Part shown: in pieces, positions 1 through 64,000 of the stretch | How the letters are laid out: every line of letters begins with the position of its first letter | Numbering within the stretch: the first letter of the stretch is position 1 | DNA from: a virus | Lineage: Duplodnaviria; Caudoviricetes | IMG/VR virus record: IMGVR_UViG_3300031141_000005 | Coordinates: 1,965-65,964 of that record | Length of the DNA: 64,000 nucleotides | Reading direction: 5' to 3' (one strand) | The notes under the pieces: model-generated | Database searches by the model: none | What the model was told of the DNA's origin: nothing | The model's input: only the letters and a program-made list of their open reading frames with translations | Program-made: the position numbers and the translations under genes

Positions 1-2
1 AC

Positions 3-473
3 GGTATACCAGAATTTTCTGACATAATCAAGGCGAAGAACTTAGGTATGCGAGCTTTGATGTTCGTTGCTTACATGGCTGATTACGATTCCCCTTATAG
101 ACATTACACCGAGGCTGAAAGAGTGAGAGTTATCAGTAAGGATATGTTTGGCGACTATGAATGGAAAGGGTCGAAGGATAAACGAATGCCATTAGCTATT
201 CGTAAGTACATAGAACTAGAATACGATCCGTTGGAAGCACAACTTGCAGCGTTTAACGAGAAACTTGACGAGTATACTACACTCCTAGAAAATACTAAGA
301 TTAACATAGAGAATGCAGCCGACATACAGAAGGTCATGATCGGTGTAGAAAAAATCTTAGGCACTCGACAAAAACTTTTAGATGCCATCGAGCGTCGTGG
401 AGATAAGAAAACTATTGCTGGTAACAGAGAACTCAGTTACTTAGAGACACTTCAAAGCCAAGGTAATGCCTAA
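3..473 (+). CDS. Putative terminase small subunit (5'-truncated by window)
   Basis: Frame is open from base 3, upstream of the ATG at 48. Helical protein overlapping the TerL start; call based on position. Confidence 0.55.
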   Translation, partial: GIPEFSDIIKAKNLGMRALMFVAYMADYDSPYRHYTEAERVRVISKDMFGDYEWKGSKDKRMPLAIRKYIELEYDPLEAQLAAFNEKLDEYTTLLENTKINIENAADIQKVMIGVEKILGTRQKLLDAIERRGDKKTIAGNRELSYLETLQSQGNA

Positions 474-2265
474 TATAAAAAGTTACGCTCCTATAATTCA
501 TGGTGAAGTACCAGACTTAAGCCCAAATAGTATTGCGTTTAAGGAATTCTGGGACGAACAGATTAAAAGATGTAAAGAAGGATTCAAACCTAAAGGGATG
601 GATCGTATTACGGGTAAGCACTATTATTATTTAAATTTCTATAAAATTTTAGGTAGTACTGGAGAAAAAGGTAACTCCCGTAAAACTCTAATCTCTCCAT
701 GGTATCGAGATATGGATAAGTTGTACTTTGACTTATTTGATAGATGCAAGAGTGAAGAGAAAGGGATGATTGTTATTAAGGCTAGGGATAAGGGGTTCTC
801 TTACATGAACTCTGGTATCCTGGCACACGAATACACATTCTATCCATACAACCACGTAGGAGTCGCTGCGGGGCTACAAGTTACTGCTACATCATTCTTC
901 GATAAGGTAAAAGCAGGATTAAACAATCAACAGAGTAGTTTCAGACATTCCGTACTTAAGGATGGTGATGAGATACTAAGATCTGGTTATAAGATAAAAG
1001 ATAAAGAAGGTAAGTGGGGAACAGGAGGATTTCAGTCTGTTATACACTGCCGTACAATGAGTAACCCTGAAGTATATAAAGGTGAACGTTTAGCAGTAAT
1101 GGTATTCGAGGAAGCTGGTGAGTTCAAGGAGTTACTTAATGCTTACATGTCTTCTAAAGCTTGTTTCATGGATGGGGATGACCAATATGGTGTACCTATC
1201 ATTGGTGGAACGGGTGGAGATATTGAAGCAGCATCTAAAGATTTTATGGACATGTATTATAATGCAGAGGCTTATAACCTTATACCTCTGTTTATACCAG
1301 CATCTATGTGTTACCATGGCTTCTTTGACAAGGCTACTGGAATATCTGACGACGAAGGTGCGACAAAAGCCCTCATGCTACGGCGAGAGCAACTTAGAGC
1401 CGCAGGAAACCAGAAAGGTTTCAATCTTGAACTTCAGAATTATCCATTATCCGTCGAAGAAGCTTTCTTACAAACTAAGAACTCTAAGTTTAACGTTGCG
1501 AACATAAACGCACAGAGAAGTGAGATACTTAGTAATGAATCATTACAAGGTCAGATACAAGTAGGTGATCTTGACTGGGACGATTCTGGATATGGAGTTA
1601 AGTTTACGCTTAACAAACATGGAGCGTATAAAATACTAGCTCACCCTCGCACGGACCTTAAAGGATTAGACATCGGAGGTATTGATAGTTATGATCAAGA
1701 TGAATCAACTACAGACTCTTTAGGTAGTGCGCTGATTTACAGACGTTTCTATAATACGGATATTGCAAGTGACTACGTCATAGCAGATTACACCGAAAGA
1801 CCTAAGACTGCAGAAGAGTTTTGGGATGGTTGTTTAAAACTTGCTGTATATTATGAGGCTTCTATGTTAGTGGAATATACCAGGATAGGTATTATTGGTT
1901 ACTTCCAAAGAGAAGGGATGACTAAGTACTTAAAAGAAAGACCCGCAACAGCTCACTCCCCTAAGACTAAAAACAAAAACAAGTATGGTATTCAAATGAA
2001 TAAGCATACTAAGGCTGTTATGGAGCAATTTATGAACAAATACATAGAAGAAGACTGTGAGGATATTTGGTTTATAGAATTATTAGACGAGCTGGCTAAC
2101 TATGGGTTGAGAAACACGGATAGGGCTATAGCCTTCGGTTTGTGCTTGATTCATGATATAGATTTATACGATAAAGCAGTGAACAAAGACGTGAGTAAAA
2201 ATGAATCGTTAGGTTTCGTATATTACAAGCGCGTAAATGGACGTTTAATCCCATATAAAAACTAA
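466..2265 (+). CDS. terL: Terminase large subunit
   Basis: KARDKGFS Walker A-like motif, VFEEAGE Walker B, GGTGG coupling motif and RNase H-like GGIDSYD nuclease motif; crAss-type TerL. Confidence 0.95.
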   Translation: MPNIKSYAPIIHGEVPDLSPNSIAFKEFWDEQIKRCKEGFKPKGMDRITGKHYYYLNFYKILGSTGEKGNSRKTLISPWYRDMDKLYFDLFDRCKSEEKGMIVIKARDKGFSYMNSGILAHEYTFYPYNHVGVAAGLQVTATSFFDKVKAGLNNQQSSFRHSVLKDGDEILRSGYKIKDKEGKWGTGGFQSVIHCRTMSNPEVYKGERLAVMVFEEAGEFKELLNAYMSSKACFMDGDDQYGVPIIGGTGGDIEAASKDFMDMYYNAEAYNLIPLFIPASMCYHGFFDKATGISDDEGATKALMLRREQLRAAGNQKGFNLELQNYPLSVEEAFLQTKNSKFNVANINAQRSEILSNESLQGQIQVGDLDWDDSGYGVKFTLNKHGAYKILAHPRTDLKGLDIGGIDSYDQDESTTDSLGSALIYRRFYNTDIASDYVIADYTERPKTAEEFWDGCLKLAVYYEASMLVEYTRIGIIGYFQREGMTKYLKERPATAHSPKTKNKNKYGIQMNKHTKAVMEQFMNKYIEEDCEDIWFIELLDELANYGLRNTDRAIAFGLCLIHDIDLYDKAVNKDVSKNESLGFVYYKRVNGRLIPYKN

Positions 2266-2273
2266 GAAAAACG

Positions 2274-4526
2274 ATGAGTGGTTTCCCTAAACAATTCATA
2301 CCCGATAGCGAGAAAACGCAAGAGTGGTGTGAGAAGAACATAAATGCTGTAACTAAATTTCTAGAAAACTCTAGCGGTGAAGGTCTTTCTATGTCAGATA
2401 AAGACACGCTTAACTACAAGACATATAACGGAGATTTAGAGTATGAGGACTACTCTTATATAACAGAGCAGTACAATCTTCCTTCTCCAGCTACTATGGC
2501 TAACTATCCTATCACTAGGAATAAGATTGACATACTAACCAATGAGGATTTAGAGAGACCTTTAGATAAAAACGTCTCAGCTATAAACCTAGAAGCTGCT
2601 CTTCGTAGAGAAAAGTTTAAGGTTTCTATTATAGCTAATAAATTACTTGCTGAAATAAATTCAGAAGTAGAGGGTCAGTTTGGTATGGAATTAGAGATGG
2701 ATAACAAGGACTTTCCGATTCCTGATGACATCGACCTATTCATGCGTTACGAATATAAAGAGGTTATTGAAGAATGTGTAAACGACGGACTTGACTATAT
2801 AGTTGAGAAACAGAGACTTAAGGGTTTATTTAAAGAAGGTTTTAGGGATCTATTAATTTCAGCAAAAGAATTCTACAGAATATACATCAAAGATGGTGAC
2901 CCACATGTTCGTAGAGTTGATCCTAGAAACTTTATATACGACAAATCTATATCTACAGATTTCTTAGACGATGCTCAATGGGCTGGTGAAGAGAGATGGC
3001 TTTCTGTAAATGAAGTACTTGATGAGTATAGAGATGAGTTAGATGAGGACGACGTTAGACAACTTGAGGATATGCGTCAAGCAACTACTGACGACTTAAG
3101 TAGATTTAATAGTAGTATTGATTGGGTTGATATAGACGATAACAAATCTTCTAAGATTAGAGTGTTATCCGCTGAATGGAAATCCATCAAAGGAATAAAC
3201 TTTAAGGTCTCAGAAAATAAACACGACCCAGCCAATCCTTTTAAGAAGATGGTTAAGGATGGTTATAAGCCTAGAAAAAACGAAAAAGTTGAAACTAGAT
3301 TCGTAGATGATATTTGGGAAGGTACTTGTATTGGAGGTAAGGTTTACGTTCAATGTCGTAGAAGACCTAATCAAGTTAGATCTGTAGATGATGCAGGTTC
3401 TACTCCATTATCTTACGTAGGTGTAGTTTACAATCATACTACTGGTAAACCAACCAGTCTAGTTGACTTATTGAAGCATATACAAATGCTTTATAATATT
3501 ACTATGTACCATATTGAACTTACCATGGCTCGTGCTGGTGGTAAAGCTGTAGTATATGATGTTGCACAAATGCCTACCAATCTTGGCATGGACATGCAAG
3601 AAGTTATGTACCACATCAAGAACGATGGTATAATCCCTATAAACTCTAAAGACGAAGAGGGTGAAGCTCACTCTTTTAATCAGTTCGGTCAAGTTGACTT
3701 TACCTTATCCGCTTCTGTTCAGCAGTTGATAAACTTAAAGGTTATGCTTGAGCAGACTGCAGGTCAAATATCTGGAGTATCTCCTCAACGAGAAGGTGCT
3801 GTAGGTCAATATGAATACGTTGGGAATGTGCAACGTTCTGTTGTGCAATCATCCTTATCTACCAAAGGATGGTTCTATGTCCATGGCGAGGTTAAAAAGC
3901 GTGTACTGGAGCGAGTAGCTAACCTTATGAAGGTTGCTTGGGCTGGTGGAAAGAAAGCTGCATTCATATTAGGCGATCAAGGGTATAGATTCCTTGAAGT
4001 TCTTCCTGACGTTGCTTTGAATGACTACGGTATATTCATTGGTGATTCTGGTAAAGACGATGCTCTTAAACAAGTTGTTCAACAGATGTCTCAATCTGCT
4101 TTACAGTCAGGTACTATTAGTTTACTAGATACTATTAAAGTTCTTAAGGCTGATACAATGACTGAAGCTCAACATGTCCTTGAACAAGGAATGGAGGCTA
4201 TGCAGAAACAACAAGCCGAGATGCAACAACAGCAACAGCAAATGCAACAAGCTGAGGCTGAAGGCAAACAAGCTGAGATGGAAGGTAAGATGAATCTTAT
4301 GCAAATGGAGATTGATGGGAAGATTAAAGTTGCTGAGATAGCTGCAGAAGCTAGAGTAACATCTCAAGAGATAGCTTCAGATGCTGATAGAGACATAGAG
4401 GATGTTAGAGAGAAAAACAAAGTTTCTTTAGAGACTGTTAAGGCAGATCATAGTTCTCAACAAGCTAAAGATAAGGCTGTAACGGACAAAGAAATAGCGT
4501 CAGTAAAAGGTACGGTTAAAAAGTAA
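2274..4526 (+). CDS. Portal protein
   Basis: 750 aa, directly after TerL; crAss-like N-terminus (FPKQ...EKT.EW), RRVDPR motif and Q-rich coiled-coil C-terminus. Confidence 0.9.
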   Translation: MSGFPKQFIPDSEKTQEWCEKNINAVTKFLENSSGEGLSMSDKDTLNYKTYNGDLEYEDYSYITEQYNLPSPATMANYPITRNKIDILTNEDLERPLDKNVSAINLEAALRREKFKVSIIANKLLAEINSEVEGQFGMELEMDNKDFPIPDDIDLFMRYEYKEVIEECVNDGLDYIVEKQRLKGLFKEGFRDLLISAKEFYRIYIKDGDPHVRRVDPRNFIYDKSISTDFLDDAQWAGEERWLSVNEVLDEYRDELDEDDVRQLEDMRQATTDDLSRFNSSIDWVDIDDNKSSKIRVLSAEWKSIKGINFKVSENKHDPANPFKKMVKDGYKPRKNEKVETRFVDDIWEGTCIGGKVYVQCRRRPNQVRSVDDAGSTPLSYVGVVYNHTTGKPTSLVDLLKHIQMLYNITMYHIELTMARAGGKAVVYDVAQMPTNLGMDMQEVMYHIKNDGIIPINSKDEEGEAHSFNQFGQVDFTLSASVQQLINLKVMLEQTAGQISGVSPQREGAVGQYEYVGNVQRSVVQSSLSTKGWFYVHGEVKKRVLERVANLMKVAWAGGKKAAFILGDQGYRFLEVLPDVALNDYGIFIGDSGKDDALKQVVQQMSQSALQSGTISLLDTIKVLKADTMTEAQHVLEQGMEAMQKQQAEMQQQQQQMQQAEAEGKQAEMEGKMNLMQMEIDGKIKVAEIAAEARVTSQEIASDADRDIEDVREKNKVSLETVKADHSSQQAKDKAVTDKEIASVKGTVKK

Positions 4527-4534
4527 TATATTTG
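4527..4534 (+). promoter_or_regulatory. Bacteroidota -7 promoter element TATATTTG upstream of scaffold/MCP genes
   Basis: Intergenic match to TAnnTTTG; the same 8-mer recurs at 32279, 42491 and 53748(-). No clear -33 element. Confidence 0.5.
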
Positions 4535-4558
4535 TAGCGGGAAATAAAAGCAAACATT

Positions 4559-5581
4559 ATGGCAAACGAAGGAAGTAGTATTATCGATGAGGTTGAAAAC
4601 ACCTCTACCGAATCACAAGAAGTTGGAACGTCAGCATTTGACGCTTCCGCTTTTATGGATGGTGCGGAGATAGCAAAAGAAGAAGTAGAAGTAGAAGAAA
4701 CCTCTAAGGAGGTAGTTTCAGAAACAACCAATACAGATGATGACTCATCTGAGGACGTTGAAGAAGATGATGGATTCTCTTGGGATCAGATCGAAACAGC
4801 TAAAGAAGAGGAACCTGAAGAGGAGACTCCTGAAGCTGTAGTAGAAGATGATAACTGGGATGAAGCTAACGCTGAAACTGAAGCAGAAACTACTGACATC
4901 GATTGGGGTGAGATAGGAACTGAAATAGGTATTGAAGCTGCGACGAGAGAAGAGCTTATAGCTAAAGTAAAGGAAGCTGTCAAGCCTGCTGTAAATGATA
5001 ACGATGTTATCACAAACCTTAAAGGGTTTCTAGAAATGACCGACAAGGATTTAGTTATCGCTGATATGCGAGCAGCTAAATACGAGAAGGAATACATTGA
5101 AGATACTGTAGATAGGTTAGAAGACTCTGGGTTGATGAAAAGAGAAGCTACGATGATTCGTCAGCAACTTAATAAGCACGTTCATTCTGAACAAGACAGA
5201 ATAAGAACTGAAAACAAAGAGACTAAAGACAAAGAAACTAATGAAGCTGCTCAGTCTAAGAAAGACTTACAGAAGTTCATAAAAGGTAAGGACGACTTCT
5301 TCGGAGGTAAGGTCACTACTTTAGAAAAGAAGACATTATATAACTACATCACAAAAGGTGATTTCGCTGGAGATATATTTAAATCTCATGCCAATGTTGC
5401 GGAGGCTGCATTTCTTTGGCGAAACAAGGATAAGATTTTCAAAATGGTTCGTTCGCAAGGCGTTGAACAAGGGAAATCTAAAGTTCTTGACTCTATTACA
5501 TCACCTAGTAGTGGAAACAGAAGCTCTAAAAGCTTTAAGTCCTCAGATAAAGGATTTAATCCTAATAAGTTTATGTCGTAG
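4559..5581 (+). CDS. Acidic scaffold-like protein upstream of MCP (conserved crAss-like gene)
   Basis: Very acidic N-terminal half and helical C-terminal half; lies between portal and MCP. Confidence 0.65.
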   Translation: MANEGSSIIDEVENTSTESQEVGTSAFDASAFMDGAEIAKEEVEVEETSKEVVSETTNTDDDSSEDVEEDDGFSWDQIETAKEEEPEEETPEAVVEDDNWDEANAETEAETTDIDWGEIGTEIGIEAATREELIAKVKEAVKPAVNDNDVITNLKGFLEMTDKDLVIADMRAAKYEKEYIEDTVDRLEDSGLMKREATMIRQQLNKHVHSEQDRIRTENKETKDKETNEAAQSKKDLQKFIKGKDDFFGGKVTTLEKKTLYNYITKGDFAGDIFKSHANVAEAAFLWRNKDKIFKMVRSQGVEQGKSKVLDSITSPSSGNRSSKSFKSSDKGFNPNKFMS

Positions 5582-5630
5582 TGATATGATGAATTAATTA
5601 ACTAATTTTTAACTAAAACACTCAGAAAAA

Positions 5631-7094
5631 ATGAGAGTATACAACGCTAAATACGATGCAGAGTACAACACTGTAGACAATTCTCTAACGGCTAACTTAT
5701 TAAAGTACCCAGAGATTGCAAAAAAAGTAATCGAGCTTTATCCTCGATACACAACAACTTACCTATTAGAGAAGTTAGGCTTCGGTGCTGGTGAAAAAGT
5801 ACTAGGAGACAACTCTTTTGAATGGAAGTCTATGGCTCGCTATAGAAGTAAGCAATTACTTGAGACTGCTGTAGATAACAGTAGTACAAATGTAGCTGTT
5901 GGTGATTCTGATACTGCTATCGAAATTACAGATACAGCAACTTCACCTTGTATGATTAACGCTAACGATATTATTCGTTTGTCTGATGGTTCTCAATACC
6001 ATGTAACAGAGGTAGGTGCTTTAGCTTCAGCTAAAAGAGTTCTTACTACTAGAGCTTTAACTGTTTCTACTGCTTCATTATCTGCTGATTCTGTTGTTGC
6101 TGTAATTGGTAACGCATTTGCTGAAGGTTCTTTAGGTGGTACAGTTGGTGAAGGATATGCTTATCCTGAAACACGTAAGAACTGGTTAACAATTTCTCGT
6201 AAGAAATTAGTTATCGATGCTCGTGACTTAACTGATGTTACTTGGGTAGAACACAATGGACACCGTCTATGGTTCTTTACTAAGGAACAACAAACTGAAG
6301 CTCAATTCATGTATGACTTAGAAGTTATGCGTTGGTTCGGTAAAGCTTCTGTTGCTCAATACACTGCCTCTTCTGTAGGTTCTAACGCTTCTTCTATTGA
6401 TCCTTCTGTGCCTATTATTGGTGATGGTTTGTTAGCTCAAATCTCTTCATCTAACGTAATGACTTACGAAGAAGATGCAGATTTAACTGAAGATGCATTA
6501 GTAGAGTTTATTGGTCAGTTGTCGTTGAACGCTCAAAATGTTACTGGTAACGAATACGTAGTATTCACAGGAACACAAGGGAAGATTCAATTCCACAAAG
6601 CAATGAAGGATTTATTATTCTCTTCTGGAACAAACGCTTCTTCTGTATTGGTTGATAAAGCTGGTCAAGATGTGGCGGTTGGTGCTAACTTTAGTACTTA
6701 CACATGCTTAGGTAATAAGATTACTTTAGCTCACTGTCCAGTATTTGATGATCCGAATATTGCTGCTGCTCCAGGTTATTCTGCAGGTTCTGAGATTGTA
6801 TCTGCAGGCGGAGGATTCCGTGGTGCTAACTTATCAGGTCTTATGGTATTCTTAGATATGGGTGTAAACCAAGGTGTTGCAAACATTGAATTGATTGCTA
6901 AAGGTGCTGAGGGAATGAACCGTAACTGGGTTAAGAAATATGTACCAGGAATGATTAATCCTTACGACTCTAAGTCTATGCTTGCCGCTTCTGGTGATGA
7001 TAGATTTGAATGTCACTGGTTAACTCAATCAGGTATCATTGTTCGTAATCCACTTTCTTGTGGTATTTTCAAACCAACTGGATTGGTAATATAA
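5631..7094 (+). CDS. Major capsid protein
   Basis: 487 aa, canonical crAss-like position, strongly biased codon use, followed by a UUCG hairpin; C-terminal GIIVRNPLSCG. Confidence 0.88.
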   Translation: MRVYNAKYDAEYNTVDNSLTANLLKYPEIAKKVIELYPRYTTTYLLEKLGFGAGEKVLGDNSFEWKSMARYRSKQLLETAVDNSSTNVAVGDSDTAIEITDTATSPCMINANDIIRLSDGSQYHVTEVGALASAKRVLTTRALTVSTASLSADSVVAVIGNAFAEGSLGGTVGEGYAYPETRKNWLTISRKKLVIDARDLTDVTWVEHNGHRLWFFTKEQQTEAQFMYDLEVMRWFGKASVAQYTASSVGSNASSIDPSVPIIGDGLLAQISSSNVMTYEEDADLTEDALVEFIGQLSLNAQNVTGNEYVVFTGTQGKIQFHKAMKDLLFSSGTNASSVLVDKAGQDVAVGANFSTYTCLGNKITLAHCPVFDDPNIAAAPGYSAGSEIVSAGGGFRGANLSGLMVFLDMGVNQGVANIELIAKGAEGMNRNWVKKYVPGMINPYDSKSMLAASGDDRFECHWLTQSGIIVRNPLSCGIFKPTGLVI

Positions 7095-7099
7095 TTTAT

Positions 7100-7123
7100 A
7101 TGCGCCCCTTCGGGGGCGTATTT
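7100..7123 (+). terminator. Intrinsic terminator/stabilising hairpin after MCP
   Basis: ATGCGCCCC-TTCG-GGGGCGTAT followed by a short T run. Confidence 0.75.
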
Positions 7124-7143
7124 AACCTTTAAATAAAAAAGAA

Positions 7144-7596
7144 ATGGCTGACGTAGTAGACGGCAATAGAGAATACTCAATCGGTAGAAGTGGAAACTAC
7201 TTAACCCGAAGGTGTAAAACATTGCTAAATATAATTGAACCATCATTAGTTAGTAATGCTATAGTATTAACAGAAGAAATGACGGGTGCTATGGTATTCT
7301 TACCAGACTCTTCGGCTGATACTGATGTTATTACTTTACCTCCAGACTGCTTAAACGGTACGAGTTTTACTTTTATCTTCGCAGCAGATCTAACTAGCAC
7401 ATACGTTATGGCTGGTACATTTGTAGGACAAATCCAAGATGGGACTGGACTTCAAGACGTAACCGCTGGAGTCTCTGTAAGCTTCTTGAAGACTGCAGTA
7501 ATGGCAGGGGATAGAATTGAGTGCATCCAACTTAACGGTACTTGGTACTTGAATGGACAGTTTATTACAGCGGCAGCAATGTCTGCAGCATCGTAA
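7144..7596 (+). CDS. Putative auxiliary capsid/decoration protein
   Basis: Beta-rich 150-aa protein between two terminators right after MCP (ITLP...G..FTF, GDRIEC...WY). Confidence 0.5.
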   Translation: MADVVDGNREYSIGRSGNYLTRRCKTLLNIIEPSLVSNAIVLTEEMTGAMVFLPDSSADTDVITLPPDCLNGTSFTFIFAADLTSTYVMAGTFVGQIQDGTGLQDVTAGVSVSFLKTAVMAGDRIECIQLNGTWYLNGQFITAAAMSAAS

Positions 7597-7607
7597 TAAA
7601 ATTACTT

Positions 7608-7638
7608 AAACACACCTCTTCGGGGGTGTGTTTTTATT
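7608..7638 (+). terminator. Intrinsic terminator
   Basis: AAACACACCTC-TTCG-GGGGTGTGTTT followed by TTATT. Confidence 0.85.
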
Positions 7639-7665
7639 AAAAAGCAAACAATTAAAAGCAAGGAT

Positions 7666-8334
7666 ATGAAAAGTTACAATTTTGTAAAGTACGAGTTTCA
7701 CGACTCAAAAACATTTGGATTTTACATCTTTTCCAATTACAAGAAATCAAACGGAAAGAGAGTTAAATATTTAGATATTAACGGAGAGCCTGGTATTATC
7801 AAGTGGATAGACCCTGTTGCTATGTTAGATTTAGATAATGAAGGTCATGCCTTAATGGATGAATTCTTAAAAGGTCACCCAGCAGTTAGGTCTAATGAAT
7901 GGACTCGTGTAGACTTAAAAGCACAAGAGAGAAGAGAAACAACAGATACTCTAGATTCAGCAAGAGCTGTAATTCAAGCTGCTAAGATGACTGACAAGGA
8001 GGTTATTCAATTTGCTACATTAAAGCGAATGAATTTACATTCTGACTTAGACGTTTTAAGAGCTAAGATTATAACTATAGCACAGAACGGTCCTGAATCT
8101 TTCATGGAGACATTCTTTGATCCAGAGAAAGACTTAAGAGTGTTTATTGTGGATGCTGTAAGAGAAAAGAAGCTAAATTACAAGAACAGTACTTATTACT
8201 ACGGTAAAGAGGCTATCGGAACCAACGAGGAACAGGTACTAGTTTGGTTAAAAGATAACAAAGATATTTTAGCTATCTTGAAGCATGAATTGAGAGGCGA
8301 TAAAGAGCCTACTAAAAAAACAAGTAAAGCTTAG
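7666..8334 (+). CDS. Conserved crAss-like structural-module protein
   Basis: Position downstream of MCP, as in Crassvirales; no function assignable. Confidence 0.55.
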   Translation: MKSYNFVKYEFHDSKTFGFYIFSNYKKSNGKRVKYLDINGEPGIIKWIDPVAMLDLDNEGHALMDEFLKGHPAVRSNEWTRVDLKAQERRETTDTLDSARAVIQAAKMTDKEVIQFATLKRMNLHSDLDVLRAKIITIAQNGPESFMETFFDPEKDLRVFIVDAVREKKLNYKNSTYYYGKEAIGTNEEQVLVWLKDNKDILAILKHELRGDKEPTKKTSKA

Positions 8335-8336
8335 AA

Positions 8337-8939
8337 ATGACTGAAGGTACAGCAAGAAATAGAGTAAGGTTAATCACCGATAGAGAGGATGTTGCGTACT
8401 TTACAGACGCTGAGATGGATGGCTTTTTAGCTATGGCTGTTGATGAGTTTGTTAGTCAATACTACACTTCATTTGAGGTTGATCAGAATTCTAGAGATAA
8501 GTTACAGAAGATTGTATTTTCTCGTACTATTTCTGTGTCTGATACATCAGCTTATTCTGTTTCTAGTTTAGTAGATGATGCAAGCACTCCAGTAGCAAAT
8601 TACTCTAAGATGCTTTCTATGGTTATGTCTAATTCTCCATTTAAAAGAGTTAAGATTGTTCAGTTATCAGACTTGTCTGCATATCTAGATGATCCTTTTA
8701 ATAAAGCTGACGCAAACAACCCAGTAGCATACTTATCAGGAGATAAGATATATACTAAAGGTTTATCAGCTTCAACATCAATAGATGTTAAGTATCTAAG
8801 CGATACTACCTTAATAACAGATTTAAGTAACCATACACACGAAGAAGTGTGTCAGGTTGCAGCTCGTAAGATTCTAGCGACTTTGGGAGACGTTAGATAC
8901 CAGGCAATCCAATCGGAGATTGCTGAAAGACGAGTTTAA
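8337..8939 (+). CDS. Head-tail ring/adaptor protein
   Basis: F...E.D.FL..A N-terminal helices and C-terminal HEEVCQVAA, typical of P22 gp4-like ring proteins. Confidence 0.65.
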   Translation: MTEGTARNRVRLITDREDVAYFTDAEMDGFLAMAVDEFVSQYYTSFEVDQNSRDKLQKIVFSRTISVSDTSAYSVSSLVDDASTPVANYSKMLSMVMSNSPFKRVKIVQLSDLSAYLDDPFNKADANNPVAYLSGDKIYTKGLSASTSIDVKYLSDTTLITDLSNHTHEEVCQVAARKILATLGDVRYQAIQSEIAERRV

Positions 8940-8969
8940 AGATGCTTTTTGCTCCCTGCTTTCTTAACC

Positions 8970-9008
8970 GAGGGGCGATGTAGCTTATGCTTACTTCGTC
9001 CCTCTTTT
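8970..9008 (+). terminator. Possible terminator/attenuator hairpin
   Basis: GAGGGGCGA...TCGTCCCTC followed by TTTT, intergenic. Confidence 0.55.
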
Positions 9009-9019
9009 AAATTAACACA

Positions 9020-9661
9020 ATGGCAACATTAAAAGAAATAGCGTACAACATTAAGAATTTAGTATCTGGAGGGGTTGGATCTGATGATTCGGATATAGAC
9101 TTACGACAGATAAAGTTTATGATACATTATCATAGAGCTAATCTATTAATGCAGTATACTGATAACGGAAGGAAGACTTCTGACATCATATACCAAACAG
9201 ACGTTTTAAGCAACAGTTCTAGTGGAGTTGAACTTAAGTCTGTTTTAGGATTTAATGAAGACAGAGCTATACGAGAAGTATCCCTAAAGGATAGTACGGC
9301 TATTGACTCAGACTACGAGATACTTCAGTTAGTTAAACATGCAGATAGGTCGTTTGTAAGTCAAGCTAGGTTTGTTAAAAAGTCTAGTAGAAAGATAGCT
9401 ACTAGAGAGAATGATAAGATGTATGTTTGGGAGGGAGATTCTCTAGTTTCAGATGGAATTCTTTCAGTTAAGGCTGCTTACTCAAACCCTACAGAGGTTA
9501 CTGGATTCAATGAAGAAACTTCTACTTATCCTATTCCAGAAGAATTGATTAGTGTACTAGTTAAGCAGGTAGCTGAGTTAGAGTTTACTATAATCATAGG
9601 ATCTCAAGGAGCGAGACCTAACAATCAGACAGATGAGCAAACTAAATCTAAGGAAATATAA
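9020..9661 (+). CDS. Tail ring protein
   Basis: MATLKEIAYNI...IKFMIHYHRA...NP...YPIP pattern seen in crAss-like ring proteins. Confidence 0.6.
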   Translation: MATLKEIAYNIKNLVSGGVGSDDSDIDLRQIKFMIHYHRANLLMQYTDNGRKTSDIIYQTDVLSNSSSGVELKSVLGFNEDRAIREVSLKDSTAIDSDYEILQLVKHADRSFVSQARFVKKSSRKIATRENDKMYVWEGDSLVSDGILSVKAAYSNPTEVTGFNEETSTYPIPEELISVLVKQVAELEFTIIIGSQGARPNNQTDEQTKSKEI

Positions 9662-10067
9662 ACACAAGTACACAAGTATAAAGGATATATTTCAATCTAT
9701 AAAGAGGTCAGTAAGAGTTAAAAGCGAAAGAGGTAGTAGGATGTTGGAATACACAGAGTACTACTCCATCATTGAGGCGTACCTAATAGAGGTGTCTAAG
9801 GTTGTTGCTGAAGAAAGAGAGGTATATAAGCTTCCTAGGAAAATGGGAAAGCTATACGTCAAAAAAGAAAAGCACATAAGACCATTTCACGTTAGGTTAG
9901 ATATGATAGAATCAGAAAGGACGGGTGTTAGAGTTTACTATAAAGTCCCCATACTAGATGACTTCTACAATAAGCTTCTTTGGGAGAGGCCTAAGAAATA
10001 CAAAAAGTATAAAGCCTTACCTTTGAGTAGGCTTAAAGAGCTTATAAACGAAACTAAAGAGTACTAG
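9633..10067 (+). CDS. IHF-like basic protein of crAss-like tail module
   Basis: YKLPRKMGKLYVKK IHF/HU-like segment; position just before the tail tubular gene. Confidence 0.6.
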   Translation: MSKLNLRKYKHKYTSIKDIFQSIKRSVRVKSERGSRMLEYTEYYSIIEAYLIEVSKVVAEEREVYKLPRKMGKLYVKKEKHIRPFHVRLDMIESERTGVRVYYKVPILDDFYNKLLWERPKKYKKYKALPLSRLKELINETKEY

Positions 10068-10068
10068 A

Positions 10069-10650
10069 ATGAAAGGTCAATTAAGGATAAGTGTAAAACA
10101 AGTCGTGTCTTCTGTTATACGTAATTTAGGTATACAGGATGCAGCAATGAGGTTTCACGACTTCGTTGAATGGGCTTTTGAAGCAGAGAGAAAGATAGGT
10201 TCATACGTAACCTTCGATAAGAAGATTGCTAAACTAGCATTCAAAGATAAGAGAGCTTTACTGCCAGATGACTTTATTAACATGATACAAGTCAAAGGCT
10301 TGGACGGTGTAAACACCTATTCTTCAGGTGGTTATATTAATGCTGACATATCAGACAAGGAATTAGATTTAGAGTACGAGGCTATATCAGTGGATGACGA
10401 AGGTTATCCTACTATAGCTTCTAGCCATGAAGACGCTGTATCTCATTATCTTATGTATAAGTATAAAGCTAAGGATTATTACAATGGTAAAATCCCTAGA
10501 TATATATACAAAGACATGAAGAATGAATGGGGTAGGTTATGCGGGCAAGCTAGAGGTAATGACAATATGCCTACAAAGCAACAGTGGAATAGTATTTCTA
10601 AATACTGGAACACTCTTACTCCGACTAAGAACCAACGTAACTTATTTTAA
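10069..10650 (+). CDS. Tail tubular/ring protein (P22 gp4-like)
   Basis: EWAFEA..KIG, LPDDF and Y.AI.VDDEGYP.I motifs; precedes the stabilisation gene. Confidence 0.7.
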   Translation: MKGQLRISVKQVVSSVIRNLGIQDAAMRFHDFVEWAFEAERKIGSYVTFDKKIAKLAFKDKRALLPDDFINMIQVKGLDGVNTYSSGGYINADISDKELDLEYEAISVDDEGYPTIASSHEDAVSHYLMYKYKAKDYYNGKIPRYIYKDMKNEWGRLCGQARGNDNMPTKQQWNSISKYWNTLTPTKNQRNLF

Positions 10651-10653
10651 AAG

Positions 10654-13600
10654 ATGGCTGAGCAAAAGAAACCAAATACCTTTACTAAAGGTATGCAGGC
10701 TGATGTAGACGCAAACCTACTACTTAGCGACTCGTATAGAAAAGGCCATAACGTTAGGAATATATCTAAATCTGATAACGCTTTTACATTAAAGAATGTT
10801 GCAGGCCATCAGGTTGCTTCATCTATGTCTGTAAATACTAAGACTTACACGGTAACTCAAGCTAATTTAGACAATACTTTAATTGCAGCATCTGTAGCTG
10901 ATACTTACCCTGGTTCTCTTAGGTATAGAGTGACTATAAAGGATGATAATGTGGTTCTTTATGATTACACTGATACAACTTCAGGTACTAATACACCCGC
11001 AAGACTTAAGGCTGTTGTAGATGGGGCTTCTGCTTTATTAACGGAAGCTGATGGCTTATTTATTACAGCAATAGCATCCGCTAGTAGTCTTATTATTTTA
11101 GTGACTTCTACGGACATTCTTACATTAAAGAAAATAGAAATTAGAGCTTTAACTGAAGGAGCTAGTAGTGATGATTATTACGACATGGTTATTGCTCCTG
11201 TCGATACTGCAGACTCTCACTCTATAGTGGGGATGACTTCATTCAGTAATTACATATGCTTGCTAACTATTAGTGGTTCCACTAATTACGTATGGAAAGC
11301 TGTGGTTGGTGCTGATGGATCATTTACTGGGGCTAAGCTCATACTTATTGGTAATTTCGGGTTTTTAGCTGGAAGAATTATTAAGATAGAATCTTCTGAG
11401 GAGAACGAACACTACCATAGAATATACTGGATAGATGGAAACGAACCTTTAAGGTCTGTTAACTTAAAAGAATCTATGACTTACTACTTAAGTCTTTCTG
11501 CTGGGGATTTAGATGTCTTTAAAGCCTCTCCATTATCTCCAGCTGAAATTACTTCCGTTAGTGATGGAGGAGCTTTAGCCTGTGGGTCATATAGATATTG
11601 TTATAGATTAACAACTAAAGGAGGTAATAGTTCTTTAATTTCCCCTATAACTAATCCAGTATCTGTATATAAAACAGCAAAGTCATCTCAATACCACGAT
11701 ATAGAAGGTGGTGGCGAATCAGAGAGTTCTGGTAAGTATATTTCTTTTAGTGTTTCAATACCAGACGAAACTTATGAGAATATACAAGTAATAGCATTAA
11801 GAACTATTTCTACAGAAGGAGCTATTGATGCTAATATAATAATCGACTCTAAGTTATATGGATCTGTTTTTAATGGCCAACATACTGGAGCTGAAACTAA
11901 AATAGCAATACCACTTAGTCAGATTTTATCAAGCTCAATATCTTGGACTACAGGTAAGGATTTAAAAACGAAAGACAATAGGTTGTTTGTGTCTAACTTA
12001 TCCAACACATCTAATTCTATAGACGCAGACTTCAGGGCTGTTTCTTATAATTCTGGTGGGGTTGCTTTTAGTACAGCTACAGATTATAATAACCCAGATT
12101 TAAGAGATCCTAATTTATACTTCTCAGGATCCGAGGGTAATAATAAATATAAGTTTTCTGACTCTAATGCTACTCATTTCGGGGCATCTTCTGTAGACTT
12201 TGCAGACCCCACTAAGAATGGTGTTAGGGTTTCATTTAGATTGAAGTCGTTTACATTAGATTCTAAAGGTATAGACGATCAAGCTGGATCAGAGAAAGAA
12301 AATAGTGGTAACGATTATTTAGCTGCTCAGTCTCCTTTTTACGGATTGGATTCTAAGACTGGAGATGATGGATTTTATGATAACTATAAGAATCCTGTAT
12401 TCGCTAATAAGTACACAGGATACCAAAGGAATGAAGTTTATAGATTTGCTATATTGTTTTACGACTTATCGGGTCAAGCTACATTTTCCTATCCTATAGG
12501 TGATATTAGATTCCCTAAAGCAACTGACGCTTATAGCTCTATAGATGCGCACGGATTAGTTAACTACATACCTCTTCAATGCGTAACATCTTCACATGAC
12601 CAGGTTCTTGGTCATTATAGGGGTTATATTATGCATCCTCGCTTTGAGGTTAACCTTTCAGCTGATTTAAGGTCTAAGATTTCTGGGTACTCTATAGTTA
12701 GGGCTGAGAGAGAAGATAAAGATAAAATGGTTTTATTTAATGGCTTATTAAGTAGCGTTATTAGGTACACTAATGACACTGAGAATAGGAGTATGAGAAA
12801 TAAGCTTGGAGCTCACCCTGTATCTATATTTCATTCTAACACTAGTCCAGACCCTATTTATAATGACATGTTTACAATAGACTCTCCAGAATCTATAATT
12901 GGTGGTGTTGAGTATAATAATCTTAGTGGTGATAAGTTGGCTAGGTCTTATATCGCAGCAGCTTGGGAGAATGACTCTACAAGCTTTGGTGCTGGCGCTG
13001 GCTACTTTTGCCCTAAAACTTTCAGACAGAATGCTGATACCAATAAAGGTCATGCAATAAGATTCGATCCTAAAACTAATAGTCAGTATGATTCATGGTA
13101 TCCTACTGCGTTTACTAAATTATTTCAAGTTCTTGACCACGAAGGTTTCGCTGCTGAAGAGAAATCAATCCATTTCGGTACAAATGTAAAGTCTTGGGGG
13201 ACTATAGGACCCAACAACACAACCTCTGGTCTTACATTTAAAAACGGAGGAAGAACTAGGATAGACGATAATTCATACATAAAGCCTGTTGGGGCTGGTG
13301 GGTGGCAATCAGAAACTGGATCTACTAATGCAGCTTTTTCTTTTGCTGCTAACGATACTACATTTATAAATCTTGCAGCTGGTAATGACTTATTATTCAC
13401 TGCACCAATGACTGATAATCAAGGAGCGAAACTTCTTAGTAATTCATACATATCGATAAAGCATATGGCTCAGGTATTGAGAGATGTGACGGAATCGGCA
13501 TATGGAGGTGACAGCGTATCAGCATTCAAATTTACTAGATATATATCTACAGGTTCTTACGTGGGTGATGTAAGTCAAGCAACTACATCAGTAGATGTTT

Positions 13601-14955
13601 TTGGTGGAGATACTTATATAAATATGTTTGGTTTAAAAAAGATGCACACACCTTGGTCTGGGTATCTATCTTCTGATTCTTATATAATGCCTCACCAAGC
13701 TCTTGCAGTCCCTATAGAGTCCTCAATAAATCTAGACTTAAGGTCTGGAGTTTATTTTGGTAAGGGGGATATTCAAGCAGGATTTCAAGACGACTACTTG
13801 TATAATGATTCTTACTCTGCTACGAACAATTCTAAGCTGTTTCTAGAGAAGCCTGAAAATTTCTTAGAAATATCTAATTATGAAAACATGGTGGCGGCAT
13901 CAAACTTAAAGTTAAACGGCTCTAAGTTAGACGCTTATACTAATTTTGACGCTAATGAGTTTTATGAGTTAGATAATGCATACGGCCCTATATATAATTT
14001 AATAAAGCTGAGAAATGAATTGTTTACAGTTCAATCTACTGGTGTTGCTAAATTATCTATAAACCCTAGAGTTGTTGTTTCTAATGACGATGTTGCTGCA
14101 ATAACTATAGCAACAGGTACTGGTAGCGTAATAGAGAGGGCTGATTATGTCGACACTAGATATGGTAGTCAGCATTTCAATAACACTATAGCTACAAACA
14201 CTTCAGCCTATTGGTATGACGACGCTAACTCGTCTTTATGTAAGCTTGTTTTCGGTCAGGGTGTTGCTGTTCAAGACTTAGGCTTGACTACGCAAAACTC
14301 TAGCCTTTTAGATGCATATAAAGATACAGTAATAGGTGATAATCCTTTATCTGGTGATGGAGTTTCTTTCCATTGGAATCAGAGACACGACGAAGTTGTT
14401 TGCTGTATACATAGCTCAACTAAGACTAGCATAGTTTACAGTGAACTTATGGATATTATAGTAGGGACTAGAGATGAATCTTCTTGCATGTCTGTGAACT
14501 TGTCAGGGGAAACTTACTCAGTTGGTTATAAGGTTTTTAACGGTTTAGATGACTCTAAAGTATATAAACATGATGGTGAGTCTGTGAATCAAAACGCCTT
14601 CTATGAGGTTGCTGGTTCTGCAGATATGGAGGTTACTTTTGTAGTAAACGAAAACGTTTATACATCTAAGGTGTTTGATAAATTGGTTCTATATTTATCT
14701 GGCAATGCTAACGCAGAGAAATTCACTACCTTTGAATTTGTAGATTCGTTAGGTAATACAATATCAAATACTGGATCTAACTTAGGTAAGATGAGAGCTG
14801 GAAAGCACATACTACCAATAAGGGACTTGACTGGAGATCCAGCAGCTACTACGAAAATGAAAGGTAACTACTTGATAGTTACAATTAAATCTAGTGCCAC
14901 TGAAGAGGTTGAACTTTTCTCAGCATTAGTTCACCATAGAACTACAAATATATAG
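10654..14955 (+). CDS. Tail stabilisation/muzzle protein (P22 gp10-like)
   Basis: N-terminal NTFTKGMQAD, IYWIDG.EPLR, YRYCYRL and GYQRNEVYRFAI motifs; 1433 aa. Confidence 0.8.
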   Translation: MAEQKKPNTFTKGMQADVDANLLLSDSYRKGHNVRNISKSDNAFTLKNVAGHQVASSMSVNTKTYTVTQANLDNTLIAASVADTYPGSLRYRVTIKDDNVVLYDYTDTTSGTNTPARLKAVVDGASALLTEADGLFITAIASASSLIILVTSTDILTLKKIEIRALTEGASSDDYYDMVIAPVDTADSHSIVGMTSFSNYICLLTISGSTNYVWKAVVGADGSFTGAKLILIGNFGFLAGRIIKIESSEENEHYHRIYWIDGNEPLRSVNLKESMTYYLSLSAGDLDVFKASPLSPAEITSVSDGGALACGSYRYCYRLTTKGGNSSLISPITNPVSVYKTAKSSQYHDIEGGGESESSGKYISFSVSIPDETYENIQVIALRTISTEGAIDANIIIDSKLYGSVFNGQHTGAETKIAIPLSQILSSSISWTTGKDLKTKDNRLFVSNLSNTSNSIDADFRAVSYNSGGVAFSTATDYNNPDLRDPNLYFSGSEGNNKYKFSDSNATHFGASSVDFADPTKNGVRVSFRLKSFTLDSKGIDDQAGSEKENSGNDYLAAQSPFYGLDSKTGDDGFYDNYKNPVFANKYTGYQRNEVYRFAILFYDLSGQATFSYPIGDIRFPKATDAYSSIDAHGLVNYIPLQCVTSSHDQVLGHYRGYIMHPRFEVNLSADLRSKISGYSIVRAEREDKDKMVLFNGLLSSVIRYTNDTENRSMRNKLGAHPVSIFHSNTSPDPIYNDMFTIDSPESIIGGVEYNNLSGDKLARSYIAAAWENDSTSFGAGAGYFCPKTFRQNADTNKGHAIRFDPKTNSQYDSWYPTAFTKLFQVLDHEGFAAEEKSIHFGTNVKSWGTIGPNNTTSGLTFKNGGRTRIDDNSYIKPVGAGGWQSETGSTNAAFSFAANDTTFINLAAGNDLLFTAPMTDNQGAKLLSNSYISIKHMAQVLRDVTESAYGGDSVSAFKFTRYISTGSYVGDVSQATTSVDVFGGDTYINMFGLKKMHTPWSGYLSSDSYIMPHQALAVPIESSINLDLRSGVYFGKGDIQAGFQDDYLYNDSYSATNNSKLFLEKPENFLEISNYENMVAASNLKLNGSKLDAYTNFDANEFYELDNAYGPIYNLIKLRNELFTVQSTGVAKLSINPRVVVSNDDVAAITIATGTGSVIERADYVDTRYGSQHFNNTIATNTSAYWYDDANSSLCKLVFGQGVAVQDLGLTTQNSSLLDAYKDTVIGDNPLSGDGVSFHWNQRHDEVVCCIHSSTKTSIVYSELMDIIVGTRDESSCMSVNLSGETYSVGYKVFNGLDDSKVYKHDGESVNQNAFYEVAGSADMEVTFVVNENVYTSKVFDKLVLYLSGNANAEKFTTFEFVDSLGNTISNTGSNLGKMRAGKHILPIRDLTGDPAATTKMKGNYLIVTIKSSATEEVELFSALVHHRTTNI

Positions 14956-14956
14956 T

Positions 14957-16216
14957 ATGTTAAACTTTGAACAAGAAAAGAGGTCTGAGCTGCAGAAGTT
15001 CTATGGCAACAGACAGATGGCTAAGTATGCTGGAGGTGGAGTCACTGACGCTATAGCTGGAAGTTCTGCTAGGCAAGATAGAAGAGCTGCAAGGCAAGAC
15101 ATGAGGGCTAACGAAACTTCTGGAGAGAAAGCAACTAGAAAGGGTAATCAAAACGCCATCATGGGTGCTGGATTAGGTATAGCATCTACAGCCGTAACTG
15201 AATTAGATAAGACTCCTGACAAATATGACGGAGCTGATGTTGCTGGTTCTGCTTTAAAATACGCATCTATGGGCGCTGCTCTAGGTCCTTGGGGAGCTTT
15301 AGCAGGTGCGGCAGTTGGTGCTGGAGTTGGTTTAGTAAAGAAGGGTCAAGCTGAAAAGGCAGCAGAACAAGCTGATAGACTTGAATCTACAGAGGAAGAA
15401 TTAGAATCTACATCTATAGCTAAAGGAGAACGTTCTGCTATGTTTGCAGAAGGTGGTGTGGTAGATCCATACAAACCTAACAGCACAATATCTCAAGCAA
15501 AAGAACCTTGGTATGGCGATAACGATTTTCTTGATGGAGTTTCCAATAAAATGAATAGTTATATAGCTAATGGCGAAAGGACTTTAGATAACACTCAAGT
15601 AGGGTTAACTGCTTTAGGCATGGCTCCTGTTTATGGAGCTGTAGCTGATGGGGTTAATACTGCAATATCTGCAGGTAGAGCAGGATATGCTTATGCTACT
15701 GGAGATACTGAAGGAGTTAAAGAGCATTCAACTAATGCAGTCGCTAATGCTGCAATGATGATTCCTGTTGAAGGTCAAGGGTTGGCGTTAGCCAAGTTAG
15801 GACTTTCTGGTGCTAAATATGCTAAACATGTTAAAGGAGCAACTAAAATACTCCAAGCTGTTGATACCGTGAAGGACGGTGTGAATGTGGCTATGGCTAC
15901 AGATACTGTTGTAAGTGGTGCTGGCGTAGCTAGTCAATTAGCAGCCAATACATCATCTACTAAAAACCCTTATAGCTTTGTATCTGGAAATAAGTTTAAG
16001 AATGGTGGCGAAACTAAAGGTAGTTATAGTCACTCTAAAAATCCTTTGACCGTTGTGGATAAGCAAGGTAAGCCTGTAGGTATGGAACTTACAGGAGGTG
16101 AAGGAGTGTTTGACAAACCTGCAATGAATCGCATAAAGAAAATGGCTATGACTGGTGATTACGCTAAGTTAGGTCAGTACGTTGAAAAAGAAATGAATAC
16201 TTGGAAACATAAATAG
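14957..16216 (+). CDS. Virion cargo/ejection protein with hydrophobic Gly/Ala helices and PT-TG-like segment
   Basis: Repeated (Y/F)xxGG motifs, G/A-rich membrane-type helices and a SH...ELTGGE C-terminal motif; located between muzzle and RNAP. Confidence 0.6.
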   Translation: MLNFEQEKRSELQKFYGNRQMAKYAGGGVTDAIAGSSARQDRRAARQDMRANETSGEKATRKGNQNAIMGAGLGIASTAVTELDKTPDKYDGADVAGSALKYASMGAALGPWGALAGAAVGAGVGLVKKGQAEKAAEQADRLESTEEELESTSIAKGERSAMFAEGGVVDPYKPNSTISQAKEPWYGDNDFLDGVSNKMNSYIANGERTLDNTQVGLTALGMAPVYGAVADGVNTAISAGRAGYAYATGDTEGVKEHSTNAVANAAMMIPVEGQGLALAKLGLSGAKYAKHVKGATKILQAVDTVKDGVNVAMATDTVVSGAGVASQLAANTSSTKNPYSFVSGNKFKNGGETKGSYSHSKNPLTVVDKQGKPVGMELTGGEGVFDKPAMNRIKKMAMTGDYAKLGQYVEKEMNTWKHK

Positions 16217-16218
16217 AC

Positions 16219-18339
16219 ATGGCTGTAACTAAACCAAAAGGGGTAACCCACGGAACTTTTAACAAAAACCCTGGTAACATAAAGGGTTATCATAAAGGTG
16301 GGTCTAAAACAGACTTCACTAAATGGCTTGACAAACAAGGTATAAAATACAGCCAAGGAAGTCAGGCTAGTGATGGTGGCTATTTTATACATTTCGAGAG
16401 CGATGAAGACGGATTAAAGGCTGCTGATAACTTCTGGAATGTAACTAAGACTTGGGCTGCTTATGAGAATAAGGATGGTTCATCTATGACTGTAGAAGAT
16501 GCTTTATCTAAGTATTCTAATGGAGGTTATGATAAAAAGTTTCTAAAAGGATTAGAAGCTAAGGGTATAGATATGACAGCTAGTTTAGATTCGTTAAGCG
16601 ATGACGATTTAGCTATGATGTCTCACACTCAAATGCAGACAGAGGATCCTAATCAATATGCTGCTTTACAAACTCAAGGACTTATAAGTAAGTCTGGTGT
16701 TTCTTCGTATAAGACTAATCCTCCTGTGGGAGTGTCTGCTGCAAGCAAGAATACTAATGTTCCTACTCAAGCACAGTCAAACGCTTCTTCTACAGGTCAA
16801 TCTCCAAGAAGCGCAGCTCAAGAAGAGGGGGCTCGCCTTGTTAAACTAAAGAATGACTTTGAGACCTCTAAAACTATAAAAACAGTTCCTTCTGAAGATA
16901 AAAAGAAAGAAATATTACTAGCTGTAACGAAGATAGGGAAAGAGCTAAATGACGAAATGAATGAATCATCATCTGTAATGTTTGATGATGACGCATTAAG
17001 AGGAGAGTTCTTAAAAAGAATATCTACAGAACTTGGATTAGATGATTTAGATCAATCGGACATAGAAGCTTTAGGTGAGGCTCGTGGTATTATTGAGCAT
17101 GTTACTAATATCGCAAATGAGGAGTTAGGGCAAACGATTGGAGGTAAGAAAGGTTTATTTGAGATTGAGTCTCCAATAGAGAATGTGTTTGAAGATTCTG
17201 CTAATCTGTTAGATACAAATTTAGGAATGCTTGGTATTGCTCCAGAAGGTAGAGCAAGTCAGGTTTTACTTGAATCGTATAATGAAGATTTTTATGATAA
17301 TGGTGAAAGGTTAGAAAAAGGTGGGGCAGATAGAACTATTGATGACTTAGTAAATCAAGATGAAGATTTATTAAATTTAAAGGTTTCTGAAGGGTTAACA
17401 TCAGAAGAGGCTATACTAAAGATTGAAGAGCAAAGGAAAAAGCAAAAAGAAGAATCTGAATATGTAGATAAAGTTAAAGAAGGTTCGGCAACCCAAGAAG
17501 AACAAGACGCAGCTGTTACTGGTCACGAAACTAGATTAGCTGATGCTATATCTGAATATACCCCCGAAGAGGTTGTTGTAGAAGATACTATCGAAGAAGA
17601 CGCAGCTACTGAATTAAAAGACAAGAGAACTCGTCAGATGGCGATGGCAGAAAAAGCTCTTACAGGGTTGAAGGCTGCTGCTGGTTTAACTTCATTATCT
17701 AAGGCGTTACAAGAACCTGATGTAAAGACTCCACAGGTTTCTAACTTAATGTTGGAAGCTTTAGGTAAGCAGAAGAAATTATCTACAATGGGATTGAATG
17801 CTGCAGAGAAAGCTAGTGCAATGCAAGGGATTAACGAAGCTTATTCTGGTGCTATCAAGAATGTTCTTGGCGCTTCAGGAGGGCAGAGAGGTTCTTTCTT
17901 AGCTAATCAAGGTGTAGCTGACGCTAACAGAGTTAAAGGTTTGTTACAGTTATCAGCTCAGGATGCTGCAATTAGAAGACAAAACGTAGGTCAATACAAT
18001 CAATTAGCTTCTTCGGTTGGTCAAATGCAGTTATCTGCAGATATGTCTGCTGAACAAATGAAGCAACAAGCTATAGCACAGAATAAGCAAATGCTTGGAG
18101 GTATTGGTACTAACTTATTATCTGACGCTATTAGTGATGCAACTTATTATCTTAATCCTAACAGAGAACACATGGACGAGATGATGAAGCAATATATGGA
18201 ATCCACTACAGGTAATAATGGTTATACGCCACCTACAGGGACTGATGTCATAGGAATGAATGACCCGTCAAAAACGGATAAAGAAAGAAAAGTAGAGGCA
18301 GATGCCTTGGCTGCTAAAGCTAAAGCTAACGGACAATAA
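16219..18339 (+). CDS. Virion cargo protein with N-terminal NPGNI (lysozyme-like) domain
   Basis: NKNPGNIK...FES.EDGLKA...T..DALSKYS domain followed by a long helical region. Confidence 0.55.
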   Translation: MAVTKPKGVTHGTFNKNPGNIKGYHKGGSKTDFTKWLDKQGIKYSQGSQASDGGYFIHFESDEDGLKAADNFWNVTKTWAAYENKDGSSMTVEDALSKYSNGGYDKKFLKGLEAKGIDMTASLDSLSDDDLAMMSHTQMQTEDPNQYAALQTQGLISKSGVSSYKTNPPVGVSAASKNTNVPTQAQSNASSTGQSPRSAAQEEGARLVKLKNDFETSKTIKTVPSEDKKKEILLAVTKIGKELNDEMNESSSVMFDDDALRGEFLKRISTELGLDDLDQSDIEALGEARGIIEHVTNIANEELGQTIGGKKGLFEIESPIENVFEDSANLLDTNLGMLGIAPEGRASQVLLESYNEDFYDNGERLEKGGADRTIDDLVNQDEDLLNLKVSEGLTSEEAILKIEEQRKKQKEESEYVDKVKEGSATQEEQDAAVTGHETRLADAISEYTPEEVVVEDTIEEDAATELKDKRTRQMAMAEKALTGLKAAAGLTSLSKALQEPDVKTPQVSNLMLEALGKQKKLSTMGLNAAEKASAMQGINEAYSGAIKNVLGASGGQRGSFLANQGVADANRVKGLLQLSAQDAAIRRQNVGQYNQLASSVGQMQLSADMSAEQMKQQAIAQNKQMLGGIGTNLLSDAISDATYYLNPNREHMDEMMKQYMESTTGNNGYTPPTGTDVIGMNDPSKTDKERKVEADALAAKAKANGQ

Positions 18340-18350
18340 AAGACAACGAC

Positions 18351-20081
18351 ATGGATTACAGTAAAGCTAATAATGTCCTATCTGGTTGGGTAGGTTCAGG
18401 AGACAGAAGAGCAAAAGCACAAGCACAACTTGGGGAAGTTATGCAACTACATCAAGCTCAGCAACAACTCAATGCAGAGAAGCAGCAGAGTGAAGAACAA
18501 ATGGAGAACTATCTTGACTCTATAAAGAGTAGAGCTAGCGAACTTGCTGTAAGGAATGAGGATAGGGAAGTTATACAAGGTTTGTATGATGACCAGAAAA
18601 GTATATTTCTCTCTGAATTAGAGAAACACGGAAACGATCCATCTAGGTTTATGAACTCAGGTGGGCGTAGAGTATTAAAAGACTTCGCTTCTAGCGTGTT
18701 ACAGTCTGATGAAGCTGGAAGAATCTCTGGTAACACTAAGGCTATACAAGAGTATTTTGATACGAGTGAAAGAGAAGGCGGTAAGTTTGCTAAACTTATC
18801 CCACACTCTACAAGAAGAGAGTTTCAGAACTTCATGGATGGAGACGCTGATGTGTTTAGAATGAAGCAGATAGTAGAGCTTAAAACTCCAGACAATGATG
18901 AGTATGAATTCTCTAGCAATAAAGCCGAGGCTTATTACTTTGCTGGAGATAACGCTATGCTTGCTGAGCAGAATTATATAATAGAATATGATCTACCAGT
19001 TGACGCTAAAGTTAGTAAAGAAGTTCTTATTGATTACATAGGTCAATACACAGGGACTGTTAATCCTCATTCTGCCGCACCTTCTTCAGATGGAAGTGGT
19101 TCTATGGTTGGTAAGCAATCTAAATCTTGGAGTGCTAGAATGGGTAATCAAATGAGTCACATGAATAGCGATGGAGGAGTTAGTACTGCCGTTATAGGAT
19201 CAGGAAGTGAGTCTTATGCTAGAAGTTTGAGTGATTTTGATTCATTCAGTGTTAACTCTAACTCTGGATCGGCTCCAGCCAATACAGATGTGTTTGGTCA
19301 TAGAGTGGATGAGGGTAGTGAGTTTATGTACGCTAAAGCAATCTTCGGAGATGAAATTGAAGAAGGCGATAACATAGAAGGTAGACAATGGAATGGTAAC
19401 TGGTTTAATGAAGACGGTACTTCGTTTGATCACGGTGCTGGAGATGCTCCTGACTTAACTATTGGTGGTGTTTGGCTTGGTTATAAAGTTAAAGAAAACG
19501 GAAAAACTAGATTAGTTAGAGCTGAAGATTTAGAAGGAGAACCTAAGAACGCTGAAGTTGTTCTTATGCAGGAATTTGAAGATGACGGAATCTTTACTAG
19601 TGATTACTACTACAGAGAGATAGCTACAAAAAGAAGTGCAGCTGAAGGAATTAAACTAGGTCAACTTAAGAATGTTGATGGAAATTTAGGTAGACATACT
19701 AAAGAAGCTCAAGGGAATATACCTGGAGCTCAAAACACTCCAGCTAATAATGAATTAAGCAGTTTCCTTAATATATCTAGCGCTCCATTAAGTCAAGAGA
19801 TGAACAAAATGGAACTACCTGCTGGTAGTTTGAAGGCTCGTAGTATTTTGCTATCTTTATCAAGAATTCAAAATGCTGAAGTAGGAACGTTGTCTGAGTT
19901 TATAAATACAAGGAACACTCCAATACTTCAACAAGCTTTAATGTCGGGTAACACTAACATGTTCTTCGATAGGTATACAGAGATCATGATAGAGCAAGGT
20001 AAGACGAAAGAAGAAGCTAGTAAAGAAGCAACATTAATTTTTAGAGAAAGTGAAAACATTCTCTCAACACTTAATAGATAG
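18351..20081 (+). CDS. Virion cargo/ejection protein
   Basis: Helical Q-rich N-terminus; lies immediately upstream of the virion RNAP. Confidence 0.55.
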   Translation: MDYSKANNVLSGWVGSGDRRAKAQAQLGEVMQLHQAQQQLNAEKQQSEEQMENYLDSIKSRASELAVRNEDREVIQGLYDDQKSIFLSELEKHGNDPSRFMNSGGRRVLKDFASSVLQSDEAGRISGNTKAIQEYFDTSEREGGKFAKLIPHSTRREFQNFMDGDADVFRMKQIVELKTPDNDEYEFSSNKAEAYYFAGDNAMLAEQNYIIEYDLPVDAKVSKEVLIDYIGQYTGTVNPHSAAPSSDGSGSMVGKQSKSWSARMGNQMSHMNSDGGVSTAVIGSGSESYARSLSDFDSFSVNSNSGSAPANTDVFGHRVDEGSEFMYAKAIFGDEIEEGDNIEGRQWNGNWFNEDGTSFDHGAGDAPDLTIGGVWLGYKVKENGKTRLVRAEDLEGEPKNAEVVLMQEFEDDGIFTSDYYYREIATKRSAAEGIKLGQLKNVDGNLGRHTKEAQGNIPGAQNTPANNELSSFLNISSAPLSQEMNKMELPAGSLKARSILLSLSRIQNAEVGTLSEFINTRNTPILQQALMSGNTNMFFDRYTEIMIEQGKTKEEASKEATLIFRESENILSTLNR

Positions 20082-20083
20082 TT

Positions 20084-23000
20084 ATGTCAAACGGTTTAGG
20101 TAACGGAGTAAATGCACCAGGAGAAGATATTGAAAACTACGATTCTTCTTTAGATAGTTCAGCAAGTCAACCAGATATACAATCTAACTTAGAGGTTCCT
20201 CAACAGAGGAGCTCTTTTAGTTTAGCGAACATCAACCAACAACAAGCTCCAATGGAGCAGATGGATGCTTGGGGTGGTGCTGTAGATTTAGCTGAACAAC
20301 AACAAAACCTTCCTGATATACCAGAAGTTGGTACTCCAGGTATAGATTACGACATGGGTCATGTTGAGACTATAGGTAGGAGTGTTATGGCTGGGTTTGG
20401 AGATATGTTTAATAGTATGGGTGATATGGTTGACTTCTTAAGTTTTACCCCATCATCTATAGTTTCTAAGCATGTTCTTGGTATAGATACTAATAAGCCT
20501 ATCTCTGATGCGTTCCATAATTTTGGTGACTACCTAGACTCTTATGGTGATACCGTTCCTGGATTAAAAGACATGAGCGAGATTACTTGGGATGATATGT
20601 CTGATCCTAAGTTTTGGGAGACTGGAGTTGCTCGTATGCTTCCGTTCGCTTTATCATTAATGATCCCTTCTACTTTGGCTGCCAAAGGAGCGCAAGCTGC
20701 TATGGGTAGTATGAACTTCCTTAAATCATCTGCGGCTATTGCTAAGGGTGCATCTTCTGTTGGTATTAGATTATCTCAAGCTGCTGCTACAGGATTAATT
20801 AAGAAAGGTATTGCTACTATCGCTGCAGGTTCTACGGCAAACATGCTTGAGGGTGCTGCGCTAGCAGGTGGAGCTATGAATCAAGCCATAGAAGAAGGTG
20901 TAGATCCTAGACTAGCTCATGCAGTTGGTCGTAGAGTCTTTGTAGATAACTTAGCTTCAATGGGTGCTGATATTGTTCAGTATGGATTGTTTACAGGTCA
21001 AGCAAAGATTGGTTCTGCTATCATGAAGACCGTTCCTGGAGCAGCAAAGACTGCTGGTTTGAAGGCTATGAAAGCTGCTGGTATTGGTCCTGTAGTTAAG
21101 CAAGCTTTTAAAGCTATAGGTATGGGTGCTGCCAATGGTATAACTGATGGTGTTGTTGAACAATTCCAAGAGGTTTATCAAGATTGGTCTGTGAACAAGA
21201 ATATAGCTGAAGCTAAAGGAGAAGACTTCCCTACTTACATGGAGTTCTTTATGGCTGACGAACAGAGACCTACAAGGATTATGTCGTTCGCTACTAGTTT
21301 ACTTATGTCTGGTGGTAGTAACTTCATGCAGACAGCTACAGAGAACAAGAGAAAACAAAATACAACTAATCAAGAAAACGCAGATGTACATGATCTTATA
21401 GGGGTCTTTTCAGATAAGGTAGATCAAGAAAGAACGTACAAAGTAAATAAGAAAGTATTTAAAGGTCTCGATAAGAATGGTGTTGCTATCACAGAGGATG
21501 AGGTTATTGAAATCTCTGGTGAGGATATGCAAAATGAGATTCAAGATTCTGCCGCTAGAAAGTTAGCAATGCAAGCTGTAACCAACGGACAAAAAGATTT
21601 GGTTATGGAGGCTTTAGCTATGGAGTTAGAGGATGGTAATATAACTCAAGATAGATACGATTCTTACGTTAGTACTATAGCTGAGGTTGAATCTCAGATG
21701 TCAAAATACCCTGATGGTTCATTTAATAGAATGGAGAAGGCTAATTTAGTTACTGCTGTATGGGCAAAGACTTCTGTAGATAGATCACTTAAGATAGGTG
21801 AGGACGCTAAGAATGCTGAGATTGAGAAGATAAATCTTAATAATATTTTAAGCGAGGAAAATAAGAAGTCTCAGATTGATGCTTTAAATGAGTCGTATAA
21901 TGAAGGGGCTAAATCAAAACAAGCCGCAGCTGATATAATGAAGGATACGGTTAATAGTATCTATGAGTTTAGTAAGAAAAGGGTTGCTGCTGAGAAGTTT
22001 AATAAAACCGACAGACCAAAACTTAATAAACTTGCTGAAAAGGTAAACAACAACGAAGAGTTAACAAAAGAAGAGAACGAATACGTTGCTAGTAATAAAG
22101 ACTTTAGTGGTCATATTAAGAAAGAGTCTTCTAGATTAAGAAGATCAGAAGCTAACAGTAAAGCTCCGAAAGGATTTGCTTATAGTGAAACTCTTGAAGA
22201 TGGTACTCTTATATATGAAGAGGCTGTAGCGAAAGGAGAGCCTGGGAAGGTGTTTAAGTTTAAGGCAGACAAGACTACCGAAATAATAAACAACGACCTA
22301 GGAGATGCTTTAAATAATATAGATAAAGACATTAAGGATGGTGATGTTGTTGGTGACGCTGTTGGTGATAAAGCAGACACTAAAGACTCTAATGATAAAG
22401 ACACCGACAAGGTTGATGATAAAGATAAAGTCGATGGCGACGCTAATGATAAAGCTGATGATAAGGTTGACGACAAAGACCCTACTCCTGACAAACCAAA
22501 AGTTAACGCAACGCCTAGAGCTGCCGAGGTAGCCGAGGAGGAGGGTGTTGATTTATCTAAGGTTGTTGGTACTGGGACTGGTGGAAAGATACGTGTTGGT
22601 GATGTTAGGGCTTATAAATTAAAGAACCCTAACGGTCAATCAAAGCTATTCATGAGACTTGATAGTGCTAAAGTTATGGCTGGATTAGCTCGTGACGCTG
22701 CTAAGAGAATCGCAGGGGATACTGCTTCTGATTTATTTGACATAGCGACAAAGTACTTAAATAACAGAGAGCTAAGAAGGTCTCATACTTTAGACTCAAA
22801 CTCTCACATGGTTCTGTCTGACTATTACAGACGTAAGGTTGTAGATGGAGTTGTGTCTATGGGCTTCATGCCTGAGATATTTACTGCTGCTGGGGTAAGA
22901 GCTGCAGGTATGGCATCTGGTTTAGGTATATTCTTAAACACGGAACTATACAACGAGGAAGCTGTATTCCACGAGAACTTCCACATATTTAGAATGCTTT

Positions 23001-26000
23001 ATGGACACCGTCCTGAAGTAATGGAGATGATGAAAAACATCATAGACCAGCCTATATATGAAGAAATAAAACTTAAGTATTCTAACTTATTGTTAGTACA
23101 GTCTAGCGGTGATGCTCTAAATCTTACCCTAGCGTTAAAACACGCTTCTAGATTAAATAAGGGTGTTATTACAAACATTAGAGACTTCGTAGCAAAGAAC
23201 GGAGGTAGCATGGAGTCTGAGCAGACTATGAAAGATTTCTTAGCGTATGCTATGGAACAAGTAGAAGCTATCGGATATAAGGCATTAGAATCTAAAGATC
23301 AAACAGGAATTCAAGATGAAGCTCTTACTCACTTAGCTGGTAAGTATGGTGCCCTTAATCCTGATCTGTTCTTTAGCGACAAGAAGAAAGCCGACACCCA
23401 TAAGGAAACTTTTGGTAAGTGGTTAGGATTTATTAAAGAGAACTCTACAATAGAAGAGTCTGAAGCTTTGTTTGAAGAAGCTACTGAAGGTCTTTATAAG
23501 AAGACTAATGATTTCTCTTTCTTTGAGAAATTCTCTAAGGTAAAAGAAATTATAGAAAATAATCAAGCTGATTACTCTGGGCTTAGTAAAAACTCCCCAT
23601 CTCAGTCTAAGTATATGACTGCCGAAAGAAAGGCAATCAACGATAGTATAAGAGTTAGTTTAGATAGTAAGCTTAACGTAGCTTACGAAATGGCTGTAGC
23701 TTTCCATGATGAAATACTTGGAGAGGCTAAGAAATCTTCTGAGGATTTAGGAACTAAAGAACTTATAAAGGCTGTAAAAGAAAGAAGAATCTTTCAAGAC
23801 CAAACTCAAGAGGCATTTATTTCATTCGCTAGAGCCGTCCTTTCAGAGATAGCTAAAGATCCTGCTCACGGAAAGAACTCTGAGAAGTACGATAAAACAT
23901 TCAAGATATTGAATGCTAACAAGCACGGAATAATGAACACCATAAAGACTATGTTCTTGTCTGGTTTAAATGTTCAAGAACAGAAAGCTTTAAAGGGTGA
24001 GGAATCAGCAGCAAGTGAAGATGTAGAATCTGAAGACGGAGCATTCGCTGCCGTTATAGATGGTGGTAGTTTAAGATTATCTAGTAAGTTTGGGGGTATT
24101 ATAAAGAACTTCCTTACTTCAGGTAGAGCTGTAAACGGAGAACTAGGAGCTACTAAGAACAACGTATTGAAGCAGATCATAATGGACATAAATTCTGTGT
24201 CTAACCCTGAAGAAATGCAAGCATTAGTAGAGGCTAGAATTGGTTTATTGAAAGGAAACCCAGATAGCTTAACATTCAACGAAGCTATAGCTGCGGAGTT
24301 CTATACATACCTAGATGAGACGCAAGATATAGTTCCAGGAGAATCTATTAAGAGTGCTTATCATGAGCTTTCTGGATTTAAGATAGATAAGCCTTTCGTG
24401 TTTGTTGTAGGTGGGTCTAAAGACTTACTATCTAACACTGACAGGAACTACCAAAAGAGAGCTCTAGACTTTATTAAGTTTGATAAGACTGACTTGATTG
24501 GAATAACTGGAGGTAAGCCTCTGTCTTTGAGTGCTATAAGGGCTCAGGTAGCAAAGAAAATTCATGTATTAAAAAGGTTTGAGAATGCTGACGTGTCTCA
24601 GTTCTCTGTAGTTGATGCTTTCAATAAGAGGATAGAATTCTCTGCAGCCTTATACGGTTTGATGTCTAAAGAAAATGTAACCAAAAGCGATGTAGCTGCG
24701 TTTATTAAAAGACACATACTACCTGAAGGTACTGGTGTTGATGTGTCTTTAAATGAGATTGAAGCTCTTATGATTTTTGATGAGGTTTCTGGACAGAGTT
24801 TAAGCATTGGAGCTTACTTTAGTCAAGAGCGTATCAGTGAAATGTTCTACGACTCTTTATCTTTAAGGACTAGTAGGAATAAGGATAACAAAGTGGAGTT
24901 TGGTTATGAGGCAGCTCAAGATATTATTATAGGAGAGGTTATTAATCCTATGAAAAAGATCACAGGAGACCTTGATAAAAGCGTTGTTAGAGAATTAATA
25001 AAAAGATGGAAAGCTTCTCACGATTCAACAGAATCAGTTAGAGGTTCTATAAGTGTGTATAAAACATCACACGAAAACAAGGGTAGTATTATAGAAGGGG
25101 TAGCTGGTAGTATGGATAACATGCAAGGTGTTAATGACATCTTTAAAGCTGTTGTTACTTCTTACATAGTTTCATCTCAACAGAACCCTGCTGGACAGGT
25201 TAGAATGCCTGAAGGCGATCAAGTGTCTGTACTCGTAAAGAAGTCGGCTCTTGATTACAATGTAGAGTCGTTAGAGAAATTAAAGAAGGATGACCTTCCA
25301 AGATTTAAAAAGCTTTATGGAACTAACCGATATGCCCTTAAAATGGCGGAAGGTAATTGGAAGCTTAATTATAACATACTTGCTGGATTCGATGGAGAGA
25401 ATTCTATAGATTCAAAGAACATGACAGGAACTCAGGTAATGTATTCTGACCTTAGAATGATTCTTTCAGCTTTAGAAACTGGTTCAGATTCTTACAAGCA
25501 AAATATAGGAGATCACTCTGATAAAACAAGAAGATATTACGCTGATGTAGACGCTCTAGGAGCTAGTATTTCTTTTAATGAGTTCTTAGGAAAGACAGAC
25601 CATAACGATGTTACTGTCGAATCATTAGAGGAATATGTTAAGGATTACGCTCCAGGTCTTTATAAAGAACTTGAAGCTATAAAATCTAAGCAAGTTGCGG
25701 AGATGAAGTCTCTAATCAACAAACATAATGATGGTGTTGATAATTTCGATCTTCATTTAGTTATGTCCCCTAGCGTTATCAAGAGTCTTAGAGATTCTGG
25801 GAAGGATATAAAGACTACAGACAACGAAGGAGCTGTAGAAGAAGGTGAAGGTGAATTAGATTTAGCTGGAGATGAAGTACTTAAAGGTTCTTTCAGTGTA
25901 GAATCTATGATGGAAGGCGCTGAAAGAACGCATGAAAAGTTAGGTTCTAATATGGCTGATGTTGTTGTTGCTGGTCTTAATTATGCAGTAAACAAGTATT

Positions 26001-29000
26001 ACCTACAAGACCTTACGGGTGTAGTATCTCAAGACGCTTCATTTACTATGAAGAATAAGAGAGCTACATTACTGATAGCACCTCAAGTGTCTGCATTTCC
26101 AGAACACAGAATGGATGTTATTATGTTTAACGATGTAAAGTTACTAACTCTAGATGGTCTTTCTACTATAAAAACTATAGACGGAACAGTTGTAGAGGTT
26201 ACTGCTGATTTACTAGATTCAGCTTCTTACGTTACGCAAGATATGGCTGACGAGATAACTAACGCATACGGGAATACCGTAGACGTAACGGGATCGTTTA
26301 AGTTTGTTGGTGCAGGGCAGAACACAGACAATGCTGCTATATCATCTTCATTCGGATCTGAACGAAGTAAGTTCTACTTTAAAGGTCATACTGTAGTATT
26401 AGATGAATCATCTATAGGAACTCCACTAGAAGGAGTGTACAAAGCCTTACTAGCAAGAGAAAGGTTATTTAAATCTAAAGGAATTAAAGCTAAGGTTATA
26501 GCCTATGCTGATTCTGGTGTTAAGAAAGGTCACATTAAGGGAATCAACTCTAAGAGTCTTGCTGAATGGGATGCCATGAAGGACGATGACGTTGCTATCA
26601 ATGAGTTTCAAGATAGCTGGTCTTACGACTTGAAGAAAGATACTTACGGATATGATGGTAAATACTTCGGTGTTCAAAATGAACTAGATAAGAATGCAAC
26701 TAGTGCGACTGTAGCTAAACAAGCTGTATCCGCAACTAATATATTCGCTGATCATGAGAATACTGAACTTGCTGCGATGTCTCAAGACTTCTTGTCTTTA
26801 TATGCTCAAGCCTTAGACCAACAATATCAAGAAGGTTCTGGAGGTAAGACGATAGAAGAGTCTGGTTTAGAGAGCGCTAGTTCGGGATCTACATTCCCTA
26901 CCATGACTAGAGCTATGAATGAATTAGCGACCTCGCTTCCATTCGTTACAGATTCTTTAAGTAAGACCGCTACAGCTAAAGTTAAGAAAGACGCTCACAG
27001 ACTTAGAACTACAGGTTCTTTATCTCTTCAAATATCAGATGCCTTATATGGCTATGAGTTTGATGGAGATAATGTAATAGAGACTGACAAATCTTTAAAA
27101 CCTATTAGAATAGAGAACGGTAAAGTACTTCCTGCTGAGGTTGCTATATCTAGTCACATGGCTAGTATGCTTGGCGTTACAGAGAAGGAGCTTGAAGGAG
27201 GTAAAGAAGTTTTCTTCTTTGCTACTAGAATACCAGCTTCATCTGTAGGTTCTACTATATTATTAAAGGTTGCTAGAATATCCCCAACTCAAGGTAACAC
27301 TATAGCTATAAACGCTAAGATGTCTGCCATAATGGGGGCTGATTTAGATGGTGATATGCTTCACCTTAACGCTTGGACTAAGAAGCCTAAAGCTGGTTCT
27401 GTTGATGCAATCAAGAACAAGATGCTTGACAAGCTTAAGCAAATGCACGAACACCCAGAGGTGTTTAAGACATTAATTAAAGAGCTTGAATTTAAGACAG
27501 TAACTAAAGCCACCAACCTAGCCTTATATGGTAACGAGAAAGGTTCTACTGCAGTATACAATGACTTCAATGTATTTGATACTGCTGAGATGTACGAACA
27601 AACTAAGGGTAACGCTCCTATGATTGGTCTTATAGCTTCCACTTCTAATCAATTCAACTACCTAGCTCAAGGAAGTCCTTCTGTTAATTATGGAGGATTA
27701 CCTTTAGTGTTAGTTAAAGGAAGAGAAGAGAAATCTGAAAGATATGATAGGTTAGATTCTAAACTATCCGAAGACGGGGGAGGTACTTACTACGCTTACG
27801 CTAACTACTTGAACCTTATCTTAGATGATGGGAAGTATGGTAACAGAGCTAAGTTTGGATTCAATAAAGGTAGTGGTGCTTCTTTTGGTTTAATGATAAA
27901 GATGGGTATTCATCCAAAGGATATTGCATTATTAATGACGAAAGGTAAGTTAGGTGAGTTACTTAGCATGGATAAGTTACAAGACTACGCTAGAGAGCAA
28001 CTTGGTGTAGAGAAAAGCTTAGCTGGTCATATAAAAACTAACTTCCTAAGTAAAGGAATAGATATAGAGGCTATTATAAAAGGAGACTTAGAGTCTGCTA
28101 TAGCTTTAGCTGTTGTGTTAAAGAGCATATCTAACGATATGTATAGTCTAGGTTCTTATGTTGGGCTTGATAGTAATCTACCTGAGTCTCTAGTAGAGGT
28201 TAAGGAAAGAATAAGAGCAGGTAAGAAAGCTTTAGCTAACCAACCTGAGATAGCTCAGAATGCATTCACAAACAACCCACTAATACTTAGTAAGGTTAAA
28301 TTCTTATCTGACTATGCGGTGAAGTTAGCGTCTGAAGATGTTACAATATCTAACGGCTATAGTGATACTGTAGGTGAGTACATGTTACCTGTAGATGAGA
28401 ATGACTTTGATTCTGTTCAGTTTACTGACGCAGCTAAATTACTTAAAGCCCTTAACTTATCTAGGGTTGCCGCAGAAATGCCTATCAGTATTCGTGATAT
28501 GTTATTTGAGTCAGCGGTATCTGGAGTTTCTAAGACAGCTAATAACGTAGAGTCTAAGAACTTCCTATCTATATTAAATAAACTAGACAATCAAGATTCT
28601 TATTCTGGTGTTACTCAGTTAATAGCTAACTACATCAAGAATAACGAAGACTTTGATAATAACTTATTCATACAACATTTAAGTATGAGAAACTCTACCA
28701 GGTTCTTTACAGGAGGTACTGATATTATTCAGGATTCGTCTGTTGTAGAGTTCGGAATGGATAGAGAGATGTTGTTTGAACTACAAGAGGTTGAACAGAT
28801 AGAAGCTTTAGGTAAGGACTTTGAGAAGTTGCCTTCATGGCTTAAGGATTGGTTTATAGCTAATGACTTTATAGTTTCTGGTTGGGGTTCTAACGAGAAG
28901 CAGTCACTACTACCTTACATGGATAGTGCTTCTATATCGAAAGTGAATGGATACTTTAAGTCTGCGTTCTCAAACGGTAAAGATTTCATAGAACAAACAA

Positions 29001-32000
29001 ACGAAAAAACATCTAATGGCGCTGGAGTTTTAAGCATCAATGAATTGATTGGTGTTGATAGTTCTTCAGGTCATGAGGAAGCTTCTTTCTCTTTAGCTAA
29101 GTTAGTTTACGCTGCTCTTCACGGAGCTAAAGGTCTTAACGCTCACGAGCAAACTCACGAAAACGTTAATTCATTTTCTACTAGCTCTCAAATGGAAAAC
29201 GATACTACTCTTGTTTTTGATGAGCAATTTAGAGAGTTAGGTATGTTGTCTGTAGTTTCTAAACTATCTGACCAACATTCAGAAAACTCTAGAGATGATG
29301 TTAAGTACTTAGCTATATACGGAAACGGTATAGACATGACTCAAGGTCTTAGAGTTACATTAAGTAAAGACGCTTACCTTAACGAGAAGCTTCCTTCTGG
29401 AGTTTCTATAGATTCTTTTGATGATGAAGGTAGAGCTAAATGGGATGAGAAGTACTCTAACTACTTAAGGTCTTTGGATATAGTCAACGAGAAGTTGGAT
29501 CACTTAAATGAAGCTAACATAGAAGACCACGACTACACAATGAACAGGTCTGCTTCTGATAAGAGGTTTGATTACGTATCTAATTTATTCGCCAACATAC
29601 AGAATGAATTATCTTATGAGACTGTAGGATTAACTAAAGAACACTTAGATGAGTTAGCTACCACTCCACTTAGACGATATGTAGAATACAACTATGGATT
29701 ACATATATCTAATAAGCAAATCAAGGATTGGGAGTTAGATCAAGGTAAGAGTTTCGTAGAAGAGATTACAATTAAAGGATTAAATAAAGATATATCTACA
29801 TTGGATTTATGGATGTCTCCAGGGGATTACGGTAAGAACAAACCAACCATGGCTTACATTAATAAAGAAATGAAGATGGAGCATATGGACTTCACTAGAA
29901 ACCTTCACCTTGTAACTAAGGAAATGAATAAGAGGTTAGATGCTTTATATAAAAGTAAAGCTACTGAGACTGGTTTCTTAGGAACTAAAGCTGGTCGTAT
30001 ATTTAATCAGTATTTCGCAGTAGGTAATAGAAAGGTGTCTGAGATACTATACGAAAACCTATTCGTAAGCGAGCACGCAACAAGAAGAAAGGTAGATACG
30101 AAAACGAACAAAGTTACTTATACAGATGCTAGTTCATTACGACTTAATCCTTTATTCTTTAAGAGCGCTAGCATCGTAGGAGATCAAAGTGTTATAGATT
30201 CAGATTCTCAAGCGTTTAAAGACTTATCCGTAGCAGAACAAGAGTACTTAAAGATGTACGTTAAGTACACTTCATTCTATAGAAACTTAATACACGCTAA
30301 GGGATTACTTAAAGGTGGCTCTGATAGAGGTACTAGTTATATTCCAGCATCTACTTCATCTAAGTTTGAAACGATGAGTAGAAGAGGTTTATTTGGATTG
30401 TACTACCAAATGCACAGAGGAGACGAAACTCTTTATGATGTAGTAATTGAGGCTGTAAATCCTTTAACTGGAGACCTTGAGAAGTTAGATTACTTTAGTT
30501 GGAAAGCTTTATATATGCACTCTCCTGAAGATGCTTTATTTACTACAGACTCAGACAACTTAAGAGTTGACTTAGGTCACGGTAATACATTGTCTGGAGC
30601 TCAAAGAATTAAAGCGTTCAGAGATATTACAGCTAAGGCTAAGAAGTTAATGACTAAAGGTAAGGATGATGGTGGTAACACTGTTAGTATATCTTCTCCT
30701 ATTAATGATGTTCTAGGTAATGAGGAATTTGTAAACAGATTTACATCTCACAGATCATCAAAGGCTGGGTACTTAGCGACTCACAACCTTCACCAGTCAC
30801 TTAGGTCTTACATACAAACGTTCATGTTCCAACATGGTAACGCTTACTTAGATGTTAAAGCGAATAAAATTAAGAAGCTTTCTTGGAATATAGATGATAA
30901 TAAAGATGAGTTTGGTGTTGAGTCTATGACTCTTCAGGACGCTACTAAAAACAAGTTTATATTTAAAGGATTTGATAGTAAGAACCTTATGGTTGATGCT
31001 GCTATGTCTCAACTTAGGTTGAGTGGTAGCGAGAATGCTTTAAAGTATATGGACAAAGTTGTTAAGGGTGGTTTAATTAATAAGCAGAGAGGTTTGTCTT
31101 TTAGTGAGTCAAAGAACGAAGCTAGTATAATTAAGTTCTTTACTAACTGGACTATGTATATAGCTTTAGGTTTCAACTTCCCAGCAGCTGTTGGTAACGT
31201 CTTGATAGGTAAGTACAATACTTACAGAGCTCAAGGTGGTGCTGGAGTTATTACTGGAGAGAAAAGATACTTAGGTATAGGTTCTAACGGTATGTTCGAC
31301 AAGAGCATTATGAAGAAATCTAGATTGATGATTGAAGAATTTGGTATCTTAACTTACCGAGCTGAAGAGATTGCTGAAGGTACTAGTGGTTCTGCCATTG
31401 ATGCTTTAATTTTCTCTCCTATGGTACTTGCAGAGAACTGGATTCAACAAGCAGCATTCTTAGGCTCTTTAACTCAAGAGCAGTGGGATAGCTATGAGGT
31501 TCACGAAGGTGAGCTTATGTTTAAGGGAGACATCAAGAAAGAAGATGGTACTCTTAAATATCCTGACGCAAAGAGAGAGTCTCAGCTTTCTAAGATTGAA
31601 ATAGCAAAACTAGAGAGAGATGTAATCAACCTTCAAGGTAGAGGTTACTCAGAGACTGATCAGAGATTCATTCAGATATATGCTCTTAGTAATTCATTCA
31701 TGCAATTCAAGAGGTGGTTCCCTACGTTCTTAGCTGATAGATTTAAATCAGAACACATAGATGACTTAGGTACTATGAGAATAGGTTCAGTGAAAGCTGC
31801 TTCTGACTTTATTTCAGAGATGAGAGCTAATGATATTCCTGTAACGGAATGGAGAGAGCACCTTAAAGATAAGCCTAAACACCTTAAAGATGGTGTTAGT
31901 AGATTATGGAGAGGTACTAAAGGTATCGCTATGCTGTCTATGATTCTATTAGCTATCTCTCATAATAGAGACGATGATGCGCCAGAGGATGAGACTTTAA

Positions 32001-32272
32001 AATTAATGGAGAAACTACTTGGTGATATGCTATTAGTCTTTAACGTTCCTAAGCTTACTTACATGGCTAACATACCAGCCTTAAGTACTGCAGATAACTT
32101 AGCTAAGACAGTGTATCATCTTATCGCTCAAACTGAGTACAAACGTAAAAGTAAGTACGGAGATAAGGGAGATAAGAGATTTGTTTCTAACTTCGCTCAA
32201 CTACTACCTTCTTCATCTAGATTCGTTCTAGAGGAGAATGGTAAGAAGAGTAAGAAAAGATCTATACGATAA
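20084..32272 (+). CDS. Giant virion-packaged RNA polymerase polyprotein (double-psi beta-barrel type) with zincin-like HExxH motif and PSBD-like domain
   Basis: 4062 aa. Catalytic GADLDGD (DLDGD at 27341-27355) preceded by an R-I-P motif; FHENFH (HExxH at 22970-22984). Synteny matches crAss-like vRNAP genes. Confidence 0.85.
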   Translation: MSNGLGNGVNAPGEDIENYDSSLDSSASQPDIQSNLEVPQQRSSFSLANINQQQAPMEQMDAWGGAVDLAEQQQNLPDIPEVGTPGIDYDMGHVETIGRSVMAGFGDMFNSMGDMVDFLSFTPSSIVSKHVLGIDTNKPISDAFHNFGDYLDSYGDTVPGLKDMSEITWDDMSDPKFWETGVARMLPFALSLMIPSTLAAKGAQAAMGSMNFLKSSAAIAKGASSVGIRLSQAAATGLIKKGIATIAAGSTANMLEGAALAGGAMNQAIEEGVDPRLAHAVGRRVFVDNLASMGADIVQYGLFTGQAKIGSAIMKTVPGAAKTAGLKAMKAAGIGPVVKQAFKAIGMGAANGITDGVVEQFQEVYQDWSVNKNIAEAKGEDFPTYMEFFMADEQRPTRIMSFATSLLMSGGSNFMQTATENKRKQNTTNQENADVHDLIGVFSDKVDQERTYKVNKKVFKGLDKNGVAITEDEVIEISGEDMQNEIQDSAARKLAMQAVTNGQKDLVMEALAMELEDGNITQDRYDSYVSTIAEVESQMSKYPDGSFNRMEKANLVTAVWAKTSVDRSLKIGEDAKNAEIEKINLNNILSEENKKSQIDALNESYNEGAKSKQAAADIMKDTVNSIYEFSKKRVAAEKFNKTDRPKLNKLAEKVNNNEELTKEENEYVASNKDFSGHIKKESSRLRRSEANSKAPKGFAYSETLEDGTLIYEEAVAKGEPGKVFKFKADKTTEIINNDLGDALNNIDKDIKDGDVVGDAVGDKADTKDSNDKDTDKVDDKDKVDGDANDKADDKVDDKDPTPDKPKVNATPRAAEVAEEEGVDLSKVVGTGTGGKIRVGDVRAYKLKNPNGQSKLFMRLDSAKVMAGLARDAAKRIAGDTASDLFDIATKYLNNRELRRSHTLDSNSHMVLSDYYRRKVVDGVVSMGFMPEIFTAAGVRAAGMASGLGIFLNTELYNEEAVFHENFHIFRMLYGHRPEVMEMMKNIIDQPIYEEIKLKYSNLLLVQSSGDALNLTLALKHASRLNKGVITNIRDFVAKNGGSMESEQTMKDFLAYAMEQVEAIGYKALESKDQTGIQDEALTHLAGKYGALNPDLFFSDKKKADTHKETFGKWLGFIKENSTIEESEALFEEATEGLYKKTNDFSFFEKFSKVKEIIENNQADYSGLSKNSPSQSKYMTAERKAINDSIRVSLDSKLNVAYEMAVAFHDEILGEAKKSSEDLGTKELIKAVKERRIFQDQTQEAFISFARAVLSEIAKDPAHGKNSEKYDKTFKILNANKHGIMNTIKTMFLSGLNVQEQKALKGEESAASEDVESEDGAFAAVIDGGSLRLSSKFGGIIKNFLTSGRAVNGELGATKNNVLKQIIMDINSVSNPEEMQALVEARIGLLKGNPDSLTFNEAIAAEFYTYLDETQDIVPGESIKSAYHELSGFKIDKPFVFVVGGSKDLLSNTDRNYQKRALDFIKFDKTDLIGITGGKPLSLSAIRAQVAKKIHVLKRFENADVSQFSVVDAFNKRIEFSAALYGLMSKENVTKSDVAAFIKRHILPEGTGVDVSLNEIEALMIFDEVSGQSLSIGAYFSQERISEMFYDSLSLRTSRNKDNKVEFGYEAAQDIIIGEVINPMKKITGDLDKSVVRELIKRWKASHDSTESVRGSISVYKTSHENKGSIIEGVAGSMDNMQGVNDIFKAVVTSYIVSSQQNPAGQVRMPEGDQVSVLVKKSALDYNVESLEKLKKDDLPRFKKLYGTNRYALKMAEGNWKLNYNILAGFDGENSIDSKNMTGTQVMYSDLRMILSALETGSDSYKQNIGDHSDKTRRYYADVDALGASISFNEFLGKTDHNDVTVESLEEYVKDYAPGLYKELEAIKSKQVAEMKSLINKHNDGVDNFDLHLVMSPSVIKSLRDSGKDIKTTDNEGAVEEGEGELDLAGDEVLKGSFSVESMMEGAERTHEKLGSNMADVVVAGLNYAVNKYYLQDLTGVVSQDASFTMKNKRATLLIAPQVSAFPEHRMDVIMFNDVKLLTLDGLSTIKTIDGTVVEVTADLLDSASYVTQDMADEITNAYGNTVDVTGSFKFVGAGQNTDNAAISSSFGSERSKFYFKGHTVVLDESSIGTPLEGVYKALLARERLFKSKGIKAKVIAYADSGVKKGHIKGINSKSLAEWDAMKDDDVAINEFQDSWSYDLKKDTYGYDGKYFGVQNELDKNATSATVAKQAVSATNIFADHENTELAAMSQDFLSLYAQALDQQYQEGSGGKTIEESGLESASSGSTFPTMTRAMNELATSLPFVTDSLSKTATAKVKKDAHRLRTTGSLSLQISDALYGYEFDGDNVIETDKSLKPIRIENGKVLPAEVAISSHMASMLGVTEKELEGGKEVFFFATRIPASSVGSTILLKVARISPTQGNTIAINAKMSAIMGADLDGDMLHLNAWTKKPKAGSVDAIKNKMLDKLKQMHEHPEVFKTLIKELEFKTVTKATNLALYGNEKGSTAVYNDFNVFDTAEMYEQTKGNAPMIGLIASTSNQFNYLAQGSPSVNYGGLPLVLVKGREEKSERYDRLDSKLSEDGGGTYYAYANYLNLILDDGKYGNRAKFGFNKGSGASFGLMIKMGIHPKDIALLMTKGKLGELLSMDKLQDYAREQLGVEKSLAGHIKTNFLSKGIDIEAIIKGDLESAIALAVVLKSISNDMYSLGSYVGLDSNLPESLVEVKERIRAGKKALANQPEIAQNAFTNNPLILSKVKFLSDYAVKLASEDVTISNGYSDTVGEYMLPVDENDFDSVQFTDAAKLLKALNLSRVAAEMPISIRDMLFESAVSGVSKTANNVESKNFLSILNKLDNQDSYSGVTQLIANYIKNNEDFDNNLFIQHLSMRNSTRFFTGGTDIIQDSSVVEFGMDREMLFELQEVEQIEALGKDFEKLPSWLKDWFIANDFIVSGWGSNEKQSLLPYMDSASISKVNGYFKSAFSNGKDFIEQTNEKTSNGAGVLSINELIGVDSSSGHEEASFSLAKLVYAALHGAKGLNAHEQTHENVNSFSTSSQMENDTTLVFDEQFRELGMLSVVSKLSDQHSENSRDDVKYLAIYGNGIDMTQGLRVTLSKDAYLNEKLPSGVSIDSFDDEGRAKWDEKYSNYLRSLDIVNEKLDHLNEANIEDHDYTMNRSASDKRFDYVSNLFANIQNELSYETVGLTKEHLDELATTPLRRYVEYNYGLHISNKQIKDWELDQGKSFVEEITIKGLNKDISTLDLWMSPGDYGKNKPTMAYINKEMKMEHMDFTRNLHLVTKEMNKRLDALYKSKATETGFLGTKAGRIFNQYFAVGNRKVSEILYENLFVSEHATRRKVDTKTNKVTYTDASSLRLNPLFFKSASIVGDQSVIDSDSQAFKDLSVAEQEYLKMYVKYTSFYRNLIHAKGLLKGGSDRGTSYIPASTSSKFETMSRRGLFGLYYQMHRGDETLYDVVIEAVNPLTGDLEKLDYFSWKALYMHSPEDALFTTDSDNLRVDLGHGNTLSGAQRIKAFRDITAKAKKLMTKGKDDGGNTVSISSPINDVLGNEEFVNRFTSHRSSKAGYLATHNLHQSLRSYIQTFMFQHGNAYLDVKANKIKKLSWNIDDNKDEFGVESMTLQDATKNKFIFKGFDSKNLMVDAAMSQLRLSGSENALKYMDKVVKGGLINKQRGLSFSESKNEASIIKFFTNWTMYIALGFNFPAAVGNVLIGKYNTYRAQGGAGVITGEKRYLGIGSNGMFDKSIMKKSRLMIEEFGILTYRAEEIAEGTSGSAIDALIFSPMVLAENWIQQAAFLGSLTQEQWDSYEVHEGELMFKGDIKKEDGTLKYPDAKRESQLSKIEIAKLERDVINLQGRGYSETDQRFIQIYALSNSFMQFKRWFPTFLADRFKSEHIDDLGTMRIGSVKAASDFISEMRANDIPVTEWREHLKDKPKHLKDGVSRLWRGTKGIAMLSMILLAISHNRDDDAPEDETLKLMEKLLGDMLLVFNVPKLTYMANIPALSTADNLAKTVYHLIAQTEYKRKSKYGDKGDKRFVSNFAQLLPSSSRFVLEENGKKSKKRSIR
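22330..22500 (+). repeat. Low-complexity Asp/Lys linker (DK-x-D repeats) within vRNAP
   Basis: DKDIKDGDVVGDAVGDKADTKDSNDKDTDKVDDKDKVDGDANDKADDKVDDKD. Confidence 0.8.
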
Positions 32273-32278
32273 TTAATG

Positions 32279-32286
32279 TATATTTG
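32279..32286 (+). promoter_or_regulatory. TATATTTG -7 promoter element upstream of tail-fibre cluster
   Basis: Intergenic TAnnTTTG match. Confidence 0.5.
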
Positions 32287-32303
32287 TATTAAACTAAACT
32301 AAG

Positions 32304-32834
32304 ATGGCAAGCACACTAAATACAGACGTTGCAGCAGAGGTAAATATCACAGCAAGAAGGAATGATACCTTTAAGTTGTTGTTAGAAGTTAAGGATTCAT
32401 CAGGTAATACTATGGATTTAAATAACGACAACGCAGCAACAGGCCTCCCTGAATACCAAGGCAAGATGACTATAATGTCTCAAGGAGGCGAAGAGGTTCT
32501 TAGTATTTTTAGCCATACTTGGAGTGATTTAGGGGAGAGTGGTAGCTTGTATACTACAGCACACCCTAAAGATAGGGTTGCAACATCCACTGCTGCAGGG
32601 TTTTACACAGGAGCTGACAGCATAATTAAGGCTGGTATTAATCTTTCTGCTCAGACTGGTGTTGCGGGAGAGAAGGTTGTTGTTATCGTGCCTTACAACT
32701 ATATGGCTTTTCAGTCTGGGGTTTATAAGTATGACTTACAGATAAGATACAACCCTACAGCAACTAATGACTTAGAATACATAACTTGGTTATACGGAAC
32801 GTTTACTTTAAAAGCTGATATTACTCAATCTTAA
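32304..32834 (+). CDS. Tail-fibre adaptor (BppU-N-like Ig fold), paralog 1
   Basis: VNITARRNDTF...G.YKYDL...TWLYG.F; similar to 38978 and 41975. Confidence 0.6.
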   Translation: MASTLNTDVAAEVNITARRNDTFKLLLEVKDSSGNTMDLNNDNAATGLPEYQGKMTIMSQGGEEVLSIFSHTWSDLGESGSLYTTAHPKDRVATSTAAGFYTGADSIIKAGINLSAQTGVAGEKVVVIVPYNYMAFQSGVYKYDLQIRYNPTATNDLEYITWLYGTFTLKADITQS

Positions 32835-33532
32835 TGGCTGAAAATATAAGCATATCAATATCGCAACCTGAGTCAATGACCATTAATGGTTATCCTGACG
32901 GGTTTGCAATAATACCAACGGCAGGGCATACGACGTTCTTCAACCCCGAGCCAAGTAATAACTATGCTTTCTCGACTACGGATCCTGAAATTTTAAACGT
33001 AACTAATAGCGTTTCAAGTTTTAGTGTTGGTAGTTTTGATATATCTGGAGCTATGAACGTTACTTTAGGGACTTTACCTTATAGTACTTTAGCTTCAGAG
33101 TTAGATGGGTTTAAATATAAGTTTGATAACTTTGTTATGACTGAGAGTGATGTAGCTTTATTTTCTGTTGGTGATATAGTTTACTTTAAAGATCAAATTG
33201 ATTATAATACATACAACACAAAACTTAAGAAAGCTCTAACATCTGAAATAGATGGAGCTAGGTCTGGTCTTTTGATCTTTCTAGGTTACTCTGCTAGCAA
33301 CAGCCTTATGGTGATGTCTAAGGGGTACTTTGATTATGAGCAAGAAGATGACAGATGCGTTAACTGGTCTTCAGGAAGGACTATATATTTAAATGACTTA
33401 AGTAATATTGATATAACCCCTTCTAGTTTAAGTACTTACTGGGTTAAGTCTTTAGGAACATGCATACCTAACACAGCTAATAAAAACAGAATCTGGTTTG
33501 ACCCCGATTCTACATACTTAAAAATAAGATAA
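32834..33532 (+). CDS. Putative fibre/spike-associated virion protein
   Basis: Beta-rich protein translationally coupled to the adaptor gene. Confidence 0.5.
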   Translation: MAENISISISQPESMTINGYPDGFAIIPTAGHTTFFNPEPSNNYAFSTTDPEILNVTNSVSSFSVGSFDISGAMNVTLGTLPYSTLASELDGFKYKFDNFVMTESDVALFSVGDIVYFKDQIDYNTYNTKLKKALTSEIDGARSGLLIFLGYSASNSLMVMSKGYFDYEQEDDRCVNWSSGRTIYLNDLSNIDITPSSLSTYWVKSLGTCIPNTANKNRIWFDPDSTYLKIR

Positions 33533-33533
33533 A

Positions 33534-36500
33534 ATGGCAAAGTACCCTAGATTATTCGGAAACGATACGGAGGAATACAACATACACGGATCTAATGGGC
33601 TCCCGTTAGCGACTGAAGATGCGGTGTTCGATGTTTATGTATATACTAACGCAGGGCTTGAGGATAACACTCAAAGAGCTAGTGCTGTAGTTGTAATAAA
33701 GAACGAGCAGATTGCTGGAACAGTAACATCACTTACGGTTAATACGATTGCCTTACACACTACTTCTAGTGGTTCTGTATCGTATACAGGTAGTAATGTA
33801 TCATTAAACCCTATGATTTCTGGAGTCCCTTTTATAGGTTCTGAGGAGTCTTACGAAGGAGCTACGGGAAATAAGATAATAGCTAAAGATGCTAATAATA
33901 AACCTGGAGTTTCTGCAGATACGGATAATGGTTTAGAGGTAGGTCAAATAAAAATAGCCTCTACCTTTACTTCTGGGGTTCCTGATCCTGGTTCTGAAAT
34001 ATCATCAACCGATATAGACCCAGATTTAGCTGCGGGTACTTACAGATCAATCTTAGTCCATAACCCAGAGGATCTAACTATCAACCAGGGACTGGATAAT
34101 CCTATACCTTCAGACTCTTACGCGTCTTTCGTTGTTGGATTCCATCCCACCGAAGACATCCCAAACAATACTACAGAGTGTTACCTAAAGATACAAACCA
34201 ACGTAGGGAATATATCATACCCTTTGGTTGTTAATTCGTTTAACGAAATAATAATGGTGGCTAAAAAGGGCTCAAGCTCTTATGGTGGTACTCAAGATTT
34301 AGACCTAACTATAGGTTCTTCAATAACTTACGATGATGGTACTGTTCATTTAGGTTACCACCCTAGAACTAATAACACAACTAAACTTCAAGATGATCTT
34401 CTTGCTGACGGAATAAAGATTGTAGACATATCTCCTAACGCAACTGATGCTTCGTATAAATGGATTAATAGTGCGTCAAATGCAACATCTATAACTGGAG
34501 ACGGAACCACTCTTAGCCTACCAACTAACCACACTTCAGGTAGTTTTGATCACTTCTATAATGACGCTTTCGCTTCTATAAACAACTACTACACTGACGA
34601 GACATACTTTGACACTTTAGCTCTTAGTGGAACTACTTCTGTGGCAGACGGAGCTACACTTTATAATGTAGCTGGTAACGCTCCTTTATTTCAATTCTTT
34701 GACACCGTGCACGCTGACACCTCTATAATAGATGGTACACATGGTGGTGGCTATACCACTAATTATACTTTAGGGGATTTCGCTAAAGCCTTAACGTTTA
34801 GAGTCAACTACCACTCTGTACAATACAATAACACCAGCTCTGCTAGCGCTGCCTTTCCTGATGACGGCGATGGATTTAACAGCCAATTCTTTAAGTATGC
34901 TGTAACTTATGGTGTGTATCAAAAAGTTACAATACCTAGCGGTCAGGCTTCTGGTCAGCAAAACGAAATAGACGCTTCCACTGAAGCTGTTAGTCCTTTC
35001 AATAAAAAGTACGACGTAACTAGCGCTGCTTCAGGACCTAACGGTAATATAGCTCAGACTGGAAGTCGATACGACATGTCTCACGATGTTAGGTGGAATA
35101 ACTTTGCGGGGCTTGATGTTAATGGCAAGTATAGTTTAGCTGACTTTACCTTCAGTACGAACACAAACAACTTTAAATACTTAGGAACAAACACAAATAA
35201 CTGTGTACCTACTAGCTTTACTATTGGGGTTACAACCTCTACTACAGGTACGTTTAATCACTTTGGTTGGAATGATCCTTCTGTTGAGTATAGAGACGTA
35301 ACTATACTATCTCCATTCTTATTTACACTTACTCCATCTGTTTATTTTGGTTCTAGTTTTGTTTTGGAATTTGAAAGTGAGGTAGGTACTAGTTACTTAA
35401 TGAATCCTATAACTAAGTCAGGAGGAACGGTAGAAGCTTCTTTAGTCCCTAACCCAACAGATGCAGTATGGAATTTTGCTGATGGCGCTGAATACCCAGG
35501 CCTTCATGGTGATAATAATATATCTTACAAAACAAGATTCTATCCTAGAAGTCCTTACTTAAAGATAGGTATGCTTACCGAAACTAGTAGGTTTGATCAT
35601 GATAGCGCGTCTCCAGGTTACCCTTCTGGTACTGGTCTTTTATCTAACTCTGTTTCAACCACAAACGTAATTGATGTTACTACATGGTATAACGACTCAA
35701 GTCAGGTTATAAATAACACTACAGCTGCATTTGGCACAAACCAACCTTCTAATAAGATGTATAGTGGGTTTGGTGGGGTTGTGTTTGATAACAATACGTT
35801 CGCTACCAACCTACAATGCCTTATAGCTGATGCTAGCTATAATCAAAATAAGGTAGGTATAAAGGACAAGACTGGCTCTAGTATAAAAGAGTTTTTCCCT
35901 TTTAATAAAACTTTAAATTGCCCTATACCTATCAAGCATCCTAGTACTGATAAGTACACGTCGTTCCAATCTTTCCTTCCATTCAACGAAGGGGATAGTA
36001 ACATATACCTACACAGTATAGACGTACTTACTGGTGCTGATGGCGTTGGTACTGATCAATTATTAGACTTCGACGTAAGTGCTGCTGCTGTTAACCTTGC
36101 AGGAACAGCCACTTATGGTTACAAGCCAGGATTTAATACAAATAACGCTAATGCTGGTTCAAGTAATGATCCTGTTCTTTCTTTCTTAGTTGAAGGTATG
36201 GATACTACATTCCAGAGTAGTGAAAGAAAGTACCACAACACATCTGGTTCGTTTACAAATGGTAATCCAGCTAAATTTTATAGAGATAATGCTGCTGGCT
36301 CAGCTTATTATCCACCTAAATTCATGCAAGGATATGATAATATTGATTCTGATATTAATGATTATTTGTATTCTGTAAATGAAACTGGAATTGAGGATGA
36401 AATGGACTGTAATAAGATAGCAAAATGGATTCCTGCTTCAGGAATTTCATGGCCTGAAGCTTCTTCTAGTGCTGCTGGAGCTGCTGCCCCTAAAGGTAAC

Positions 36501-36791
36501 CTTCCAATCCATTTAAGAATGGAGGTCGATGCTAAAGGAACGACTATTGATTTTGGTGAATACTACACTACGCTTAAGATAAGATACTTTAAGCATGATT
36601 ACTTCTCAATGAAGAAGGCTAGTGCTGTCACATCTGCTAATACTACAGCTACAGATTTCAGGATACATGAGATGAGAGTTGTTGTAAAAATGAATCTACA
36701 ACCTACTCCTTTATTAGTTGTAGCAGATGCTGAAGGTCAAGAGTTTACAAGCGCTGCGGAAATAAACTTAGGTAACGTAAATATAGGTTAA
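33534..36791 (+). CDS. Large tail fibre/spike-like virion protein
   Basis: 1085 aa, S/T/G/N-rich beta protein within the tail cluster. Confidence 0.55.
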   Translation: MAKYPRLFGNDTEEYNIHGSNGLPLATEDAVFDVYVYTNAGLEDNTQRASAVVVIKNEQIAGTVTSLTVNTIALHTTSSGSVSYTGSNVSLNPMISGVPFIGSEESYEGATGNKIIAKDANNKPGVSADTDNGLEVGQIKIASTFTSGVPDPGSEISSTDIDPDLAAGTYRSILVHNPEDLTINQGLDNPIPSDSYASFVVGFHPTEDIPNNTTECYLKIQTNVGNISYPLVVNSFNEIIMVAKKGSSSYGGTQDLDLTIGSSITYDDGTVHLGYHPRTNNTTKLQDDLLADGIKIVDISPNATDASYKWINSASNATSITGDGTTLSLPTNHTSGSFDHFYNDAFASINNYYTDETYFDTLALSGTTSVADGATLYNVAGNAPLFQFFDTVHADTSIIDGTHGGGYTTNYTLGDFAKALTFRVNYHSVQYNNTSSASAAFPDDGDGFNSQFFKYAVTYGVYQKVTIPSGQASGQQNEIDASTEAVSPFNKKYDVTSAASGPNGNIAQTGSRYDMSHDVRWNNFAGLDVNGKYSLADFTFSTNTNNFKYLGTNTNNCVPTSFTIGVTTSTTGTFNHFGWNDPSVEYRDVTILSPFLFTLTPSVYFGSSFVLEFESEVGTSYLMNPITKSGGTVEASLVPNPTDAVWNFADGAEYPGLHGDNNISYKTRFYPRSPYLKIGMLTETSRFDHDSASPGYPSGTGLLSNSVSTTNVIDVTTWYNDSSQVINNTTAAFGTNQPSNKMYSGFGGVVFDNNTFATNLQCLIADASYNQNKVGIKDKTGSSIKEFFPFNKTLNCPIPIKHPSTDKYTSFQSFLPFNEGDSNIYLHSIDVLTGADGVGTDQLLDFDVSAAAVNLAGTATYGYKPGFNTNNANAGSSNDPVLSFLVEGMDTTFQSSERKYHNTSGSFTNGNPAKFYRDNAAGSAYYPPKFMQGYDNIDSDINDYLYSVNETGIEDEMDCNKIAKWIPASGISWPEASSSAAGAAAPKGNLPIHLRMEVDAKGTTIDFGEYYTTLKIRYFKHDYFSMKKASAVTSANTTATDFRIHEMRVVVKMNLQPTPLLVVADAEGQEFTSAAEINLGNVNIG

Positions 36792-37393
36792 TGCCTTACC
36801 CTACCTCTTTCGATGTAAGTTCATCAGACCATGGAATGCCCTTCACCCTACCAGGTAAGGGCATTCGTCTGGTGGTTAAAAATAGAGGTACTCTAGGTTT
36901 TTTAACCGTTAAATCGGGAGAGTTAATTAATAGTAACTTACCTTATAATCAATCGGATCAAGACGAAGGGTCTCTGCATCTTCCGTTTTACATGTTCTCC
37001 GTAGATCAGGATTACTCCAATACTGTAAACTCTCAATACAAAGACTGGAACCTGTTCACTTACGCATCTAATGTGGCTTCATTGAATATAGATGTACAGA
37101 CTTATGTTTATAATTCTTCATTTACTCATAAATTTAACCTTTCGGCTCACGAGTTAAGTGGAGAGGAGCTTGTTTTTTACGTGTATTTCTTTCCTTATTA
37201 CTTAGGGGAATATAGCGCTGAGCTAAAGGTTATGTGGAATGATAACGTATCTTACGGAGATAAAGAATATACCTTAAACTTTACAGGCTCTATGCTTGGT
37301 AGGGTTTCTGAAATAGATCAGACAGAATATCCAGAGGTGGTTTTCGAGGTAGACCAAACTTATGGGGGTAACTTTTTTGAAATAGAAGGATAG
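36791..37393 (+). CDS. Ig-like virion protein
   Basis: VYF.P...GEY.AEL....L.FTG Ig-like C-terminal pattern; tightly coupled gene. Confidence 0.45.
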   Translation: MPYPTSFDVSSSDHGMPFTLPGKGIRLVVKNRGTLGFLTVKSGELINSNLPYNQSDQDEGSLHLPFYMFSVDQDYSNTVNSQYKDWNLFTYASNVASLNIDVQTYVYNSSFTHKFNLSAHELSGEELVFYVYFFPYYLGEYSAELKVMWNDNVSYGDKEYTLNFTGSMLGRVSEIDQTEYPEVVFEVDQTYGGNFFEIEG

Positions 37394-38113
37394 ATGCCAA
37401 ACGCAATACTTAAAGTATCAGATTTAGATGGAGCCGACTACCCTAGTGGGTTGGATTTATCAGTTAACATGTTTTCTCAAGACATTGAAATGAGTACCTT
37501 AGAAGCTTCTCAAACCCTGTCAATACCTGCTGGTTGGAGTATTATAGGTATATATATAGATGCTCAGCTTAGTTATGCGGACAACTTCGGGACCTTTGCT
37601 TCAAGCGCTGGTATATCAACCATGCTTAGTGAGCTAAATGTAGACGGTAATTTAATTATAGCAAAGGATAATTTTGGTGCAGCCTACTTACCTGAATGGA
37701 ATTTTGATGGTATTGGTGATATGGTAAATGGTCAAGGGTATCAAATAAAACTAAACAACCCTCAAACTATTACAATAACAGGTAGACCTATAACAACTTC
37801 TACTATTATATCCCTAGGTACTATTACCTCTTTTGGTATGGAGGAGTTTGACTTACTTAATGGTTGGAACATCATTACACCCCCTTATGATTTAGGTAAT
37901 GGTAGTTTTGATATAGCTACTTTTTTTGAGTCTGCATTGTCGGACTTCCCAGGACCTGTAAGTGATTATGTTACCATATTTAAAGATTATCTAGGCTCTG
38001 CGTACTTACCTGAATGGAGTTTTAATGGGATAGGAAATATGTATTCTGGTCAAGCTTATCAGTTAAAAACAACTCAAGCCTTTACTTTAAATTTTAGTGG
38101 AGATTCAACTTAA
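37394..38113 (+). CDS. Virion surface protein with two internal repeats
   Basis: Two copies of GW.II...I.KD..G.AYLPEW.F.GIG.M..GQ.YQ.K. Confidence 0.55.
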   Translation: MPNAILKVSDLDGADYPSGLDLSVNMFSQDIEMSTLEASQTLSIPAGWSIIGIYIDAQLSYADNFGTFASSAGISTMLSELNVDGNLIIAKDNFGAAYLPEWNFDGIGDMVNGQGYQIKLNNPQTITITGRPITTSTIISLGTITSFGMEEFDLLNGWNIITPPYDLGNGSFDIATFFESALSDFPGPVSDYVTIFKDYLGSAYLPEWSFNGIGNMYSGQAYQLKTTQAFTLNFSGDST

Positions 38114-38118
38114 TTGAT

Positions 38119-38859
38119 ATGGCAAGTAAACGAGTTAAAGGATTCTTACCACGAGGAGGGTTCTCTTTCAAACAATCTAACAGTGCCTACAAAAAGCAAG
38201 GCATTAGCAACAAACGCCTAATAAATAAAACTAAGGATGACAAAGAGACTCAGGTAGTAATTGCTGCTACTGGTAGTAGCTTTAATGTTGTATTCACTAG
38301 GGGTTCTATTGAAGATTTCTTATTAGAATTAGGGGATAGCGCTTACATAAGAGAAGAGAAGGAGAAGTTAGAGATTGAACTAAAGGAGAAGTACTCAAAG
38401 AGTACTATGATTAAGAACGCTATAATCTCACCTCCATCTATTGGATTTTCGCCTTTACCTGATTTATTAAACTCTACTTTAGGTGGTGTAATTAAGCCCA
38501 ATGAAGACTACGTAAAAGACTGGACTGAAGGTGTTAATTATATACTTTCCAGGATTTATATATCTTTTGAATTAAAAGACCTTTCTGGAAACTTGTTTGG
38601 ATTATCATCTAAAAGACCTAGATTTATATATGAGGGTCATACTAATGATGTTGCTTCAGCTCAAATGGATGACTCTTTAATCTTAGGTAAGGATGGGTTC
38701 TACACTAATGATGAAGTTTATTTAACCTTTATAGAGTCAACTCCTATAAGCGACAGAACACATAAATGCACATATAATAGCGCTTTATTTCAAGCTACAA
38801 CTGAAAGCATTTTCACTATAACAACCATTAAGTATGCAGGTAATTCTGCGTACTCTTAA
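38119..38859 (+). CDS. Hypothetical protein
   Basis: 246-aa ORF in operon context. Confidence 0.6.
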   Translation: MASKRVKGFLPRGGFSFKQSNSAYKKQGISNKRLINKTKDDKETQVVIAATGSSFNVVFTRGSIEDFLLELGDSAYIREEKEKLEIELKEKYSKSTMIKNAIISPPSIGFSPLPDLLNSTLGGVIKPNEDYVKDWTEGVNYILSRIYISFELKDLSGNLFGLSSKRPRFIYEGHTNDVASAQMDDSLILGKDGFYTNDEVYLTFIESTPISDRTHKCTYNSALFQATTESIFTITTIKYAGNSAYS

Positions 38860-38868
38860 CTTGACTAC

Positions 38869-38976
38869 ATGATAATAACAACTAAAAATATTACTGTATC
38901 TTTGGCTTACAGCCTAGTCAATAAAGCTGTAACATCAAAACCTAAAGTTAAAGTCACGGTATCTAAAACAATTTAA
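38869..38976 (+). CDS. Possible 35-aa peptide (MIITTKNITVSLAYSLVNKAVTSKPKVKVTVSKTI)
   Basis: Hand-translated; fills the intergenic gap, and its stop is 1 nt before the next ATG. Confidence 0.4.
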   Translation: MIITTKNITVSLAYSLVNKAVTSKPKVKVTVSKTI

Positions 38977-38977
38977 A

Positions 38978-39370
38978 ATGGCTAAAATATCTGCAGACAT
39001 AGCAAAGACAGTAGACCTTACTGTACGAAGGGGTGACTCATTCTACTTAAAAATCGTCTTAACAAACGATGATGGAACTGCTTACGACATAATGGAGGTT
39101 GTAGATAATATTAACTACCAGGCTGACTTAAAGGTTTACAATAACGATGAGTTAGTTTTAGGATTTTCTTCTGCTGCTGATCAAGCTACTCCAATTATTA
39201 GTAGTTCTATTTCCGTTACAGGAAGTACAGCTACCCTTGTTGTGTCTACTTCATCTACCAATATGGGACTATACACTGGAACGTATAAATACAAACTATA
39301 TGTTAGTAGTGATACTGACAGCGAGACTAACACAGTTTTAGTTGGTAAGTTTAAGGTTGTAGATATATAA
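38978..39370 (+). CDS. Tail-fibre adaptor (BppU-N-like), paralog 2
   Basis: VDLTVRRGDSF...GTYKYKL...VLVGKF. Confidence 0.6.
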   Translation: MAKISADIAKTVDLTVRRGDSFYLKIVLTNDDGTAYDIMEVVDNINYQADLKVYNNDELVLGFSSAADQATPIISSSISVTGSTATLVVSTSSTNMGLYTGTYKYKLYVSSDTDSETNTVLVGKFKVVDI

Positions 39371-41544
39371 TGGCTAACACAGATGTAAATATATCGTTAC
39401 AAGCTAAAACCAACGCTACCATAAATCTAACAACTTTAGATGGCGGTATAGTTAGTGGCGCTTCAACCGTAACTCCTTTAATCTCCTTTATAGCTACAGG
39501 TCCTCAAGGACCTTCAGGCCCTCAAGGTATTGATGGGGTTGCTGCTATTTCAGTAGGGTCTATAACATCTGACCATTTAGGTGTAGACTCTGTAGGTTCT
39601 AGCGAAATAATAGACGAATCTGTTAGATATGAAGAATTAGCTGTAGCTTCCGTTAGAGGTAATAGAATTATGCCTGGAGCTATAACAACAGTTAGGTTAG
39701 CTAATGAGTCTGTGACTCAGGTTAAGTTGGCTGACAACTCTGTAGGCGCTGCTCAAATAATAAACGGTACTATAACTCAAGAGCTATTACAAGACCTTGC
39801 TGTTCATGGAGATAAGTTAGATGACTTGTCCGTTACTGCTGGTAAATTACAGGATTTATCTATCATTACCACTAAGATTAGGGATAGAAATGTTACTGGA
39901 GCTAAGATTGTATCTAATCCAGATCTTGATGGTGAGGTTAAAGCTAATAACTTAAAACTTAAAGGCTCTTCTCCTGCTACTATTACAGGTCCAGATGCTT
40001 TCTCTTTACAATTAAAAACAAATACTACCTTAGATGTTCTAGATACTTCAGGAGTAACTAAAGCTTCTATAGATCAAAGCGGTAACTTAACTATTGAAGG
40101 TACTGTAGACGGAAGGGATGTTGCAGTTGATGGAGCGAAGCTTGATACTATATCAGCTAACGATGCTATAGATTGGACTACAGACCAGGTAGCTACAAAC
40201 ATACATTCAGGTAATTACACAGATACAGATACAGTATACGCACACCCTACCAACCACGCTATCTCAGTTACGACTGGACTACAAGCTGCGCTCGATTCTA
40301 AAGTAGATGACAGCCAAGTACTTACGGATGTACCTTCAGGTGCATTATTTACAGACACAGACACTGTATATACCCACCCTACAAATCATGCAATTTCTGT
40401 TACAACAGGACTTCAGGCAGCGTTGGATGGGAAAGTAGACGATAGTCAAATACTTACGGACGTTCCTAGTGGAGCCCTCTTTACAGACACCGATACAGTG
40501 TATACACACCCCGCTAATCATGCTATCTCAGTAATCACTGGGTTGCAATCTGCATTAGATGGTAAGGTTGATGACAGTCAGGTTCTTACAGACGTGCCTA
40601 GTGGTGCTTTATTCACCGATACAGACACTATATACTCTCACCCATCCAATCATGCTATTTCTGTAACTACAGGGCTACAATCAGCTCTAGACGGAAAGGT
40701 AGATGACGGGCAAGTATTAACAGATGTACCTTCGGGAGCTCTGTTTACTGATACGAATACTGTATATGACGATACGACTATACAAGCAGAGGTTGATTTA
40801 AACACAGCCAAAACTTCTAACATAGTACAGACCACTATAACAGGTAACGCTGGAACGGCTACAGCATTAACTAGTGGTAGTAAGACTATAGCTGGAACTC
40901 TAGACCTTTCAGGAGCTACTGATAAGTTTGTAATTAACAATACTGAAGTAGCTCAAGTAGCTTCTGGGGTTGTAACTATAGGTCAAACGAATAGGGTTTT
41001 AAAGCTAGACTCCTCAGAAACGCAAATACTTTCATCTACAGGGATACAATTAGGCCACGCAACTGACACTACTATTGCTAGGGTTTCAGCAGGGGTTGTA
41101 TCAATAGAAGGTGTTAACATACAGAAAGAAAATGCTCACCATCACTTTATACATGCAGGTTTCTTTATGAGTTATCCATACTCAAGATACATACCCTTAA
41201 ATGGTAGTTTGAATGAGCAGAATACCGCAACATCATCTCCAGAGTATGTAAACTTCACATTTCCGTATGACGGGTTTGTAAAGAAAATGATTCTTAGGAC
41301 TGAGACAGATATGGGAAGTACTAACTTAAAGCTATACAAAGGAGCTAGTGGCTCTACTGTTACTACTGCATTAGGAAATCTTAGTGCTACCGTAGATGCT
41401 AACGATGCAATTACTTTTGATTTTACTTCAGTAAGTAATGCTTATAGTAAAGGCGACACCATGGCTATAAAGATAGATCCTACAGATGATCCTGACGGAG
41501 GGCAAAATATTACTATTGAATTGGTGTTTGATTTAACGACATAA
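39370..41544 (+). CDS. Tail fibre protein
   Basis: Short collagen GPQG stretch, V/IT..KL.D repeats, 4x44-aa repeats and a C-terminal receptor-binding-like domain. Confidence 0.8.
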   Translation: MANTDVNISLQAKTNATINLTTLDGGIVSGASTVTPLISFIATGPQGPSGPQGIDGVAAISVGSITSDHLGVDSVGSSEIIDESVRYEELAVASVRGNRIMPGAITTVRLANESVTQVKLADNSVGAAQIINGTITQELLQDLAVHGDKLDDLSVTAGKLQDLSIITTKIRDRNVTGAKIVSNPDLDGEVKANNLKLKGSSPATITGPDAFSLQLKTNTTLDVLDTSGVTKASIDQSGNLTIEGTVDGRDVAVDGAKLDTISANDAIDWTTDQVATNIHSGNYTDTDTVYAHPTNHAISVTTGLQAALDSKVDDSQVLTDVPSGALFTDTDTVYTHPTNHAISVTTGLQAALDGKVDDSQILTDVPSGALFTDTDTVYTHPANHAISVITGLQSALDGKVDDSQVLTDVPSGALFTDTDTIYSHPSNHAISVTTGLQSALDGKVDDGQVLTDVPSGALFTDTNTVYDDTTIQAEVDLNTAKTSNIVQTTITGNAGTATALTSGSKTIAGTLDLSGATDKFVINNTEVAQVASGVVTIGQTNRVLKLDSSETQILSSTGIQLGHATDTTIARVSAGVVSIEGVNIQKENAHHHFIHAGFFMSYPYSRYIPLNGSLNEQNTATSSPEYVNFTFPYDGFVKKMILRTETDMGSTNLKLYKGASGSTVTTALGNLSATVDANDAITFDFTSVSNAYSKGDTMAIKIDPTDDPDGGQNITIELVFDLTT
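40219..40746 (+). repeat. Four tandem 132-bp (44-aa) repeats in tail fibre
   Basis: TDTDTVYxHPxNHAISVxTGLQxALDxKVDDxQVLTDVPSGALF starting at 40219, 40351, 40483 and 40615. Confidence 0.95.
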
Positions 41545-41547
41545 GAT

Positions 41548-41973
41548 ATGAGCTTAGATACTAGAAAATTTGTAGCAATACACGACAAGACTGGAGACGC
41601 TAAAGAGAAACTTAAGGTTGAGTTTGATACAGGACACATGAGCAGGATTGCTAATGACCCTGATAAAGAACCTATGGTTGCTAGTATAATATATCAAATA
41701 GGTTTACTACAAGAAGATATAGACGAACTCCGCAGATACTTAACAGCAGAAGTTGGTGATGGAGCTAAAGGTGATGCAGGAAATGCAGGAGCTGCGGGAA
41801 GTACTGGAGCAAGAGGTGCAACAGGAGCGACAGGAAGTAAAGGATCTACAGGAAGTAGAGGAGCAGACGGTACAACACCAGACATAACAAGTCTTGATGG
41901 AGCTAGACTACCAACAAGGAAACCCTCAAGAGGTAAGCTTTGGAACGATAGAGGAATAGTTAAAATAGCATAA
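41548..41973 (+). CDS. Short collagen-like fibre protein
   Basis: Coiled coil followed by about 13 Gly-X-Y triplets and a G.LWND.G.VKI terminus. Confidence 0.7.
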   Translation: MSLDTRKFVAIHDKTGDAKEKLKVEFDTGHMSRIANDPDKEPMVASIIYQIGLLQEDIDELRRYLTAEVGDGAKGDAGNAGAAGSTGARGATGATGSKGSTGSRGADGTTPDITSLDGARLPTRKPSRGKLWNDRGIVKIA

Positions 41974-41974
41974 T

Positions 41975-42349
41975 ATGGCAACGATAAACACAGATATAGC
42001 ACAAAAGATAGACATAACAGCTAGAGAGAATAATAGCTCTACTATTAACCTTACTATAGCAGACGCTGCTGGAACTGCGTTTAGCTTAGTGGGTTACAAT
42101 ATAACTTTCTATGTATACGATAATGATAGTGAAGTATTATTCGTTAAATCTAGCATGTCTGCTCTTGGTGGTATTGTGAATACCCTTGATGGTAACTACG
42201 TTTTAGATTCTTCGGGTAAGATAACAATGGCTATAAGCGATGAAGATAATAGTATATCTCCTGGTTCTTATAAATATAAATTAAGTATATACAAAGAGGG
42301 AGAGACTCGAACTTGGATGTACGGTAAATACAAGTTGAATGAAGATTAA
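41975..42349 (+). CDS. Tail-fibre adaptor (BppU-N-like), paralog 3
   Basis: IDITARENNS...GSYKYKL...TWMYGKY. Confidence 0.6.
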   Translation: MATINTDIAQKIDITARENNSSTINLTIADAAGTAFSLVGYNITFYVYDNDSEVLFVKSSMSALGGIVNTLDGNYVLDSSGKITMAISDEDNSISPGSYKYKLSIYKEGETRTWMYGKYKLNED

Positions 42350-42482
42350 AGAAGAAGACAAGGCAAAGAACGAAGAGGTTGCTAGAAAGCAATGGGATAG
42401 TTGGTTAACTAACTTAGAGGAAGGGGATCAACCAGAGGCTTGTTCTATAGACGACCCTGACTGTGAAGCTTGTGGCTCGTAA
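42339..42482 (+). CDS. 47-aa peptide ending ACSIDDPDCEACGS (RNR alpha C-tail-like)
   Basis: Hand-translated: MKIKEEDKAKNEEVARKQWDSWLTNLEEGDQPEACSIDDPDCEACGS. Confidence 0.7.
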   Translation: MKIKEEDKAKNEEVARKQWDSWLTNLEEGDQPEACSIDDPDCEACGS

Positions 42483-42490
42483 AAAAGAAT

Positions 42491-42498
42491 TATATTTG
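42491..42498 (+). promoter_or_regulatory. TATATTTG -7 element 3 nt before ATG (near-leaderless)
   Basis: TAnnTTTG match at the start of the envelope/lysis module. Confidence 0.45.
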
Positions 42499-42501
42499 AC
42501 T

Positions 42502-42714
42502 ATGGAAATATTTAAAAACGACAACAACTGGAATGAGAAGTCTATTGTAGGATTTATAGCTTTTGCTGTTATGTGTCTTATAATGGTAGCTGACCTTGTT
42601 ACGGGTTGGCTTGGTGCTGAACTAATAGTAAACGAGTTTGTTTATCAAGCCTTCGTTTGGGTTGTCTTAGGTTGCTTCGGTATATCGGGTGTAGAGAAAT
42701 TCGCAAAGAAATGA
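42502..42714 (+). CDS. Small 2-TM membrane protein (holin-like)
   Basis: ATG at 42502; two hydrophobic helices and a basic C-terminus (EKFAKK). Confidence 0.6.
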   Translation: MEIFKNDNNWNEKSIVGFIAFAVMCLIMVADLVTGWLGAELIVNEFVYQAFVWVVLGCFGISGVEKFAKK

Positions 42715-43727
42715 GAAAACTAATATATATACTACTACTATGTCCAGTAATTGCAAGTGCACAAATTCTAAGGTTCGCAACTTTCTACGCAAGCTTTTCA
42801 ACTGGTGCTCCTTTCACGGAGAACCAACAATTTCAAGTGAATGGTGTTGCTGGTTCAGGCCAGCTGATAGAAATGACACAAGTAAGTCAACCAAACTACA
42901 ACTTAAGTATTGGATTAAGAAAGGTCGCTAGGTTTGACTATCAAGTAAAGAGAGGTAACTTCTATACTGGAGCAGAGAATGAGATAAGCGACTACGCTAC
43001 AATCTCTAACGCTCCTGGATTAGAGTACCTGTTTGAGTACTCCTCTATACGTAACAGGGGAATGCTATTTCGCCAGCATGAATATAAGATTAGATACATA
43101 TCAGATAGATACACTGCAAAGGTTTCTTATGTAGATAATGGTCTCATTGATCTTAAATACACTCTGGGCGAGGTTAGGTTACGCAAAAGCTTTGGGAATT
43201 TAGACCTTACTTTTGGCGTAGCCCATCGTTCTCATCCCGTGTATGGACATTCTCCAATAACTGAATGGTTCTCTAAACCTGAGAATAAACACTGGTGGCA
43301 GCTAGCTAATGAGTTTGGTGCTTCTAGTAATGACTTGGAAGAGTGGACTGTAGGTGATGAAGTTATCGCTGAGTCTGATAGAGAGTTCTATACATACCAT
43401 TTCGGTGACTTAGTTGATAGGTATAACGAAGAGCAACTCGACCTTTTAGGACTACAACAAGAGGTGTCTGCAGTCTTAGGCGCTGACTACTATCTATACT
43501 CTTCTAATACTTGGGTTCATTCGTGGGCTTCTGTATATCCTATACACAAAGGGTTGAGCGATTATTCTTACTCATATCCTAATAAAAATATAGAGTGGGA
43601 TATTGGTTTTATTGCGGGCGCTAAAGTTAACAGACATTTTAGTATATTTGTAGAAGGCCGTCATTTAAGATACTGGGACATACTGTCTTATAAGATGCAG
43701 GTCGGAATAAACTACATTATATTTTAA
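42711..43727 (+). CDS. Predicted outer-membrane beta-barrel protein
   Basis: Sec signal MRKLIYILLLCPVIASA-Q, amphipathic beta-strands and C-terminal beta-signal QVGINYIIF. Confidence 0.65.
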   Translation: MRKLIYILLLCPVIASAQILRFATFYASFSTGAPFTENQQFQVNGVAGSGQLIEMTQVSQPNYNLSIGLRKVARFDYQVKRGNFYTGAENEISDYATISNAPGLEYLFEYSSIRNRGMLFRQHEYKIRYISDRYTAKVSYVDNGLIDLKYTLGEVRLRKSFGNLDLTFGVAHRSHPVYGHSPITEWFSKPENKHWWQLANEFGASSNDLEEWTVGDEVIAESDREFYTYHFGDLVDRYNEEQLDLLGLQQEVSAVLGADYYLYSSNTWVHSWASVYPIHKGLSDYSYSYPNKNIEWDIGFIAGAKVNRHFSIFVEGRHLRYWDILSYKMQVGINYIIF

Positions 43728-43731
43728 CGTT

Positions 43732-44013
43732 ATGGCAAAAGAATTGAATGAAGATACTTCTGTACAGATAAGCGTAAAAGCTTTAGGAGGTTTGGCTTTT
43801 GGAATATTCTCACTAGTAGGTATGTGGTTTGTTCTTCAGGGAGATATAGCAGAAGCAAAGCTATTACCTATACCACCAGACCCAGAGGTTACCAGAATGG
43901 AGTTCGACATGAAAGATAAGCTTATACGTCAAACGATCATGACTACCCAAGAAGATGTCACCGAGATTAAGGATGACCTCAAAGCTATTAAAGCAAAGCT
44001 TTATGAAGACTAG
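43732..44013 (+). CDS. Single-TM coiled-coil membrane protein
   Basis: One TM helix, a Pro-rich linker and a C-terminal coiled coil. Confidence 0.55.
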   Translation: MAKELNEDTSVQISVKALGGLAFGIFSLVGMWFVLQGDIAEAKLLPIPPDPEVTRMEFDMKDKLIRQTIMTTQEDVTEIKDDLKAIKAKLYED

Positions 44014-44377
44014 ACTCCTATATATATTACTATTATCCCCCCTCTCATTATTCGCTCAAGAGTTCGTTAACTCTAATACGTTCGACGCTAAAGTATCTAA
44101 AGGTATTGTGGTAGTTGAATTCTGGGCTGAATGGAACAAATCAAACGAAGTACCCTTCTTAGGAGAATTAAAGGACTGTGTTAGTTATAAACTAAGCATT
44201 GTTGGTAACTCTTCTATACAAAAGCAATTTAACGTTACTTCTGTGCCTACCTTGATCATATTAAATAATGGCATTGAAGAAAAGCGATTTAACTCTAACA
44301 TAATGATGCAGTTAAACGCTACGAAGAAGGATGTACAATCTACCGTGGACGAAATAACATTTAATAAATTTCAGTAA
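44003..44377 (+). CDS. Exported thioredoxin-fold protein lacking CxxC
   Basis: Signal MKTRLLYILLLSPLSLFA-Q; VVVEFWAEWN replaces the usual WCxxC; cis-Pro motif VTSVPTLII. Confidence 0.7.
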   Translation: MKTRLLYILLLSPLSLFAQEFVNSNTFDAKVSKGIVVVEFWAEWNKSNEVPFLGELKDCVSYKLSIVGNSSIQKQFNVTSVPTLIILNNGIEEKRFNSNIMMQLNATKKDVQSTVDEITFNKFQ

Positions 44378-44925
44378 TGAATAAAGAAAGACTCGAAAAG
44401 TTATGCTGGTCAGTGCTTTGTATAGCCCTATTATTTTTCATCATAATAGGCATTAGTACTGCAGCTAAAGCTCAACAACAACAAGTATTTGTGGAGTGTA
44501 CAACAGGAGACTATCCTGATGAGATCACCTGGCAGATACTTACATGTAACGGAGGAGTCTTATTAGAAGGTGCAGCCCCGTATTTAGGTGCTGTAGTTTT
44601 ACCAGAGTACTACCAGATAAACATGATGGACTCTTATGGAGACGGATGGAACGGTGCATACTTGTATGTAGGACAAACAGAGTATGATTTCTTATCTGAT
44701 GTAGATTGGATAGATTCTCTTGGTACTTGGCCTCAAGACTTTAAAGAACAACTAGTAGACGTAGGTTGTCTTACTATAGGAATAGAAGAGGTAGGTAATA
44801 CAAAATTCATTCCAACACACTACTACGATATTTTAGGTAGAGAAGTAAAGCCTACAAGAGGTTTCTATATAGCAAGCGATGGCATACTAACTAGAAAGGT
44901 TTACATAGATGAGATTAAGCGATAA
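44377..44925 (+). CDS. Secreted protein with T9SS-type C-terminal sorting-domain-like tail
   Basis: N-terminal signal/TM, Y..EI.W and DSYGDGWNG motifs, C-terminal GIEE...YYDILGREV...KVYI. Confidence 0.6.
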   Translation: MNKERLEKLCWSVLCIALLFFIIIGISTAAKAQQQQVFVECTTGDYPDEITWQILTCNGGVLLEGAAPYLGAVVLPEYYQINMMDSYGDGWNGAYLYVGQTEYDFLSDVDWIDSLGTWPQDFKEQLVDVGCLTIGIEEVGNTKFIPTHYYDILGREVKPTRGFYIASDGILTRKVYIDEIKR

Positions 44926-45367
44926 TTTTGTACTGTCTGAGATTACTCGAAGCAATGCAGCTAAACGATTAGGTATAGATAATGGACCTAGTAAAGAACA
45001 CCTACGAAGTATTCAAAGGATTGTTACTAAACTCTTACAACCTATGCGTGAAGCTCTTGGTCCTATCAGGATCAGCAGTGGTTATAGGAACCCATCAGTC
45101 AACAGGGCTATCGGTGGAAGTTCTAAAAGTCAGCACTGTAAAGGCGAGGCTTTGGATATTCAATTCTGGAAAGATGGTCAAATATCTAACAAAGAAATAT
45201 ACGACTGGGTATTAGCTAGTGGTATAGAGTTCGACCAAATGATTAATGAGTTTGACTTCGCTTGGATTCATATATCATTAAAGAAAGAAGACAACAGAAA
45301 ACAAGTGTTGGAAGCCTACAAGGACGAAGACAACGATACTAAATATAAATACGCCGACCTATCATGA
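44909..45367 (+). CDS. Endolysin, peptidase M15A family
   Basis: LS.NF.L.E, ISSGYR, SQH.KGEA.D and WIHIS zinc-peptidase motifs. Confidence 0.9.
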   Translation: MRLSDNFVLSEITRSNAAKRLGIDNGPSKEHLRSIQRIVTKLLQPMREALGPIRISSGYRNPSVNRAIGGSSKSQHCKGEALDIQFWKDGQISNKEIYDWVLASGIEFDQMINEFDFAWIHISLKKEDNRKQVLEAYKDEDNDTKYKYADLS

Positions 45368-45747
45368 GCAAACTGTTAGACATATTAGGAGGTAATATTT
45401 TAAGTAGTGTAGGTAACATAGTAGACAACCTTACCACATCTGATGAGGAGAGACTGTCTGCTAAACAAGCTATAGAAGAAGTTCTTATGAAAGCCGAAGC
45501 ACAGGCTCAACAGGAAGTCACAAAGCGATGGGAAGCTGACATGAAGTCTGACAACTGGCTTAGTAAGAATATACGACCACTGATATGCATTTTTCTAACT
45601 GCTATATTTGTGGTTGTTTCTATTTTCGACGGTAACGCTGGTGGCTTTACTATATCACCAGGCTATGTACCTATATATCAAACACTTCTTATAACTGTAT
45701 ATGGCGCTTACTTTGCTGGAAGAACCATAGAAAAGATAAAGAAATAA
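45364..45747 (+). CDS. Holin (3TM/GTA-holin-like family)
   Basis: TSDEERL..K, RW.ADM.SD.WLSKNIRP, two TM helices and YFAGRT.EK. Confidence 0.75.
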   Translation: MSKLLDILGGNILSSVGNIVDNLTTSDEERLSAKQAIEEVLMKAEAQAQQEVTKRWEADMKSDNWLSKNIRPLICIFLTAIFVVVSIFDGNAGGFTISPGYVPIYQTLLITVYGAYFAGRTIEKIKK

Positions 45748-46130
45748 TGATTGAGTACTTAATAATACATTCTACTGGTACAGAAAAAGATTACGTACCT
45801 GAGAAGAAAGAATATAATTTATCTGTATCTTGTGATATAGTACATTTCAATGGGCAGCTGTCTACTTTTATGAAAGAGTCAGAGCATCCAGCTAGCGAGG
45901 AAACCTACAAGCATATAGCTTACATAGGCGGTACACTAGATGGTAAGCCAGCGGACACTGCTACATGGAAACAATATGACACGTTAGAGATTATAGTTAT
46001 GCATCATTTACTATACAATCAACGATTAAGAATAGGGACTTCGTCTGCATTCTTTGAATTAGAAAGTCCTGGAATCAATCTTAAGAGATGGTTAAAGGAT
46101 ATAGGTGTTAACGATAAAAACTTGATGTAA
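45747..46130 (+). CDS. Divergent amidase_2/T7-lysozyme-like protein
   Basis: IEYLIIHSTGT and HIAYIGG...DT.T..Q...L; the later zinc ligands appear to be missing. Confidence 0.55.
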   Translation: MIEYLIIHSTGTEKDYVPEKKEYNLSVSCDIVHFNGQLSTFMKESEHPASEETYKHIAYIGGTLDGKPADTATWKQYDTLEIIVMHHLLYNQRLRIGTSSAFFELESPGINLKRWLKDIGVNDKNLM

Positions 46131-46273
46131 TGACTATTGATATAGGTTTATATACTGGTCTTCTTTTTGGTATTAGAAGCTTTGAGCCCTCAGAGAGCCA
46201 TCCCTATTGGGAGTTTCATGTTTATGTTCCTCTTTTCTATATAGCTTATATGTCTGTAAACATAAGAGAGTAA
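46130..46273 (+). CDS. Small hypothetical protein (47 aa)
   Basis: Hand-translated MTIDIGLYTGLLFGIRSF...; TAATG coupling to the upstream gene. Confidence 0.55.
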   Translation: MTIDIGLYTGLLFGIRSFEPSESHPYWEFHVYVPLFYIAYMSVNIRE

Positions 46274-46275
46274 TT

Positions 46276-46554
46276 ATGGCTAGAAATACATTAGCTGGAA
46301 AGGGTAGTGGTTCAAGTCGTAGTTCTAAGTACTACGCAGCTAACCCTGAAGCAAAGAAGAAGAAGCAAGCGTATGATACAAGCTATCATGCAACCCCAGG
46401 AAGAAAGAAATACAGAGCAGCCTTAAACAAGGCAAATAAGAAAGCTAAAACTTACGGGAATAAGGATAAGAAAGACATGTCTCATAAACGGGGCGGTGGA
46501 TTAATCAGTGAAGCCCAGTCTAAGAATAGAGCTAGGAACAGAAGCAAAAAGTAA
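46276..46554 (+). CDS. Small basic protein (HNH-remnant-like tail)
   Basis: ATG at 46276 is a better start than the track's TTG; K/R-rich, ends DMSHK...SKNRARN. Confidence 0.6.
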   Translation: MARNTLAGKGSGSSRSSKYYAANPEAKKKKQAYDTSYHATPGRKKYRAALNKANKKAKTYGNKDKKDMSHKRGGGLISEAQSKNRARNRSKK

Positions 46555-47855
46555 TGGACAATATACTAAAGAGGATTGAGAATTATCTCATTGAAAATCC
46601 TGAGAAGATGCGGTCAGGATATAGTGCTACCGCTAAGAAGTTTGACTCTGACTATGAAAGAGTTAGAGGTGTCGCTAGAAGATTACGTAAGAGATTACAA
46701 ATACCAACCAACGAAGAAACAAAGAAGGAAAAGATAGAGACTCACGAGAACAAGGAATCTCTTTCCATTAATGTTACTGACTCTACCAGAGTAAGATCAC
46801 TTGATGACCTATTAACGGCATGTAAAGTTGATTTAGATAAGTGGGATGTCGATTCATACGACGTAGGTACTTACGAAGTGACAGGGTTTGATGCTAAGCG
46901 AAAACCAGTTACGGTTACTATGTACCGAACTAAAGCTAAGTTTAAACTAAAACCATTCACACTCAATGTTAAACAGATTAGGGAAGACCTTAAGCAAGAT
47001 ATTTCTTCTTTTATTGATAATCTTCCTAGCCTTGAGCTTCCGATACATAATATTTCCAGTAACGAAGGTTTCTTACTTGAGATTGCGGCATACGACTTAC
47101 ACCTCAATAAATTGGGTGTTGAGGGAGATGAGTACTCTCTTGAAATTGCCAAAGGTCGTTTGCTTGCTGCTATTGATAATCTATTGTCTAGGTCTTCTGG
47201 ATTTCGTATTGACAAAATACTATTTACAGTCGGTAATGACTTCTTCAATAGTGATGGAGATAGGCCATTCATGTCCACTACAAGAGGAACACCTCAACTA
47301 GGACACACAGACTCATATACTGCGTATAGATACGGTAGACTGCTTATAATGGAGGCTATCAACATACTATCTCAGTTCGCTCCTGTTCATGTTAATATTA
47401 TACCAGGTAATCACGACGAAACTTCTATGCTACACTTAGGTGATGCCCTTGAAGTTTACTACGATAAATACGATAGCGTTACTGTGGATAATTCTAGACC
47501 ACTAATGAAAGGATTCGTATATGGTAACTCACTGATCGTATGTGATCATGGTGATAAGACTAAAGCTAAAGACTTAGGTACTATAATCCCTGTAAGATTC
47601 AGAGATATATGGAGCTCAGTTAAGTACGTAGAGGTTCATAGAGGACATTTCCATGGTGTTAAGACTATATCTGTAGGACAAACTGAAGAAGTCAACGGAA
47701 TGATCGTTAGACACCTATCTTCTATGTCTGCTACAGACCAATGGCATGATGAAAAGAATTACATAGGTAACATTAAAAGAGCTCACGCTTTCGTTTGGTC
47801 TAAGACTAATGGAATGCAATGTGAATACTACTACAATGTACCTATAAGCGAATGA
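46554..47855 (+). CDS. Calcineurin-like metallophosphoesterase with N-terminal extension
   Basis: DLH, GND, GNHD, HGD and GHFH motifs. Confidence 0.85.
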   Translation: MDNILKRIENYLIENPEKMRSGYSATAKKFDSDYERVRGVARRLRKRLQIPTNEETKKEKIETHENKESLSINVTDSTRVRSLDDLLTACKVDLDKWDVDSYDVGTYEVTGFDAKRKPVTVTMYRTKAKFKLKPFTLNVKQIREDLKQDISSFIDNLPSLELPIHNISSNEGFLLEIAAYDLHLNKLGVEGDEYSLEIAKGRLLAAIDNLLSRSSGFRIDKILFTVGNDFFNSDGDRPFMSTTRGTPQLGHTDSYTAYRYGRLLIMEAINILSQFAPVHVNIIPGNHDETSMLHLGDALEVYYDKYDSVTVDNSRPLMKGFVYGNSLIVCDHGDKTKAKDLGTIIPVRFRDIWSSVKYVEVHRGHFHGVKTISVGQTEEVNGMIVRHLSSMSATDQWHDEKNYIGNIKRAHAFVWSKTNGMQCEYYYNVPISE

Positions 47856-47887
47856 TAGTGAACACTACGGTGCATACTATATAGGAT

Positions 47888-47915
47888 AAAAAAGGGGGCG
47901 CATGCCCCTTTCTTT
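47888..47915. terminator. Bidirectional terminator at convergence of late (+) and early (-) blocks
   Basis: AAAAAAGGGGGC-GCAT-GCCCCTTTCTTT. Confidence 0.8.
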
Positions 47916-48057
47916 AATTTTCATCTAATCGTTCTATCCTTCTTTTCAGAACCCTATCACTTAATTTTATTTTAAGTTTAGTTTTTATAAACCGTTGTAG
48001 GGCTTTCAAGTCTCTAGACCTGTACTTTAGTAGTAGTTGTTTTAAAGCGTCTTTCAT
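47914..48057 (-). CDS. Small basic hypothetical protein (47 aa)
   Basis: Hand-translated MKDALKQLLLKYRSRDLKALQRFIKTKLKIKLSDRVLKRRIERLDEN. Confidence 0.55.
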   Translation of the reverse strand: MKDALKQLLLKYRSRDLKALQRFIKTKLKIKLSDRVLKRRIERLDEN

Positions 48058-48058
48058 T

Positions 48059-48331
48059 TTAAAATCTATCGTTAGTTAATCCTAATTTAATTAGCTCTGT
48101 AACTTTCGTTATAACTATCTTACTTCCTAATGTACCTGAATGGCTTGTTCCTAACCTACCCATAAGGTATTGATTGTACCTTGGATCGTTAAGTAACTCT
48201 ATCGTGTTTCCTATACAGACTTCTTCGCTATGAGATTTCTGTGTCTTATTGTTTAAGACAACCTCCTTAGCTGCTCTCCTGTATTTCTGGTATGTATAGT
48301 CAACACGACAAAGGTACATATTCATTTTCAC
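48059..48331 (-). CDS. Hypothetical protein
   Basis: ORF in operon context. Confidence 0.6.
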   Translation of the reverse strand: MKMNMYLCRVDYTYQKYRRAAKEVVLNNKTQKSHSEEVCIGNTIELLNDPRYNQYLMGRLGTSHSGTLGSKIVITKVTELIKLGLTNDRF

Positions 48332-48855
48332 CTAACTATATTTGCTATTGAGCGTTTCAGCTTGGTGATGTTTCCTTTTAGTTGCATAATCTCTAACTGC
48401 TGTAACCTTAGAGCGTTATCATATAGAGACTTACTTTCCATACCTCTCTTCTGAGCTTCAAACAATTCTATATTGTTTAGTATAACCCTAAAGGCATTAT
48501 CAACCTTAGTCTCTGTTGCCCCGCTCTGGTTGTAGCATTCAAACATCTTACCTCTAAGGCTATAGATAGGTGGTACTACCTTCCTGTCTACAGCTTCCTT
48601 CAGGTCTTTCACATACGGGTCGTACTCTGAATCAGAGCTAACCTTATTGATGGAATGTAATACTGTAGCGTGATCTTTCTTTATAGCTATACCTATATCA
48701 GCTAAGCTGAGTCTTGTATGCTTTCTTAAGCAATAAGCTACCAGTTGTCTGGCAAACATAGGCTGTCTACGTCTAGTCTTAGACATAATCTCTTCCTTAC
48801 TGAGGCTTGTTAATTTCATTACAATACCAAAAGCTTCTTCTATTTCTTCGTTCAT
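48328..48855 (-). CDS. DnaA C-terminal (domain IV-like) HTH protein
   Basis: SK.RR....ARQ...Y..R.HT.LSL..IG....KDHATVLHSI.K. Confidence 0.85.
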   Translation of the reverse strand: MNEEIEEAFGIVMKLTSLSKEEIMSKTRRRQPMFARQLVAYCLRKHTRLSLADIGIAIKKDHATVLHSINKVSSDSEYDPYVKDLKEAVDRKVVPPIYSLRGKMFECYNQSGATETKVDNAFRVILNNIELFEAQKRGMESKSLYDNALRLQQLEIMQLKGNITKLKRSIANIVR

Positions 48856-48857
48856 CT

Positions 48858-49079
48858 TTATACTTCTAAGAAGATAGAGTTAGCGAACTCTTTATCGAGC
48901 TCTCCAATCTTCCCCTTGATTACTTTTTCCTTTTCCTTTGCTTCTAGTCTTTCAGCCTTTGTGCTGTCCGTTCCTAGATTAGATTGTACTACTGAGTTGT
49001 CGTGTAGTAGTACATCAATTTGCTTCCGTATCAGTTTGTTCGTGTTGTATCGGAATTCTCCGTGCGTTTTCTTTGCCAT
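48858..49079 (-). CDS. Hypothetical protein
   Basis: ORF overlapping the end of the GGCT gene. Confidence 0.6.
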   Translation of the reverse strand: MAKKTHGEFRYNTNKLIRKQIDVLLHDNSVVQSNLGTDSTKAERLEAKEKEKVIKGKIGELDKEFANSIFLEV

Positions 49080-49446
49080 AATCTCCTTCTTGATTGATTA
49101 GTGTACCCATTGAGCGTTCATTAAAATATAACCAGCAATCGAAATCTATCCCATCCTCTGTGTTAATCTTAACCATCTTCCTTTCGTACCATGTAGGGTG
49201 ACTCTCTAACATATCTAACATATCCATAGACTCTTGAGACACTAGGTATATCTCACCTTTTATCTTAGAGTATGGTATATTACTAGATACATACGGTATC
49301 CCTGACTCTGTCATTAAATACTCTTCATCGGTCTCACCCTTAGATATGAATACATCATCTTCTAGTAAGGCGTGATTATGAAACCCATATTTCAGGGTTC
49401 CATAAACAAATACCAACTTATCTTGAATTTCTAAATCGTTGCCCAT
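49015..49446 (-). CDS. Gamma-glutamylcyclotransferase-like (AIG2/GGCT) protein
   Basis: VFVYGTLK.G..NH, I.GE.Y.V and LD.LE..P.WY.R motifs. Confidence 0.9.
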   Translation of the reverse strand: MGNDLEIQDKLVFVYGTLKYGFHNHALLEDDVFISKGETDEEYLMTESGIPYVSSNIPYSKIKGEIYLVSQESMDMLDMLESHPTWYERKMVKINTEDGIDFDCWLYFNERSMGTLINQEGDYGKENARRIPIQHEQTDTEAN

Positions 49447-50231
49447 TATACTTCTAGTGCTTCGTTATTGTTATAGAATGTACATACCTCATCGTTGATG
49501 TATGTCTTGTAATCGTATAGTTGTCTTCTGTATGCTGACCTACCGCTATCTATGGAACTCCTACTCAACCTGTATACACCTACATTATGAGGAGCTTTAA
49601 GCTCTACCATAATAAAGTAGAAGTCTTTCTTCTGAGTACCATCTAAGTAGAATGCTCCCTGCTGGTTAGTATTCCAGGACTGTCGGAACTCTTCAAACTT
49701 CCATGGACTAGCACCCTGTCTCTCTGACGTAGTCTTTAAGTCTGCAAGCATGTCATCTTTTTCTATATCAACCTTACCTTTACATAAGACTCCAGTCTCT
49801 TCATCTTTCCAGAAGTGTATGGTCTCCGTCTTAGCCCCGTCCATAATGCTACGCACTACTGGATGGTTCATTAGGTTCTCTGCCATTATCTCGAACTTAA
49901 TCTTATAGGTCTCGCATACAGGTTCTAATCCTTCAGCGTTAGCTACAAACTCTTTGTATATAGCTTGACCTATCTTAGTCCTCTTGTCTACTTTTGGCAT
50001 CCATATGTACCTCTTAGAGAACTCATCTGGCTCCAAGAAATAGCAATGAAACGCAGAACCAAGGACTAAGGCAAGAGAGGAAGGGAAGATACTATTGATA
50101 TAGTGCTCTAAATTATGTGCTGACCCTCCTTTAATATTCTTAAGCATACTATTAGTTACGTACTTATAGTCTGCGAAATACGATTCATCATCGTATATGT
50201 ACTCATCGTTGAGTTTCTCTACCTTAATCAT
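49446..50231 (-). CDS. PD-(D/E)XK exonuclease, ExoVIII/RecE-like (DUF3799)
   Basis: S.LK, GSAFH..FLEP..F, CKGKVD, DLKTT and Q.AFY motifs. Confidence 0.85.
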   Translation of the reverse strand: MIKVEKLNDEYIYDDESYFADYKYVTNSMLKNIKGGSAHNLEHYINSIFPSSLALVLGSAFHCYFLEPDEFSKRYIWMPKVDKRTKIGQAIYKEFVANAEGLEPVCETYKIKFEIMAENLMNHPVVRSIMDGAKTETIHFWKDEETGVLCKGKVDIEKDDMLADLKTTSERQGASPWKFEEFRQSWNTNQQGAFYLDGTQKKDFYFIMVELKAPHNVGVYRLSRSSIDSGRSAYRRQLYDYKTYINDEVCTFYNNNEALEV

Positions 50232-50433
50232 CTGTGTTTTCTTTTTCTAGTTTAGCTTCTTCCCTCTTTTCTTCCTGGGCTTTCTTCATCTTAGTTAGCT
50301 TCTTTAAGCTAATAGTTATATTAAACTTCTTTCTAAGCTCACGTCTAACCTTCTTGAGGTCTATGTCGTTTACAGAGAACATATCTATAAGCATGTTTAT
50401 TAAGTTTGCTTGTTCTTTCTCTTCTTGTTTCAT
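50224..50433 (-). CDS. Hypothetical protein
   Basis: Small basic ORF resembling 47914-48057. Confidence 0.55.
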   Translation of the reverse strand: MKQEEKEQANLINMLIDMFSVNDIDLKKVRRELRKKFNITISLKKLTKMKKAQEEKREEAKLEKENTDD

Positions 50434-50522
50434 TTCCCTTTCGTTTTGTTTACTGACTTGTCGTATAGTATAAATACAACAACGAATACAGCTACTGCTG
50501 TTACAAATAATGCTTGTGTCAT
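50430..50522 (-). CDS. 30-aa single-TM micro-protein
   Basis: MTQALFVTAVAVFVVVFILYDKSVNKTKGK; starts at the repeat's ATG and has ATGA coupling downstream. Confidence 0.55.
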   Translation of the reverse strand: MTQALFVTAVAVFVVVFILYDKSVNKTKGK

Positions 50523-50523
50523 C

Positions 50524-50709
50524 TTAGTTTCTTTTTAGTTTATCTTGCTCCCAGTAGTATTCACACTCTGAGTTTCCGTCTTCGTCTACACCCTTGAATG
50601 GTGGGTTACCGAAGTACGACTGCATATATTCACTAGGTTCAACCTTAAACCTATGGCATGTTTCTTTTATAGTGCACATACCTCCTTCGCACATTGATAT
50701 ATCTGGCAT
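50524..50709 (-). CDS. Small Cys-rich protein (MPDISMC...C..C.R...C..YW)
   Basis: Four Cys residues; its stop codon lies within the degenerate repeat copy. Confidence 0.65.
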   Translation of the reverse strand: MPDISMCEGGMCTIKETCHRFKVEPSEYMQSYFGNPPFKGVDEDGNSECEYYWEQDKLKRN

Positions 50710-50710
50710 A

Positions 50711-50911
50711 TTATTTAGCTCTCGTTAATATATTGACGGGTTCTTTGCCTCGCCCTATTAGCAACTTATCTACTGCGATAGCTGCCTCTCTCTCTGTATC
50801 GAACTTAGTCCTACTAACTCCTCTCATGTTTACGAACCAACGCTGATCATTGCTTGTTTTAATGCTAGCAACATGTTTGTATTCGCTAGGAGCGTAATTC
50901 ATTTTGTTCAT
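50711..50911 (-). CDS. AP2-like DNA-binding micro-protein
   Basis: S.YK.V.....RW.......F.TEREAA.A.D.....G....N pattern. Confidence 0.6.
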   Translation of the reverse strand: MNKMNYAPSEYKHVASIKTSNDQRWFVNMRGVSRTKFDTEREAAIAVDKLLIGRGKEPVNILTRAK

Positions 50912-50912
50912 C

Positions 50913-51077
50913 TTAGTCTTGTTTTAGTTCGTTAGGGATTTCCATCCATCTAATTATTTCTCCTTTTAATGTAGTTTCCCACATATCTAACCATTCTGTA
51001 CTTGTGTAATAGCACAACTTGATGTAGCCGTTACTCATTCTACACACATAACTTCCTTCTTTTTTTGGTTGTTCCAT
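50913..51077 (-). CDS. 54-aa DUF551-like protein
   Basis: MEQPKKEGSYVC...YY...W...IIRWMEIPNELKQD (hand-translated). Confidence 0.65.
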   Translation of the reverse strand: MEQPKKEGSYVCRMSNGYIKLCYYTSTEWLDMWETTLKGEIIRWMEIPNELKQD

Positions 51078-51089
51078 CTTAGTCTTGTT

Positions 51090-51182
51090 TTAGTTGTTTA
51101 AAAATAGTATCGCCAAATAAAACACCCAAGTTGCCAATATTGAAGCTACGCACCATTCAAACAAGTTATTTTTCTTCTTCAT
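51090..51182 (-). CDS. 30-aa single-TM micro-protein
   Basis: MKKKNNLFEWCVASILATWVFYLAILFLNN (hand-translated). Confidence 0.55.
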   Translation of the reverse strand: MKKKNNLFEWCVASILATWVFYLAILFLNN

Positions 51183-51183
51183 C

Positions 51184-51303
51184 TTAGTCTTGTTTTAGTT
51201 GTTTAGCTTTTAGTTTAGCTAGCTTAGAATAGTAGTTAAACTTCTTTTTATCTTTTTGTTTGTAGAATTTCTTCTTACCAATCAATTCCTTAATGTCTGG
51301 CAT
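51184..51303 (-). CDS. 39-aa Lys-rich micro-protein
   Basis: MPDIKELIGKKKFYKQKDKKKFNYYSKLAKLKAKQLKQD (hand-translated). Confidence 0.55.
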   Translation of the reverse strand: MPDIKELIGKKKFYKQKDKKKFNYYSKLAKLKAKQLKQD

Positions 51304-51421
51304 ATTAGTCTTGTTTTAGTTAGTCCATAGTTGGGAAGGAATCCCGCCCTCCCCAACGCTGACTTTCAAATCCATTTCAAGATTTCTTTAGTAACACTCA
51401 CGCAGTCACCTCTCGTAATAG

Positions 51422-51564
51422 TCAAGGATGATGGAATCGAACCACCTTACTACTAACTGCATCTATGTATAGCCTTGTTCAGAACTTCGTGGGCATCAAT
51501 AGCAGAGCCTTTTATGTAGTACCTCCTCGATAGAGGCTCACAGCTCCAACTGTGACAATCCTTG
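51422..51564 (-). ncRNA. tRNA-like structured RNA with expanded central domain
   Basis: 7-bp acceptor stem CAAGGAT/ATCCTTG-A, T-arm GGTGG-TTCGATT-CCATC and internal hairpins; about 143 nt, no canonical anticodon arm. Confidence 0.55.
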
Positions 51565-51644
51565 GGGTTGCCTAGCTCCGTTCACTCAAGCAGTTTAGTA
51601 GCTAGGACTTTAGTTTGCAGCGTTCAAGTGGCTTGCTCTCTTTA

Positions 51645-51821
51645 CTATTGTCCGTACTGTCTACCATTTAAGGTAGCACCTTGTTGACGGAAGTTTCTGG
51701 GGGATACTTTTCTTGGGTGATATGTCACACCTCGATGTTCGACGCCCATTATTAATTGATATGCATTCCTTGTTACAGCCTTACCTGTAGTGTCTTTAGT
51801 AATTGGTTTAATCCTTGCCAT
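51645..51821 (-). CDS. 58-aa basic hypothetical protein
   Basis: MARIKPITKDTTGKAVTRNAYQLIMG...; TAATG-coupled to the RusA-like gene. Confidence 0.55.
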   Translation of the reverse strand: MARIKPITKDTTGKAVTRNAYQLIMGVEHRGVTYHPRKVSPRNFRQQGATLNGRQYGQ

Positions 51822-52219
51822 TATATGTGCTTTCCTTTAATCTTTTGGTTATCAGGTACGATGTCTATCACCACGCCTGCAGTTTCTTTGTCTACTTCGT
51901 AGCCTGTGAAGTATGGAACGATGTTAGTTATATCATCATCTTCTATCCAGAAATTCTTAACCATAAGGTCTTGAACAGTTTGAGCTGGGTTTATGTAGTC
52001 AAACTTTCTTCTTGTGCTTCTTATAAAATAGAACGATACATGGTATGGTGGCGATAGGTCCTTAGTTAATTCCTTGAACTTAGCCTTACCTTCTCTGTAT
52101 TCTGTTCTTGTATTCTTTATGTACTCTCTTGTTGTCTTACCGTTAATCAGATACTTGCCTGTCCATTGCTTGCTGTTCTTGCTAGACGAAACATTACCGT
52201 GTATATATATTCCTTTCAT
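51821..52219 (-). CDS. RusA-like Holliday junction resolvase
   Basis: GNV.SSKNS, RRKFDYIN....QDLM....IEDDD. Confidence 0.7.
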   Translation of the reverse strand: MKGIYIHGNVSSSKNSKQWTGKYLINGKTTREYIKNTRTEYREGKAKFKELTKDLSPPYHVSFYFIRSTRRKFDYINPAQTVQDLMVKNFWIEDDDITNIVPYFTGYEVDKETAGVVIDIVPDNQKIKGKHI

Positions 52220-52292
52220 ATTTGTGTGTTAAATATTCATTAACAGCAAGCCTCATCAAGAGACCTGCCGTTAAGAATACTATAGTTAGATA

Positions 52293-52844
52293 CTAAAATG
52301 GAGACCCAGTTGTCTGAGCTTCCCCTCCACTCAAGGCTGTAACATGTGCTTCATGCGCTGCTCTATATGCTGCTTGATCAGCTGGAGTTAAAGCTTTATT
52401 ATAGCTATCCTTCCATGTTATAGTGCGATCCATAGTTCCTGAGAACTTATAGTCTACTGAGGTACGAACGGTTGGTTCACCCGTATCCTTGTCGTTAGTC
52501 CAGTACTCTCTAGAGGCTAGACATACATTAACTTTATTACCTAAAGTTTCTTTACACGCTGTAGGGAATACATCAAAGTTCTTAGCCCCTGCGTTCTGTA
52601 AGAATCCCTTGAAGATTTCTGTACGTACTCTTGCGGCAGCTTCTGACGTTGACTCATCGATACCTTGGAATCTTAACTGTTGAATTCCTTTCTCATTGGA
52701 AACCTTAAACTCCACGTAAGGCTTACCTGTATATCCATCAATGGAATTTGAACTCTTCACCTCGTCCACTGTTACTGTGTGAACACCTGCTTGTAGGTAG
52801 TTGGTGGTTTCTTTTACTTCTGCTTTCTTTAAATCTGGAAACAT
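52293..52844 (-). CDS. Putative single-stranded DNA-binding protein (DUF669-like OB fold)
   Basis: YL.AG.H.V.V..V pattern and C-terminal ...SPF tail; directly downstream of the Sak4-like ATPase. Confidence 0.55.
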   Translation of the reverse strand: MFPDLKKAEVKETTNYLQAGVHTVTVDEVKSSNSIDGYTGKPYVEFKVSNEKGIQQLRFQGIDESTSEAAARVRTEIFKGFLQNAGAKNFDVFPTACKETLGNKVNVCLASREYWTNDKDTGEPTVRTSVDYKFSGTMDRTITWKDSYNKALTPADQAAYRAAHEAHVTALSGGEAQTTGSPF

Positions 52845-52866
52845 AATCGTTTTCTTTTAGTGTTAA

Positions 52867-53502
52867 TTAATTGTAATACTCTTCGCATTTCTCAATGACA
52901 TACTGTAGGTCATTATCTATATGTAGCTCATCGAACATCTCCATTGGGCTCTTTGCAGAGTCCTTACCTAGAGACTGTGTTCTAAATCTGTGCTTCATTC
53001 CGTCTTCGGCTAGATGATTGTCAGTGAATAGACATAGAACGAATTCCTTCTCTACTCTCTTCTTCCATCTGTTACCATCGACAGCAACATAACGCTCTTC
53101 TACACCCTCTCCGCTGTCGTATGCAGCGTCTATAGCTATATATACAACGTACTTGTCAGTGTTCTTGCTTATGTTTAATATCCTATCGATTTCCTTGTTG
53201 TAGAATGACCACACATCAAATCCTTTGAATCTTATATCAGCCTCTCTGTATATCATTTCGATAAGAGATGTGAATGATTCAATAACGATAACATCAATCT
53301 TGTCTGAGGCTAATGCTTGCGTTAAGGTCTTGTTGAATGTAGCCAGATCGGCAACAGGTACATTCTGGAAAGCCTTAGCTCCCTTGAATGGTAGTTGTTT
53401 TCTCTCTGTGTTTATGACCGCCGTTCTTGTGGGGTCAAGGTTCCGTAGTGATGTGCTCTTTCCTGAGCCACTCTTCCCTACGACAATGATGTTTGGTTTC
53501 AT
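52867..53502 (-). CDS. AAA_24/Sak4-like ATPase (ssDNA annealing)
   Basis: GKSGSGKSTS Walker A, K.LPFK and AKSP..MF...I.NDL; probable start at ATG 53502. Confidence 0.8.
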   Translation of the reverse strand: MKPNIIVVGKSGSGKSTSLRNLDPTRTAVINTERKQLPFKGAKAFQNVPVADLATFNKTLTQALASDKIDVIVIESFTSLIEMIYREADIRFKGFDVWSFYNKEIDRILNISKNTDKYVVYIAIDAAYDSGEGVEERYVAVDGNRWKKRVEKEFVLCLFTDNHLAEDGMKHRFRTQSLGKDSAKSPMEMFDELHIDNDLQYVIEKCEEYYN

Positions 53503-53735
53503 TTGTCTTTGGTTTTTAACTTTAAATAATCTTCCATGTTTAGCTTGTCGTCTTTCCTCCAAGTCTCTCTCGATGAACAAACAAACTTCATAAAGCCTCT
53601 AAGCATAACCTTCTCGTCCTTAGCGAATCTCTCCTCTAAGCTCTCGAAGGTTTTACTTATAGCTAGCTTGATTGTTTTCTTTGAATAAGGTAGCTGTTCT
53701 GCTATCCTATTTACTATGTCGTCTGTAGTTTTCAT
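53499..53735 (-). CDS. HU/IHF-like DNA-binding protein
   Basis: IV.RIAE...SK.......F..L......EKV.LRGF.KF. Confidence 0.75.
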   Translation of the reverse strand: MKTTDDIVNRIAEQLPYSKKTIKLAISKTFESLEERFAKDEKVMLRGFMKFVCSSRETWRKDDKLNMEDYLKLKTKDK

Positions 53736-53740
53736 TACCA

Positions 53741-53772
53741 CAAATATAGTGAATTAACCTGAATTGTGCAAA
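53741..53772 (-). promoter_or_regulatory. Full Bacteroidota sigma70-type promoter TTTG-N20-TATATTTG
   Basis: Minus strand TTTG cacaattcaggttaattcac TATATTTG, 5 nt before the HU ATG. Confidence 0.7.
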
Positions 53773-53783
53773 GTTTTCAACAG

Positions 53784-55085
53784 CTAAAACTTCTCTTCTA
53801 TCTCTACGAACTTGGTTAAGTAACCAATAAACTTCAGCCATTTGCTACCTATACCTATGTTCCTTCCCTTTGCGAATATAATCTCTGCCAGTCCTTCGGT
53901 GTTGTTACCGTTCTGGTCTTCAGTAAATCCGTAATACTCTGGTCTATAGACTAGTATAACTGCGTCTGCAGCTTGCTCTATCTCTCCTGACTCTCTAAGA
54001 TTAGAGAGCATAGGTCTAGAAGCTTCATTGCGTTCCACTCCCCTAGATAGTTGCGACAGGGCTAGTATAGTAATATCCAATTCCTTGGCTATGTTCTTCA
54101 AACCCCTAGCTATTTTAGCTATCTCTTGCTCTCTAGATGTTCCCTTAGCAGGACTAGAAACCAACTGTAGATAGTCTACCATAACCAGCTTAACTTTCTT
54201 AGTTACTACATACTGACGAATACGATTCAGTAAATACCTCAACGAAGTATTAGCACATTCATCTATATACAAATCAGTACGCTCAATAACACCCGTAGAG
54301 GTATGTATCTTAGCCCATTCGTCAGCAGTTAACGTACCCTTTAAGATGTACTTGTTATCAACCTCGGACTCAGCGCTCACAAGCCTAGCCATAAGCTGAT
54401 TGACAGACATCTCATAAGAGAATATAACTGTAGGATAATTCATAGCAGATGCGTTATACGCCAATGATAGTGAAAACGATGTCTTACCCATAGATGATGC
54501 ACCACCAATAATAATTAAATCTTGTGGTTGCCACCCACCTGTAAACTTATCTATGTTAGCGAACCCACTAGGGATTCCTGATAAGCCTTCGGTTGCGGCA
54601 TTCTTTTCAATCATCTTGATTACATCTCGTAATCTATCTGTCATCTCTACTATGCCTTCCTTAGACTCCGAGGTTATAGCGGTCATGCTAGTCTCTATCT
54701 TAGATACTGTAGAGTCAATCTCCTTACTATCTATATTCATCAAGACTTCTTCACATAATACTTTTATGTTCTTCTTCTTGTATAGGTTTGTAAGGTATTC
54801 GATGAGAGTCTCTATGTTTTGTGTGTATGCATCACCGTGTGATATACATAGACCTAGTTCATAGTCTAGTCCTTTCATTTTAAGGACACCTAACTCGGTC
54901 ATACACTTAAGCATGTCGAACTTATCACCCTTCTGATACTTGTCGTCTATCCACCCGAATATAGCTATCCTGTGCACTGACGAGAACAACTCCTTCTTTA
55001 GTAGTTGGTGTTGGTCGTAGTATGAGTTTGGTTTGTTCATTAGCCACCATAGTAGCGCTCTCTCTATGTCTTCATTATCGCTCAT
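53784..55085 (-). CDS. dnaB: Replicative DNA helicase
   Basis: G.PSGF..ID, GASSMGKT, FSYEMS, VDYLQL, LSQLSR and LRESGEIEQAAD motifs. Confidence 0.95.
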   Translation of the reverse strand: MSDNEDIERALLWWLMNKPNSYYDQHQLLKKELFSSVHRIAIFGWIDDKYQKGDKFDMLKCMTELGVLKMKGLDYELGLCISHGDAYTQNIETLIEYLTNLYKKKNIKVLCEEVLMNIDSKEIDSTVSKIETSMTAITSESKEGIVEMTDRLRDVIKMIEKNAATEGLSGIPSGFANIDKFTGGWQPQDLIIIGGASSMGKTSFSLSLAYNASAMNYPTVIFSYEMSVNQLMARLVSAESEVDNKYILKGTLTADEWAKIHTSTGVIERTDLYIDECANTSLRYLLNRIRQYVVTKKVKLVMVDYLQLVSSPAKGTSREQEIAKIARGLKNIAKELDITILALSQLSRGVERNEASRPMLSNLRESGEIEQAADAVILVYRPEYYGFTEDQNGNNTEGLAEIIFAKGRNIGIGSKWLKFIGYLTKFVEIEEKF

Positions 55086-55677
55086 CTCTACCCTTTATTT
55101 CTCGTTTAATAGTTAAGACATTGGGTAGGCTTATCTTCTCTAGTTCATCTGTCCATCTCTCGTTCTTTATCCATCTCTCAGGATTCTGTAGGTCGGGAAC
55201 AAACTTACCTAGAGCCGTCATTCTAACACCGTAGTCTATCTGATCTTTAAGAGAGCTTATGATAACTTCATACAGTTCATCGTTAGGTTTAAGTTTCATC
55301 CACTCATATAGAGCCTTCTTCTTACCTATCTTTGTTGGCACTATATGCCAGTATGTATTAAACTTAAGCTCTTGCTTAACTCTATCGGCTGGGGTTATCT
55401 TAGTTTTATTAACACTAAACAACCTTCTAGCCTTGGGCGTAAAGCTAAGGAAATCATATTTCAACAGCAAGTATCCATCAAATTCTAACTCTGTATAGCA
55501 CCTTTCTAATTGATCGTGCGTATACCCGTAGTACTCTTTTAGTACCTTGTGCCAGGTCTCGTGGTTGTCTGTATTGACATGCCAGTCTAAGACTAGGTAT
55601 GATAATAAACTCATACCCAAGTCATTAGCCTCGAACTCTCCTAAGAAATCATCGCATACCTTAGTTAGTTTAACCAT
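55075..55677 (-). CDS. Putative replication initiator/helicase loader
   Basis: wHTH-like N-terminus and F..YW...P.KIGKKKA...W.KL...P.RW....RW.DE; directly upstream of dnaB. Confidence 0.6.
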   Translation of the reverse strand: MVKLTKVCDDFLGEFEANDLGMSLLSYLVLDWHVNTDNHETWHKVLKEYYGYTHDQLERCYTELEFDGYLLLKYDFLSFTPKARRLFSVNKTKITPADRVKQELKFNTYWHIVPTKIGKKKALYEWMKLKPNDELYEVIISSLKDQIDYGVRMTALGKFVPDLQNPERWIKNERWTDELEKISLPNVLTIKREIKGRDER

Positions 55678-56558
55678 AGCCCGTCCTTCTTCATCTGGCT
55701 TACACTTAACTTTAAAGCTGTTGATACTATGTCTGAACCTTTACCGTTAAGGTTAAAGTCAAACCATTCATCGGTGTTAGATTCCTTAACCTTGTGTGTA
55801 AGGTAGTGAGTAACTCCATTAAATAATCCATAGTAACTAGAACCCTTCATCGCCATTTCACCTACGATACTTGCGTTTAGTTTCTCTCTCTTGTCTTTGG
55901 TTTCTTGTAGCACTCTCTTTCCGTCTACTCTTCCTACTAAGTTTAGTATCTCATCTACAAACTCTTGGCTTGGTGATGTCGTACCTAACTTCTTCATTAC
56001 TACACTTAATCCTGTAGTATTACGGTGTATCAACTCATCGAGCTTGTTGTGCTCAGTGATACCCTCCATTCTTTTGGTGTGCTTAATTATGTGCTGGTTG
56101 TCTTTGTCAGCCATAAGCAATCCAAACATGTTAGAACAGCTATGTAGCTTAGTTGTAATACCAAACGCTAACCTAGCTGATCCATCGTGAGATGATACTG
56201 CATATACATATGTATCTGCCATCTCTGAACCGAAGTCTACCTGCTTGTCTATCTTGATGAAGAAGAATACTTTTCTACCTCCTCTAAACATACCGCACTT
56301 AGACTTACTCAAATCGTACCGTTCATCGCCTATCTTTTCTAATATAACATCTAGTAGGTCGTTGTTCTGTTTGACCACGTATCTATCCGTCACGCAACCT
56401 AGTGGGGTTCTCGTGTCGTTTCTTAGTGTTGTGTAGAATGGTGTGTCGTCGTATCCTTGTAGGTCTGACGCTTCTGTAAACATTTTCTGCTTACTTACGG
56501 TAAAGTTAAGCCCTCCTCTTTCGAGAAAGGCTACTTTGTTTATTTCTGTACTATTCAT
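55665..56558 (-). CDS. DUF932/DUF945-family protein
   Basis: GLNF.V.K, R.D...LG.V..RY...QN, SHDGS, C.N, KHT and FN.VT.Y.TH motifs. Confidence 0.8.
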   Translation of the reverse strand: MNSTEINKVAFLERGGLNFTVSKQKMFTEASDLQGYDDTPFYTTLRNDTRTPLGCVTDRYVVKQNNDLLDVILEKIGDERYDLSKSKCGMFRGGRKVFFFIKIDKQVDFGSEMADTYVYAVSSHDGSARLAFGITTKLHSCSNMFGLLMADKDNQHIIKHTKRMEGITEHNKLDELIHRNTTGLSVVMKKLGTTSPSQEFVDEILNLVGRVDGKRVLQETKDKREKLNASIVGEMAMKGSSYYGLFNGVTHYLTHKVKESNTDEWFDFNLNGKGSDIVSTALKLSVSQMKKDGLWLN

Positions 56559-56703
56559 CTGCGTTATCTTTAACTAGTTGTATTTTATACTCCTCGTATA
56601 ATGCTTCTTCTTTAAGCATGTTCTGTTCCATAGCGCTATCGCTATACAGTTCCTCTAACTCTTGGTTAGCTTGCCTAATGGCAAGGTCTTTCATGTGTCC
56701 CAT
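56551..56703 (-). CDS. Small acidic hypothetical protein (50 aa)
   Basis: Hand-translated MGHMKDLAIRQANQELEELY... Confidence 0.55.
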   Translation of the reverse strand: MGHMKDLAIRQANQELEELYSDSAMEQNMLKEEALYEEYKIQLVKDNADE

Positions 56704-56708
56704 GATGA

Positions 56709-56945
56709 TTATTTTAATGTTAACTTCTTGGTTACTACTATATCCAACACCTCGTAGTTAGTTGATGAATTTACTATGTAACCTCTATCTCTTAGAGCGT
56801 CCATGATTTGATGACGATAGTTCCATAGGTCTTTGTCCCATCCTCTAGCATCGCATACAGATAGCTTAGCTGTACCGTCGTTTTCTACACGGTTAGCCAT
56901 TCCATCTATAAGGTTCTGAATCTCTCCTTCTATTCTACTACTCAT
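56709..56945 (-). CDS. Hypothetical protein
   Basis: ORF in operon context. Confidence 0.6.
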   Translation of the reverse strand: MSSRIEGEIQNLIDGMANRVENDGTAKLSVCDARGWDKDLWNYRHQIMDALRDRGYIVNSSTNYEVLDIVVTKKLTLK

Positions 56946-57144
56946 TAGTTACCTTTTTACGTAGTTTGATGATCGATTGTAGAAGTTCATTATCTTCTTC
57001 GGCCATGTATTCGCCTTCGTAGTTTATGTAATCTTCTGTTAACTCTTTAGTGAGTCTTTCTATCTCAGCTAAATCTTCCTTAATCTCGTCTAAGTTCTTG
57101 AGCAAAGCTCCTATCCTTAGTTCATTGAATTCTCCTAGGCTCAT
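56938..57144 (-). CDS. Hypothetical coiled-coil protein
   Basis: ORF in operon context. Confidence 0.55.
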   Translation of the reverse strand: MSLGEFNELRIGALLKNLDEIKEDLAEIERLTKELTEDYINYEGEYMAEEDNELLQSIIKLRKKVTNE

Positions 57145-57314
57145 TTCTTTTCATTTACTTGAATACCAAATTTATCCTTAAACGCTATGTCTAATTCTAA
57201 CTGCTCATCTAATGGTAGCTTATTATGCAACCATTCTATCTCACCTACAGGTGCGTCGCATTCTGTTAGCAACCACTCTGCATAGAGTTGAGAAAACTTC
57301 TTAGGTTCTGCCAT
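57141..57314 (-). CDS. Small hypothetical protein (57 aa)
   Basis: Hand-translated MAEPKKFSQLYAEWLLTECDAP...; ATGA-coupled to the next gene. Confidence 0.55.
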   Translation of the reverse strand: MAEPKKFSQLYAEWLLTECDAPVGEIEWLHNKLPLDEQLELDIAFKDKFGIQVNEKK

Positions 57315-57332
57315 GTGTTTTAAATAATGGGG

Positions 57333-58733
57333 CTAAATCGCCCCGTTAAATTTATCCTTCCTACTATTAACATACCTAGATACTTGACCTCCCAGATTAT
57401 CTCCGAGAGCTGAATGTAATACCTCGTCTAAGGTTATACCTCCAGGTAAGTTTCTAGCTTCCCAAATTCTTCGCTGGTTATTCTCAACGAAGTTTACAAA
57501 TGCCATACATATCAACGTCCAATTACGGATCTTCTCATAGTTCATGGACGCTCCATGATTTCTGAACTCAATAGTGTTATGACCATTAGCTTGGCTATAC
57601 CCAACCATATTTAACCATGTATACCTCTTTGAAGGATACCTACCTAATCTGGTTTTCTTGTTGTTATCCGCATCCAATGTGCATGAAGAATAAATCAAGT
57701 CTGCTAAATGTTCTTTGTAATTCTTGAAAGTCATCTCCTTATGTTTAGTAGGGATAGGCTTACAATACGTACTACGCTTTCTAGATGGTGGCATCATTTC
57801 AAAGACCTCATCTTGAAGCATTAAGCCTAAGTGAGTAGCCATGATAGTGAACCTTCTATTAAATGTAGCTCCACCTATGTGTACATGTATACCACATTGA
57901 GAATCAATCTCGCAGTTTTCTTGTACGGTATCACAAACTTTCTTGAGCATGCTTAACCCTGAATCTCCTACAAGAACTCCAGTTACATATTCCTTACCGC
58001 TTATACTACCATCATTTACTGCAGATACATTTAAATCATTACCTTCACTAGTCGGTACATAACCTCCTGATGTCTCTACTTCAACACCGAATGTATATCT
58101 CATACCGTTAGTGTTGGTGAATGTCGTAGACATTGTACCACGATCCCTAGCATACTTAGACATCTTTTGGCCTTCGCTAGCTACAGACGAGTTATCGAAC
58201 GTACTTCCTCCATTACCTTCATCCCCTCCGTTCTCGCAGTTGTCAAAGTTGTGGTTGTTTGAATGTCTATACTCTTCACATCCATCGCAATAGTATACAT
58301 CATTGTTGTCTGCTGCGCAGCTATCTATATACGTTTCGTCGTCGTCTGAACAGAATATAAGGTCATCAGAGTCTTCATGTACTTGAATCATATCTCCGCT
58401 ACCGTCTATAACGCTTCTAGAGACTTCTTCAGAATATCTATCTTCATTAAGAATACACCAAAAGGTGTCGTCATAATTCATAAGCTCTCCGTCGTATATA
58501 CGTACTACGTCGTATTCCTCTTGAAGTAATTCAAAAGCGTCATCACGCTTAGGGCTGTTGTGTAACTCTTCCGATGAGCGTATGTCATAAACACTTAGGT
58601 CTACGACAACAGGACTGCTCATGCAAGGTTCGTATAACTCGAACTCGTCGCTTATCTCCTCCTCCTCTTCTATGAGTAATACGTCAACGCTTTCCTCTTC
58701 CTCTAATATTGAGTCGATTGTTTCTCTTGGCAT
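57333..58733 (-). CDS. Amidoligase (COOH-NH2 ligase, amidoligase_2 family) with acidic Cys-containing N-terminal region
   Basis: FGVEVE, DGSI, E.VT, CGIHVH, RY..LN and TIEFR motifs. Confidence 0.85.
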   Translation of the reverse strand: MPRETIDSILEEEESVDVLLIEEEEEISDEFELYEPCMSSPVVVDLSVYDIRSSEELHNSPKRDDAFELLQEEYDVVRIYDGELMNYDDTFWCILNEDRYSEEVSRSVIDGSGDMIQVHEDSDDLIFCSDDDETYIDSCAADNNDVYYCDGCEEYRHSNNHNFDNCENGGDEGNGGSTFDNSSVASEGQKMSKYARDRGTMSTTFTNTNGMRYTFGVEVETSGGYVPTSEGNDLNVSAVNDGSISGKEYVTGVLVGDSGLSMLKKVCDTVQENCEIDSQCGIHVHIGGATFNRRFTIMATHLGLMLQDEVFEMMPPSRKRSTYCKPIPTKHKEMTFKNYKEHLADLIYSSCTLDADNNKKTRLGRYPSKRYTWLNMVGYSQANGHNTIEFRNHGASMNYEKIRNWTLICMAFVNFVENNQRRIWEARNLPGGITLDEVLHSALGDNLGGQVSRYVNSRKDKFNGAI

Positions 58734-58888
58734 AATTTCTTAATGTTTTTAAGCTTACGCTTCACAGACGCTATATCAGCGTTGTTGTTATTATTAGAAC
58801 GAAGAGATAAGCCCTCTAAAGAGCTTATAACTTCATTCGTAAACTGTTCGTCTGATATGAATATCAGTAATTTCTCTAGATTATTCAT
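58703..58888 (-). CDS. Hypothetical protein
   Basis: Short ORF between the GATase and amidoligase genes. Confidence 0.45.
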   Translation of the reverse strand: MNNLEKLLIFISDEQFTNEVISSLEGLSLRSNNNNNADIASVKRKLKNIKKLCQEKQSTQY

Positions 58889-59867
58889 AGATTTTTTCCT
58901 CTACATTGTTAACACCATAAGACTTATCATATAGCTCATCAAGCAACTTCTCTAAAGCAGTCTCTTGTGTCTCGTCTATGATTCCGTTGTACATTAAATC
59001 TTGCAGTGCTTGACACTGAATCTCTTCTGTGCTCTGTCCTATGTAGTACTCTTCCTTCTCTGTTTTAGAGACATACGATGCATTGTATTTAGCGGTTGCA
59101 TAAGGGTCTTCGTTCTCATTAACGTCCCACTTATTCCATATCTCCTGCTGTTCCTTAGTCACTGTATATTCGTTAGTCTTGTAGTCTGTCCAGTTCTTAA
59201 CCTTAGTACCAACCTCTTGAACATACGTGGTAGGAATATCCTTAGTGTACTCAAGCTTACCATCGTTATAGATGAATAGCTTTTCCTTTTCCACTTCCTC
59301 AATCTTACCACCATCAGGACATATATCTTGCAACCCTTCCTTCAATGAAGAGAAATAGATACCACCCTCAACCTCAAGCATATACAACGGATTGTTACGT
59401 CTGTATATATATAGCTTGTTGTCTGACTCAGTCCATACAGCGTTGATAGTACCACCATGCTCACCTAATGTTAAGTGATCATTGGTGGCTACCATCGCTT
59501 CGTAAATAGCTTTACTATCTACGTCGGGGGAATCGAAACTATACTTCTTAGCAGTGTCTTTGTAATTGGATAACACACCATTATGACACCCAATGTAGGA
59601 GCCTATAATATAAGGGTGTGTGTTCTCAGCAGTCTTTGTACCGTGAGTTGCATACCGTGTATGCCCAATCGCTAGATTTACCTCGCTTACATCAATGAAT
59701 CTATTTAAAAATCCTGATGTTTCTAATGTCTTATATAATCTAGAACCTTCAGGTCCTTCTGTATATAATCCAGTTGAATGTCCACCTCTACTATCGTTAT
59801 CGTTTAGTAGGTGCATTATCTTTGCAATGTTTACACTCTTGCCAGAGTATGCAGTTATACCACACAT
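58881..59867 (-). CDS. Class II (Ntn) glutamine amidotransferase
   Basis: MCGI, SRGGHSTG, GHTRYAT.G, N.HP, HNG and VDS motifs. Confidence 0.92.
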   Translation of the reverse strand: MCGITAYSGKSVNIAKIMHLLNDNDSRGGHSTGLYTEGPEGSRLYKTLETSGFLNRFIDVSEVNLAIGHTRYATHGTKTAENTHPYIIGSYIGCHNGVLSNYKDTAKKYSFDSPDVDSKAIYEAMVATNDHLTLGEHGGTINAVWTESDNKLYIYRRNNPLYMLEVEGGIYFSSLKEGLQDICPDGGKIEEVEKEKLFIYNDGKLEYTKDIPTTYVQEVGTKVKNWTDYKTNEYTVTKEQQEIWNKWDVNENEDPYATAKYNASYVSKTEKEEYYIGQSTEEIQCQALQDLMYNGIIDETQETALEKLLDELYDKSYGVNNVEEKIYE

Positions 59868-59879
59868 ATCGTTTCTTAT

Positions 59880-60116
59880 TTAAGTTAGTTGTCTGTTGCT
59901 GTAGAATATTCTACTAGCTGGCTGTGCTCTTCCCTCTCTTGGGGTGAGCATAATCTTGTCGTCTTCTTCTGTTACCGTGTATCGCTTTAAACTCAAGAAG
60001 AGGTACAGTTTCCCGTCCTCTATCTTGGTTGTAAGCGTCTTAGGCTTCAGTCTCAAAGACTTCAACAAGACCTTGAATCTTTCTTTGTTCATTACAAATG
60101 AATTGAATGTCATCAT
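59880..60116 (-). CDS. Hypothetical protein
   Basis: Short ORF overlapping the upstream gene. Confidence 0.45.
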   Translation of the reverse strand: MMTFNSFVMNKERFKVLLKSLRLKPKTLTTKIEDGKLYLFLSLKRYTVTEEDDKIMLTPREGRAQPASRIFYSNRQLT

Positions 60117-61029
60117 AACTTAGCAATGGATACTTCTCTTTAAAAGAGTTCTCATACACTGCTTTCTCGTATTCCTGTCTCAAACCTTTAATGTTATAAA
60201 CAGCTCCCATAAGGATGTCTAAATCATTACACTTAATAGTAAGTGGTGTGAATTGAAAACAATCTAAATCTAAATGGTCTATTAAATCACGCTCTAACAA
60301 CAACCGTAGTATATGTGTAGCGTCAGCTCCATTTTTAGTATTGATAGCCTTAAGCTGATACCATGCATCATCATCTCGTGGTAACACAAGTCTCTTAGGT
60401 ATCTCGTAAGTCTCTCCGTTATCTCCATCTACAAAGTATACAACATCATCACTAGACTCCTTGGGAGCTTGCATGATAGTGATTTGTATTACTCCTCTGT
60501 GTATAGAGAGTTCGTTCATACTAATACATGACTTTCTACTAGGTGTAACTACCTTAACTACAGTTGTGTCGTTAGGATTTATACTAGTAAACCAATTCAA
60601 CTTCCAACTCCATCCGAAGGATGATGCTGATGACTCTATTGAATCAATATATTGAACCATGAACATACGAAGGTTTGATTCATCTATCTTCCGACCACAG
60701 TATTGAACCATGTCCTCGGTAGCAATACAGCCATACTCTTCCCAGAATTCTGTATTGTTAAACTCTTGGATAAACCATTCCTTAGACTTAATGTATATAT
60801 CTCTTGCTAGTACAATATCCTTAGTCTTAATCCACCAATCACAACTAGCTAACTTAAAGTTACCTCTATCGCTAGCTATAGCATTGTCGAATAGCGTTAC
60901 ATCTTCATCTGATAATTCATATCCGAATAGGTAGTCCATGTCTGCCTCATGCCAGGACATAACAGAACGGTAGTCCGATCCATGCTCGGATCGGGCTTCC
61001 TCTTCTGTTTTTATTCTAAACCTTAACAT
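60040..61029 (-). CDS. Hypothetical early protein with two internal IK(T/S).E.....(W)...DM..Y.G repeats
   Basis: RIKTEEE...DMDYLFG and YIKSKEWF...EDMVQYCG. Confidence 0.65.
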   Translation of the reverse strand: MLRFRIKTEEEARSEHGSDYRSVMSWHEADMDYLFGYELSDEDVTLFDNAIASDRGNFKLASCDWWIKTKDIVLARDIYIKSKEWFIQEFNNTEFWEEYGCIATEDMVQYCGRKIDESNLRMFMVQYIDSIESSASSFGWSWKLNWFTSINPNDTTVVKVVTPSRKSCISMNELSIHRGVIQITIMQAPKESSDDVVYFVDGDNGETYEIPKRLVLPRDDDAWYQLKAINTKNGADATHILRLLLERDLIDHLDLDCFQFTPLTIKCNDLDILMGAVYNIKGLRQEYEKAVYENSFKEKYPLLSYDDIQFICNEQRKIQGLVEVFETEA

Positions 61030-61493
61030 TCTTTAAACCTTACAGATATTCTCTGAGTCTTACCGTTGATGGTAATATCCATTGTATCTAAGTCTATAGT
61101 GAATCCTTCAGGTGGAGTCTCAAGCTCTTCAATACCTTTCTCTTCAACTACAGTATCTTCTACTATAGTCTTAGCTTCCACTACTTCATGGTTACGAGGT
61201 CTCATATCGAACATCTTATCAACAGCTGTAGCATCTACTTGAATAGGTGATGCAACCTTGTTGTTTATAATATCCTGTAAAGGATCTTTACTGAAATGAA
61301 ACGTTGCTTGCTTTGCGGCTTGCTTACGCTTAATTCTAGTACCAGCTGGTGTTAATTTGCTAATCTTTTGCAAGATTGCCTTGTCAGTTCTACCTAACGC
61401 TTCGCTTAACTTACTTGTTGGTAAGTGCATGTTCTGTAACAGGAATTTCTTCTCTGTCTGTGACCATTGCTTGTGGTGTGCTTCTCCTTTCAT
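61023..61493 (-). CDS. HTH/Myb-like DNA-binding protein
   Basis: WS..E..FL.......LSEALGRT..AI..K. Confidence 0.65.
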   Translation of the reverse strand: MKGEAHHKQWSQTEKKFLLQNMHLPTSKLSEALGRTDKAILQKISKLTPAGTRIKRKQAAKQATFHFSKDPLQDIINNKVASPIQVDATAVDKMFDMRPRNHEVVEAKTIVEDTVVEEKGIEELETPPEGFTIDLDTMDITINGKTQRISVRFKEC

Positions 61494-61494
61494 C

Positions 61495-61674
61495 TTACTT
61501 TAGTTTAAGTAATTTCTTTTCGAGCTTAGCGCGTTGCTTTGCTCCACATGTCTCCATCACTTGACGGATACCTGCTTCTGTGCTTACAAGATTATCGTAA
61601 TAGTCTTGTCTTTCTTGTGCTTCTTCTCTAAGCACTTCTTTGCGCTCTTTGCGAGCATTTACTAATCCAGCCAT
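61495..61674 (-). CDS. 59-aa hypothetical protein
   Basis: Hand-translated MAGLVNARKERKEVLREEAQERQDYY... Confidence 0.6.
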   Translation of the reverse strand: MAGLVNARKERKEVLREEAQERQDYYDNLVSTEAGIRQVMETCGAKQRAKLEKKLLKLK

Positions 61675-61697
61675 AGCTTTCTATTTAGTTTGGTTAG

Positions 61698-61740
61698 TGA
61701 AACAGAGAGGAATCGAACCTCTCTATAGACCATCTGTTTC
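61698..61740 (-). ncRNA. tRNA minihelix-like element (acceptor stem + T-arm only)
   Basis: GAAACAG-(11 nt)-AGAGG-TTCGATT-CCTCT-CTGTTTC-A with perfect 7+5 bp stems. Confidence 0.65.
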
Positions 61741-62546
61741 GTGTGCTATCCTACTTCTTTTGACGGCGATAGCTTTCCGACATGCTTGGGGTTTTAGGTG
61801 CAGAGAACCTAAGCCTATCCATGAAATAGGGCTTGCAATATTAAAAGTTATGTTCTTCGTCAAGAACTCCATCTACAGCTTCTTTTGCTAACTGCAGTCT
61901 GCTACTAACCTTTACAGGTGAGGGCAATCATAGATGTTTTAACTTTAAGGGATAGGCTGAGAGGTTTGGTTTTGCAGGCTCGCACTCTGTAGCTCTCATT
62001 ATTTGGGTTTAACAGCATCACCCACGCCTAATATTATTATACTCGTAAATATTTCACTGATAATTGCTAGTATGATTTAATATAGCCTTCCCAGGTGCTA
62101 ATATGATTAAATACTTAAATAATACTAACGAATATGATAATCGCACCTATTCTTGGCTTGACATTGTCATATTTAAACTGTACCTTTGGTGGGATAGTGG
62201 ATAACTACATAATAACATAGTCAATCACTTAAATATCCTAGACGAAACAAGGAAACACAAAGGGAAGTAAGTAAAGGGAAGAGCGATAGCGACTACAACG
62301 AGAGGCAAAACATACCTGAACATAGACTCTCACTCATTCTATACATACTCTACCTATTACGGAACCTTTACAATCTATACTCTATAAAGGCTCTAGGCCT
62401 TGTTTATATGACTATTATCAGTCTTATAGAGCTTGTGGAACACTTCTACACACACATACACACACATAATAACTTATCACGAACAATACTCTGCATAGAT
62501 ACCATGCATAGATGTCGTGACTACTCTGCATATGATAGTGATCAAG

Positions 62547-62578
62547 TAAAGGTGGGCGACCGTAGCCACCCAACCTCA
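62547..62578 (-). terminator. Probable terminator after 62585-63232 gene
   Basis: GGGTGGC-TACG-GTCGCCC then ACCTTT on the minus strand. Confidence 0.5.
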
Positions 62579-62584
62579 CTATAC

Positions 62585-63232
62585 TTACGACCAGAGTCCC
62601 CTAGCAACCTTACGGTTGGTAGTCTCCTCTTGTCTGTTACTAGGTTGCGTTTTGTTATACGCAGGACTAGTAACGAAAGCCTTACCCTTAGAGATGTAAG
62701 TGCTCACATTAACTGACTTACCTGTAAGGTCTTCAGCGAATTCATCAGGGTTTAGTATGTACTCGAATCCTGTCTCTTGTTGAGAGAAGATTGTGTACAG
62801 CTTTTGCAAGCTACCCTTTAGTACAGGTTTCTCTGTACTATAAAACGCATCTAAAGTTTCGTAACGTTTGACTTGCGTCTTTGTTGTTACGTCGTAGTCT
62901 GTGATAGCAAGTATCACATTCTTAGCGAGGAACGAGTCCTTGCGTACTTTAGGCTCGCCGTGAATATCCACTAAAGTGAACTCATCAACGATGCGTTTAG
63001 CTGAGGCTCTAACCTCCAGCTTTACGAAGTACGTAAAGTTTATGTCCTCTAACTGAGGGAACGTAAACTTAAACTCACACACGTCTTTAGTGTAAGCGAC
63101 TCCGTTTGAGTCTACACCTTCCATTACACCGTCTTTAACGGATGATATAACAGAAGGCGTGTTAGTAAGCTTGCGGTCGATTGAACGGTCTTGCTTACTT
63201 TGTGGCTTAGAAGCCTTAGTTGGATAACCCAT
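62585..63232 (-). CDS. Hypothetical early protein
   Basis: 215-aa ORF with biased codons, flanked by hairpins. Confidence 0.7.
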   Translation of the reverse strand: MGYPTKASKPQSKQDRSIDRKLTNTPSVISSVKDGVMEGVDSNGVAYTKDVCEFKFTFPQLEDINFTYFVKLEVRASAKRIVDEFTLVDIHGEPKVRKDSFLAKNVILAITDYDVTTKTQVKRYETLDAFYSTEKPVLKGSLQKLYTIFSQQETGFEYILNPDEFAEDLTGKSVNVSTYISKGKAFVTSPAYNKTQPSNRQEETTNRKVARGLWS

Positions 63233-63516
63233 AACTAATTTGTGCTTGGACTATGAACCCTTAAATGGGCGAGCTATCCAAGCGGACTTGCTCTATTATG
63301 TCTCTTTCTTCACGGTGAAGAGACCCAACCACTTGCAACGAGGCAAGTAAATAAATAAAGAGAGAGGCGCTAGCCTCAGCACACAGAGAACCCAACGTAG
63401 TTTGAGCGAACGCAGTGAGCGCTACCTTAGTAGCTACTCTTCATAGTACGCTTCATAGTACCCTGCATAGCACGCGGACAACCCTCCCAAAAACCTTTCA
63501 TCGAATTGACTATAGA

Positions 63517-63540
63517 TTTAAAGAGCCCCGAAGGGCTCTA
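63517..63540 (-). terminator. Intrinsic terminator
   Basis: TAGAGCCC-TTCG-GGGCTCT followed by TTAAA, right after the stop at 63542. Confidence 0.7.
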
Positions 63541-63541
63541 G

Positions 63542-63688
63542 TTATTTCTTCTTGCTACGTTCCCACTCTAATACTGTAGAGTCGATGGGATTGTAGTGCT
63601 TATCTGTTACTTGATAAGTAAAGATACCTAAAGCGTAAGCTATTAGGATGATAGCATATAATGCTATGATAATAGTAAACATAATCAT
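63542..63688 (-). CDS. 48-aa single-TM protein
   Basis: MIMFTIIIALYAIILIAYALGIFTYQVTDKHYNPIDSTVLEWERSKKK (hand-translated). Confidence 0.55.
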   Translation of the reverse strand: MIMFTIIIALYAIILIAYALGIFTYQVTDKHYNPIDSTVLEWERSKKK

Positions 63689-63902
63689 AAGCTAGTAGAT
63701 TAGATTAATAAAAAGAAACACAAGTAGTAGATGCGTCGGCTATACTGCCTAGGGTTACTACCACCTGTGTTTAAATACAGCTAGTTTAACGACATAATGC
63801 GTAGGTCGTAACAGTTTTGGTGTGCTTGTTAAGGCAAGGGTTAGTAGGAATTACAGAGGAGTAACTTATGTACTACATAAGAATCCTAACACTACTAAGT
63901 AA

Positions 63903-63929
63903 TAAAAGAAAGGGACGATAGTCCCTCTC
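63903..63929 (-). terminator. Intrinsic terminator
   Basis: GAGAGGGAC-TATC-GTCCCTTTC followed by TTTT on the minus strand. Confidence 0.7.
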
Positions 63930-63937
63930 CGTAATGA

Positions 63938-64000
63938 TTAAGCCTCTTCCTGCTTAAGGAAGTCTTGATAAGGTTTGAACTTGCTTTTCTTTAGCATTAG
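63938..64000 (-). CDS. 3' end of a gene truncated by the window
   Basis: ...LMLKKSKFKPYQDFLKQEEA* followed by a terminator. Confidence 0.45.
   Translation of the reverse strand, partial: LMLKKSKFKPYQDFLKQEEA

Follow-up and report, generated by a model that had tools for sequence, protein, structure and literature searches.

A peripheral-subunit-binding domain with an altered helix-1 face in a giant crAss-like phage protein

The peripheral-subunit-binding domain (PSBD) is known from textbooks for a single task, which is to grip E1 and E3 and keep them attached to the core formed by E2. What, then, does a domain of this kind do within a phage protein of 4,062 amino acids? This question is raised by a locus in a stretch of 64,000 nucleotides (hereafter the window), which covers positions 1,965 to 65,964 of the IMG/VR record IMGVR_UViG_3300031141_000005 (Caudoviricetes). 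A first-pass annotation had proposed that the domain could dock an injected virion RNA polymerase (RNAP) polyprotein on host E1 or E3, or that its fold had been reused for another partner. A literature search on PSBDs together with phages yielded nothing relevant by title or abstract, and the main text of PMC5512222, the main catalogue of the domains of polyvalent proteins (in the sense of Iyer et al. 2017), contains neither 'E3-binding' nor 'E3 binding' nor 'peripheral subunit'. All features described below lie on the plus strand; positions are those of the window.

The giant protein and its genomic setting

According to the list of open reading frames and its translation, the giant protein (P0001) is encoded at 20084..32272. 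This gene has head/portal genes on one side and tail-fibre-like genes on the other, and PHROGs identified terminase, portal, major head and virion structural proteins among its neighbours. The phage is crAss-like with a genome of roughly 66 kb, in which P0001 belongs to the structural module, and its portal shares 30-32.5% identity with crAss-like portals. The nearest portal relatives have Bacteroidota as hosts, while a tRNA scan gave no clue to the host and the window itself names none. The earlier mention of Flavobacterium was a guess. The gene order and relatives described in the literature make it probable that P0001 is a polyvalent protein which virions carry and eject. PMC10172136 describes the giant RNAP-associated proteins of crassviruses as capsid cargo that is ejected partly unfolded and refolds in the cell.

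Relatives of P0001 with lengths of 3,300-4,700 amino acids were found in 33 IMG/VR records. Apart from these, the protein was poorly connected: PHROGs assigned no family to it, megablast and tblastn searches with three of its pieces against 50,697 phage records gave zero matches, and sequence and profile searches of the PDB did not match phi14:2 gp66 (6VR4). A Kyte-Doolittle scan for membrane segments detected no 19-residue window with a mean of at least 1.6. In Pfam, PF02817 (E3_binding) was the sole family at E <=1, PF00364 and PF00198 being absent; unlike E2, P0001 is without a lipoyl or a catalytic domain. With the Crassvirales cargo proteins (gp47, gp49 and gp50 of PhicrAss001; gp66 of phi14:2) it shares the position of its gene in the structural module and a DxDGD motif. 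What separates it from them is the fusion into one chain of 4,062 residues, the genome of 66 kb and the lack of a sequence match to 6VR4.

Two conserved motifs bear on the nature of the remaining chain. The first is HENFH (HExxH; residues 963-967, 22970..22984), with conservation of 90% or more at H963, E964 and H967 across an alignment of 13 rows. HExxH occurs within the first 1,500 residues of all relatives listed, with the exception of L029, whose frame begins at a contig edge. Since PMC5512222 reads such a motif as a zincin-like peptidase, HENFH would probably provide the zinc site of a putative peptidase module of the zincin-like type beginning just after the PSBD. For residues 847-1130, Atlas pointed to unnamed phage clusters, one of them with LPD23 on 18% of its members, and there was no Pfam match. 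The second motif, DLDGD (DxDGD; residues 2420-2424, 27341..27355), is a candidate for the metal-binding loop of a two-barrel RNA polymerase. Residues D2420, D2422, G2423, D2424 and H2427 were invariant in the 13 rows, and so were R2382, P2384 and S2386 alongside; DxDGD itself was present in 27 of the 28 relatives listed. Alignment of the DLDGD stretch with the virion RNAP of P23-45 by profiles was weak and non-significant (8h2n, E 0.57; 8h2m, E 0.87), and the Atlas leads for this region all remained below 0.9 (LEF-9, 0.83; RNA_pol_Rpb1_2, 0.80 and 0.79). Searches of Pfam, PHROGs and PDB sequences did not produce a match to a two-barrel RNAP in P0001. The designation of P0001 as a virion RNAP polyprotein in the first-pass annotation is therefore plausible at the level of motifs only, i.e., by the conserved HExxH and DxDGD in one chain. 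A peptidase-like HExxH together with a polymerase motif in a single chain has parallels among polyvalent proteins, in which, according to PMC5512222, fusion of a virion RNAP with a zincin-like peptidase is typical.

Identity and fold of the domain

The PSBD occupies residues 807-842 (22502..22609), as supported by PF02817, PDB hits, a fold model and structure searches. The peptide VNATPRAAEVAEEEGVDLSKVVGTGTGGKIRVGDV, on which the first-pass annotation had based its PSBD within 22330-22615, corresponds to residues 807-841 (22502-22606). PF02817 aligned with residues 807-842 over its full length (profile positions 1-36 of 36), scoring 35.2 bits (E 1.4e-8) on the whole protein, 39.5 bits on a piece of 130 and 43.7 bits on a piece of 41 amino acids, compared to a curated cut-off of 23.7 bits. 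In a six-frame scan of the whole virus record of 65,964 bases, the domain was the single PF02817 match (42.2 bits). A phmmer search of PDB sequences with a 51-aa piece returned E2 PSBDs as top hits, led by 1w4i_A (E 2.3e-7); a word-index search with the single 51-aa PSBD gave one hit among 38 candidates. The fold-defining positions Ala813, Ala817, Asp823, Gly829, Gly831, Gly834, Lys835, Ile836, Asp840 and Val841 follow the E2 columns. The core pattern, consisting of two alanines in helix 1, (I/V)-D-L, G-x-G, G-(R/K)-I and D-(V/I), was kept in P0001 and in eight phage rows, the exceptions being Gly29 replaced by Lys in L009 and Gly24 by Pro in P0010.

The domain is preceded by an Asp/Lys-rich linker (residues 749-805, 22328..22498), recognised by its composition: 22 of its 57 residues are Asp and 11 are Lys, resulting in a net charge of -11. 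This agrees with the flexible D/K linker that had been noted ahead of the domain.

AlphaFold2 with an alignment of 28 rows predicted two helices with pLDDT values of 87-91 at model residues 11-50; since the alignment contained E2 PSBDs, however, this prediction does not provide evidence independent of the sequence match. In the model, helix 1 (PRAAEVAEEE) extends over residues 811-820 (22514..22543), and helix 2, which follows the GTGTGGKI loop, over residues 838-847 (22595..22624). The top-ranked Foldseek matches were almost all PSBDs (probability 0.96-1.00), most of them with an rmsd of about 0.7-1.3 A over 35-43 columns; no Foldseek E-value went down to 1e-3, since the domain is tiny. VIA-align against 48,161 chains placed PSBDs at all ten best positions (Z 4.4-6.2), where unrelated chains set in from Z 4.1. 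A single-sequence prediction for residues 781-879 was uninformative (pLDDT 64.8, no helices within the domain). Like the PSBDs of E2 and E3BP (PDB 1w4i, 1w85 chain I, 1ebd chain C and 2eq9 chain C), the domain in P0001 matches the family profile over its full length, and it shares with E2 PSBDs two parallel helices, the GxGxxG(K/R)I loop and a long flexible linker ahead; in a structural alignment, 1w4i was 46% identical to it. Judged by the profile matches and the model, residues 807-842 are a genuine PSBD-fold module, and the PSBD that had been recognised in the giant protein from its letters was confirmed by the Pfam profile as well as by the predicted two-helix fold and its best structural matches.

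The helix-1 face and possible docking partners

In which respect the phage domain departs from its E2 counterparts became apparent from a column-wise comparison. At column 9, which is Ala814 in P0001, with Glu815 and Glu818 adjoining, a Lys or Arg was present in 68 of 78 unique E2 rows (87%) and in none of the eight phage rows, which represent five lineages. After the ten exceptions had been read by eye, Lys or Arg at column 9 or 10 was counted in 76 of 78 E2 rows and in one of eight phage rows. Helix 1 of P0001 contains four Glu and has a net charge of -3, outside the range of 77 E2 rows (mean +1.91, minimum -1, a single row negative); the values for the phage rows were -3, -3, 0, +1, +1, -2, -2 and -1. 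The E2 set had been picked by likeness to the phage profile and not at random, a bias that should shrink rather than enlarge this contrast. Compared to the nearest E2, the phage domains were identical at 14-19 of 22-24 positions outside helix 1 and at 3-7 of 11 positions within it. Thus, in the aligned sequences, the divergence of the phage PSBDs is concentrated in helix 1. By contrast, column 30 was basic in 75 of 79 E2 rows and in all eight phage rows (Lys835 in P0001, Arg in the other seven), and column 35 was Asp without exception (79 of 79 E2 rows, eight of eight phage rows; Asp840 in P0001). The arginine beside the second-loop glycine is described as universally preserved in PMC10156792.

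The residues that are altered and those that are kept have a different bearing on the possibility that, after ejection, the PSBD docks the polyprotein or a cleaved piece of it onto host E3 or E1 of pyruvate or 2-oxoglutarate dehydrogenase, in competition with host E2. We assume that Arg135, Arg139 and Arg156 of the Geobacillus stearothermophilus PSBD are important for binding of E3 and E1, that the basic helix-1 residue at column 9 makes the salt bridges to E3 and E1, and that the equivalents of Lys835, Pro811 and Ile836 also lie at the known interface. The E1/E3 interaction is the only documented function of the fold, of which P0001 carries a bona fide representative above the Pfam cut-off, and with the basic residue of column 30, Pro811, Ile836 and Asp840 several relevant positions are intact; since Lys835, Pro811 and Ile836 are kept, some affinity for E3 is possible. 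Moreover, outside helix 1 four phage lineages were identical at 17-19 of 24 positions to E2 chains that carry the same Pfam list (PF25973, PF07831 and others) as chains labelled Bacteroidota or Bacteroidia, which fits capture of the domain from the expected host phylum. The Bacteroidota-type E2 rows listed (P0069, P0077 and others), however, keep Lys or Arg at column 9, in contrast to all phage rows. Hence docking to E1 or E3 in the known way is not favoured by the sequences, considering Ala814, the charge of helix 1 and a change common to five phage lineages, and we regard this possibility as unlikely. If it nevertheless were true that the partner is host E3 or E1, the domain would be a direct physical link from an injected phage protein to central carbon metabolism.

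The second possibility raised at the outset, reuse of the fold for another partner, fits the remodelled helix 1 better. Our tentative reading, held with a little less than even confidence, is that the PSBD of P0001 is a tethered docking knob of a non-enzymatic type which probably has a non-canonical partner and does not serve as a working E2 grip for E1 or E3. The 57-residue Asp/Lys tether would join the N-terminal fifth of the protein to the parts with the putative zincin-like peptidase (HExxH) and two-barrel RNAP. The PSBD would be a small, independently folding knob that holds a protein partner, of phage or host origin, near the peptidase/polymerase part, either after ejection or inside the particle. 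We infer that the domain docks a protein, that this protein would not be E3 or E1 bound through the usual interface, and that P0001 is present in the virion. The acidic helix 1 devoid of the conserved Lys/Arg and the embedding in a phage protein of 4,062 residues distinguish the domain from the PSBDs of E2. The identity of the partner would inform the role of crAss-like cargo in the first moments of infection, an almost unexplored stage.

A similar face was encountered in small metagenomic proteins that contain PSBDs and are not E2 (P0129, P0045, P0090, P0134, P0076 and the 'MATSA...' three-repeat family P0030-P0032). These proteins comprise 97-240 amino acids with one to three copies of the domain, whereas P0001 has a single copy in a giant multidomain protein. 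Helix 1 of P0001 was identical at 9 of 11 positions to that of the 152-aa protein P0129 (AAELAEE type), and for L015 the best match overall was the 119-aa protein P0045 (24 of 33). Among 31 domains of PSBD-only proteins, merely five had Lys or Arg at column 9, and in 23 the helix-1 charge was zero or below. By these similarities, the PSBD of P0001 appears akin to PSBD-only non-E2 proteins, some of which bear phage marks. The binding face is systematically remodelled in phage and PSBD-only copies, and retention of the PSBD under selection in probably ejected giant phage proteins shows a second life of the fold outside metabolism. As for the small proteins themselves, PHROGs assigned no family to seven of ten and gave weak matches for three (P0076, P0090 and P0030), all to families of unknown function; a cluster look-up of six returned no useful names, and a locus search with P0045 found only one partial match. 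In the phage collection, tblastn with two PSBD variants matched 27 and 15 records, respectively. The annotated rows were dihydrolipoamide acyltransferase or tail protein V (short partial matches), and MT835496.1, a record without annotation under the match, turned out to be a high-GC locus with Lpd and E2; none of these pointed to a phage structural gene. On a viral contig of 272.8 kb, an ORF of 285 amino acids joins a PSBD/HeH-like N-terminus to Lys-rich repeats.

Distribution among relatives and other roles

To survey the relatives, segments of 270 residues, cut from 330 to 60 residues before HExxH, were scanned. The PSBD was present in seven of 25 segments and missing from 18. In five lineages the match lay at segment residues 153-210, i.e., at the same site, and PF02817 scores reached 49 bits. 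All nine PSBD rows fall within one clade of 19 rows, in which the tree requires five gains or losses (bootstrap range 4-5), and no bootstrap tree permits a single change. Counting on the tree gave about six losses if the domain was ancestral to the clade, otherwise about four gains and one loss. A single origin of the PSBD in the family was considered, but parsimony is equivocal and the domain is too short for a tree of its own. In place of the PSBD, two relatives (P0003 and P0009) have a very basic motif at this site with a weak likeness to Rho_N (18.9 bits, E 0.0015; best E 0.00038), below the Rho_N Pfam cut-off of 24.9. Going by the scanned segments, the PSBD is an accessory module, which relatives lack or replace by another mini-domain at the same spot. 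Its absence from 18 of 25 segments and the unrelated mini-domain in its place in two relatives also speak against the docking to E1 or E3 discussed above. Such frequent loss could mean that the module matters little.

The basic motif of P0003 and P0009 leads to another conceivable role, that of a nucleic-acid-contact element comparable to Rho_N or SAP, which would anchor the polyprotein on the phage genome, either within the capsid or during entry. Like Rho_N/SAP motifs (PF07498), the PSBD of P0001 is small, consists of two helices and follows a charged linker, and according to PMC5512222 Rho-N/SAP HEH domains occur rarely in polyvalent proteins, where they are predicted to bind dsDNA. In addition, four of five phage PSBD lineages have a net charge of +2 to +4, and the 285-aa viral ORF couples its PSBD/HeH-like N-terminus with Lys-rich repeats. 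However, the copy in P0001 is about neutral (+1 for residues 806-846, -1 for alignment columns 4-39), its helix 1 is acidic, and the linker ahead of the domain has a charge of -11. We know of no PSBD that binds nucleic acid. Besides the Rho_N matches lying below the Pfam cut-off, hhalign did not relate the phage PSBDs to the Rho_N-like module of the relatives (probability 0.09), although a distant relation is possible. Pfam HeH families were absent at E <=1 from the 41-aa and 130-aa pieces of P0001, and among the best 50 rows of VIA-align neither SAP nor LEM nor Rho_N was present. The structure searches returned a module that is specifically PSBD-like, and contact with nucleic acid seems quite unlikely.

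It is also conceivable that the domain has no ligand at all and acts as a very fast-folding unit, a refolding nucleus or anti-backsliding knob, which aids partly unfolded exit and ordered refolding. PSBDs are classic ultrafast folders, as the titles of PDB entries 1w4e, 1w4h and 2wxc indicate, and, as stated in PMC10172136, crassvirus cargo partly unfolds through the tail and refolds in the cell. Both the loss of ligand-binding residues and the use of the same linker site for a PSBD, a Rho_N-like mini-domain or none are in line with this role. On the other hand, the idea is purely speculative and, to our knowledge, a ligand-free role in ejection or refolding is documented for no domain. The recurrence of the AAELAEE-type surface of helix 1 in unrelated small proteins, moreover, hints at a conserved binding face, and a ligand-free unit is decidedly unlikely. 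A more general form of the idea, which we consider very unlikely, is that microsecond-folding mini-domains in the linkers of ejected giants, the PSBD here and the Rho_N-like module in relatives, are a folding ratchet rather than binders. By refolding on leaving the tail channel, they would rectify or order the passage and the refolding of a cargo protein of 450 kDa.

That the PSBD is evolutionary debris, a captured host fragment drifting without function in a tolerant linker, would suit the roughly five gains or losses behind the patchy occurrence of the domain as well as the indel-prone linker, but is highly improbable, as frame, length and all fold-defining residues were kept across five lineages with core-region identities of only about 36-43%, Pfam scores rise to 49 bits in relatives, and the pN/pS ratio resembles that of the rest of P0001. 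Based on 13 substitutions, this ratio was 0.215 over the 41 codons of the PSBD and 0.199 for the whole protein, so that in the codon comparison the domain is under purifying selection like the rest of P0001. In a relative with 87% identity, the linker has indels of 18 and two residues, while the length of the PSBD is unchanged.

A PSBD within the giant protein

The largest ORF of the window (20084-32272, plus strand) encodes P0001, a protein of 4,062 residues. Its residues 807-841 are the peptide quoted in the first-pass annotation as a PSBD (peripheral-subunit-binding domain), the module by which E2 chains hold E1/E3 of 2-oxoacid dehydrogenases. The Pfam E3_binding profile (PF02817; cut-off 23.7 bits) bore this out, covering residues 807-842 with all of its 36 positions and scoring 35.2 bits with the whole protein and 43.7 bits with a 41-residue piece alone. 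No other Pfam family was detected in P0001 at E values up to 1, and searching all six frames of the virus record that contains the window (65,964 bases) yielded no second PF02817 match. The flexible Asp/Lys linker described in the same annotation is present as well: the 57 residues just before the PSBD (749-805) comprise 22 Asp and 11 Lys and have a net charge of -11.

A PDB sequence search with a 51-residue piece ranked E2 PSBDs first (1w4i_A, E 2.3e-7). The single-sequence AlphaFold2 model of the region was uninformative. With a 28-row alignment that combined phage copies with small PSBD proteins and E2 chains, a PSBD fold with pLDDT values of 87-91 and two helices (residues 811-820 and 838-847) was obtained. 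Since E2 PSBDs were among the aligned rows, this model and the sequence match are not independent of each other. Virtually all top ranks of a Foldseek search were PSBDs, mostly with an rmsd of 0.7-1.3 Å over 35-43 columns; given the tiny size of the domain, none of the E-values reached 1e-3. A second scan of 48,161 representative chains gave PSBDs as the top ten (Z 4.4-6.2), unrelated chains appearing from Z 4.1.

Substitutions were counted between P0001 and an 87%-identical relative. The PSBD (41 codons) revealed eight synonymous and five non-synonymous changes (pN/pS 0.215) and no indels, the whole protein (4,044 aligned codons) 812 and 611 (0.199), and the linker (47 aligned codons) eight and nine (0.277), together with indels of 18 and two residues. 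These values, for the PSBD derived from few substitutions, are compatible with constraint on the domain.

The helix-1 face and kinship of the domain

A profile of the phage PSBD copies matched 927 proteins at E values up to 10 among 8,000 candidates scored. From the best 120 of these plus P0005, 99 proteins with the catalytic motif DH[RK]xxDG were taken as the E2 set (121 PSBD segments, 79 unique), while the phage set consisted of eight rows from five lineages. Among the E2 rows from these best 120 of 927, Lys or Arg occupies column 9 of the alignment, in the first turn of helix 1, in 68/78 rows and column 9 or 10 in 76/78 (10 exceptions read by eye), compared to 0/8 and 1/8 phage rows, respectively. 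The helix-1 net charge of the same E2 sample averages +1.91 with a minimum of -1 and only 1/77 rows negative; the phage rows have charges of -3, -3, 0, +1, +1, -2, -2 and -1. The loop Lys/Arg at column 30 (75/79 E2 rows from the best 120 of 927) and the Asp at column 35 (79/79) occur in all eight phage rows. Since the E2 sample was picked by likeness to the phage profile, its choice should weaken the helix-1 contrast rather than make it. Each phage copy shares only 3-7 of 11 helix-1 positions with the nearest E2 chain among the matches listed, against 14-19 of 22-24 in the rest of the domain.

Helix-1 arginines and a loop arginine reportedly form salt bridges to E3/E1 in the complexes from Geobacillus stearothermophilus (Mande et al. 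1996; Frank et al. 2005). The arginine next to the loop glycine is described in the relevant part of PMC10156792 as universally preserved, and the solved complexes as indicating one binding interface. The first-pass annotation had suggested docking on host E1/E3, or else reuse of the fold. P0001 retains the fold, Lys835 and Asp840 of an E2-type docking module, but helix 1 lacks Lys/Arg at the relevant positions (Ala814, Glu815), contains Glu818 and has a charge of -3.

Twenty-two proteins among the best 120 of 927 plus P0005 are without the catalytic motif. Six of these are, to judge by the Pfam families present, fragments of E2; the remaining 16 are PSBD-only proteins that range from 97 to 378 residues and contain the domain once to three times. 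Of 31 domains from the PSBD-only proteins, 5/31 have Lys/Arg at column 9 and 23/31 a helix 1 that is neutral or negatively charged. Helix 1 of P0001 (ATPRAAEVAEEEGVDL) is identical at 9/11 positions to that of P0129, one of the database proteins (152 residues). For the copy at locus L015, the closest overall among the matches listed is P0045 (119 residues, 24/33), and the four top listed matches of the copy in P0010, a relative of P0001, are all non-E2. The helix-1 likeness and the non-E2 best matches thus place the PSBD of the window, in contrast to E2 PSBDs, in a non-enzymatic class with a different binding face. At the positions beyond helix 1, four phage lineages come closest, among the matches listed, to E2 chains sharing the Pfam list of Bacteroidota/Bacteroidia-labelled chains, which for these lineages fits an ultimate origin from Bacteroidota hosts. 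For the P0001 copy, the nearest listed E2 is P0005, a chain with Pro/Ala-rich linkers.

Seven of the database proteins (P0030-P0032, P0041, P0049, P0051 and P0054) form one family of 200-240 amino acids with the N-terminus 'MATSA...', two to three tandem PSBDs and an acidic tail; no enzyme domain was found in it. A 285-aa ORF (3935-4792, plus strand) of the 272,819-base viral contig L046 opens with a mixed SAP/HeH and PSBD motif ('...KIKGTGKNGNVVKGDLIRALL') followed by Lys-rich repeats resembling a histone H1 tail, and is a possible DNA-associated PSBD relative.

The PSBD in P0001 is a real, maintained, accessory domain that has lost the shape of the E1/E3 grip. The most economical mechanism, which we favor tentatively, is that of a putative docking knob: on its Asp/Lys tether, the domain would grip a protein partner other than E3/E1 in canonical mode. 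That it docks on host E3/E1 after all is unlikely; the kept fold and loop residues point that way, whereas the missing column 9 Lys/Arg of all phage rows argues against it.

Distribution among relatives

An IMG/VR scan for relatives of P0001 gave 34 loci in 33 records, seven of which have PF02817 above the cut-off, each time within the giant frame. The PSBD site, defined as the segment 330 to 60 residues ahead of the HExxH motif, was obtainable from 27 loci and scanned in 25, leaving out two that match locus L020 in length and motif position; 7/25 segments contain PF02817 and 18/25 no family above its cut-off. Among the database relatives, P0002, P0006 and P0010 possess the domain, while it is absent from P0003, P0004, P0007, P0009, P0011, P0012, P0015 and P0020. 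At the PSBD site, P0003 (~829-865) and P0009 (~985-1020) have a highly basic helix-loop-helix motif with weak Rho_N matches below the cut-off (18.9 bits; best E 0.00038), for which profile comparison revealed no relation to the PSBD profile (probability 0.09). Further relatives show the charged linker alone or other inserts. A nucleic-acid contact by the PSBD, as by HeH motifs in other polyvalent proteins, ranks just below docking on host E3/E1 and is likewise unlikely, even with the Rho-N/SAP HEH listed in PMC5512222, in the part concerned, as a rare predicted dsDNA binder of such proteins.

P0004, P0009 and P0012 share a ~100-residue insert upstream of the PSBD site (starting 'TSDELANDGD...') that is absent in P0001, and a further insert of P0012 contains an 'EGTGGNRITYG' stretch faintly like the PSBD loop. 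The C-terminal part of P0011 (residues 3344-3444) gave a weak NADAR match (21.1 bits, cut-off 35.1) not seen in P0001.

The polymerase core of 35 rows served to calculate a maximum-likelihood tree, omitting the two L020-like loci (length and motif position), L034 (no core), L038 (contig shared with P0020), P0002, P0008 and frames below 2,400 aa; L029, whose N-terminus is missing, was scored as 'none'. All nine PSBD rows lie within one 19-row clade (support 100/100). Presence of the domain requires five changes of state (bootstrap range 4-5), a single change occurring in no bootstrap tree; it may have been acquired once, early on, and then lost many times, or have been gained repeatedly. The loop insertion LIGxGxGKN is common to L009 and the L011 group, across two subclades, and the L015 loop has the standard E2 length.

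The giant protein and its phage

The 66-kb virus record has a CheckV completeness of 97%. PHROGs matches upstream of the giant ORF are to large terminase, portal, major head and virion structural proteins, those downstream to tail-fibre. The portal shares 30-32.5% identity with its counterparts in crAss-like phages of Bacteroides, Flavobacterium and Cellulophaga; it matched 142 records, and in 78/142 the match spans 80% or more of the query. No tRNA genes were found in the window. P0001 had no match among 50,697 GenBank phage records, and a search of 1.84 billion cluster representatives yielded no more than 25 relatives at E values up to 0.001. In a 13-row alignment with relatives, D2420-x-D2422-G-D2424 and H2427 are invariant, as are R2382, P2384 and S2386 before them. 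The profile of this alignment matches the virion RNA polymerase of P23-45, described in part of PMC10770324 as tail-fused, non-significantly at the DxDGD stretch (E 0.57, 0.87), and the language-model look-alikes of residues 2250-2720, LEF-9 and RNA_pol_Rpb1_2 clusters (0.79-0.83), are leads only.

The HExxH motif HENFH (residues 963-967; window 22970-22984, plus strand) lies 121 residues past the PSBD; conservation among relatives is 90% or more at H963, E964 and H967, and no Pfam family was detected at the motif. By analogy, it probably belongs to a zincin-like peptidase of the kind serving self-processing of polyvalent proteins, among which Iyer et al. (PMC5512222, in the section concerned) describe virion RNAPs joined to HExxH peptidases with a presumed part in processing the chain. 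Motifs, gene order and crassvirus analogy therefore make 'virion RNAP polyprotein', the term used in the first-pass annotation, reasonable as a label, the alignment with the P23-45 enzyme being non-significant. The portion of PMC10172136 on PhicrAss001 reports three giant RNAP-associated proteins kept as capsid cargo, which must unfold in part for tail exit and then refold in the cell. A fast-folding unit without ligand, aiding ejection and refolding, is an improbable role for the PSBD, lower in our ranking than nucleic-acid contact. Debris is very improbable, fold-defining residues being kept in five lineages only ~36-43% identical (best aligned segment).

Literature on this domain together with 'phage' gave nothing relevant by title or abstract, and the main text of the polyvalent-protein catalogue (PMC5512222) does not list the PSBD, although its supplements may. 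Two tblastn queries against GenBank phage records brought up no PSBD-bearing phage structural gene among the annotated rows, which were E2 genes or, for short partial matches, tail protein V. One of the unannotated records, MT835496.1 (5577-21675; 159 kb; 'UNVERIFIED: Bacteriophage sp.'), contains a dihydrolipoyl dehydrogenase gene of high GC content and, after it, an E2 gene that has two lipoyl domains; this locus looks like bacterial rather than phage DNA.

Elsewhere in the window, an Amidoligase_2 gene (57333-58733, minus strand; 73.2 bits) adjoins one for a class-II glutamine amidotransferase (58881-59867, minus strand; GATase_6, 41.1 bits) in a replication-side module. A 175-aa protein (48328-48855, minus strand), whose residues 1-72 match the DnaA DNA-binding C-terminal domain (Bac_DnaA_C, 63.7 bits), shares a minus-strand gene block with a DnaB-like helicase (53784-55085).

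Follow-up and report, generated by a model that had tools for sequence, protein, structure and literature searches.

Two-component spanins, such as Rz/Rz1 of phage lambda, are encoded next to the lysis genes and combine an inner-membrane partner of type II topology, carrying a periplasmic coiled coil, with an outer-membrane (OM) lipoprotein; together the parts would link the two membranes. In two sources (bioRxiv 10.1101/515445; PMC12596118), unimolecular spanins (u-spanins, USP) and the phiKT disruptin are described as alternative OM steps in phages without Rz/Rz1. A u-spanin consists of a single lipoprotein that carries a TM segment at its C-terminus, and disruptin is a short cationic peptide; neither is a multi-gene system with a barrel. 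According to the first source, a recognisable spanin is missing from about 15% of phages infecting Gram-negative hosts, and there is a third kind of OM disruptor (bioRxiv 10.1101/515445). In the second, a survey, the unimolecular type is the sole one in this host group: "Bacteroidetes phages exclusively use USP" (PMC12596118).

We analysed a window of 64,000 nucleotides from a record of 65,964 bp that is 97% complete. Its source is an uncultured marine phage of Bacteroidota-type hosts, and its sequence is present in at least 20 marine metagenome runs besides its possible sources. The label "crAss-like", used in a preliminary description, holds only at a distance, TerL being 28-29% identical to that of crAss-like phages. 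Between its tail-fibre and lysis genes the window encodes a trio made of a beta-barrel, a coiled-coil protein and a thioredoxin fold, which has in common with Rz/Rz1 the neighbourhood of lysis genes, the type II partner with its periplasmic coiled coil, and parts that together would link both membranes. It differs in that the OM partner is an integral 12-stranded barrel by prediction and not a lipoprotein, in that a dead thioredoxin is present as a third constant part without spanin counterpart, and in that there is no embedded or overlapped gene pair. Furthermore, the coiled-coil protein is free of Cys, unlike the disulfide-linked Rz/Rz1 pair.

The preliminary description had seen no lipoprotein spanin, and a lipobox scan bears this out. 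Neither the window's coding strand nor the remaining 2.1 kb of the record contains a lipobox ORF; among ORFs of at least 30 aa on both strands there are only two tiny antisense matches far from the cassette, and the rule used detects 2/2 known lipoprotein controls. No module protein belongs to a spanin family of Pfam or PHROGs, and none has the lipobox of a u-spanin. Of the traits of two-component spanins, an o-spanin lipoprotein and a family match are both missing, while the 93-aa protein is built like an i-spanin, with a TM segment near the N-terminus and a coiled coil on the periplasmic side.

The trio is embedded in a single same-strand gene chain running from 41975 to 46130 (Table 1), whose junctions, written as end of one gene/start of the next, are small overlaps or gaps of at most 20 nt: 42349/42339, 42714/42711, 43727/43732, 44013/44003, 44377/44377, 44925/44909, 45367/45364, and 45747/45747. 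Coordinates and PHROG/Pfam matches agree with the tightly coupled block between tail fibres and endolysin reported before, the upstream flank being tail-fibre genes (phrog_24456 3.2e-24; collagen-like) and the downstream flank the M15 endolysin and holin. A terminator scan found no terminator-like site between 41545 and 47891; the other listed site (40594-40607) lies inside the 724-aa tail-fibre gene. Judged by these junctions, translational coupling ties the block to endolysin and holin, and all belong to one late unit closed by the two-way hairpin. Behind the holin, the 127-aa protein has no family match of its own, and its relative given in Table 1 (29% identical) matches Amidase_2 (1.9e-6) and the phrog_822 amidase (1.8e-16).

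Table 1. Features of the gene block and its surroundings, in window coordinates
Feature	Position	Strand	Basis
47-aa acidic micro-protein	42339..42482	+	ORF; end C-S-I-D-D-P-D-C-E-A-C-G-S
TATATTTG, TAnnTTTG match	42491..42498	+	motif search
70-aa two-TM inner-membrane protein (predicted), accessory	42502..42714	+	hydrophobic 17-mers
338-aa exported 12-stranded OM beta-barrel (predicted), core part 1	42711..43727	+	AlphaFold2 model, fold matches
93-aa bitopic inner-membrane coiled-coil protein (predicted), core part 2	43732..44013	+	TM segment, alignment
124-aa exported thioredoxin fold (predicted), core part 3	44003..44377	+	PF00085, profile matches
182-aa secreted protein (predicted), accessory	44377..44925	+	alignments, model
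M15 peptidase endolysin	44909..45367	+	PF08291 5e-18; phrog_894 4.5e-33
Holin	45364..45747	+	phrog_3427 4.9e-27; PF11351 1.9e-7
127-aa protein, possible degenerate amidase-type lysin	45747..46130	+	via relative L015:11647-12024
Two-way terminator hairpin, end of late plus-strand unit	47892..47911	.	terminator scan

The actual first gene of the block, absent from the earlier gene list, encodes the micro-protein. This has no signal peptide, no hydrophobic or TM segment and 3 Cys, matches the C-terminal tail of the RNR alpha subunit weakly (NF005544, E 0.0093, far below cut-off), and has relatives at varying positions in 12/80 loci; it is probably cytoplasmic and outside the envelope module. The TAnnTTTG element, previously thought to precede the block, lies inside it, 3 nt before the ATG of the two-TM gene and not before 42339. 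A role as promoter element is not supported, its count in the window being no better than chance (75 observed versus 61.9 +/- 7.5 expected; no enrichment) and its position not being conserved in relatives: it stands 8-25 nt ahead of the ATG in only 1/13 distinct upstream regions, the window's own.

The barrel protein begins with a signal peptide (ASA/Q site) and terminates in ...INYIIF, with Phe338 conserved in at least 90% of 51 sequences. The structure prediction called for in the preliminary description gave a TM barrel (AlphaFold2, pLDDT 80.5, pTM 0.72), so that the signal-peptide barrel with terminal Phe proposed there is upheld by the model, its fold matches and the conserved residue. 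Its top fold matches are OM barrels without exception: Tsx (Z 14.5, rmsd 3.7, 182 aligned), EstA (13.0), KdgM (12.8), NanC (12.6; Foldseek E 1e-5), NalP (11.9) and FapF (9.9; Foldseek E 3.1e-5), with autotransporter, LpxR and OMPLA barrels at Z 10-13. PorV (6h3i_F) lies far under these 12-stranded barrels at Z 6.8, and there is no Pfam match to the PorV/PorP type. DSSP gives 13 long strands and residues 11-60 are modelled at pLDDT 59-72, so that the strand count is approximate at the N-terminus. The phage protein shares fold class, size, signal peptide and C-terminal aromatic residue with the small 12-stranded OM barrels (Tsx, KdgM/NanC, autotransporter beta-domains, FapF, LpxR, OMPLA), but differs from them in its own helical insert (about 65 residues, ~180-246), in a conserved loop of about 30 residues (low-confidence at 75-98), in being restricted to phages, and in the lack of any sequence-profile match, for which membership of the Tsx, KdgM, OMPLA, LpxR and autotransporter families was rejected. 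The insert is the most variable part, changing in length and bearing D-x-N-x-N-G-type loops in divergent members. The most conserved segment, 72-102, is probably periplasmic in the model, by strand counting from the C-terminus on a provisional topology.

The family is sizeable, with 121 relatives at E<=1e-3 and 339 metagenome representatives at 50% identity. The window barrel has no Pfam (E<=0.1), PHROG or NCBIfam family and no PDB sequence match (E<=10), and 18 divergent relatives have no Pfam family at E<=0.01. A pattern-based scan with three back-translated peptide motifs (from alignment A1) returned 0 real relatives in 185,579 bacterial and archaeal species genomes, and four barrel queries found none in 50,697 GenBank phage records, nor any cultured carrier. 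The family occurs on phage contigs only, both crAss-related and T4-like.

The second core protein has a short acidic N-terminus, one hydrophobic segment (13-29), a Pro-rich linker and a heptad-spaced helix of about 40 residues, in keeping with the single-TM coiled-coil protein described earlier. Its periplasmic part of about 57 residues is too short to cross the periplasm alone. T4-like contigs encode a homologous 225-aa form (hhalign 96.1%, E 3.2e-9) with two coiled-coil stretches and a linker, an extra cytoplasmic domain and a poly-Pro linker. A 108-aa coiled-coil paralogue is placed directly upstream of the M15 gene in 11/80 loci and directly after it in 1/80; at one locus (L065) it adjoins M15 while the trio is 3.2 kb away.

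The third core protein is an exported thioredoxin fold, as had been claimed (PF00085 1.1e-7, 32.2 bits versus a cut-off of 23.5; profile matches to PDB thioredoxins at ~1e-12). It shares the fold and the cis-Pro loop with the TrxA family and differs from it in being exported and in lacking the CxxC site. The motif W-N-x-x-N, invariant in 15/15 aligned sequences, aligns onto W-C-G-H-C; because both active-site Cys are replaced by invariant Asn, thiol-disulfide chemistry is impossible at this site. The epithet "Cys-less" is inexact: the loss concerns CxxC, whereas the protein as a whole contains one Cys, and many relatives have two. Read from the sequence, all three exported proteins of the block carry the anticipated Ala-Gln site after the hydrophobic core (ASA/Q, LFA/Q, and AKA/Q).

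The two remaining proteins are less constant. The two-TM protein, whose true start is the ATG at 42502, has hydrophobic 17-mers at residues 14-30 and 46-62, which supports the earlier assignment; it has no significant Pfam/PHROG family, and its only match, to TssN, is sub-threshold (18.4 bits versus 30.3). Its relatives are present in 27/56 testable loci, adjoining the barrel gene in 8 and the coiled-coil gene in 3, while most others lie 0.4-0.9 kb upstream of the barrel. The secreted protein consists of a signal peptide, a small beta-sandwich (34-132) and, behind it, a tail that is about 50 residues long and forms three short strands in the model; its family has an invariant D-x-Y-G-D-G-W-N-G motif and 3 invariant Cys. 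The model (pLDDT 77.4) resembles no known fold beyond the level of noise (best Z 5.5, Foldseek E>=0.076). There are 151 relatives, and the gene is found downstream of the thioredoxin gene in 41/76 loci; in the T4-like clade a non-homologous lipoprotein takes its place (hhalign 2.5%). The preliminary description had given this protein a T9SS-like C-terminal domain (CTD), a claim that finds no support: PF18962/TIGR04183 do not match the window protein at E<=0.1 (Pfam) and E<=1 (NCBIfam), nor any of 43 family members at E<=1. The T9SS type A CTD is a seven-stranded (3+4) Ig-like beta-sandwich (PMC11285876). In the full-protein model only 51 residues with three short strands follow the last invariant Cys (131), and where solved T9SS CTDs align, which they do at no more than noise level (Z 4.0-4.3), it is with the N-terminal sandwich and not with the tail. 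Atlas provides the only T9SS lead, with a feature score (0.81) that does not reach the tool's trust level.

Comparison across phages separates core from accessories. In the 20 IMG/VR loci collected with the barrel as seed, barrel, coiled coil and thioredoxin always come in this order (20/20), and an M15 endolysin follows the module directly in 14 of the 19 that extend past it. IMG/VR holds 334 stretches encoding a thioredoxin relative; among the best 80 of these 334 matches, the coiled-coil gene is directly upstream of the thioredoxin gene in 75/75 testable loci and the barrel is upstream in 53/53, counts which are not independent because only the best 80 were taken and 58/80 fall in one 70% cluster. 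In the same survey, and under the same limit, a lysis-type gene is found within 1 kb in 63/71 loci, or in 57/71 without DUF5675, which was counted as a lysin on a weak Tlde1 match only (6e-5, below cut-off), and in 52/71 for M15 alone; 8/71 have no such neighbour. At the level of thioredoxin clusters (70% identity), the neighbour is present in 8/9. The type and position of the lysin shift while the linkage holds, a DUF5675 protein occurring at two loci (L015 and L095) and a holin-like gene directly after the module at another (L018). The three T4-like loci examined (3/3) have no recognised lysis gene within 5 kb, and at one locus (L028) the barrel is 1.8 kb from the coiled-coil and thioredoxin genes. 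The conserved core consists of barrel, coiled coil and thioredoxin, and the two-TM and secreted proteins are accessories; the expected co-occurrence in other phages is confirmed for the trio, but the five genes do not form a fixed unit. We read the trio as an envelope device confined to phages and presumably expressed late, in which three parts are constant and the exported extras vary with the lineage.

Export signals, folds and TM segments predict, as previously proposed, that these proteins span inner membrane, periplasm and outer membrane. Four functions had been offered for them, among which the context favours spanin-independent OM disruption, because the block is joined to the endolysin/holin operon and a lysis-type gene is so often close by. 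We tentatively suggest that the trio is a putative OM-disruption device substituting for spanins, with a probability of about 0.4. We infer that the three proteins may be localised as predicted, may contact one another and may act in lysis. Late in infection the barrel would enter the outer membrane of the host, with the coiled-coil protein placed in the inner membrane, while the dead thioredoxin, whose old active-site face is invariant, would serve as periplasmic adaptor or chaperone between them. Holin and M15 endolysin would remove the peptidoglycan first; the assembly would then break or fuse the outer membrane, doing the job of the lipoprotein spanins that this genome is without. To our knowledge, no integral barrel is known to drive membrane fusion. 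It is conceivable, though we regard it as rather doubtful, that the trio represents a new class of OM disruptor beside two-component spanins, u-spanins and disruptin, in which a barrel is coupled via a redox-dead thioredoxin to an inner-membrane coiled coil, which replaces lipoprotein spanins in abundant marine Bacteroidota phages, and whose cassette is exchanged between crAss-related and T4-like phages.

Phages also place host-interaction genes between tail fibres and lysis genes, so that the role cannot be read from position alone. Alternatively, and with a lower likelihood, the trio could change the surface of the infected cell, by superinfection exclusion, by masking receptors or by remodelling, and so keep other phages or newly released progeny from adsorbing to the cell or its debris. 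Such roles are known for some OM proteins and lipoproteins encoded by phages (lambda Lom, T5 Llp), the block directly follows tail-fibre genes, the accessory exported proteins vary by lineage, and the variable helical insert of the barrel, if external, is what a surface-exposed region would look like. Against this, exclusion would be more useful early than from a late operon coupled to lysis genes, the trio is constant and not sporadic like morons, and the most conserved barrel segment is probably on the periplasmic side in the model.

An auxiliary uptake channel, i.e., a Tsx/KdgM/NanC-like specific porin for nucleosides or oligosaccharides, is improbable. Small specific channels are indeed the best fold matches, but no sequence-profile match to their families appears at E<=0.1, and autotransporter, LpxR and OMPLA barrels score nearly equally; since barrels of unrelated function do almost as well, the match reflects strand number and not function. 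Moreover, the coiled-coil and thioredoxin partners, which are obligatory, are left unaccounted for by a channel, and a channel expressed late would have little time to be of benefit. We give equally little credit to a lysis-timing or sensing device, in which the bitopic protein would be an antiholin or holin partner, comparable to T4 RI acting on holin T, and barrel and thioredoxin would feed it a periplasmic signal. The coiled-coil protein and its paralogue do travel with endolysin and holin, and the extra cytoplasmic domain and poly-Pro linker of the 225-aa form would suit such a role; yet there is no homology to known antiholins in Pfam or PHROGs, nor any known reason for the control of timing to require a barrel in the outer membrane. 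Type V-like export or display, with the barrel translocating the secreted beta-sandwich or other cargo and the thioredoxin fold as periplasmic chaperone, is very improbable, for although the top matches include autotransporter and FapF barrels and the thioredoxin gene is usually followed by one for a variable exported protein, 35/76 loci lack the secreted protein, its replacement in the T4-like clade is not homologous, and the barrel has no fused passenger.

A full-text literature search found no description of the trio. For the passage of Bacteroidota phages through the outer membrane at lysis, the survey finds only unimolecular spanins (PMC12596118). The trio is common in ocean viromes, is confined to phages and crosses phage lineages. 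If spanin-substituting OM disruption is its function, it would add to the known kinds of lysis protein and give the thioredoxin fold a task not seen before; if it is not lytic, it would still be an unexplained and strongly conserved rebuilding of the host envelope by phages.

The 65,964-bp record is estimated to be 97% complete, and the window encodes terminase, portal, major head protein and tail fibres, with a replication block on the opposite strand. The large terminase shares 28-29% identity with crAss-like phage terminases, and the other records matched belong to phages of Flavobacterium and Cellulophaga; the virus is therefore placed as a distant crAss relative with Bacteroidota-type hosts. 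Near-identical sequence turns up in at least 20 further marine metagenome runs, the possible sources not counted; all date from 2019, so that they perhaps represent one campaign. Between 41975 and 46130 the plus-strand genes overlap or are separated by gaps of at most 20 nt, and the late plus-strand unit does not end until a two-way terminator at 47892-47911. The topologies assigned to the module proteins agree with their hydrophobic segments. In the Pfam, PHROG and NCBIfam searches the thioredoxin query began at 44009, two residues late, and the query for the 2-TM ORF at an upstream GTG (42463).

Late plus-strand genes from the tail fibres to the lysis genes, in window positions
Feature	Position	Strand	Evidence
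Tail fibre genes (phrog_24456; collagen-like) and phrog_1084 protein	5′ end of gene order	+	
Cys-rich micro-protein, 47 aa	42339-42482	+	ORF
2-TM protein, 70 aa	42502-42714	+	hydrophobic segments
Barrel, 338 aa	42711-43727	+	model, fold matches
Bitopic protein, 93 aa	43732-44013	+	hydrophobic segment
Thioredoxin fold, 124 aa	44003-44377	+	Pfam, profile matches
Secreted protein, 182 aa	44377-44925	+	signal peptide, alignments
M15 endolysin	44909-45367, after secreted protein	+	PF08291 5e-18; phrog_894 4.5e-33
Holin	45364-45747, after M15 endolysin	+	phrog_3427 4.9e-27
127-aa protein	45747-46130, after holin	+	29%-identical relative is Amidase_2

The preliminary description of this DNA proposed a five-gene envelope module. 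Constant co-occurrence holds for three of these genes, encoding the barrel, the bitopic coiled-coil protein and the thioredoxin fold. Among IMG/VR loci seeded with the barrel, the order barrel, coiled coil, thioredoxin was found in 20/20; the secreted protein came next in all 19 loci with DNA, and an M15 gene followed directly in 14/19. A wider survey used the thioredoxin alignment as seed and covered the best 80 loci of 334 stretches, 58 of the 80 in one cluster (70% identity), so that its counts are inflated by relatedness: the coiled-coil gene lay directly 5′ of the thioredoxin gene in 75/75 testable loci, and the barrel 5′ of it in all 53 loci whose upstream DNA extends to 3.7 kb or more (74/80 overall, adjacent in 58 and apart in 16). 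On the other hand, the secreted protein was present in only 41/76 and the 2-TM protein in 27/56 of these best loci. The trio is thus the constant unit, and the 2-TM and secreted genes are accessories.

Additional genes are inserted into the trio at some related loci. A 100-aa exported protein lies between the coiled-coil and thioredoxin genes at L004:1777-2079, also in L005, L010, L011 and 6 loci of the thioredoxin-seeded survey; its matches are a weak one to DUF2279 (1.9e-4) and one to phrog_26616 'lipoprotein' (1e-10), and it has no canonical lipobox by the rule used. In one clade (L086:3741-4439, L092:2745-3506, L105:3218-3955) an exported Cys-rich protein separates the barrel and coiled-coil genes; its sequence combines an LDL-receptor-A-like motif, D-G-W-E-D-C-V-D-x-S-D-E, with a long repeat region rich in Ile, Tyr, Asp and Thr, and Pfam gives no match for it. 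Many adjacent genes in L086 and L092 start with M-A/G-F-K-M-x-G-F/W (e.g., L092:2141-2437, 2440-2742, 3509-3772 and 6997-7284), which points to a common N-terminal signal or to a family of paralogues.

The proposed transmembrane beta-barrel is borne out by an AlphaFold2 model from a 51-sequence alignment (pLDDT 80.5, pTM 0.72), whose top structural matches are outer-membrane barrels throughout, the 12-stranded ones scoring best: Tsx (Z 14.5, rmsd 3.7, 182 aligned), EstA (13.0), KdgM (12.8) and NanC (12.6), followed by NalP (11.9), LpxR (10.9) and OMPLA (10.1), with PorV at only 6.8. Foldseek concurs (NanC E 1e-5, FapF 3.1e-5; TM-scores ~0.35). Since the sequence matches no family in Pfam, PHROGs, NCBIfam or PDB (the last at E<=10), the protein shares a fold class with these barrels but not a family, and it belongs neither to the autotransporters nor to the Tsx, KdgM or OMPLA families. 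Two regions are specific to this barrel: a loop at 75-98, very conserved yet modelled with low confidence, and a helical insert at ~180-246 of variable length, in which divergent members have D-x-N-x-N-G-type loops. A strand count that starts at the terminal Phe and runs backwards would place the conserved loop in the periplasm and the insert outside, the N-terminal strands being uncertain. In columns ~330-360 of the alignment with divergent members (A4), the D-x-[DN]-x-[DN]-G-x-x-D loops of the insert (e.g., homologues P0243, P0247 and P0250) resemble calcium-binding sites; the stretch is missing from the window barrel. A lipid-cleaving enzyme (OMPLA, LpxR, PagL) was considered and rejected: fold scores of Z 8-11 are not above those of channels, and no conserved His-x-Ser type site was seen, His270 being at least 90% conserved and the nearby Ser not. 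The 121 relatives at E<=1e-3 in a 5.8-billion-protein set are all metagenomic, and representatives at 50% identity number 339. No real relative came out of a pattern-based scan of 185,579 species genomes of bacteria and archaea, the sole match being spurious (35 residues), and four barrel queries found none in 50,697 GenBank phage records.

The thioredoxin fold passes the Pfam cut-off (32.2 vs 23.5 bits), and a profile comparison with solved thioredoxins gives ~1e-12. Both active-site cysteines of this exported protein are replaced by asparagine, and W-N-x-x-N together with the cis-Pro is invariant in 15/15 sequences, including a clade only 34-36% identical. 'Cys-less', as it had been called, is inexact, since the window protein has one Cys and its relatives often two; the loss of CxxC (now NxxN) stands, and 'CxxC-less' is the right term. 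It is not a redox thioredoxin; the invariance of the dead active-site face suggests a role in binding rather than catalysis. A co-fold of barrel 19-338 and thioredoxin 18-122 with coiled coil 36-93 as the scored partner, run without controls, gave 0.00 in both runs (mark 0.32), which speaks neither for nor against a complex.

Ala-Gln-type cleavage had been taken as typical of Bacteroidota, and the relatives agree: by a simple count after the hydrophobic core, a small residue and Gln stand right behind it in 110/115 near barrel homologues, 17/20 divergent barrels and 94/118 relatives of the secreted protein. The pattern fits the Bacteroidetes 'Q-rule' (PMC5837995, PMC10653852). The exceptions among divergent barrels are P0243, which seeded the loci of a T4-like clade, P0245, assigned to that clade only by likeness in the barrel alignment, and P0264, which found no locus as a query. 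Since two of these three look like the T4-like clade, its host may differ from that of the other carriers.

The secreted protein, for which there are 151 relatives, keeps three Cys and the motif D-x-Y-G-D-G-W-N-G invariant. Modelled at pLDDT 77.4, it forms a small beta-sandwich (34-132) followed by a short three-stranded tail; no fold match rose above noise (best Z 5.5, best Foldseek E 0.076), and PDB gave no sequence match at E<=10. The label 'T9SS cargo' is not upheld by sequence profiles, which match neither the window protein nor its relatives (0/43). The 51 residues after Cys131 are short compared with the seven-stranded domain described for T9SS cargo (PMC11285876).

The T4-like clade (L023, L026, L028), whose barrel is ~42% identical, has the order barrel, 225-aa coiled-coil protein, same NxxN thioredoxin and 328-aa lipoprotein, the last unrelated to the secreted protein of the window. 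The 225-aa form adds a cytoplasmic domain and a poly-Pro linker; BLASTP gave no match between it and the 93-aa form, and an hhalign profile comparison links the two (96.1%, E 3.2e-9). Two records of the clade have a gene for a major capsid protein of the T4 type (PF07068, 2.6e-77 and 2.3e-68), and one record of the clade is 168.8 kb long and 95% complete. Because the two T4-capsid records have no crAss-type terminase and also carry the trio, it appears to pass between unrelated phage lineages. In the slot of the 2-TM protein, 5′ of the barrel, the clade has a 135-138-aa membrane protein (L023:4573-4989, also L026 and L028) with a mechanosensitive-channel beta-domain (PF00924, 2.8e-5), just preceded by a Zeta_toxin/AAA-type kinase gene.

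Among the best 80 of 334 loci, 63 of the 71 testable ones have a lysis-type gene within 1 kb of the module (57/71 without DUF5675, 52/71 for M15 alone), as do 8/9 thioredoxin clusters at 70% identity. The partner varies: an M15 endolysin 3′ of the module, a DUF5675 protein (weak Tlde1 match) on either side, or a holin-like gene directly 3′. Directly 5′ of M15, 11 loci encode a 108-aa protein that is paralogous to the coiled-coil protein and shares its TM and coiled-coil build (e.g., L044:2140-2466); in L049 the paralogue comes directly 3′ of M15, and in L065 it remains beside M15 although the trio is 3.2 kb away. The remaining 8 of the 71 loci have no lysis-type neighbour, and no lysis gene was found within 5 kb in 3/3 loci of the T4-like clade. 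Among cultured phages that share the holin family, Nonlabens phage P12024S has two unrelated genes in the slot of the trio; Vibrio phage 1.238.A has a lone TM and coiled-coil protein after the holin, with no lipoprotein frame seen in its translations.

Among known systems, the two-component spanin comes closest. The architecture of an i-spanin is present in the coiled-coil protein; however, the module has no o-spanin lipoprotein and no spanin family match, so that, judged by its sequences, it does not appear to be a spanin. The whole record contains no lipobox ORF and therefore no recognizable two-component or unimolecular spanin, in agreement with the earlier remark that the lysis block has no lipoprotein spanin.

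Other genes of the window deserve mention. The acidic micro-protein at 42339-42482 ends in C-x6-C-x2-C-G-S, a weak likeness to the C-terminal redox tail of a ribonucleotide reductase, in its alpha subunit (NF005544, E 0.0093, far below cut-off). Of the best 80 of 334 loci, 12 have a relative, which in L007 and L018 sits just 5′ of a GroES-like gene (phrog_13932) away from the module. The 127-aa protein has no family match itself and may be a second, degenerate lysin, its relative at L015:11647-12024 matching Amidase_2 (1.9e-6) and phrog_822. In the structural block, a giant 4062-aa ORF (20084-32272) without PHROG match at E<=1e-5 may, judging by its position, encode a virion cargo protein or RNA polymerase protein of the crAss type. 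On the minus strand of the early/replication block (57333-59867), an amidoligase-like gene (phrog_2443) adjoins glutamine amidotransferase-like genes (phrog_4736, phrog_14519), and these may belong to a pathway that modifies bases or metabolites.

From folds, signals, linkage and distribution we infer, with a rough probability of 0.4, that the module serves the outer-membrane step of lysis. The barrel would anchor the device in the outer membrane and the bitopic coiled coil would anchor it in the inner membrane; the dead thioredoxin, in contact with both, would serve in the periplasm as adaptor or chaperone, and the device would act once holin and endolysin have done so. Superinfection exclusion or surface remodelling is about half as probable; an uptake channel and a part in lysis timing or sensing are each improbable, a type V-like display device is the least credible, and the remainder falls to unnamed possibilities. 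The preliminary description thus recognized a real gene block, labelled it wrongly in part, and offered an interpretation that is partly supported. A full-text literature search found no description of such a module; the module, whose function in lysis is putative, lies outside every described system.

Follow-up and report, generated by a model that had tools for sequence, protein, structure and literature searches.

A 21-nt repeat, here called R, joins the genes of an array of micro-ORFs in this uncultured marine phage and probably serves as a translational linker that doubles as short homology for the exchange of gene cassettes without an integrase. We infer the recombination part of this reading from comparison of sequences. 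R would follow, in a new form, the principle of the promoter-early stem-loops (PeSLs) of T4-type phages (Arbiol et al., 2010, PMC2839356; Comeau et al., 2014, PMC4122927, each as far as its available part goes).

A pattern search of the window (the whole stretch of 64,000 nucleotides that was analyzed) detected AACTAAAACAAGACTAA(G/T)ATG on the minus strand in four exact copies and one copy with three mismatches, as described in an earlier note on this DNA. In shuffled sequences, matches averaged 0.01, and 0 of 100 shuffles reached five or more. The 21-mer AACTAAAACAAGACTAAKATG is found with 0 mismatches at 51321-51301, 51200-51180, 51095-51075, and 50929-50909 on the minus strand. At up to two mismatches, the complete 65,964-bp virus record contains four copies of R, on a single strand only, and the reversed pattern, used as a control, has 0 matches in it. 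The double use of the repeat as stop and start that had been claimed was likewise recovered: the ATG at the end of every copy opens an ORF (39, 30, 54, 66, and 30 aa), and four of the five copies also contain the stop of the upstream ORF.

All features of the array lie on the minus strand. The first copy, R1 (51301..51321), has T at -2, is preceded by a non-coding leader with no ORF upstream, and gives the ATG of a 39-aa Lys-rich ORF (51184..51303). The C-terminus of this ORF, KQLKQD-stop, lies inside R2 (51180..51200), which also starts a 30-aa hydrophobic TM-like peptide (51090..51182) ending in LFLNN at the first TAA of R3 (51075..51095). R3 starts a 54-aa ORF for a four-strand beta protein (50913..51077), and R4 (50909..50929) contains the end of this ORF, which closes with NELKQD-stop, and starts a 66-aa AP2-like ORF (50711..50911). 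The next junction, TAA-T-ATG at 50702..50713, has no R; as the earlier note had pointed out for this 50709 junction, it shares TAATATGCCAGA (50713-50702) with the R1 junction at 51303, and in locus L034 the gene family of the 50709 junction comes after an exact R. A 61-aa Cys-rich ORF (50524..50709) then ends with KLKRN-stop in the degenerate copy R5 (50520..50540; three mismatches), which starts a second 30-aa TM-like peptide (50430..50522) whose stop overlaps the next start (ATGA), that of a 69-aa ORF (50224..50433). The six ORFs of 30-66 aa fall into six different blastp clusters and are therefore unrelated to one another, in agreement with the earlier description.

The 69-aa ORF overlaps by 8 nt the start of an ExoVIII-like PD-(D/E)XK exonuclease gene (49446..50231, minus strand; phrog_412, E 2e-49; DUF3799, E 9e-21), which is translationally abutted to the array. 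Upstream of the array, also on the minus strand, are RusA-like (51821-52219; phrog_1682, E 3e-19), weakly SSB-like (52293-52844; phrog_378, E 0.0012), and Sak4-like (52867-53580; phrog_2872, E 9e-37) genes; all the recombination genes named earlier are present by PHROG matches, and the RusA-like gene joins them. Directly 5' of R1 lies a conserved, structured leader with three hairpins (51322..51425, minus strand), which folds at -33.9 kcal/mol (z -3.0) and leaves R unpaired. Its consensus structure from nine sequences has 18 pairs, four of them showing compensatory changes, and its identity is 99% to L025 and 92-95% to L064, L021, and L046. Rfam (E <= 1, window positions 48000-54000) and ARAGORN (window and 11 loci) gave no match. 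A reading of the leader hairpins in terms of an N4-like virion RNA polymerase is unsupported, since no PHROG matches the giant protein of 4062 aa. We discarded the results of scanning viral contigs for a 16-nt leader motif: the first base of the motif misfits the leader of the window, and the only group members among the 32 loci obtained were L078 and L090.

Adenines occupy positions -3, -6, and -11 to -14 of R, which lacks a Shine-Dalgarno sequence and carries two TAA triplets in different frames, at -4 and -15. The positive initiation determinants in F. johnsoniae are A-3, A-6, A-12, and A-13, and R carries every determinant named in the available part of that report (Baez et al., 2019, PMC6847099). 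The four exact copies, in 41-nt windows, fold at 0 to -1.1 kcal/mol, not better than shuffles. Among the genes of the window, even a loose Shine-Dalgarno 4-mer was found in only 10 of 50, and A peaks at -13 to -11. Open reading frames were then counted around the unique contexts of exact copies (n=75, 68 of them with at least 100 nt upstream). All 66 complete downstream ORFs have at least 30 aa (median, 60), and the upstream ORF ends at TAA(-4) in 32, at TAA(-15) in 8, and at neither in 28 of the 68 contexts. The start role proposed in the earlier note fits both these counts and the Bacteroidota determinants. A 'three-frame stop', with the TGA overlapping the ATG as third stop, was rejected, as that TGA is used at 0 of the 68 exact-copy contexts and only at a degenerate junction. 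RNA-library evidence on expression consists of one 254-nt contig at depth 2.1, from a library that may hold DNA. R therefore resembles the Shine-Dalgarno-independent initiation region of Bacteroidota, as given in the available part of PMC6847099, at every named position, in lacking a Shine-Dalgarno sequence, and in its low structure. However, that region is a loose preference, whereas R is a fixed 21-mer, the exact repetition of which the region leaves unexplained.

The exact 20-mer occurs at 54 IMG/VR loci, with up to six copies each and on one strand per locus. In 185,579 prokaryote genomes (596 Gb) it occurs once, in Patiriisocius marinus, between a 198-aa gene ending in PQLKQD-stop and a 629-aa membrane-protein gene. 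This match was dropped as host evidence because it is at about the chance level for a 20-mer in 596 Gb. A blastn search of GenBank phages with the locus gave no match. Exact R is also present in complete 57.5-kb and 36-kb DTR genomes, and it precedes unrelated genes: one encodes an SPL-type radical-SAM protein, one a chaperonin-60, and another lies beside a large terminase gene. In the complete 67.8-kb genome G001, the backbone is 64-87% identical to the window at the nucleotide level and TerL 73% at the amino acid level, compared with 91% for the cassettes and 99% for the leader. When 20 kb of the window are compared with the 147-kb genome G004, only the two cassettes (96% and 98% nt identity) and the R copies are common to both, and no homologue of the window phage's TerL was detectable in it. 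A distant relative, L118, has its own 27-nt junction repeat in three copies, and a private variant is shared by L115; we count these junction repeats as probable concerted evolution, in favor of recombination.

In the 54 loci, which are short-read metagenome contigs where long-range cassette order can be mis-assembled, exact R joins different cassettes in different orders. The TM cassette, found at 12 loci, has four different right and four different left neighbors, and the 54-aa cassette has six different right neighbors in 15 occurrences. L025 and L064, the closest relatives, both lack precisely one R-to-R cassette of the window, the 121-bp unit with the 39-aa ORF. Homology blocks begin at the 5' edge of R and stop at the ATG, the most frequent block ends being -18 on the left (43 ends) and +2 on the right (39 ends). 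At least one homology break was found at 65 of 88 exact-R junctions, 31 of 52 degenerate junctions, and 88 of 348 others. Cassette presence and absence with breakpoints at the repeat, a check across related contigs proposed beforehand in the earlier note, came out as predicted.

Recent changes were distinguished from old ones by taking pairs of loci that share a gene, comparing the neighbor across the junction, and stratifying by the nucleotide identity of the shared gene. At 97% identity or more, the neighbor differs in 61 of 122 pairs across exact R versus 4 of 229 elsewhere, in pair counts that are non-independent; counted as distinct events, there are 14 switches/30 kept at R versus 2/100 at non-R junctions (Fisher p 7e-7). 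When genes on both sides have at most 100 aa, the neighbor differs in 23 of 68 versus 3 of 98 pairs, and as distinct events there are 9 switches/24 kept versus 1/51 (p 7e-4). Exact copies are thus approximately 20-fold enriched in recent neighbor switches. For shared genes that are 90-97% identical, the neighbor differs in 30 of 32 (R-R) versus 28 of 62 (non-R) pairs. Over all divergences, 83 of 104 distinct-context pairs differ at non-R and 80 of 102 at R junctions, so R is not required for shuffling. Many of the 'non-R' junctions in these arrays are degenerate R built on the same loose template, an observation that would also fit a purely functional constraint. The 54 loci, the 121-bp R-to-R difference, and the concentration of recent switches at exact R together support the earlier claim that cassettes can be gained, lost, and shuffled at the repeat.

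R might instead be conserved for a role in RNA only, while cassettes shuffle by illegitimate recombination with selection for intact boundaries. In that case R could be an initiation region that is optimal for Bacteroidota and couples stop to start, or else the operator through which a translational repressor or endoribonuclease jointly regulates the early genes. This explanation covers the Flavobacterium determinants, the absence of structure, and the real ORF after each of the 66 copies, and also the fact that most other array junctions are a loose R template equally shuffled at deep divergence; lineage-specific variants could reflect co-evolution with a factor. We nevertheless consider it unlikely. 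The initiation requirement is loose, with varied upstream regions at this phage's other genes, and host-type genomes from 185,579 species yield a single exact match to the 20-mer; function alone therefore fails to explain letter-perfect identity across dissimilar phages. The enrichment of recent neighbor switches at exact copies is also left unexplained, and no candidate regulator was identified.

The same letter-perfect conservation and lineage-specific variants would be expected if R were the recognition site of a dedicated enzyme, such as a site-specific recombinase or a homing-type nuclease, that moves the cassettes. We regard this as very unlikely: by reading, R has no internal inverted repeat, and it lacks an inverted-repeat core or hairpin. 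None of the 72 gene clusters adjoining R or degenerate junctions matches an integrase, a transposase, or an HNH/GIY-YIG nuclease, most of these clusters being unannotated (9 of 72 have any Pfam match at E <= 0.001), and none was found among the window ORFs scanned.

The many apparent cassette combinations could also be produced by short-read assembly, if a repeat that co-occurring phages have in common caused contigs to be joined or broken there. The loci are all metagenome contigs, 24 of the 54 end within 300 nt of an R copy, and, with cassettes of about 100-200 nt, close to the length of a read, the order of several cassettes is not always phasable. However, one adjacency spans just 21 shared nt, less than the usual assembly k-mers and read length. 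Arrangements recur across samples (e.g., L016/L026, L027/L063/L067, and L019/L041/L056/L068), and in many cases the array lies in the interior of a long contig. In independent Logan contigs from three metagenome runs, which break at R edges, several different continuations are found at a given R edge, and loose ends at 50909-50911, 51197-51200, and 51301 continue into other sequence. The depth of the cassette segments in these runs is about 300-2270 versus 4-60 in the downstream flank, and we count this heterogeneity within samples in favor of exchange. An assembly artefact would also not yield a neighbor-switch pattern that depends on identity, and we judge it extremely improbable. Joints between R copies in these contigs were rejected as deletions and are uninformative, because their sides of only 19-23 letters are ambiguous repeat placements; no deletion or circle was seen directly in the contigs of the three runs.

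That R is merely the conserved C-terminus plus spacer of one tandemly duplicated gene family has next to no chance of being the full explanation: many cassettes of relatives are indeed members of a family that has a QRVIEELE core and a RIKELKQD-stop end encoded by R, which may have originated there, but the six ORFs of the window are separate clusters rather than related proteins and none is in that family, R is used in two reading frames, after a non-coding leader, and before the unrelated genes named above, and distant homologues of the 54-aa protein lack the ELKQD tail.

According to the linker-and-homology reading, R would act at two levels. As RNA, it would close the upstream frame and offer an unstructured, Shine-Dalgarno-free initiation region ahead of the next AUG, so that any ORF placed between two copies is terminated and its successor translated; an upstream ORF that reads into R would gain an LKQD tail. 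The array genes would be co-transcribed from the leader. As DNA, identical copies would provide 21-30 bp of perfect homology, within a genome and between phages that presumably meet in the same hosts, probably Flavobacteriia. Single-strand-annealing or general recombination of the phage may use this homology, and Sak4, ExoVIII, SSB, and RusA, present beside the array, could carry it out. A point against this step is that 21 nt lies near the lower limit of the homology lengths known to suffice for annealing recombinases. A cassette would be replaced through crossovers at two R copies and deleted or duplicated when copies cross over unequally; the outcome would be an integrase-free pool of small-gene cassettes common to several phage types. 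A further-reaching version, which we hold tentatively as a serious possibility, makes R a community-wide adaptor: unrelated phage types in the same marine Bacteroidota hosts would keep one linker and thereby share one plug-and-play pool of micro-genes by ordinary homologous recombination, the exact sequence being maintained for exchangeability and not only for expression.

The closest known counterparts are the PeSLs. In the available parts of the two PeSL papers (PMC2839356, PMC4122927), these are, like R, short conserved repeats between small ORFan genes of a hypervariable region, mark sites of gene insertion, deletion, and replacement among related phages, and are proposed as homology for integrase-free recombination, for which their authors draw a comparison with integrons. 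R, too, recurs between small genes that vary, and breakpoints of indels and replacements fall on it. A PeSL unit, by the same partial accounts, is transcriptional (a sigma-70-like promoter and a GC stem-loop terminator, followed by a Shine-Dalgarno sequence and start), whereas R leads from a stop through a Shine-Dalgarno-free initiation region to a start, reaches into the coding sequence upstream, and sits inside an apparent single polycistronic unit. R is, in addition, letter for letter common to phages of very different genome size, unlike what those accounts give for PeSLs, and PeSL mini-circles are shown there experimentally, whereas exchange at R is deduced here from sequence comparison. 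No sigma-70-like promoter was found at any R copy (six sites in 49400-52300 versus 8.7 expected, in a scan that excludes Bacteroidota promoters), the R windows are unfolded, and no copy has a terminator-like site. TTTG, part of the Bacteroidota promoter consensus, is absent from the sense strand of R by reading. The 'linker sequences' of Botstein and Campbell, as summarized in the available part of PMC2839356, are conserved flanks that, like R, allow module exchange by homologous recombination with placement and regulation kept, but they were conceived for lambdoid modules, each holding one gene or several, whereas R is a concrete 21-nt translational linker of single genes. The literature consulted describes PeSLs but no translational linker of the R kind.

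The earlier note had likened the array to an integron without an integrase. The cassette logic holds: as in integron arrays, a leader is followed by a same-orientation row of promoterless, unrelated, exchangeable small cassettes. The other features of integrons are missing, as no IntI integrase matched in 18 + 38 window ORFs or in the 72 R-flanking clusters of relatives, and R has neither the imperfect inverted repeat nor the fold of an attC hairpin; the integron joint lies downstream of the ORF, whereas that of R lies across stop and start. A CRISPR-like array was rejected, as the 'spacers' are ORFs under purifying selection and the repeats are, by reading, neither palindromic nor structured.

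Phage genomes are mosaics, and to our knowledge the clean movement of single small genes between phages is largely unexplained outside the PeSL case of T4. R offers a concrete, searchable 21-nt combination of stop, Shine-Dalgarno-free ribosome entry site, start, and putative recombination joint, common to phages of 36, 58, 66, and about 150 kb. Should the mechanism be right, the pooling of early 'ORFan' genes, likely host-takeover or counter-defense genes, among the phages of one host group would follow a testable rule. The mechanism would also account for assembly breaks in such metagenome regions and offer a design taken from nature for equipping Bacteroidota phages with expressed cassettes. 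The community-adaptor version, if true, would be Botstein's 'linker' at the level of translation instead of transcription.

The cassette proteins themselves were characterized by selection and predicted fold. The 66-aa protein (pN/pS 0.21) gave a model with pLDDT 79 and strand-strand-helix elements, and its top three VIA-wide matches are all AP2/ERF domains (2gcc_A, Z 5.3; 7et4_A, Z 5.1; 7wq5_B, Z 5.0). The alignment to 2gcc_A covers 52 residues at rmsd 2.4 and 21% identity, at a Z below 8, which can reflect a common arrangement. Together with an Atlas AP2 lead at 0.92, this lends modest support to the AP2-like label given in the earlier note; Pfam AP2 was absent for this protein at E <= 10, and Foldseek was empty at E <= 0.001. 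The DUF551-like label of the 54-aa protein (pN/pS 0.16; model pLDDT 83) is a weak lead, its Atlas score of 0.81 being inside the chance range. Pfam searches of the six micro-proteins up to E <= 10 returned a sub-threshold NGP1NT match only, and Foldseek against PDB gave no match at E <= 0.001 for the models of two of them. The 61-aa protein matches phrog_20586 (E 2e-9) and has a pN/pS of 0.50. The second TM-like peptide has a pN/pS of 0.49, and the first one of 0.72, on only 12 differences. In L044, the 39-aa ORF has a 43-aa homologue with a different N-terminus.

In the window, the minus strand carries four exact copies of the repeat AACTAAAACAAGACTAAKATG (hereafter R), at 51321-51301, 51200-51180, 51095-51075, and 50929-50909, and the pattern scan located a degenerate fifth copy with 3 mismatches at 50540-50520 on the same strand. 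Shuffled controls gave a mean of 0.01 matches, with five matches in 0/100 shuffles; in the whole enclosing virus record (65,964 bp, 97% complete), no R copies at ≤2 mismatches were found beyond those of the window, and the reversed pattern had zero matches. The ATG ending each copy supplies the start of an ORF (39, 30, 54, 66, and 30 aa, respectively). The 39-aa and 54-aa ORFs terminate with ..LKQD* at the TAA at position -4, three bases before this ATG, the other TAA of R is the stop of the first TM-like peptide, and the degenerate copy contains the end of the 61-aa ORF, ..LKRN*. At the 50709 junction, which has no R copy, TAATATGCCAGA is present as it is at the first junction. Between a non-coding leader and the ExoVIII-like exonuclease gene lie seven small genes (39, 30, 54, 66, 61, 30, and 69 aa), separated by gaps of 1 to 12 nt or overlapping, and the sequence and ORF list bear out every detail of the repeat-and-micro-ORF layout in the earlier note. 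The 39-aa ORF (51184-51303, minus strand) begins with MPDI, as does the unrelated 61-aa gene at 50709, and its 43-aa homologue in the related locus L044 (2189-2317) begins with MKDLDKDI; given these differing N-termini, the 39-aa gene of the window looks like a 5' chimera formed within coding sequence.

The 50 gene starts of the window showed no Shine-Dalgarno (SD) signal, even a loose 4-mer being present in only 10/50, and A peaks upstream of them at -13 to -11, -7/-6, and -3/-2, an SD-less, A-rich profile typical of Bacteroidota. In Flavobacterium johnsoniae, initiation is raised by A-3, A-6, A-12, and A-13, and the A-run from -14 to -11 matters (PMC6847099). In R, positions -3, -6, and -11 to -14 are all A, and the copies are unstructured (folds of 0 to -1.1 kcal/mol). 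With A positions matching the F. johnsoniae determinants and no structure, R reads as a putative textbook SD-free initiation region fused to a pair of stop codons that lie in different frames.

The exact 20-mer was found in 54 IMG/VR loci, with up to 6 copies per locus that are co-stranded within each locus, and once in 185,579 prokaryote genomes (Patiriisocius marinus, between two cellular genes), roughly as often as expected by chance. Of 75 exact copies in unique contexts, 9 are truncated by the locus end; the complete downstream ORFs, 66 in number, were without exception ≥30 aa (median 60), and the 68 copies with ≥100 nt upstream had an ORF stop at TAA(-4) in 32 cases, at TAA(-15) in 8, and at neither in 28. 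R also begins large genes in relatives, namely a 534-aa chaperonin-60 homologue (L031:402-2003) and a 284-aa SPL-type radical-SAM protein (L016:974-1825). Pooled pN/pS values were 0.16 for the 54-aa gene, 0.21 for the 66-aa gene, 0.18 and 0.26 for two cassettes of relatives, 0.50 for the Cys-rich gene, 0.49 for one TM peptide, and 0.72, on only 12 differences, for the other; at least in part, then, the array ORFs are real genes. When loci were collected through a cassette protein, independently of R, 17 homologues of the 54-aa gene were informative, with exact R on the 5' side in 10 and on the 3' side in 7 (plus 6 at one mismatch). The two homologues furthest from the 54-aa gene both lack the ELKQD tail; no R-like junction is present in L119, and L118 has its own 27-nt junction repeat, present three times. 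On this basis the junction sequence is homogenised lineage by lineage, with the ELKQD tail as its by-product.

In gene strings built from chained, blastp-clustered ORFs (ATG start, ≥25 aa, strand of R), R joined different partners across loci. The 30-aa TM cassette had the 54-aa gene, a 146-aa gene, a 119-aa gene (adjoining a large terminase), or the 66-aa gene as its right neighbour and four different elements on its left, and six different neighbours were found to the right of the 54-aa cassette. Locus L025 matches the window at 99% in the leader and at 91% from the second R copy onward, and exactly the unit from the first to the second copy, with the 39-aa ORF, is missing from L025 and L064. 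Homology breaks were counted by all-against-all blastn, dropping HSPs shorter than 60 nt or below 80% identity as well as ends ≤20 nt from a locus end; at least one break fell at 65/88 exact-R, 31/52 degenerate, and 88/348 other junctions, and homology ends clustered at the two edges of R (left at -18, right at +2). Cassette presence and absence with breakpoints at the repeat, as the earlier note had proposed, was thus seen in related contigs. In L116 (contig of L033; 1441-1629), the TM cassette, read in an alternative frame, is fused to the middle part of the 54-aa gene in a 62-aa ORF, with one endpoint of the deletion falling inside the repeat.

When all divergences were pooled, distinct contexts sharing a gene had a different neighbour in 83/104 non-R pairs versus 80/102 R pairs, and inspection revealed that most of the "non-R" array junctions are looser copies of the template ACTAAA..A..TAAgATG. 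Given this equal shuffling and shared template, R is the perfect version within a broader class of junctions rather than the sole site of gene exchange. Recent and old events were then split by identity of the shared gene, leaving out shared genes of >200 aa and incomplete ORFs. At ≥97% identity, the neighbour differed in 61/122 pairs with exact R on both sides versus 4/229 with non-R junctions on both sides; at 90-97%, the values were 30/32 versus 28/62. Counted as distinct events, pairs not being independent, exact R had 14 switches and 30 kept neighbours versus 2 and 100 for non-R (Fisher p 7e-7), and genes of ≤100 aa on both sides gave 23/68 (distinct 9/24) versus 3/98 (distinct 1/51; p 7e-4). 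This excess among near-identical genes shows that recent exchange is concentrated at exact copies of R, a pattern that is predicted by homology-dependent recombination and not by purely functional constraint. The comparative data make homologous exchange of cassettes at R the probable mechanism, and the interpretation of the repeat as a start/stop joint that is also an exchange joint is supported.

The cassettes also occur on different phage backbones. The closest complete relative, G001 (67.8 kb), is 64-87% identical to the window in the early region (nt) and 73% in TerL (aa); identity rises to 91% in the cassettes and 99% in the leader. In the window the ExoVIII-like gene (49446-50231) follows the array, but it lies on the opposite side of the array in G001 (C1:1772-2396, ~51% protein identity), upstream of the leader between 58-aa and RusA-like genes. 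What G004 (147 kb, 86% complete) has in common with 20 kb of the window is limited to R copies, the 54-aa cassette (96%), and the TM cassette (98%), and the TerL of the window has no match in it. Complete terminal-repeat genomes of 57.5 kb, whose TerL is 27% identical, and of 36 kb also contain exact R.

In Logan contigs of three marine metagenome runs, the depth of the cassette segments (50905-51240) was ~300-2270 versus 4-60 for the downstream flank, and contig ends coincided with the boundaries of R. The loose ends located at 50909-50911, 51197-51200, and 51301 continue into other sequence, and therefore several cassette neighbours coexist within one sample. A 254-nt RNA-library contig (depth 2.1) runs from a variant leader hairpin through R, the TM cassette, and R into the beginning of the 54-aa gene; it hints weakly at co-transcription, with DNA carry-over possible. 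The ends of 24/54 loci at ≤300 nt from an R copy fit sample heterogeneity and warn that long-range order in short-read contigs is uncertain.

Profile searches placed the array within a phage replication and recombination module comprising a DnaB-like helicase, a RusA-like resolvase, a GGACT-type enzyme, a DnaA-C-like HTH protein, and the Sak4-like annealing, SSB-like (weak match, E 0.0012), and ExoVIII-like/DUF3799 proteins, the last three of which the earlier note had reported nearby. The plus-strand half of the window carries terminase, portal, capsid, tail-fibre, and lysis genes, together with a 4062-aa ORF (20084-32272) that has no PHROG match at E ≤ 1e-5; no GenBank phage matched the array locus. 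Amidoligase-like, glutamine-amidotransferase-like, and gamma-glutamyl-cyclotransferase-like genes lie at 57333-59867 and 49015-49446 (minus strand), and an amidoligase gene adjoins an R copy in L062. In relatives, 72 gene clusters border R or a degenerate junction, and 9 of them gave Pfam matches at E ≤ 0.001 (Terminase_3, SPL-type radical SAM, Cpn60, HTH_39, DUF7220, DUF5675, Amidoligase_2, and two sub-threshold). The 54-aa protein was modelled as a beta protein of four strands and had no Foldseek match. The 66-aa protein was modelled as strands plus one helix (pLDDT 79); Pfam and Foldseek were silent, and the top three matches of a Foldseek-independent search were plant AP2/ERF domains (Z 5.3-5.0, 21-28% identity), in agreement with an Atlas lead.

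The nearest described system is PeSL of T4-type phages, a promoter/terminator cassette that is repeated, that marks sites of ORFan insertion, deletion, and replacement, and that its authors liken to integrons and Botstein's linkers, with mini-circles as support (PMC2839356; PMC4122927). R shares this logic but, in promoter and fold scans, lacks the sigma-70-like promoter and stem-loop that define PeSL. R likewise lacks the integron hallmarks: Pfam detected no integrase, transposase, or homing nuclease among the 72 clusters, and folding of R gave no attC-like structure. R overlaps coding sequence within one apparent operon, and would act, if at all, at the translation level inside it. Full-text literature searches turned up no account of a comparable translational linker.

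Immediately 5' of the first R copy, consensus structure and folding define a conserved leader of three hairpins (51322-51425, minus strand; -33.9 kcal/mol, z -3.0), with 18 pairs in the consensus of 9 sequences and compensatory changes in 4; it was found again ahead of arrays on several contigs. Next to it, a cloverleaf-shaped tRNA-like element was predicted at 51424-51564 (minus strand), with an acceptor-like stem of 7 bp, hairpins resembling the D and anticodon arms, an extra arm of ~72 nt, and a canonical-looking T arm at 51446-51430. ARAGORN and Rfam made no call for this element, and its fold was no better than shuffles (z -0.71). In the three metagenome runs, an abundant variant has 51455-51537 exchanged for 32 letters of other sequence.
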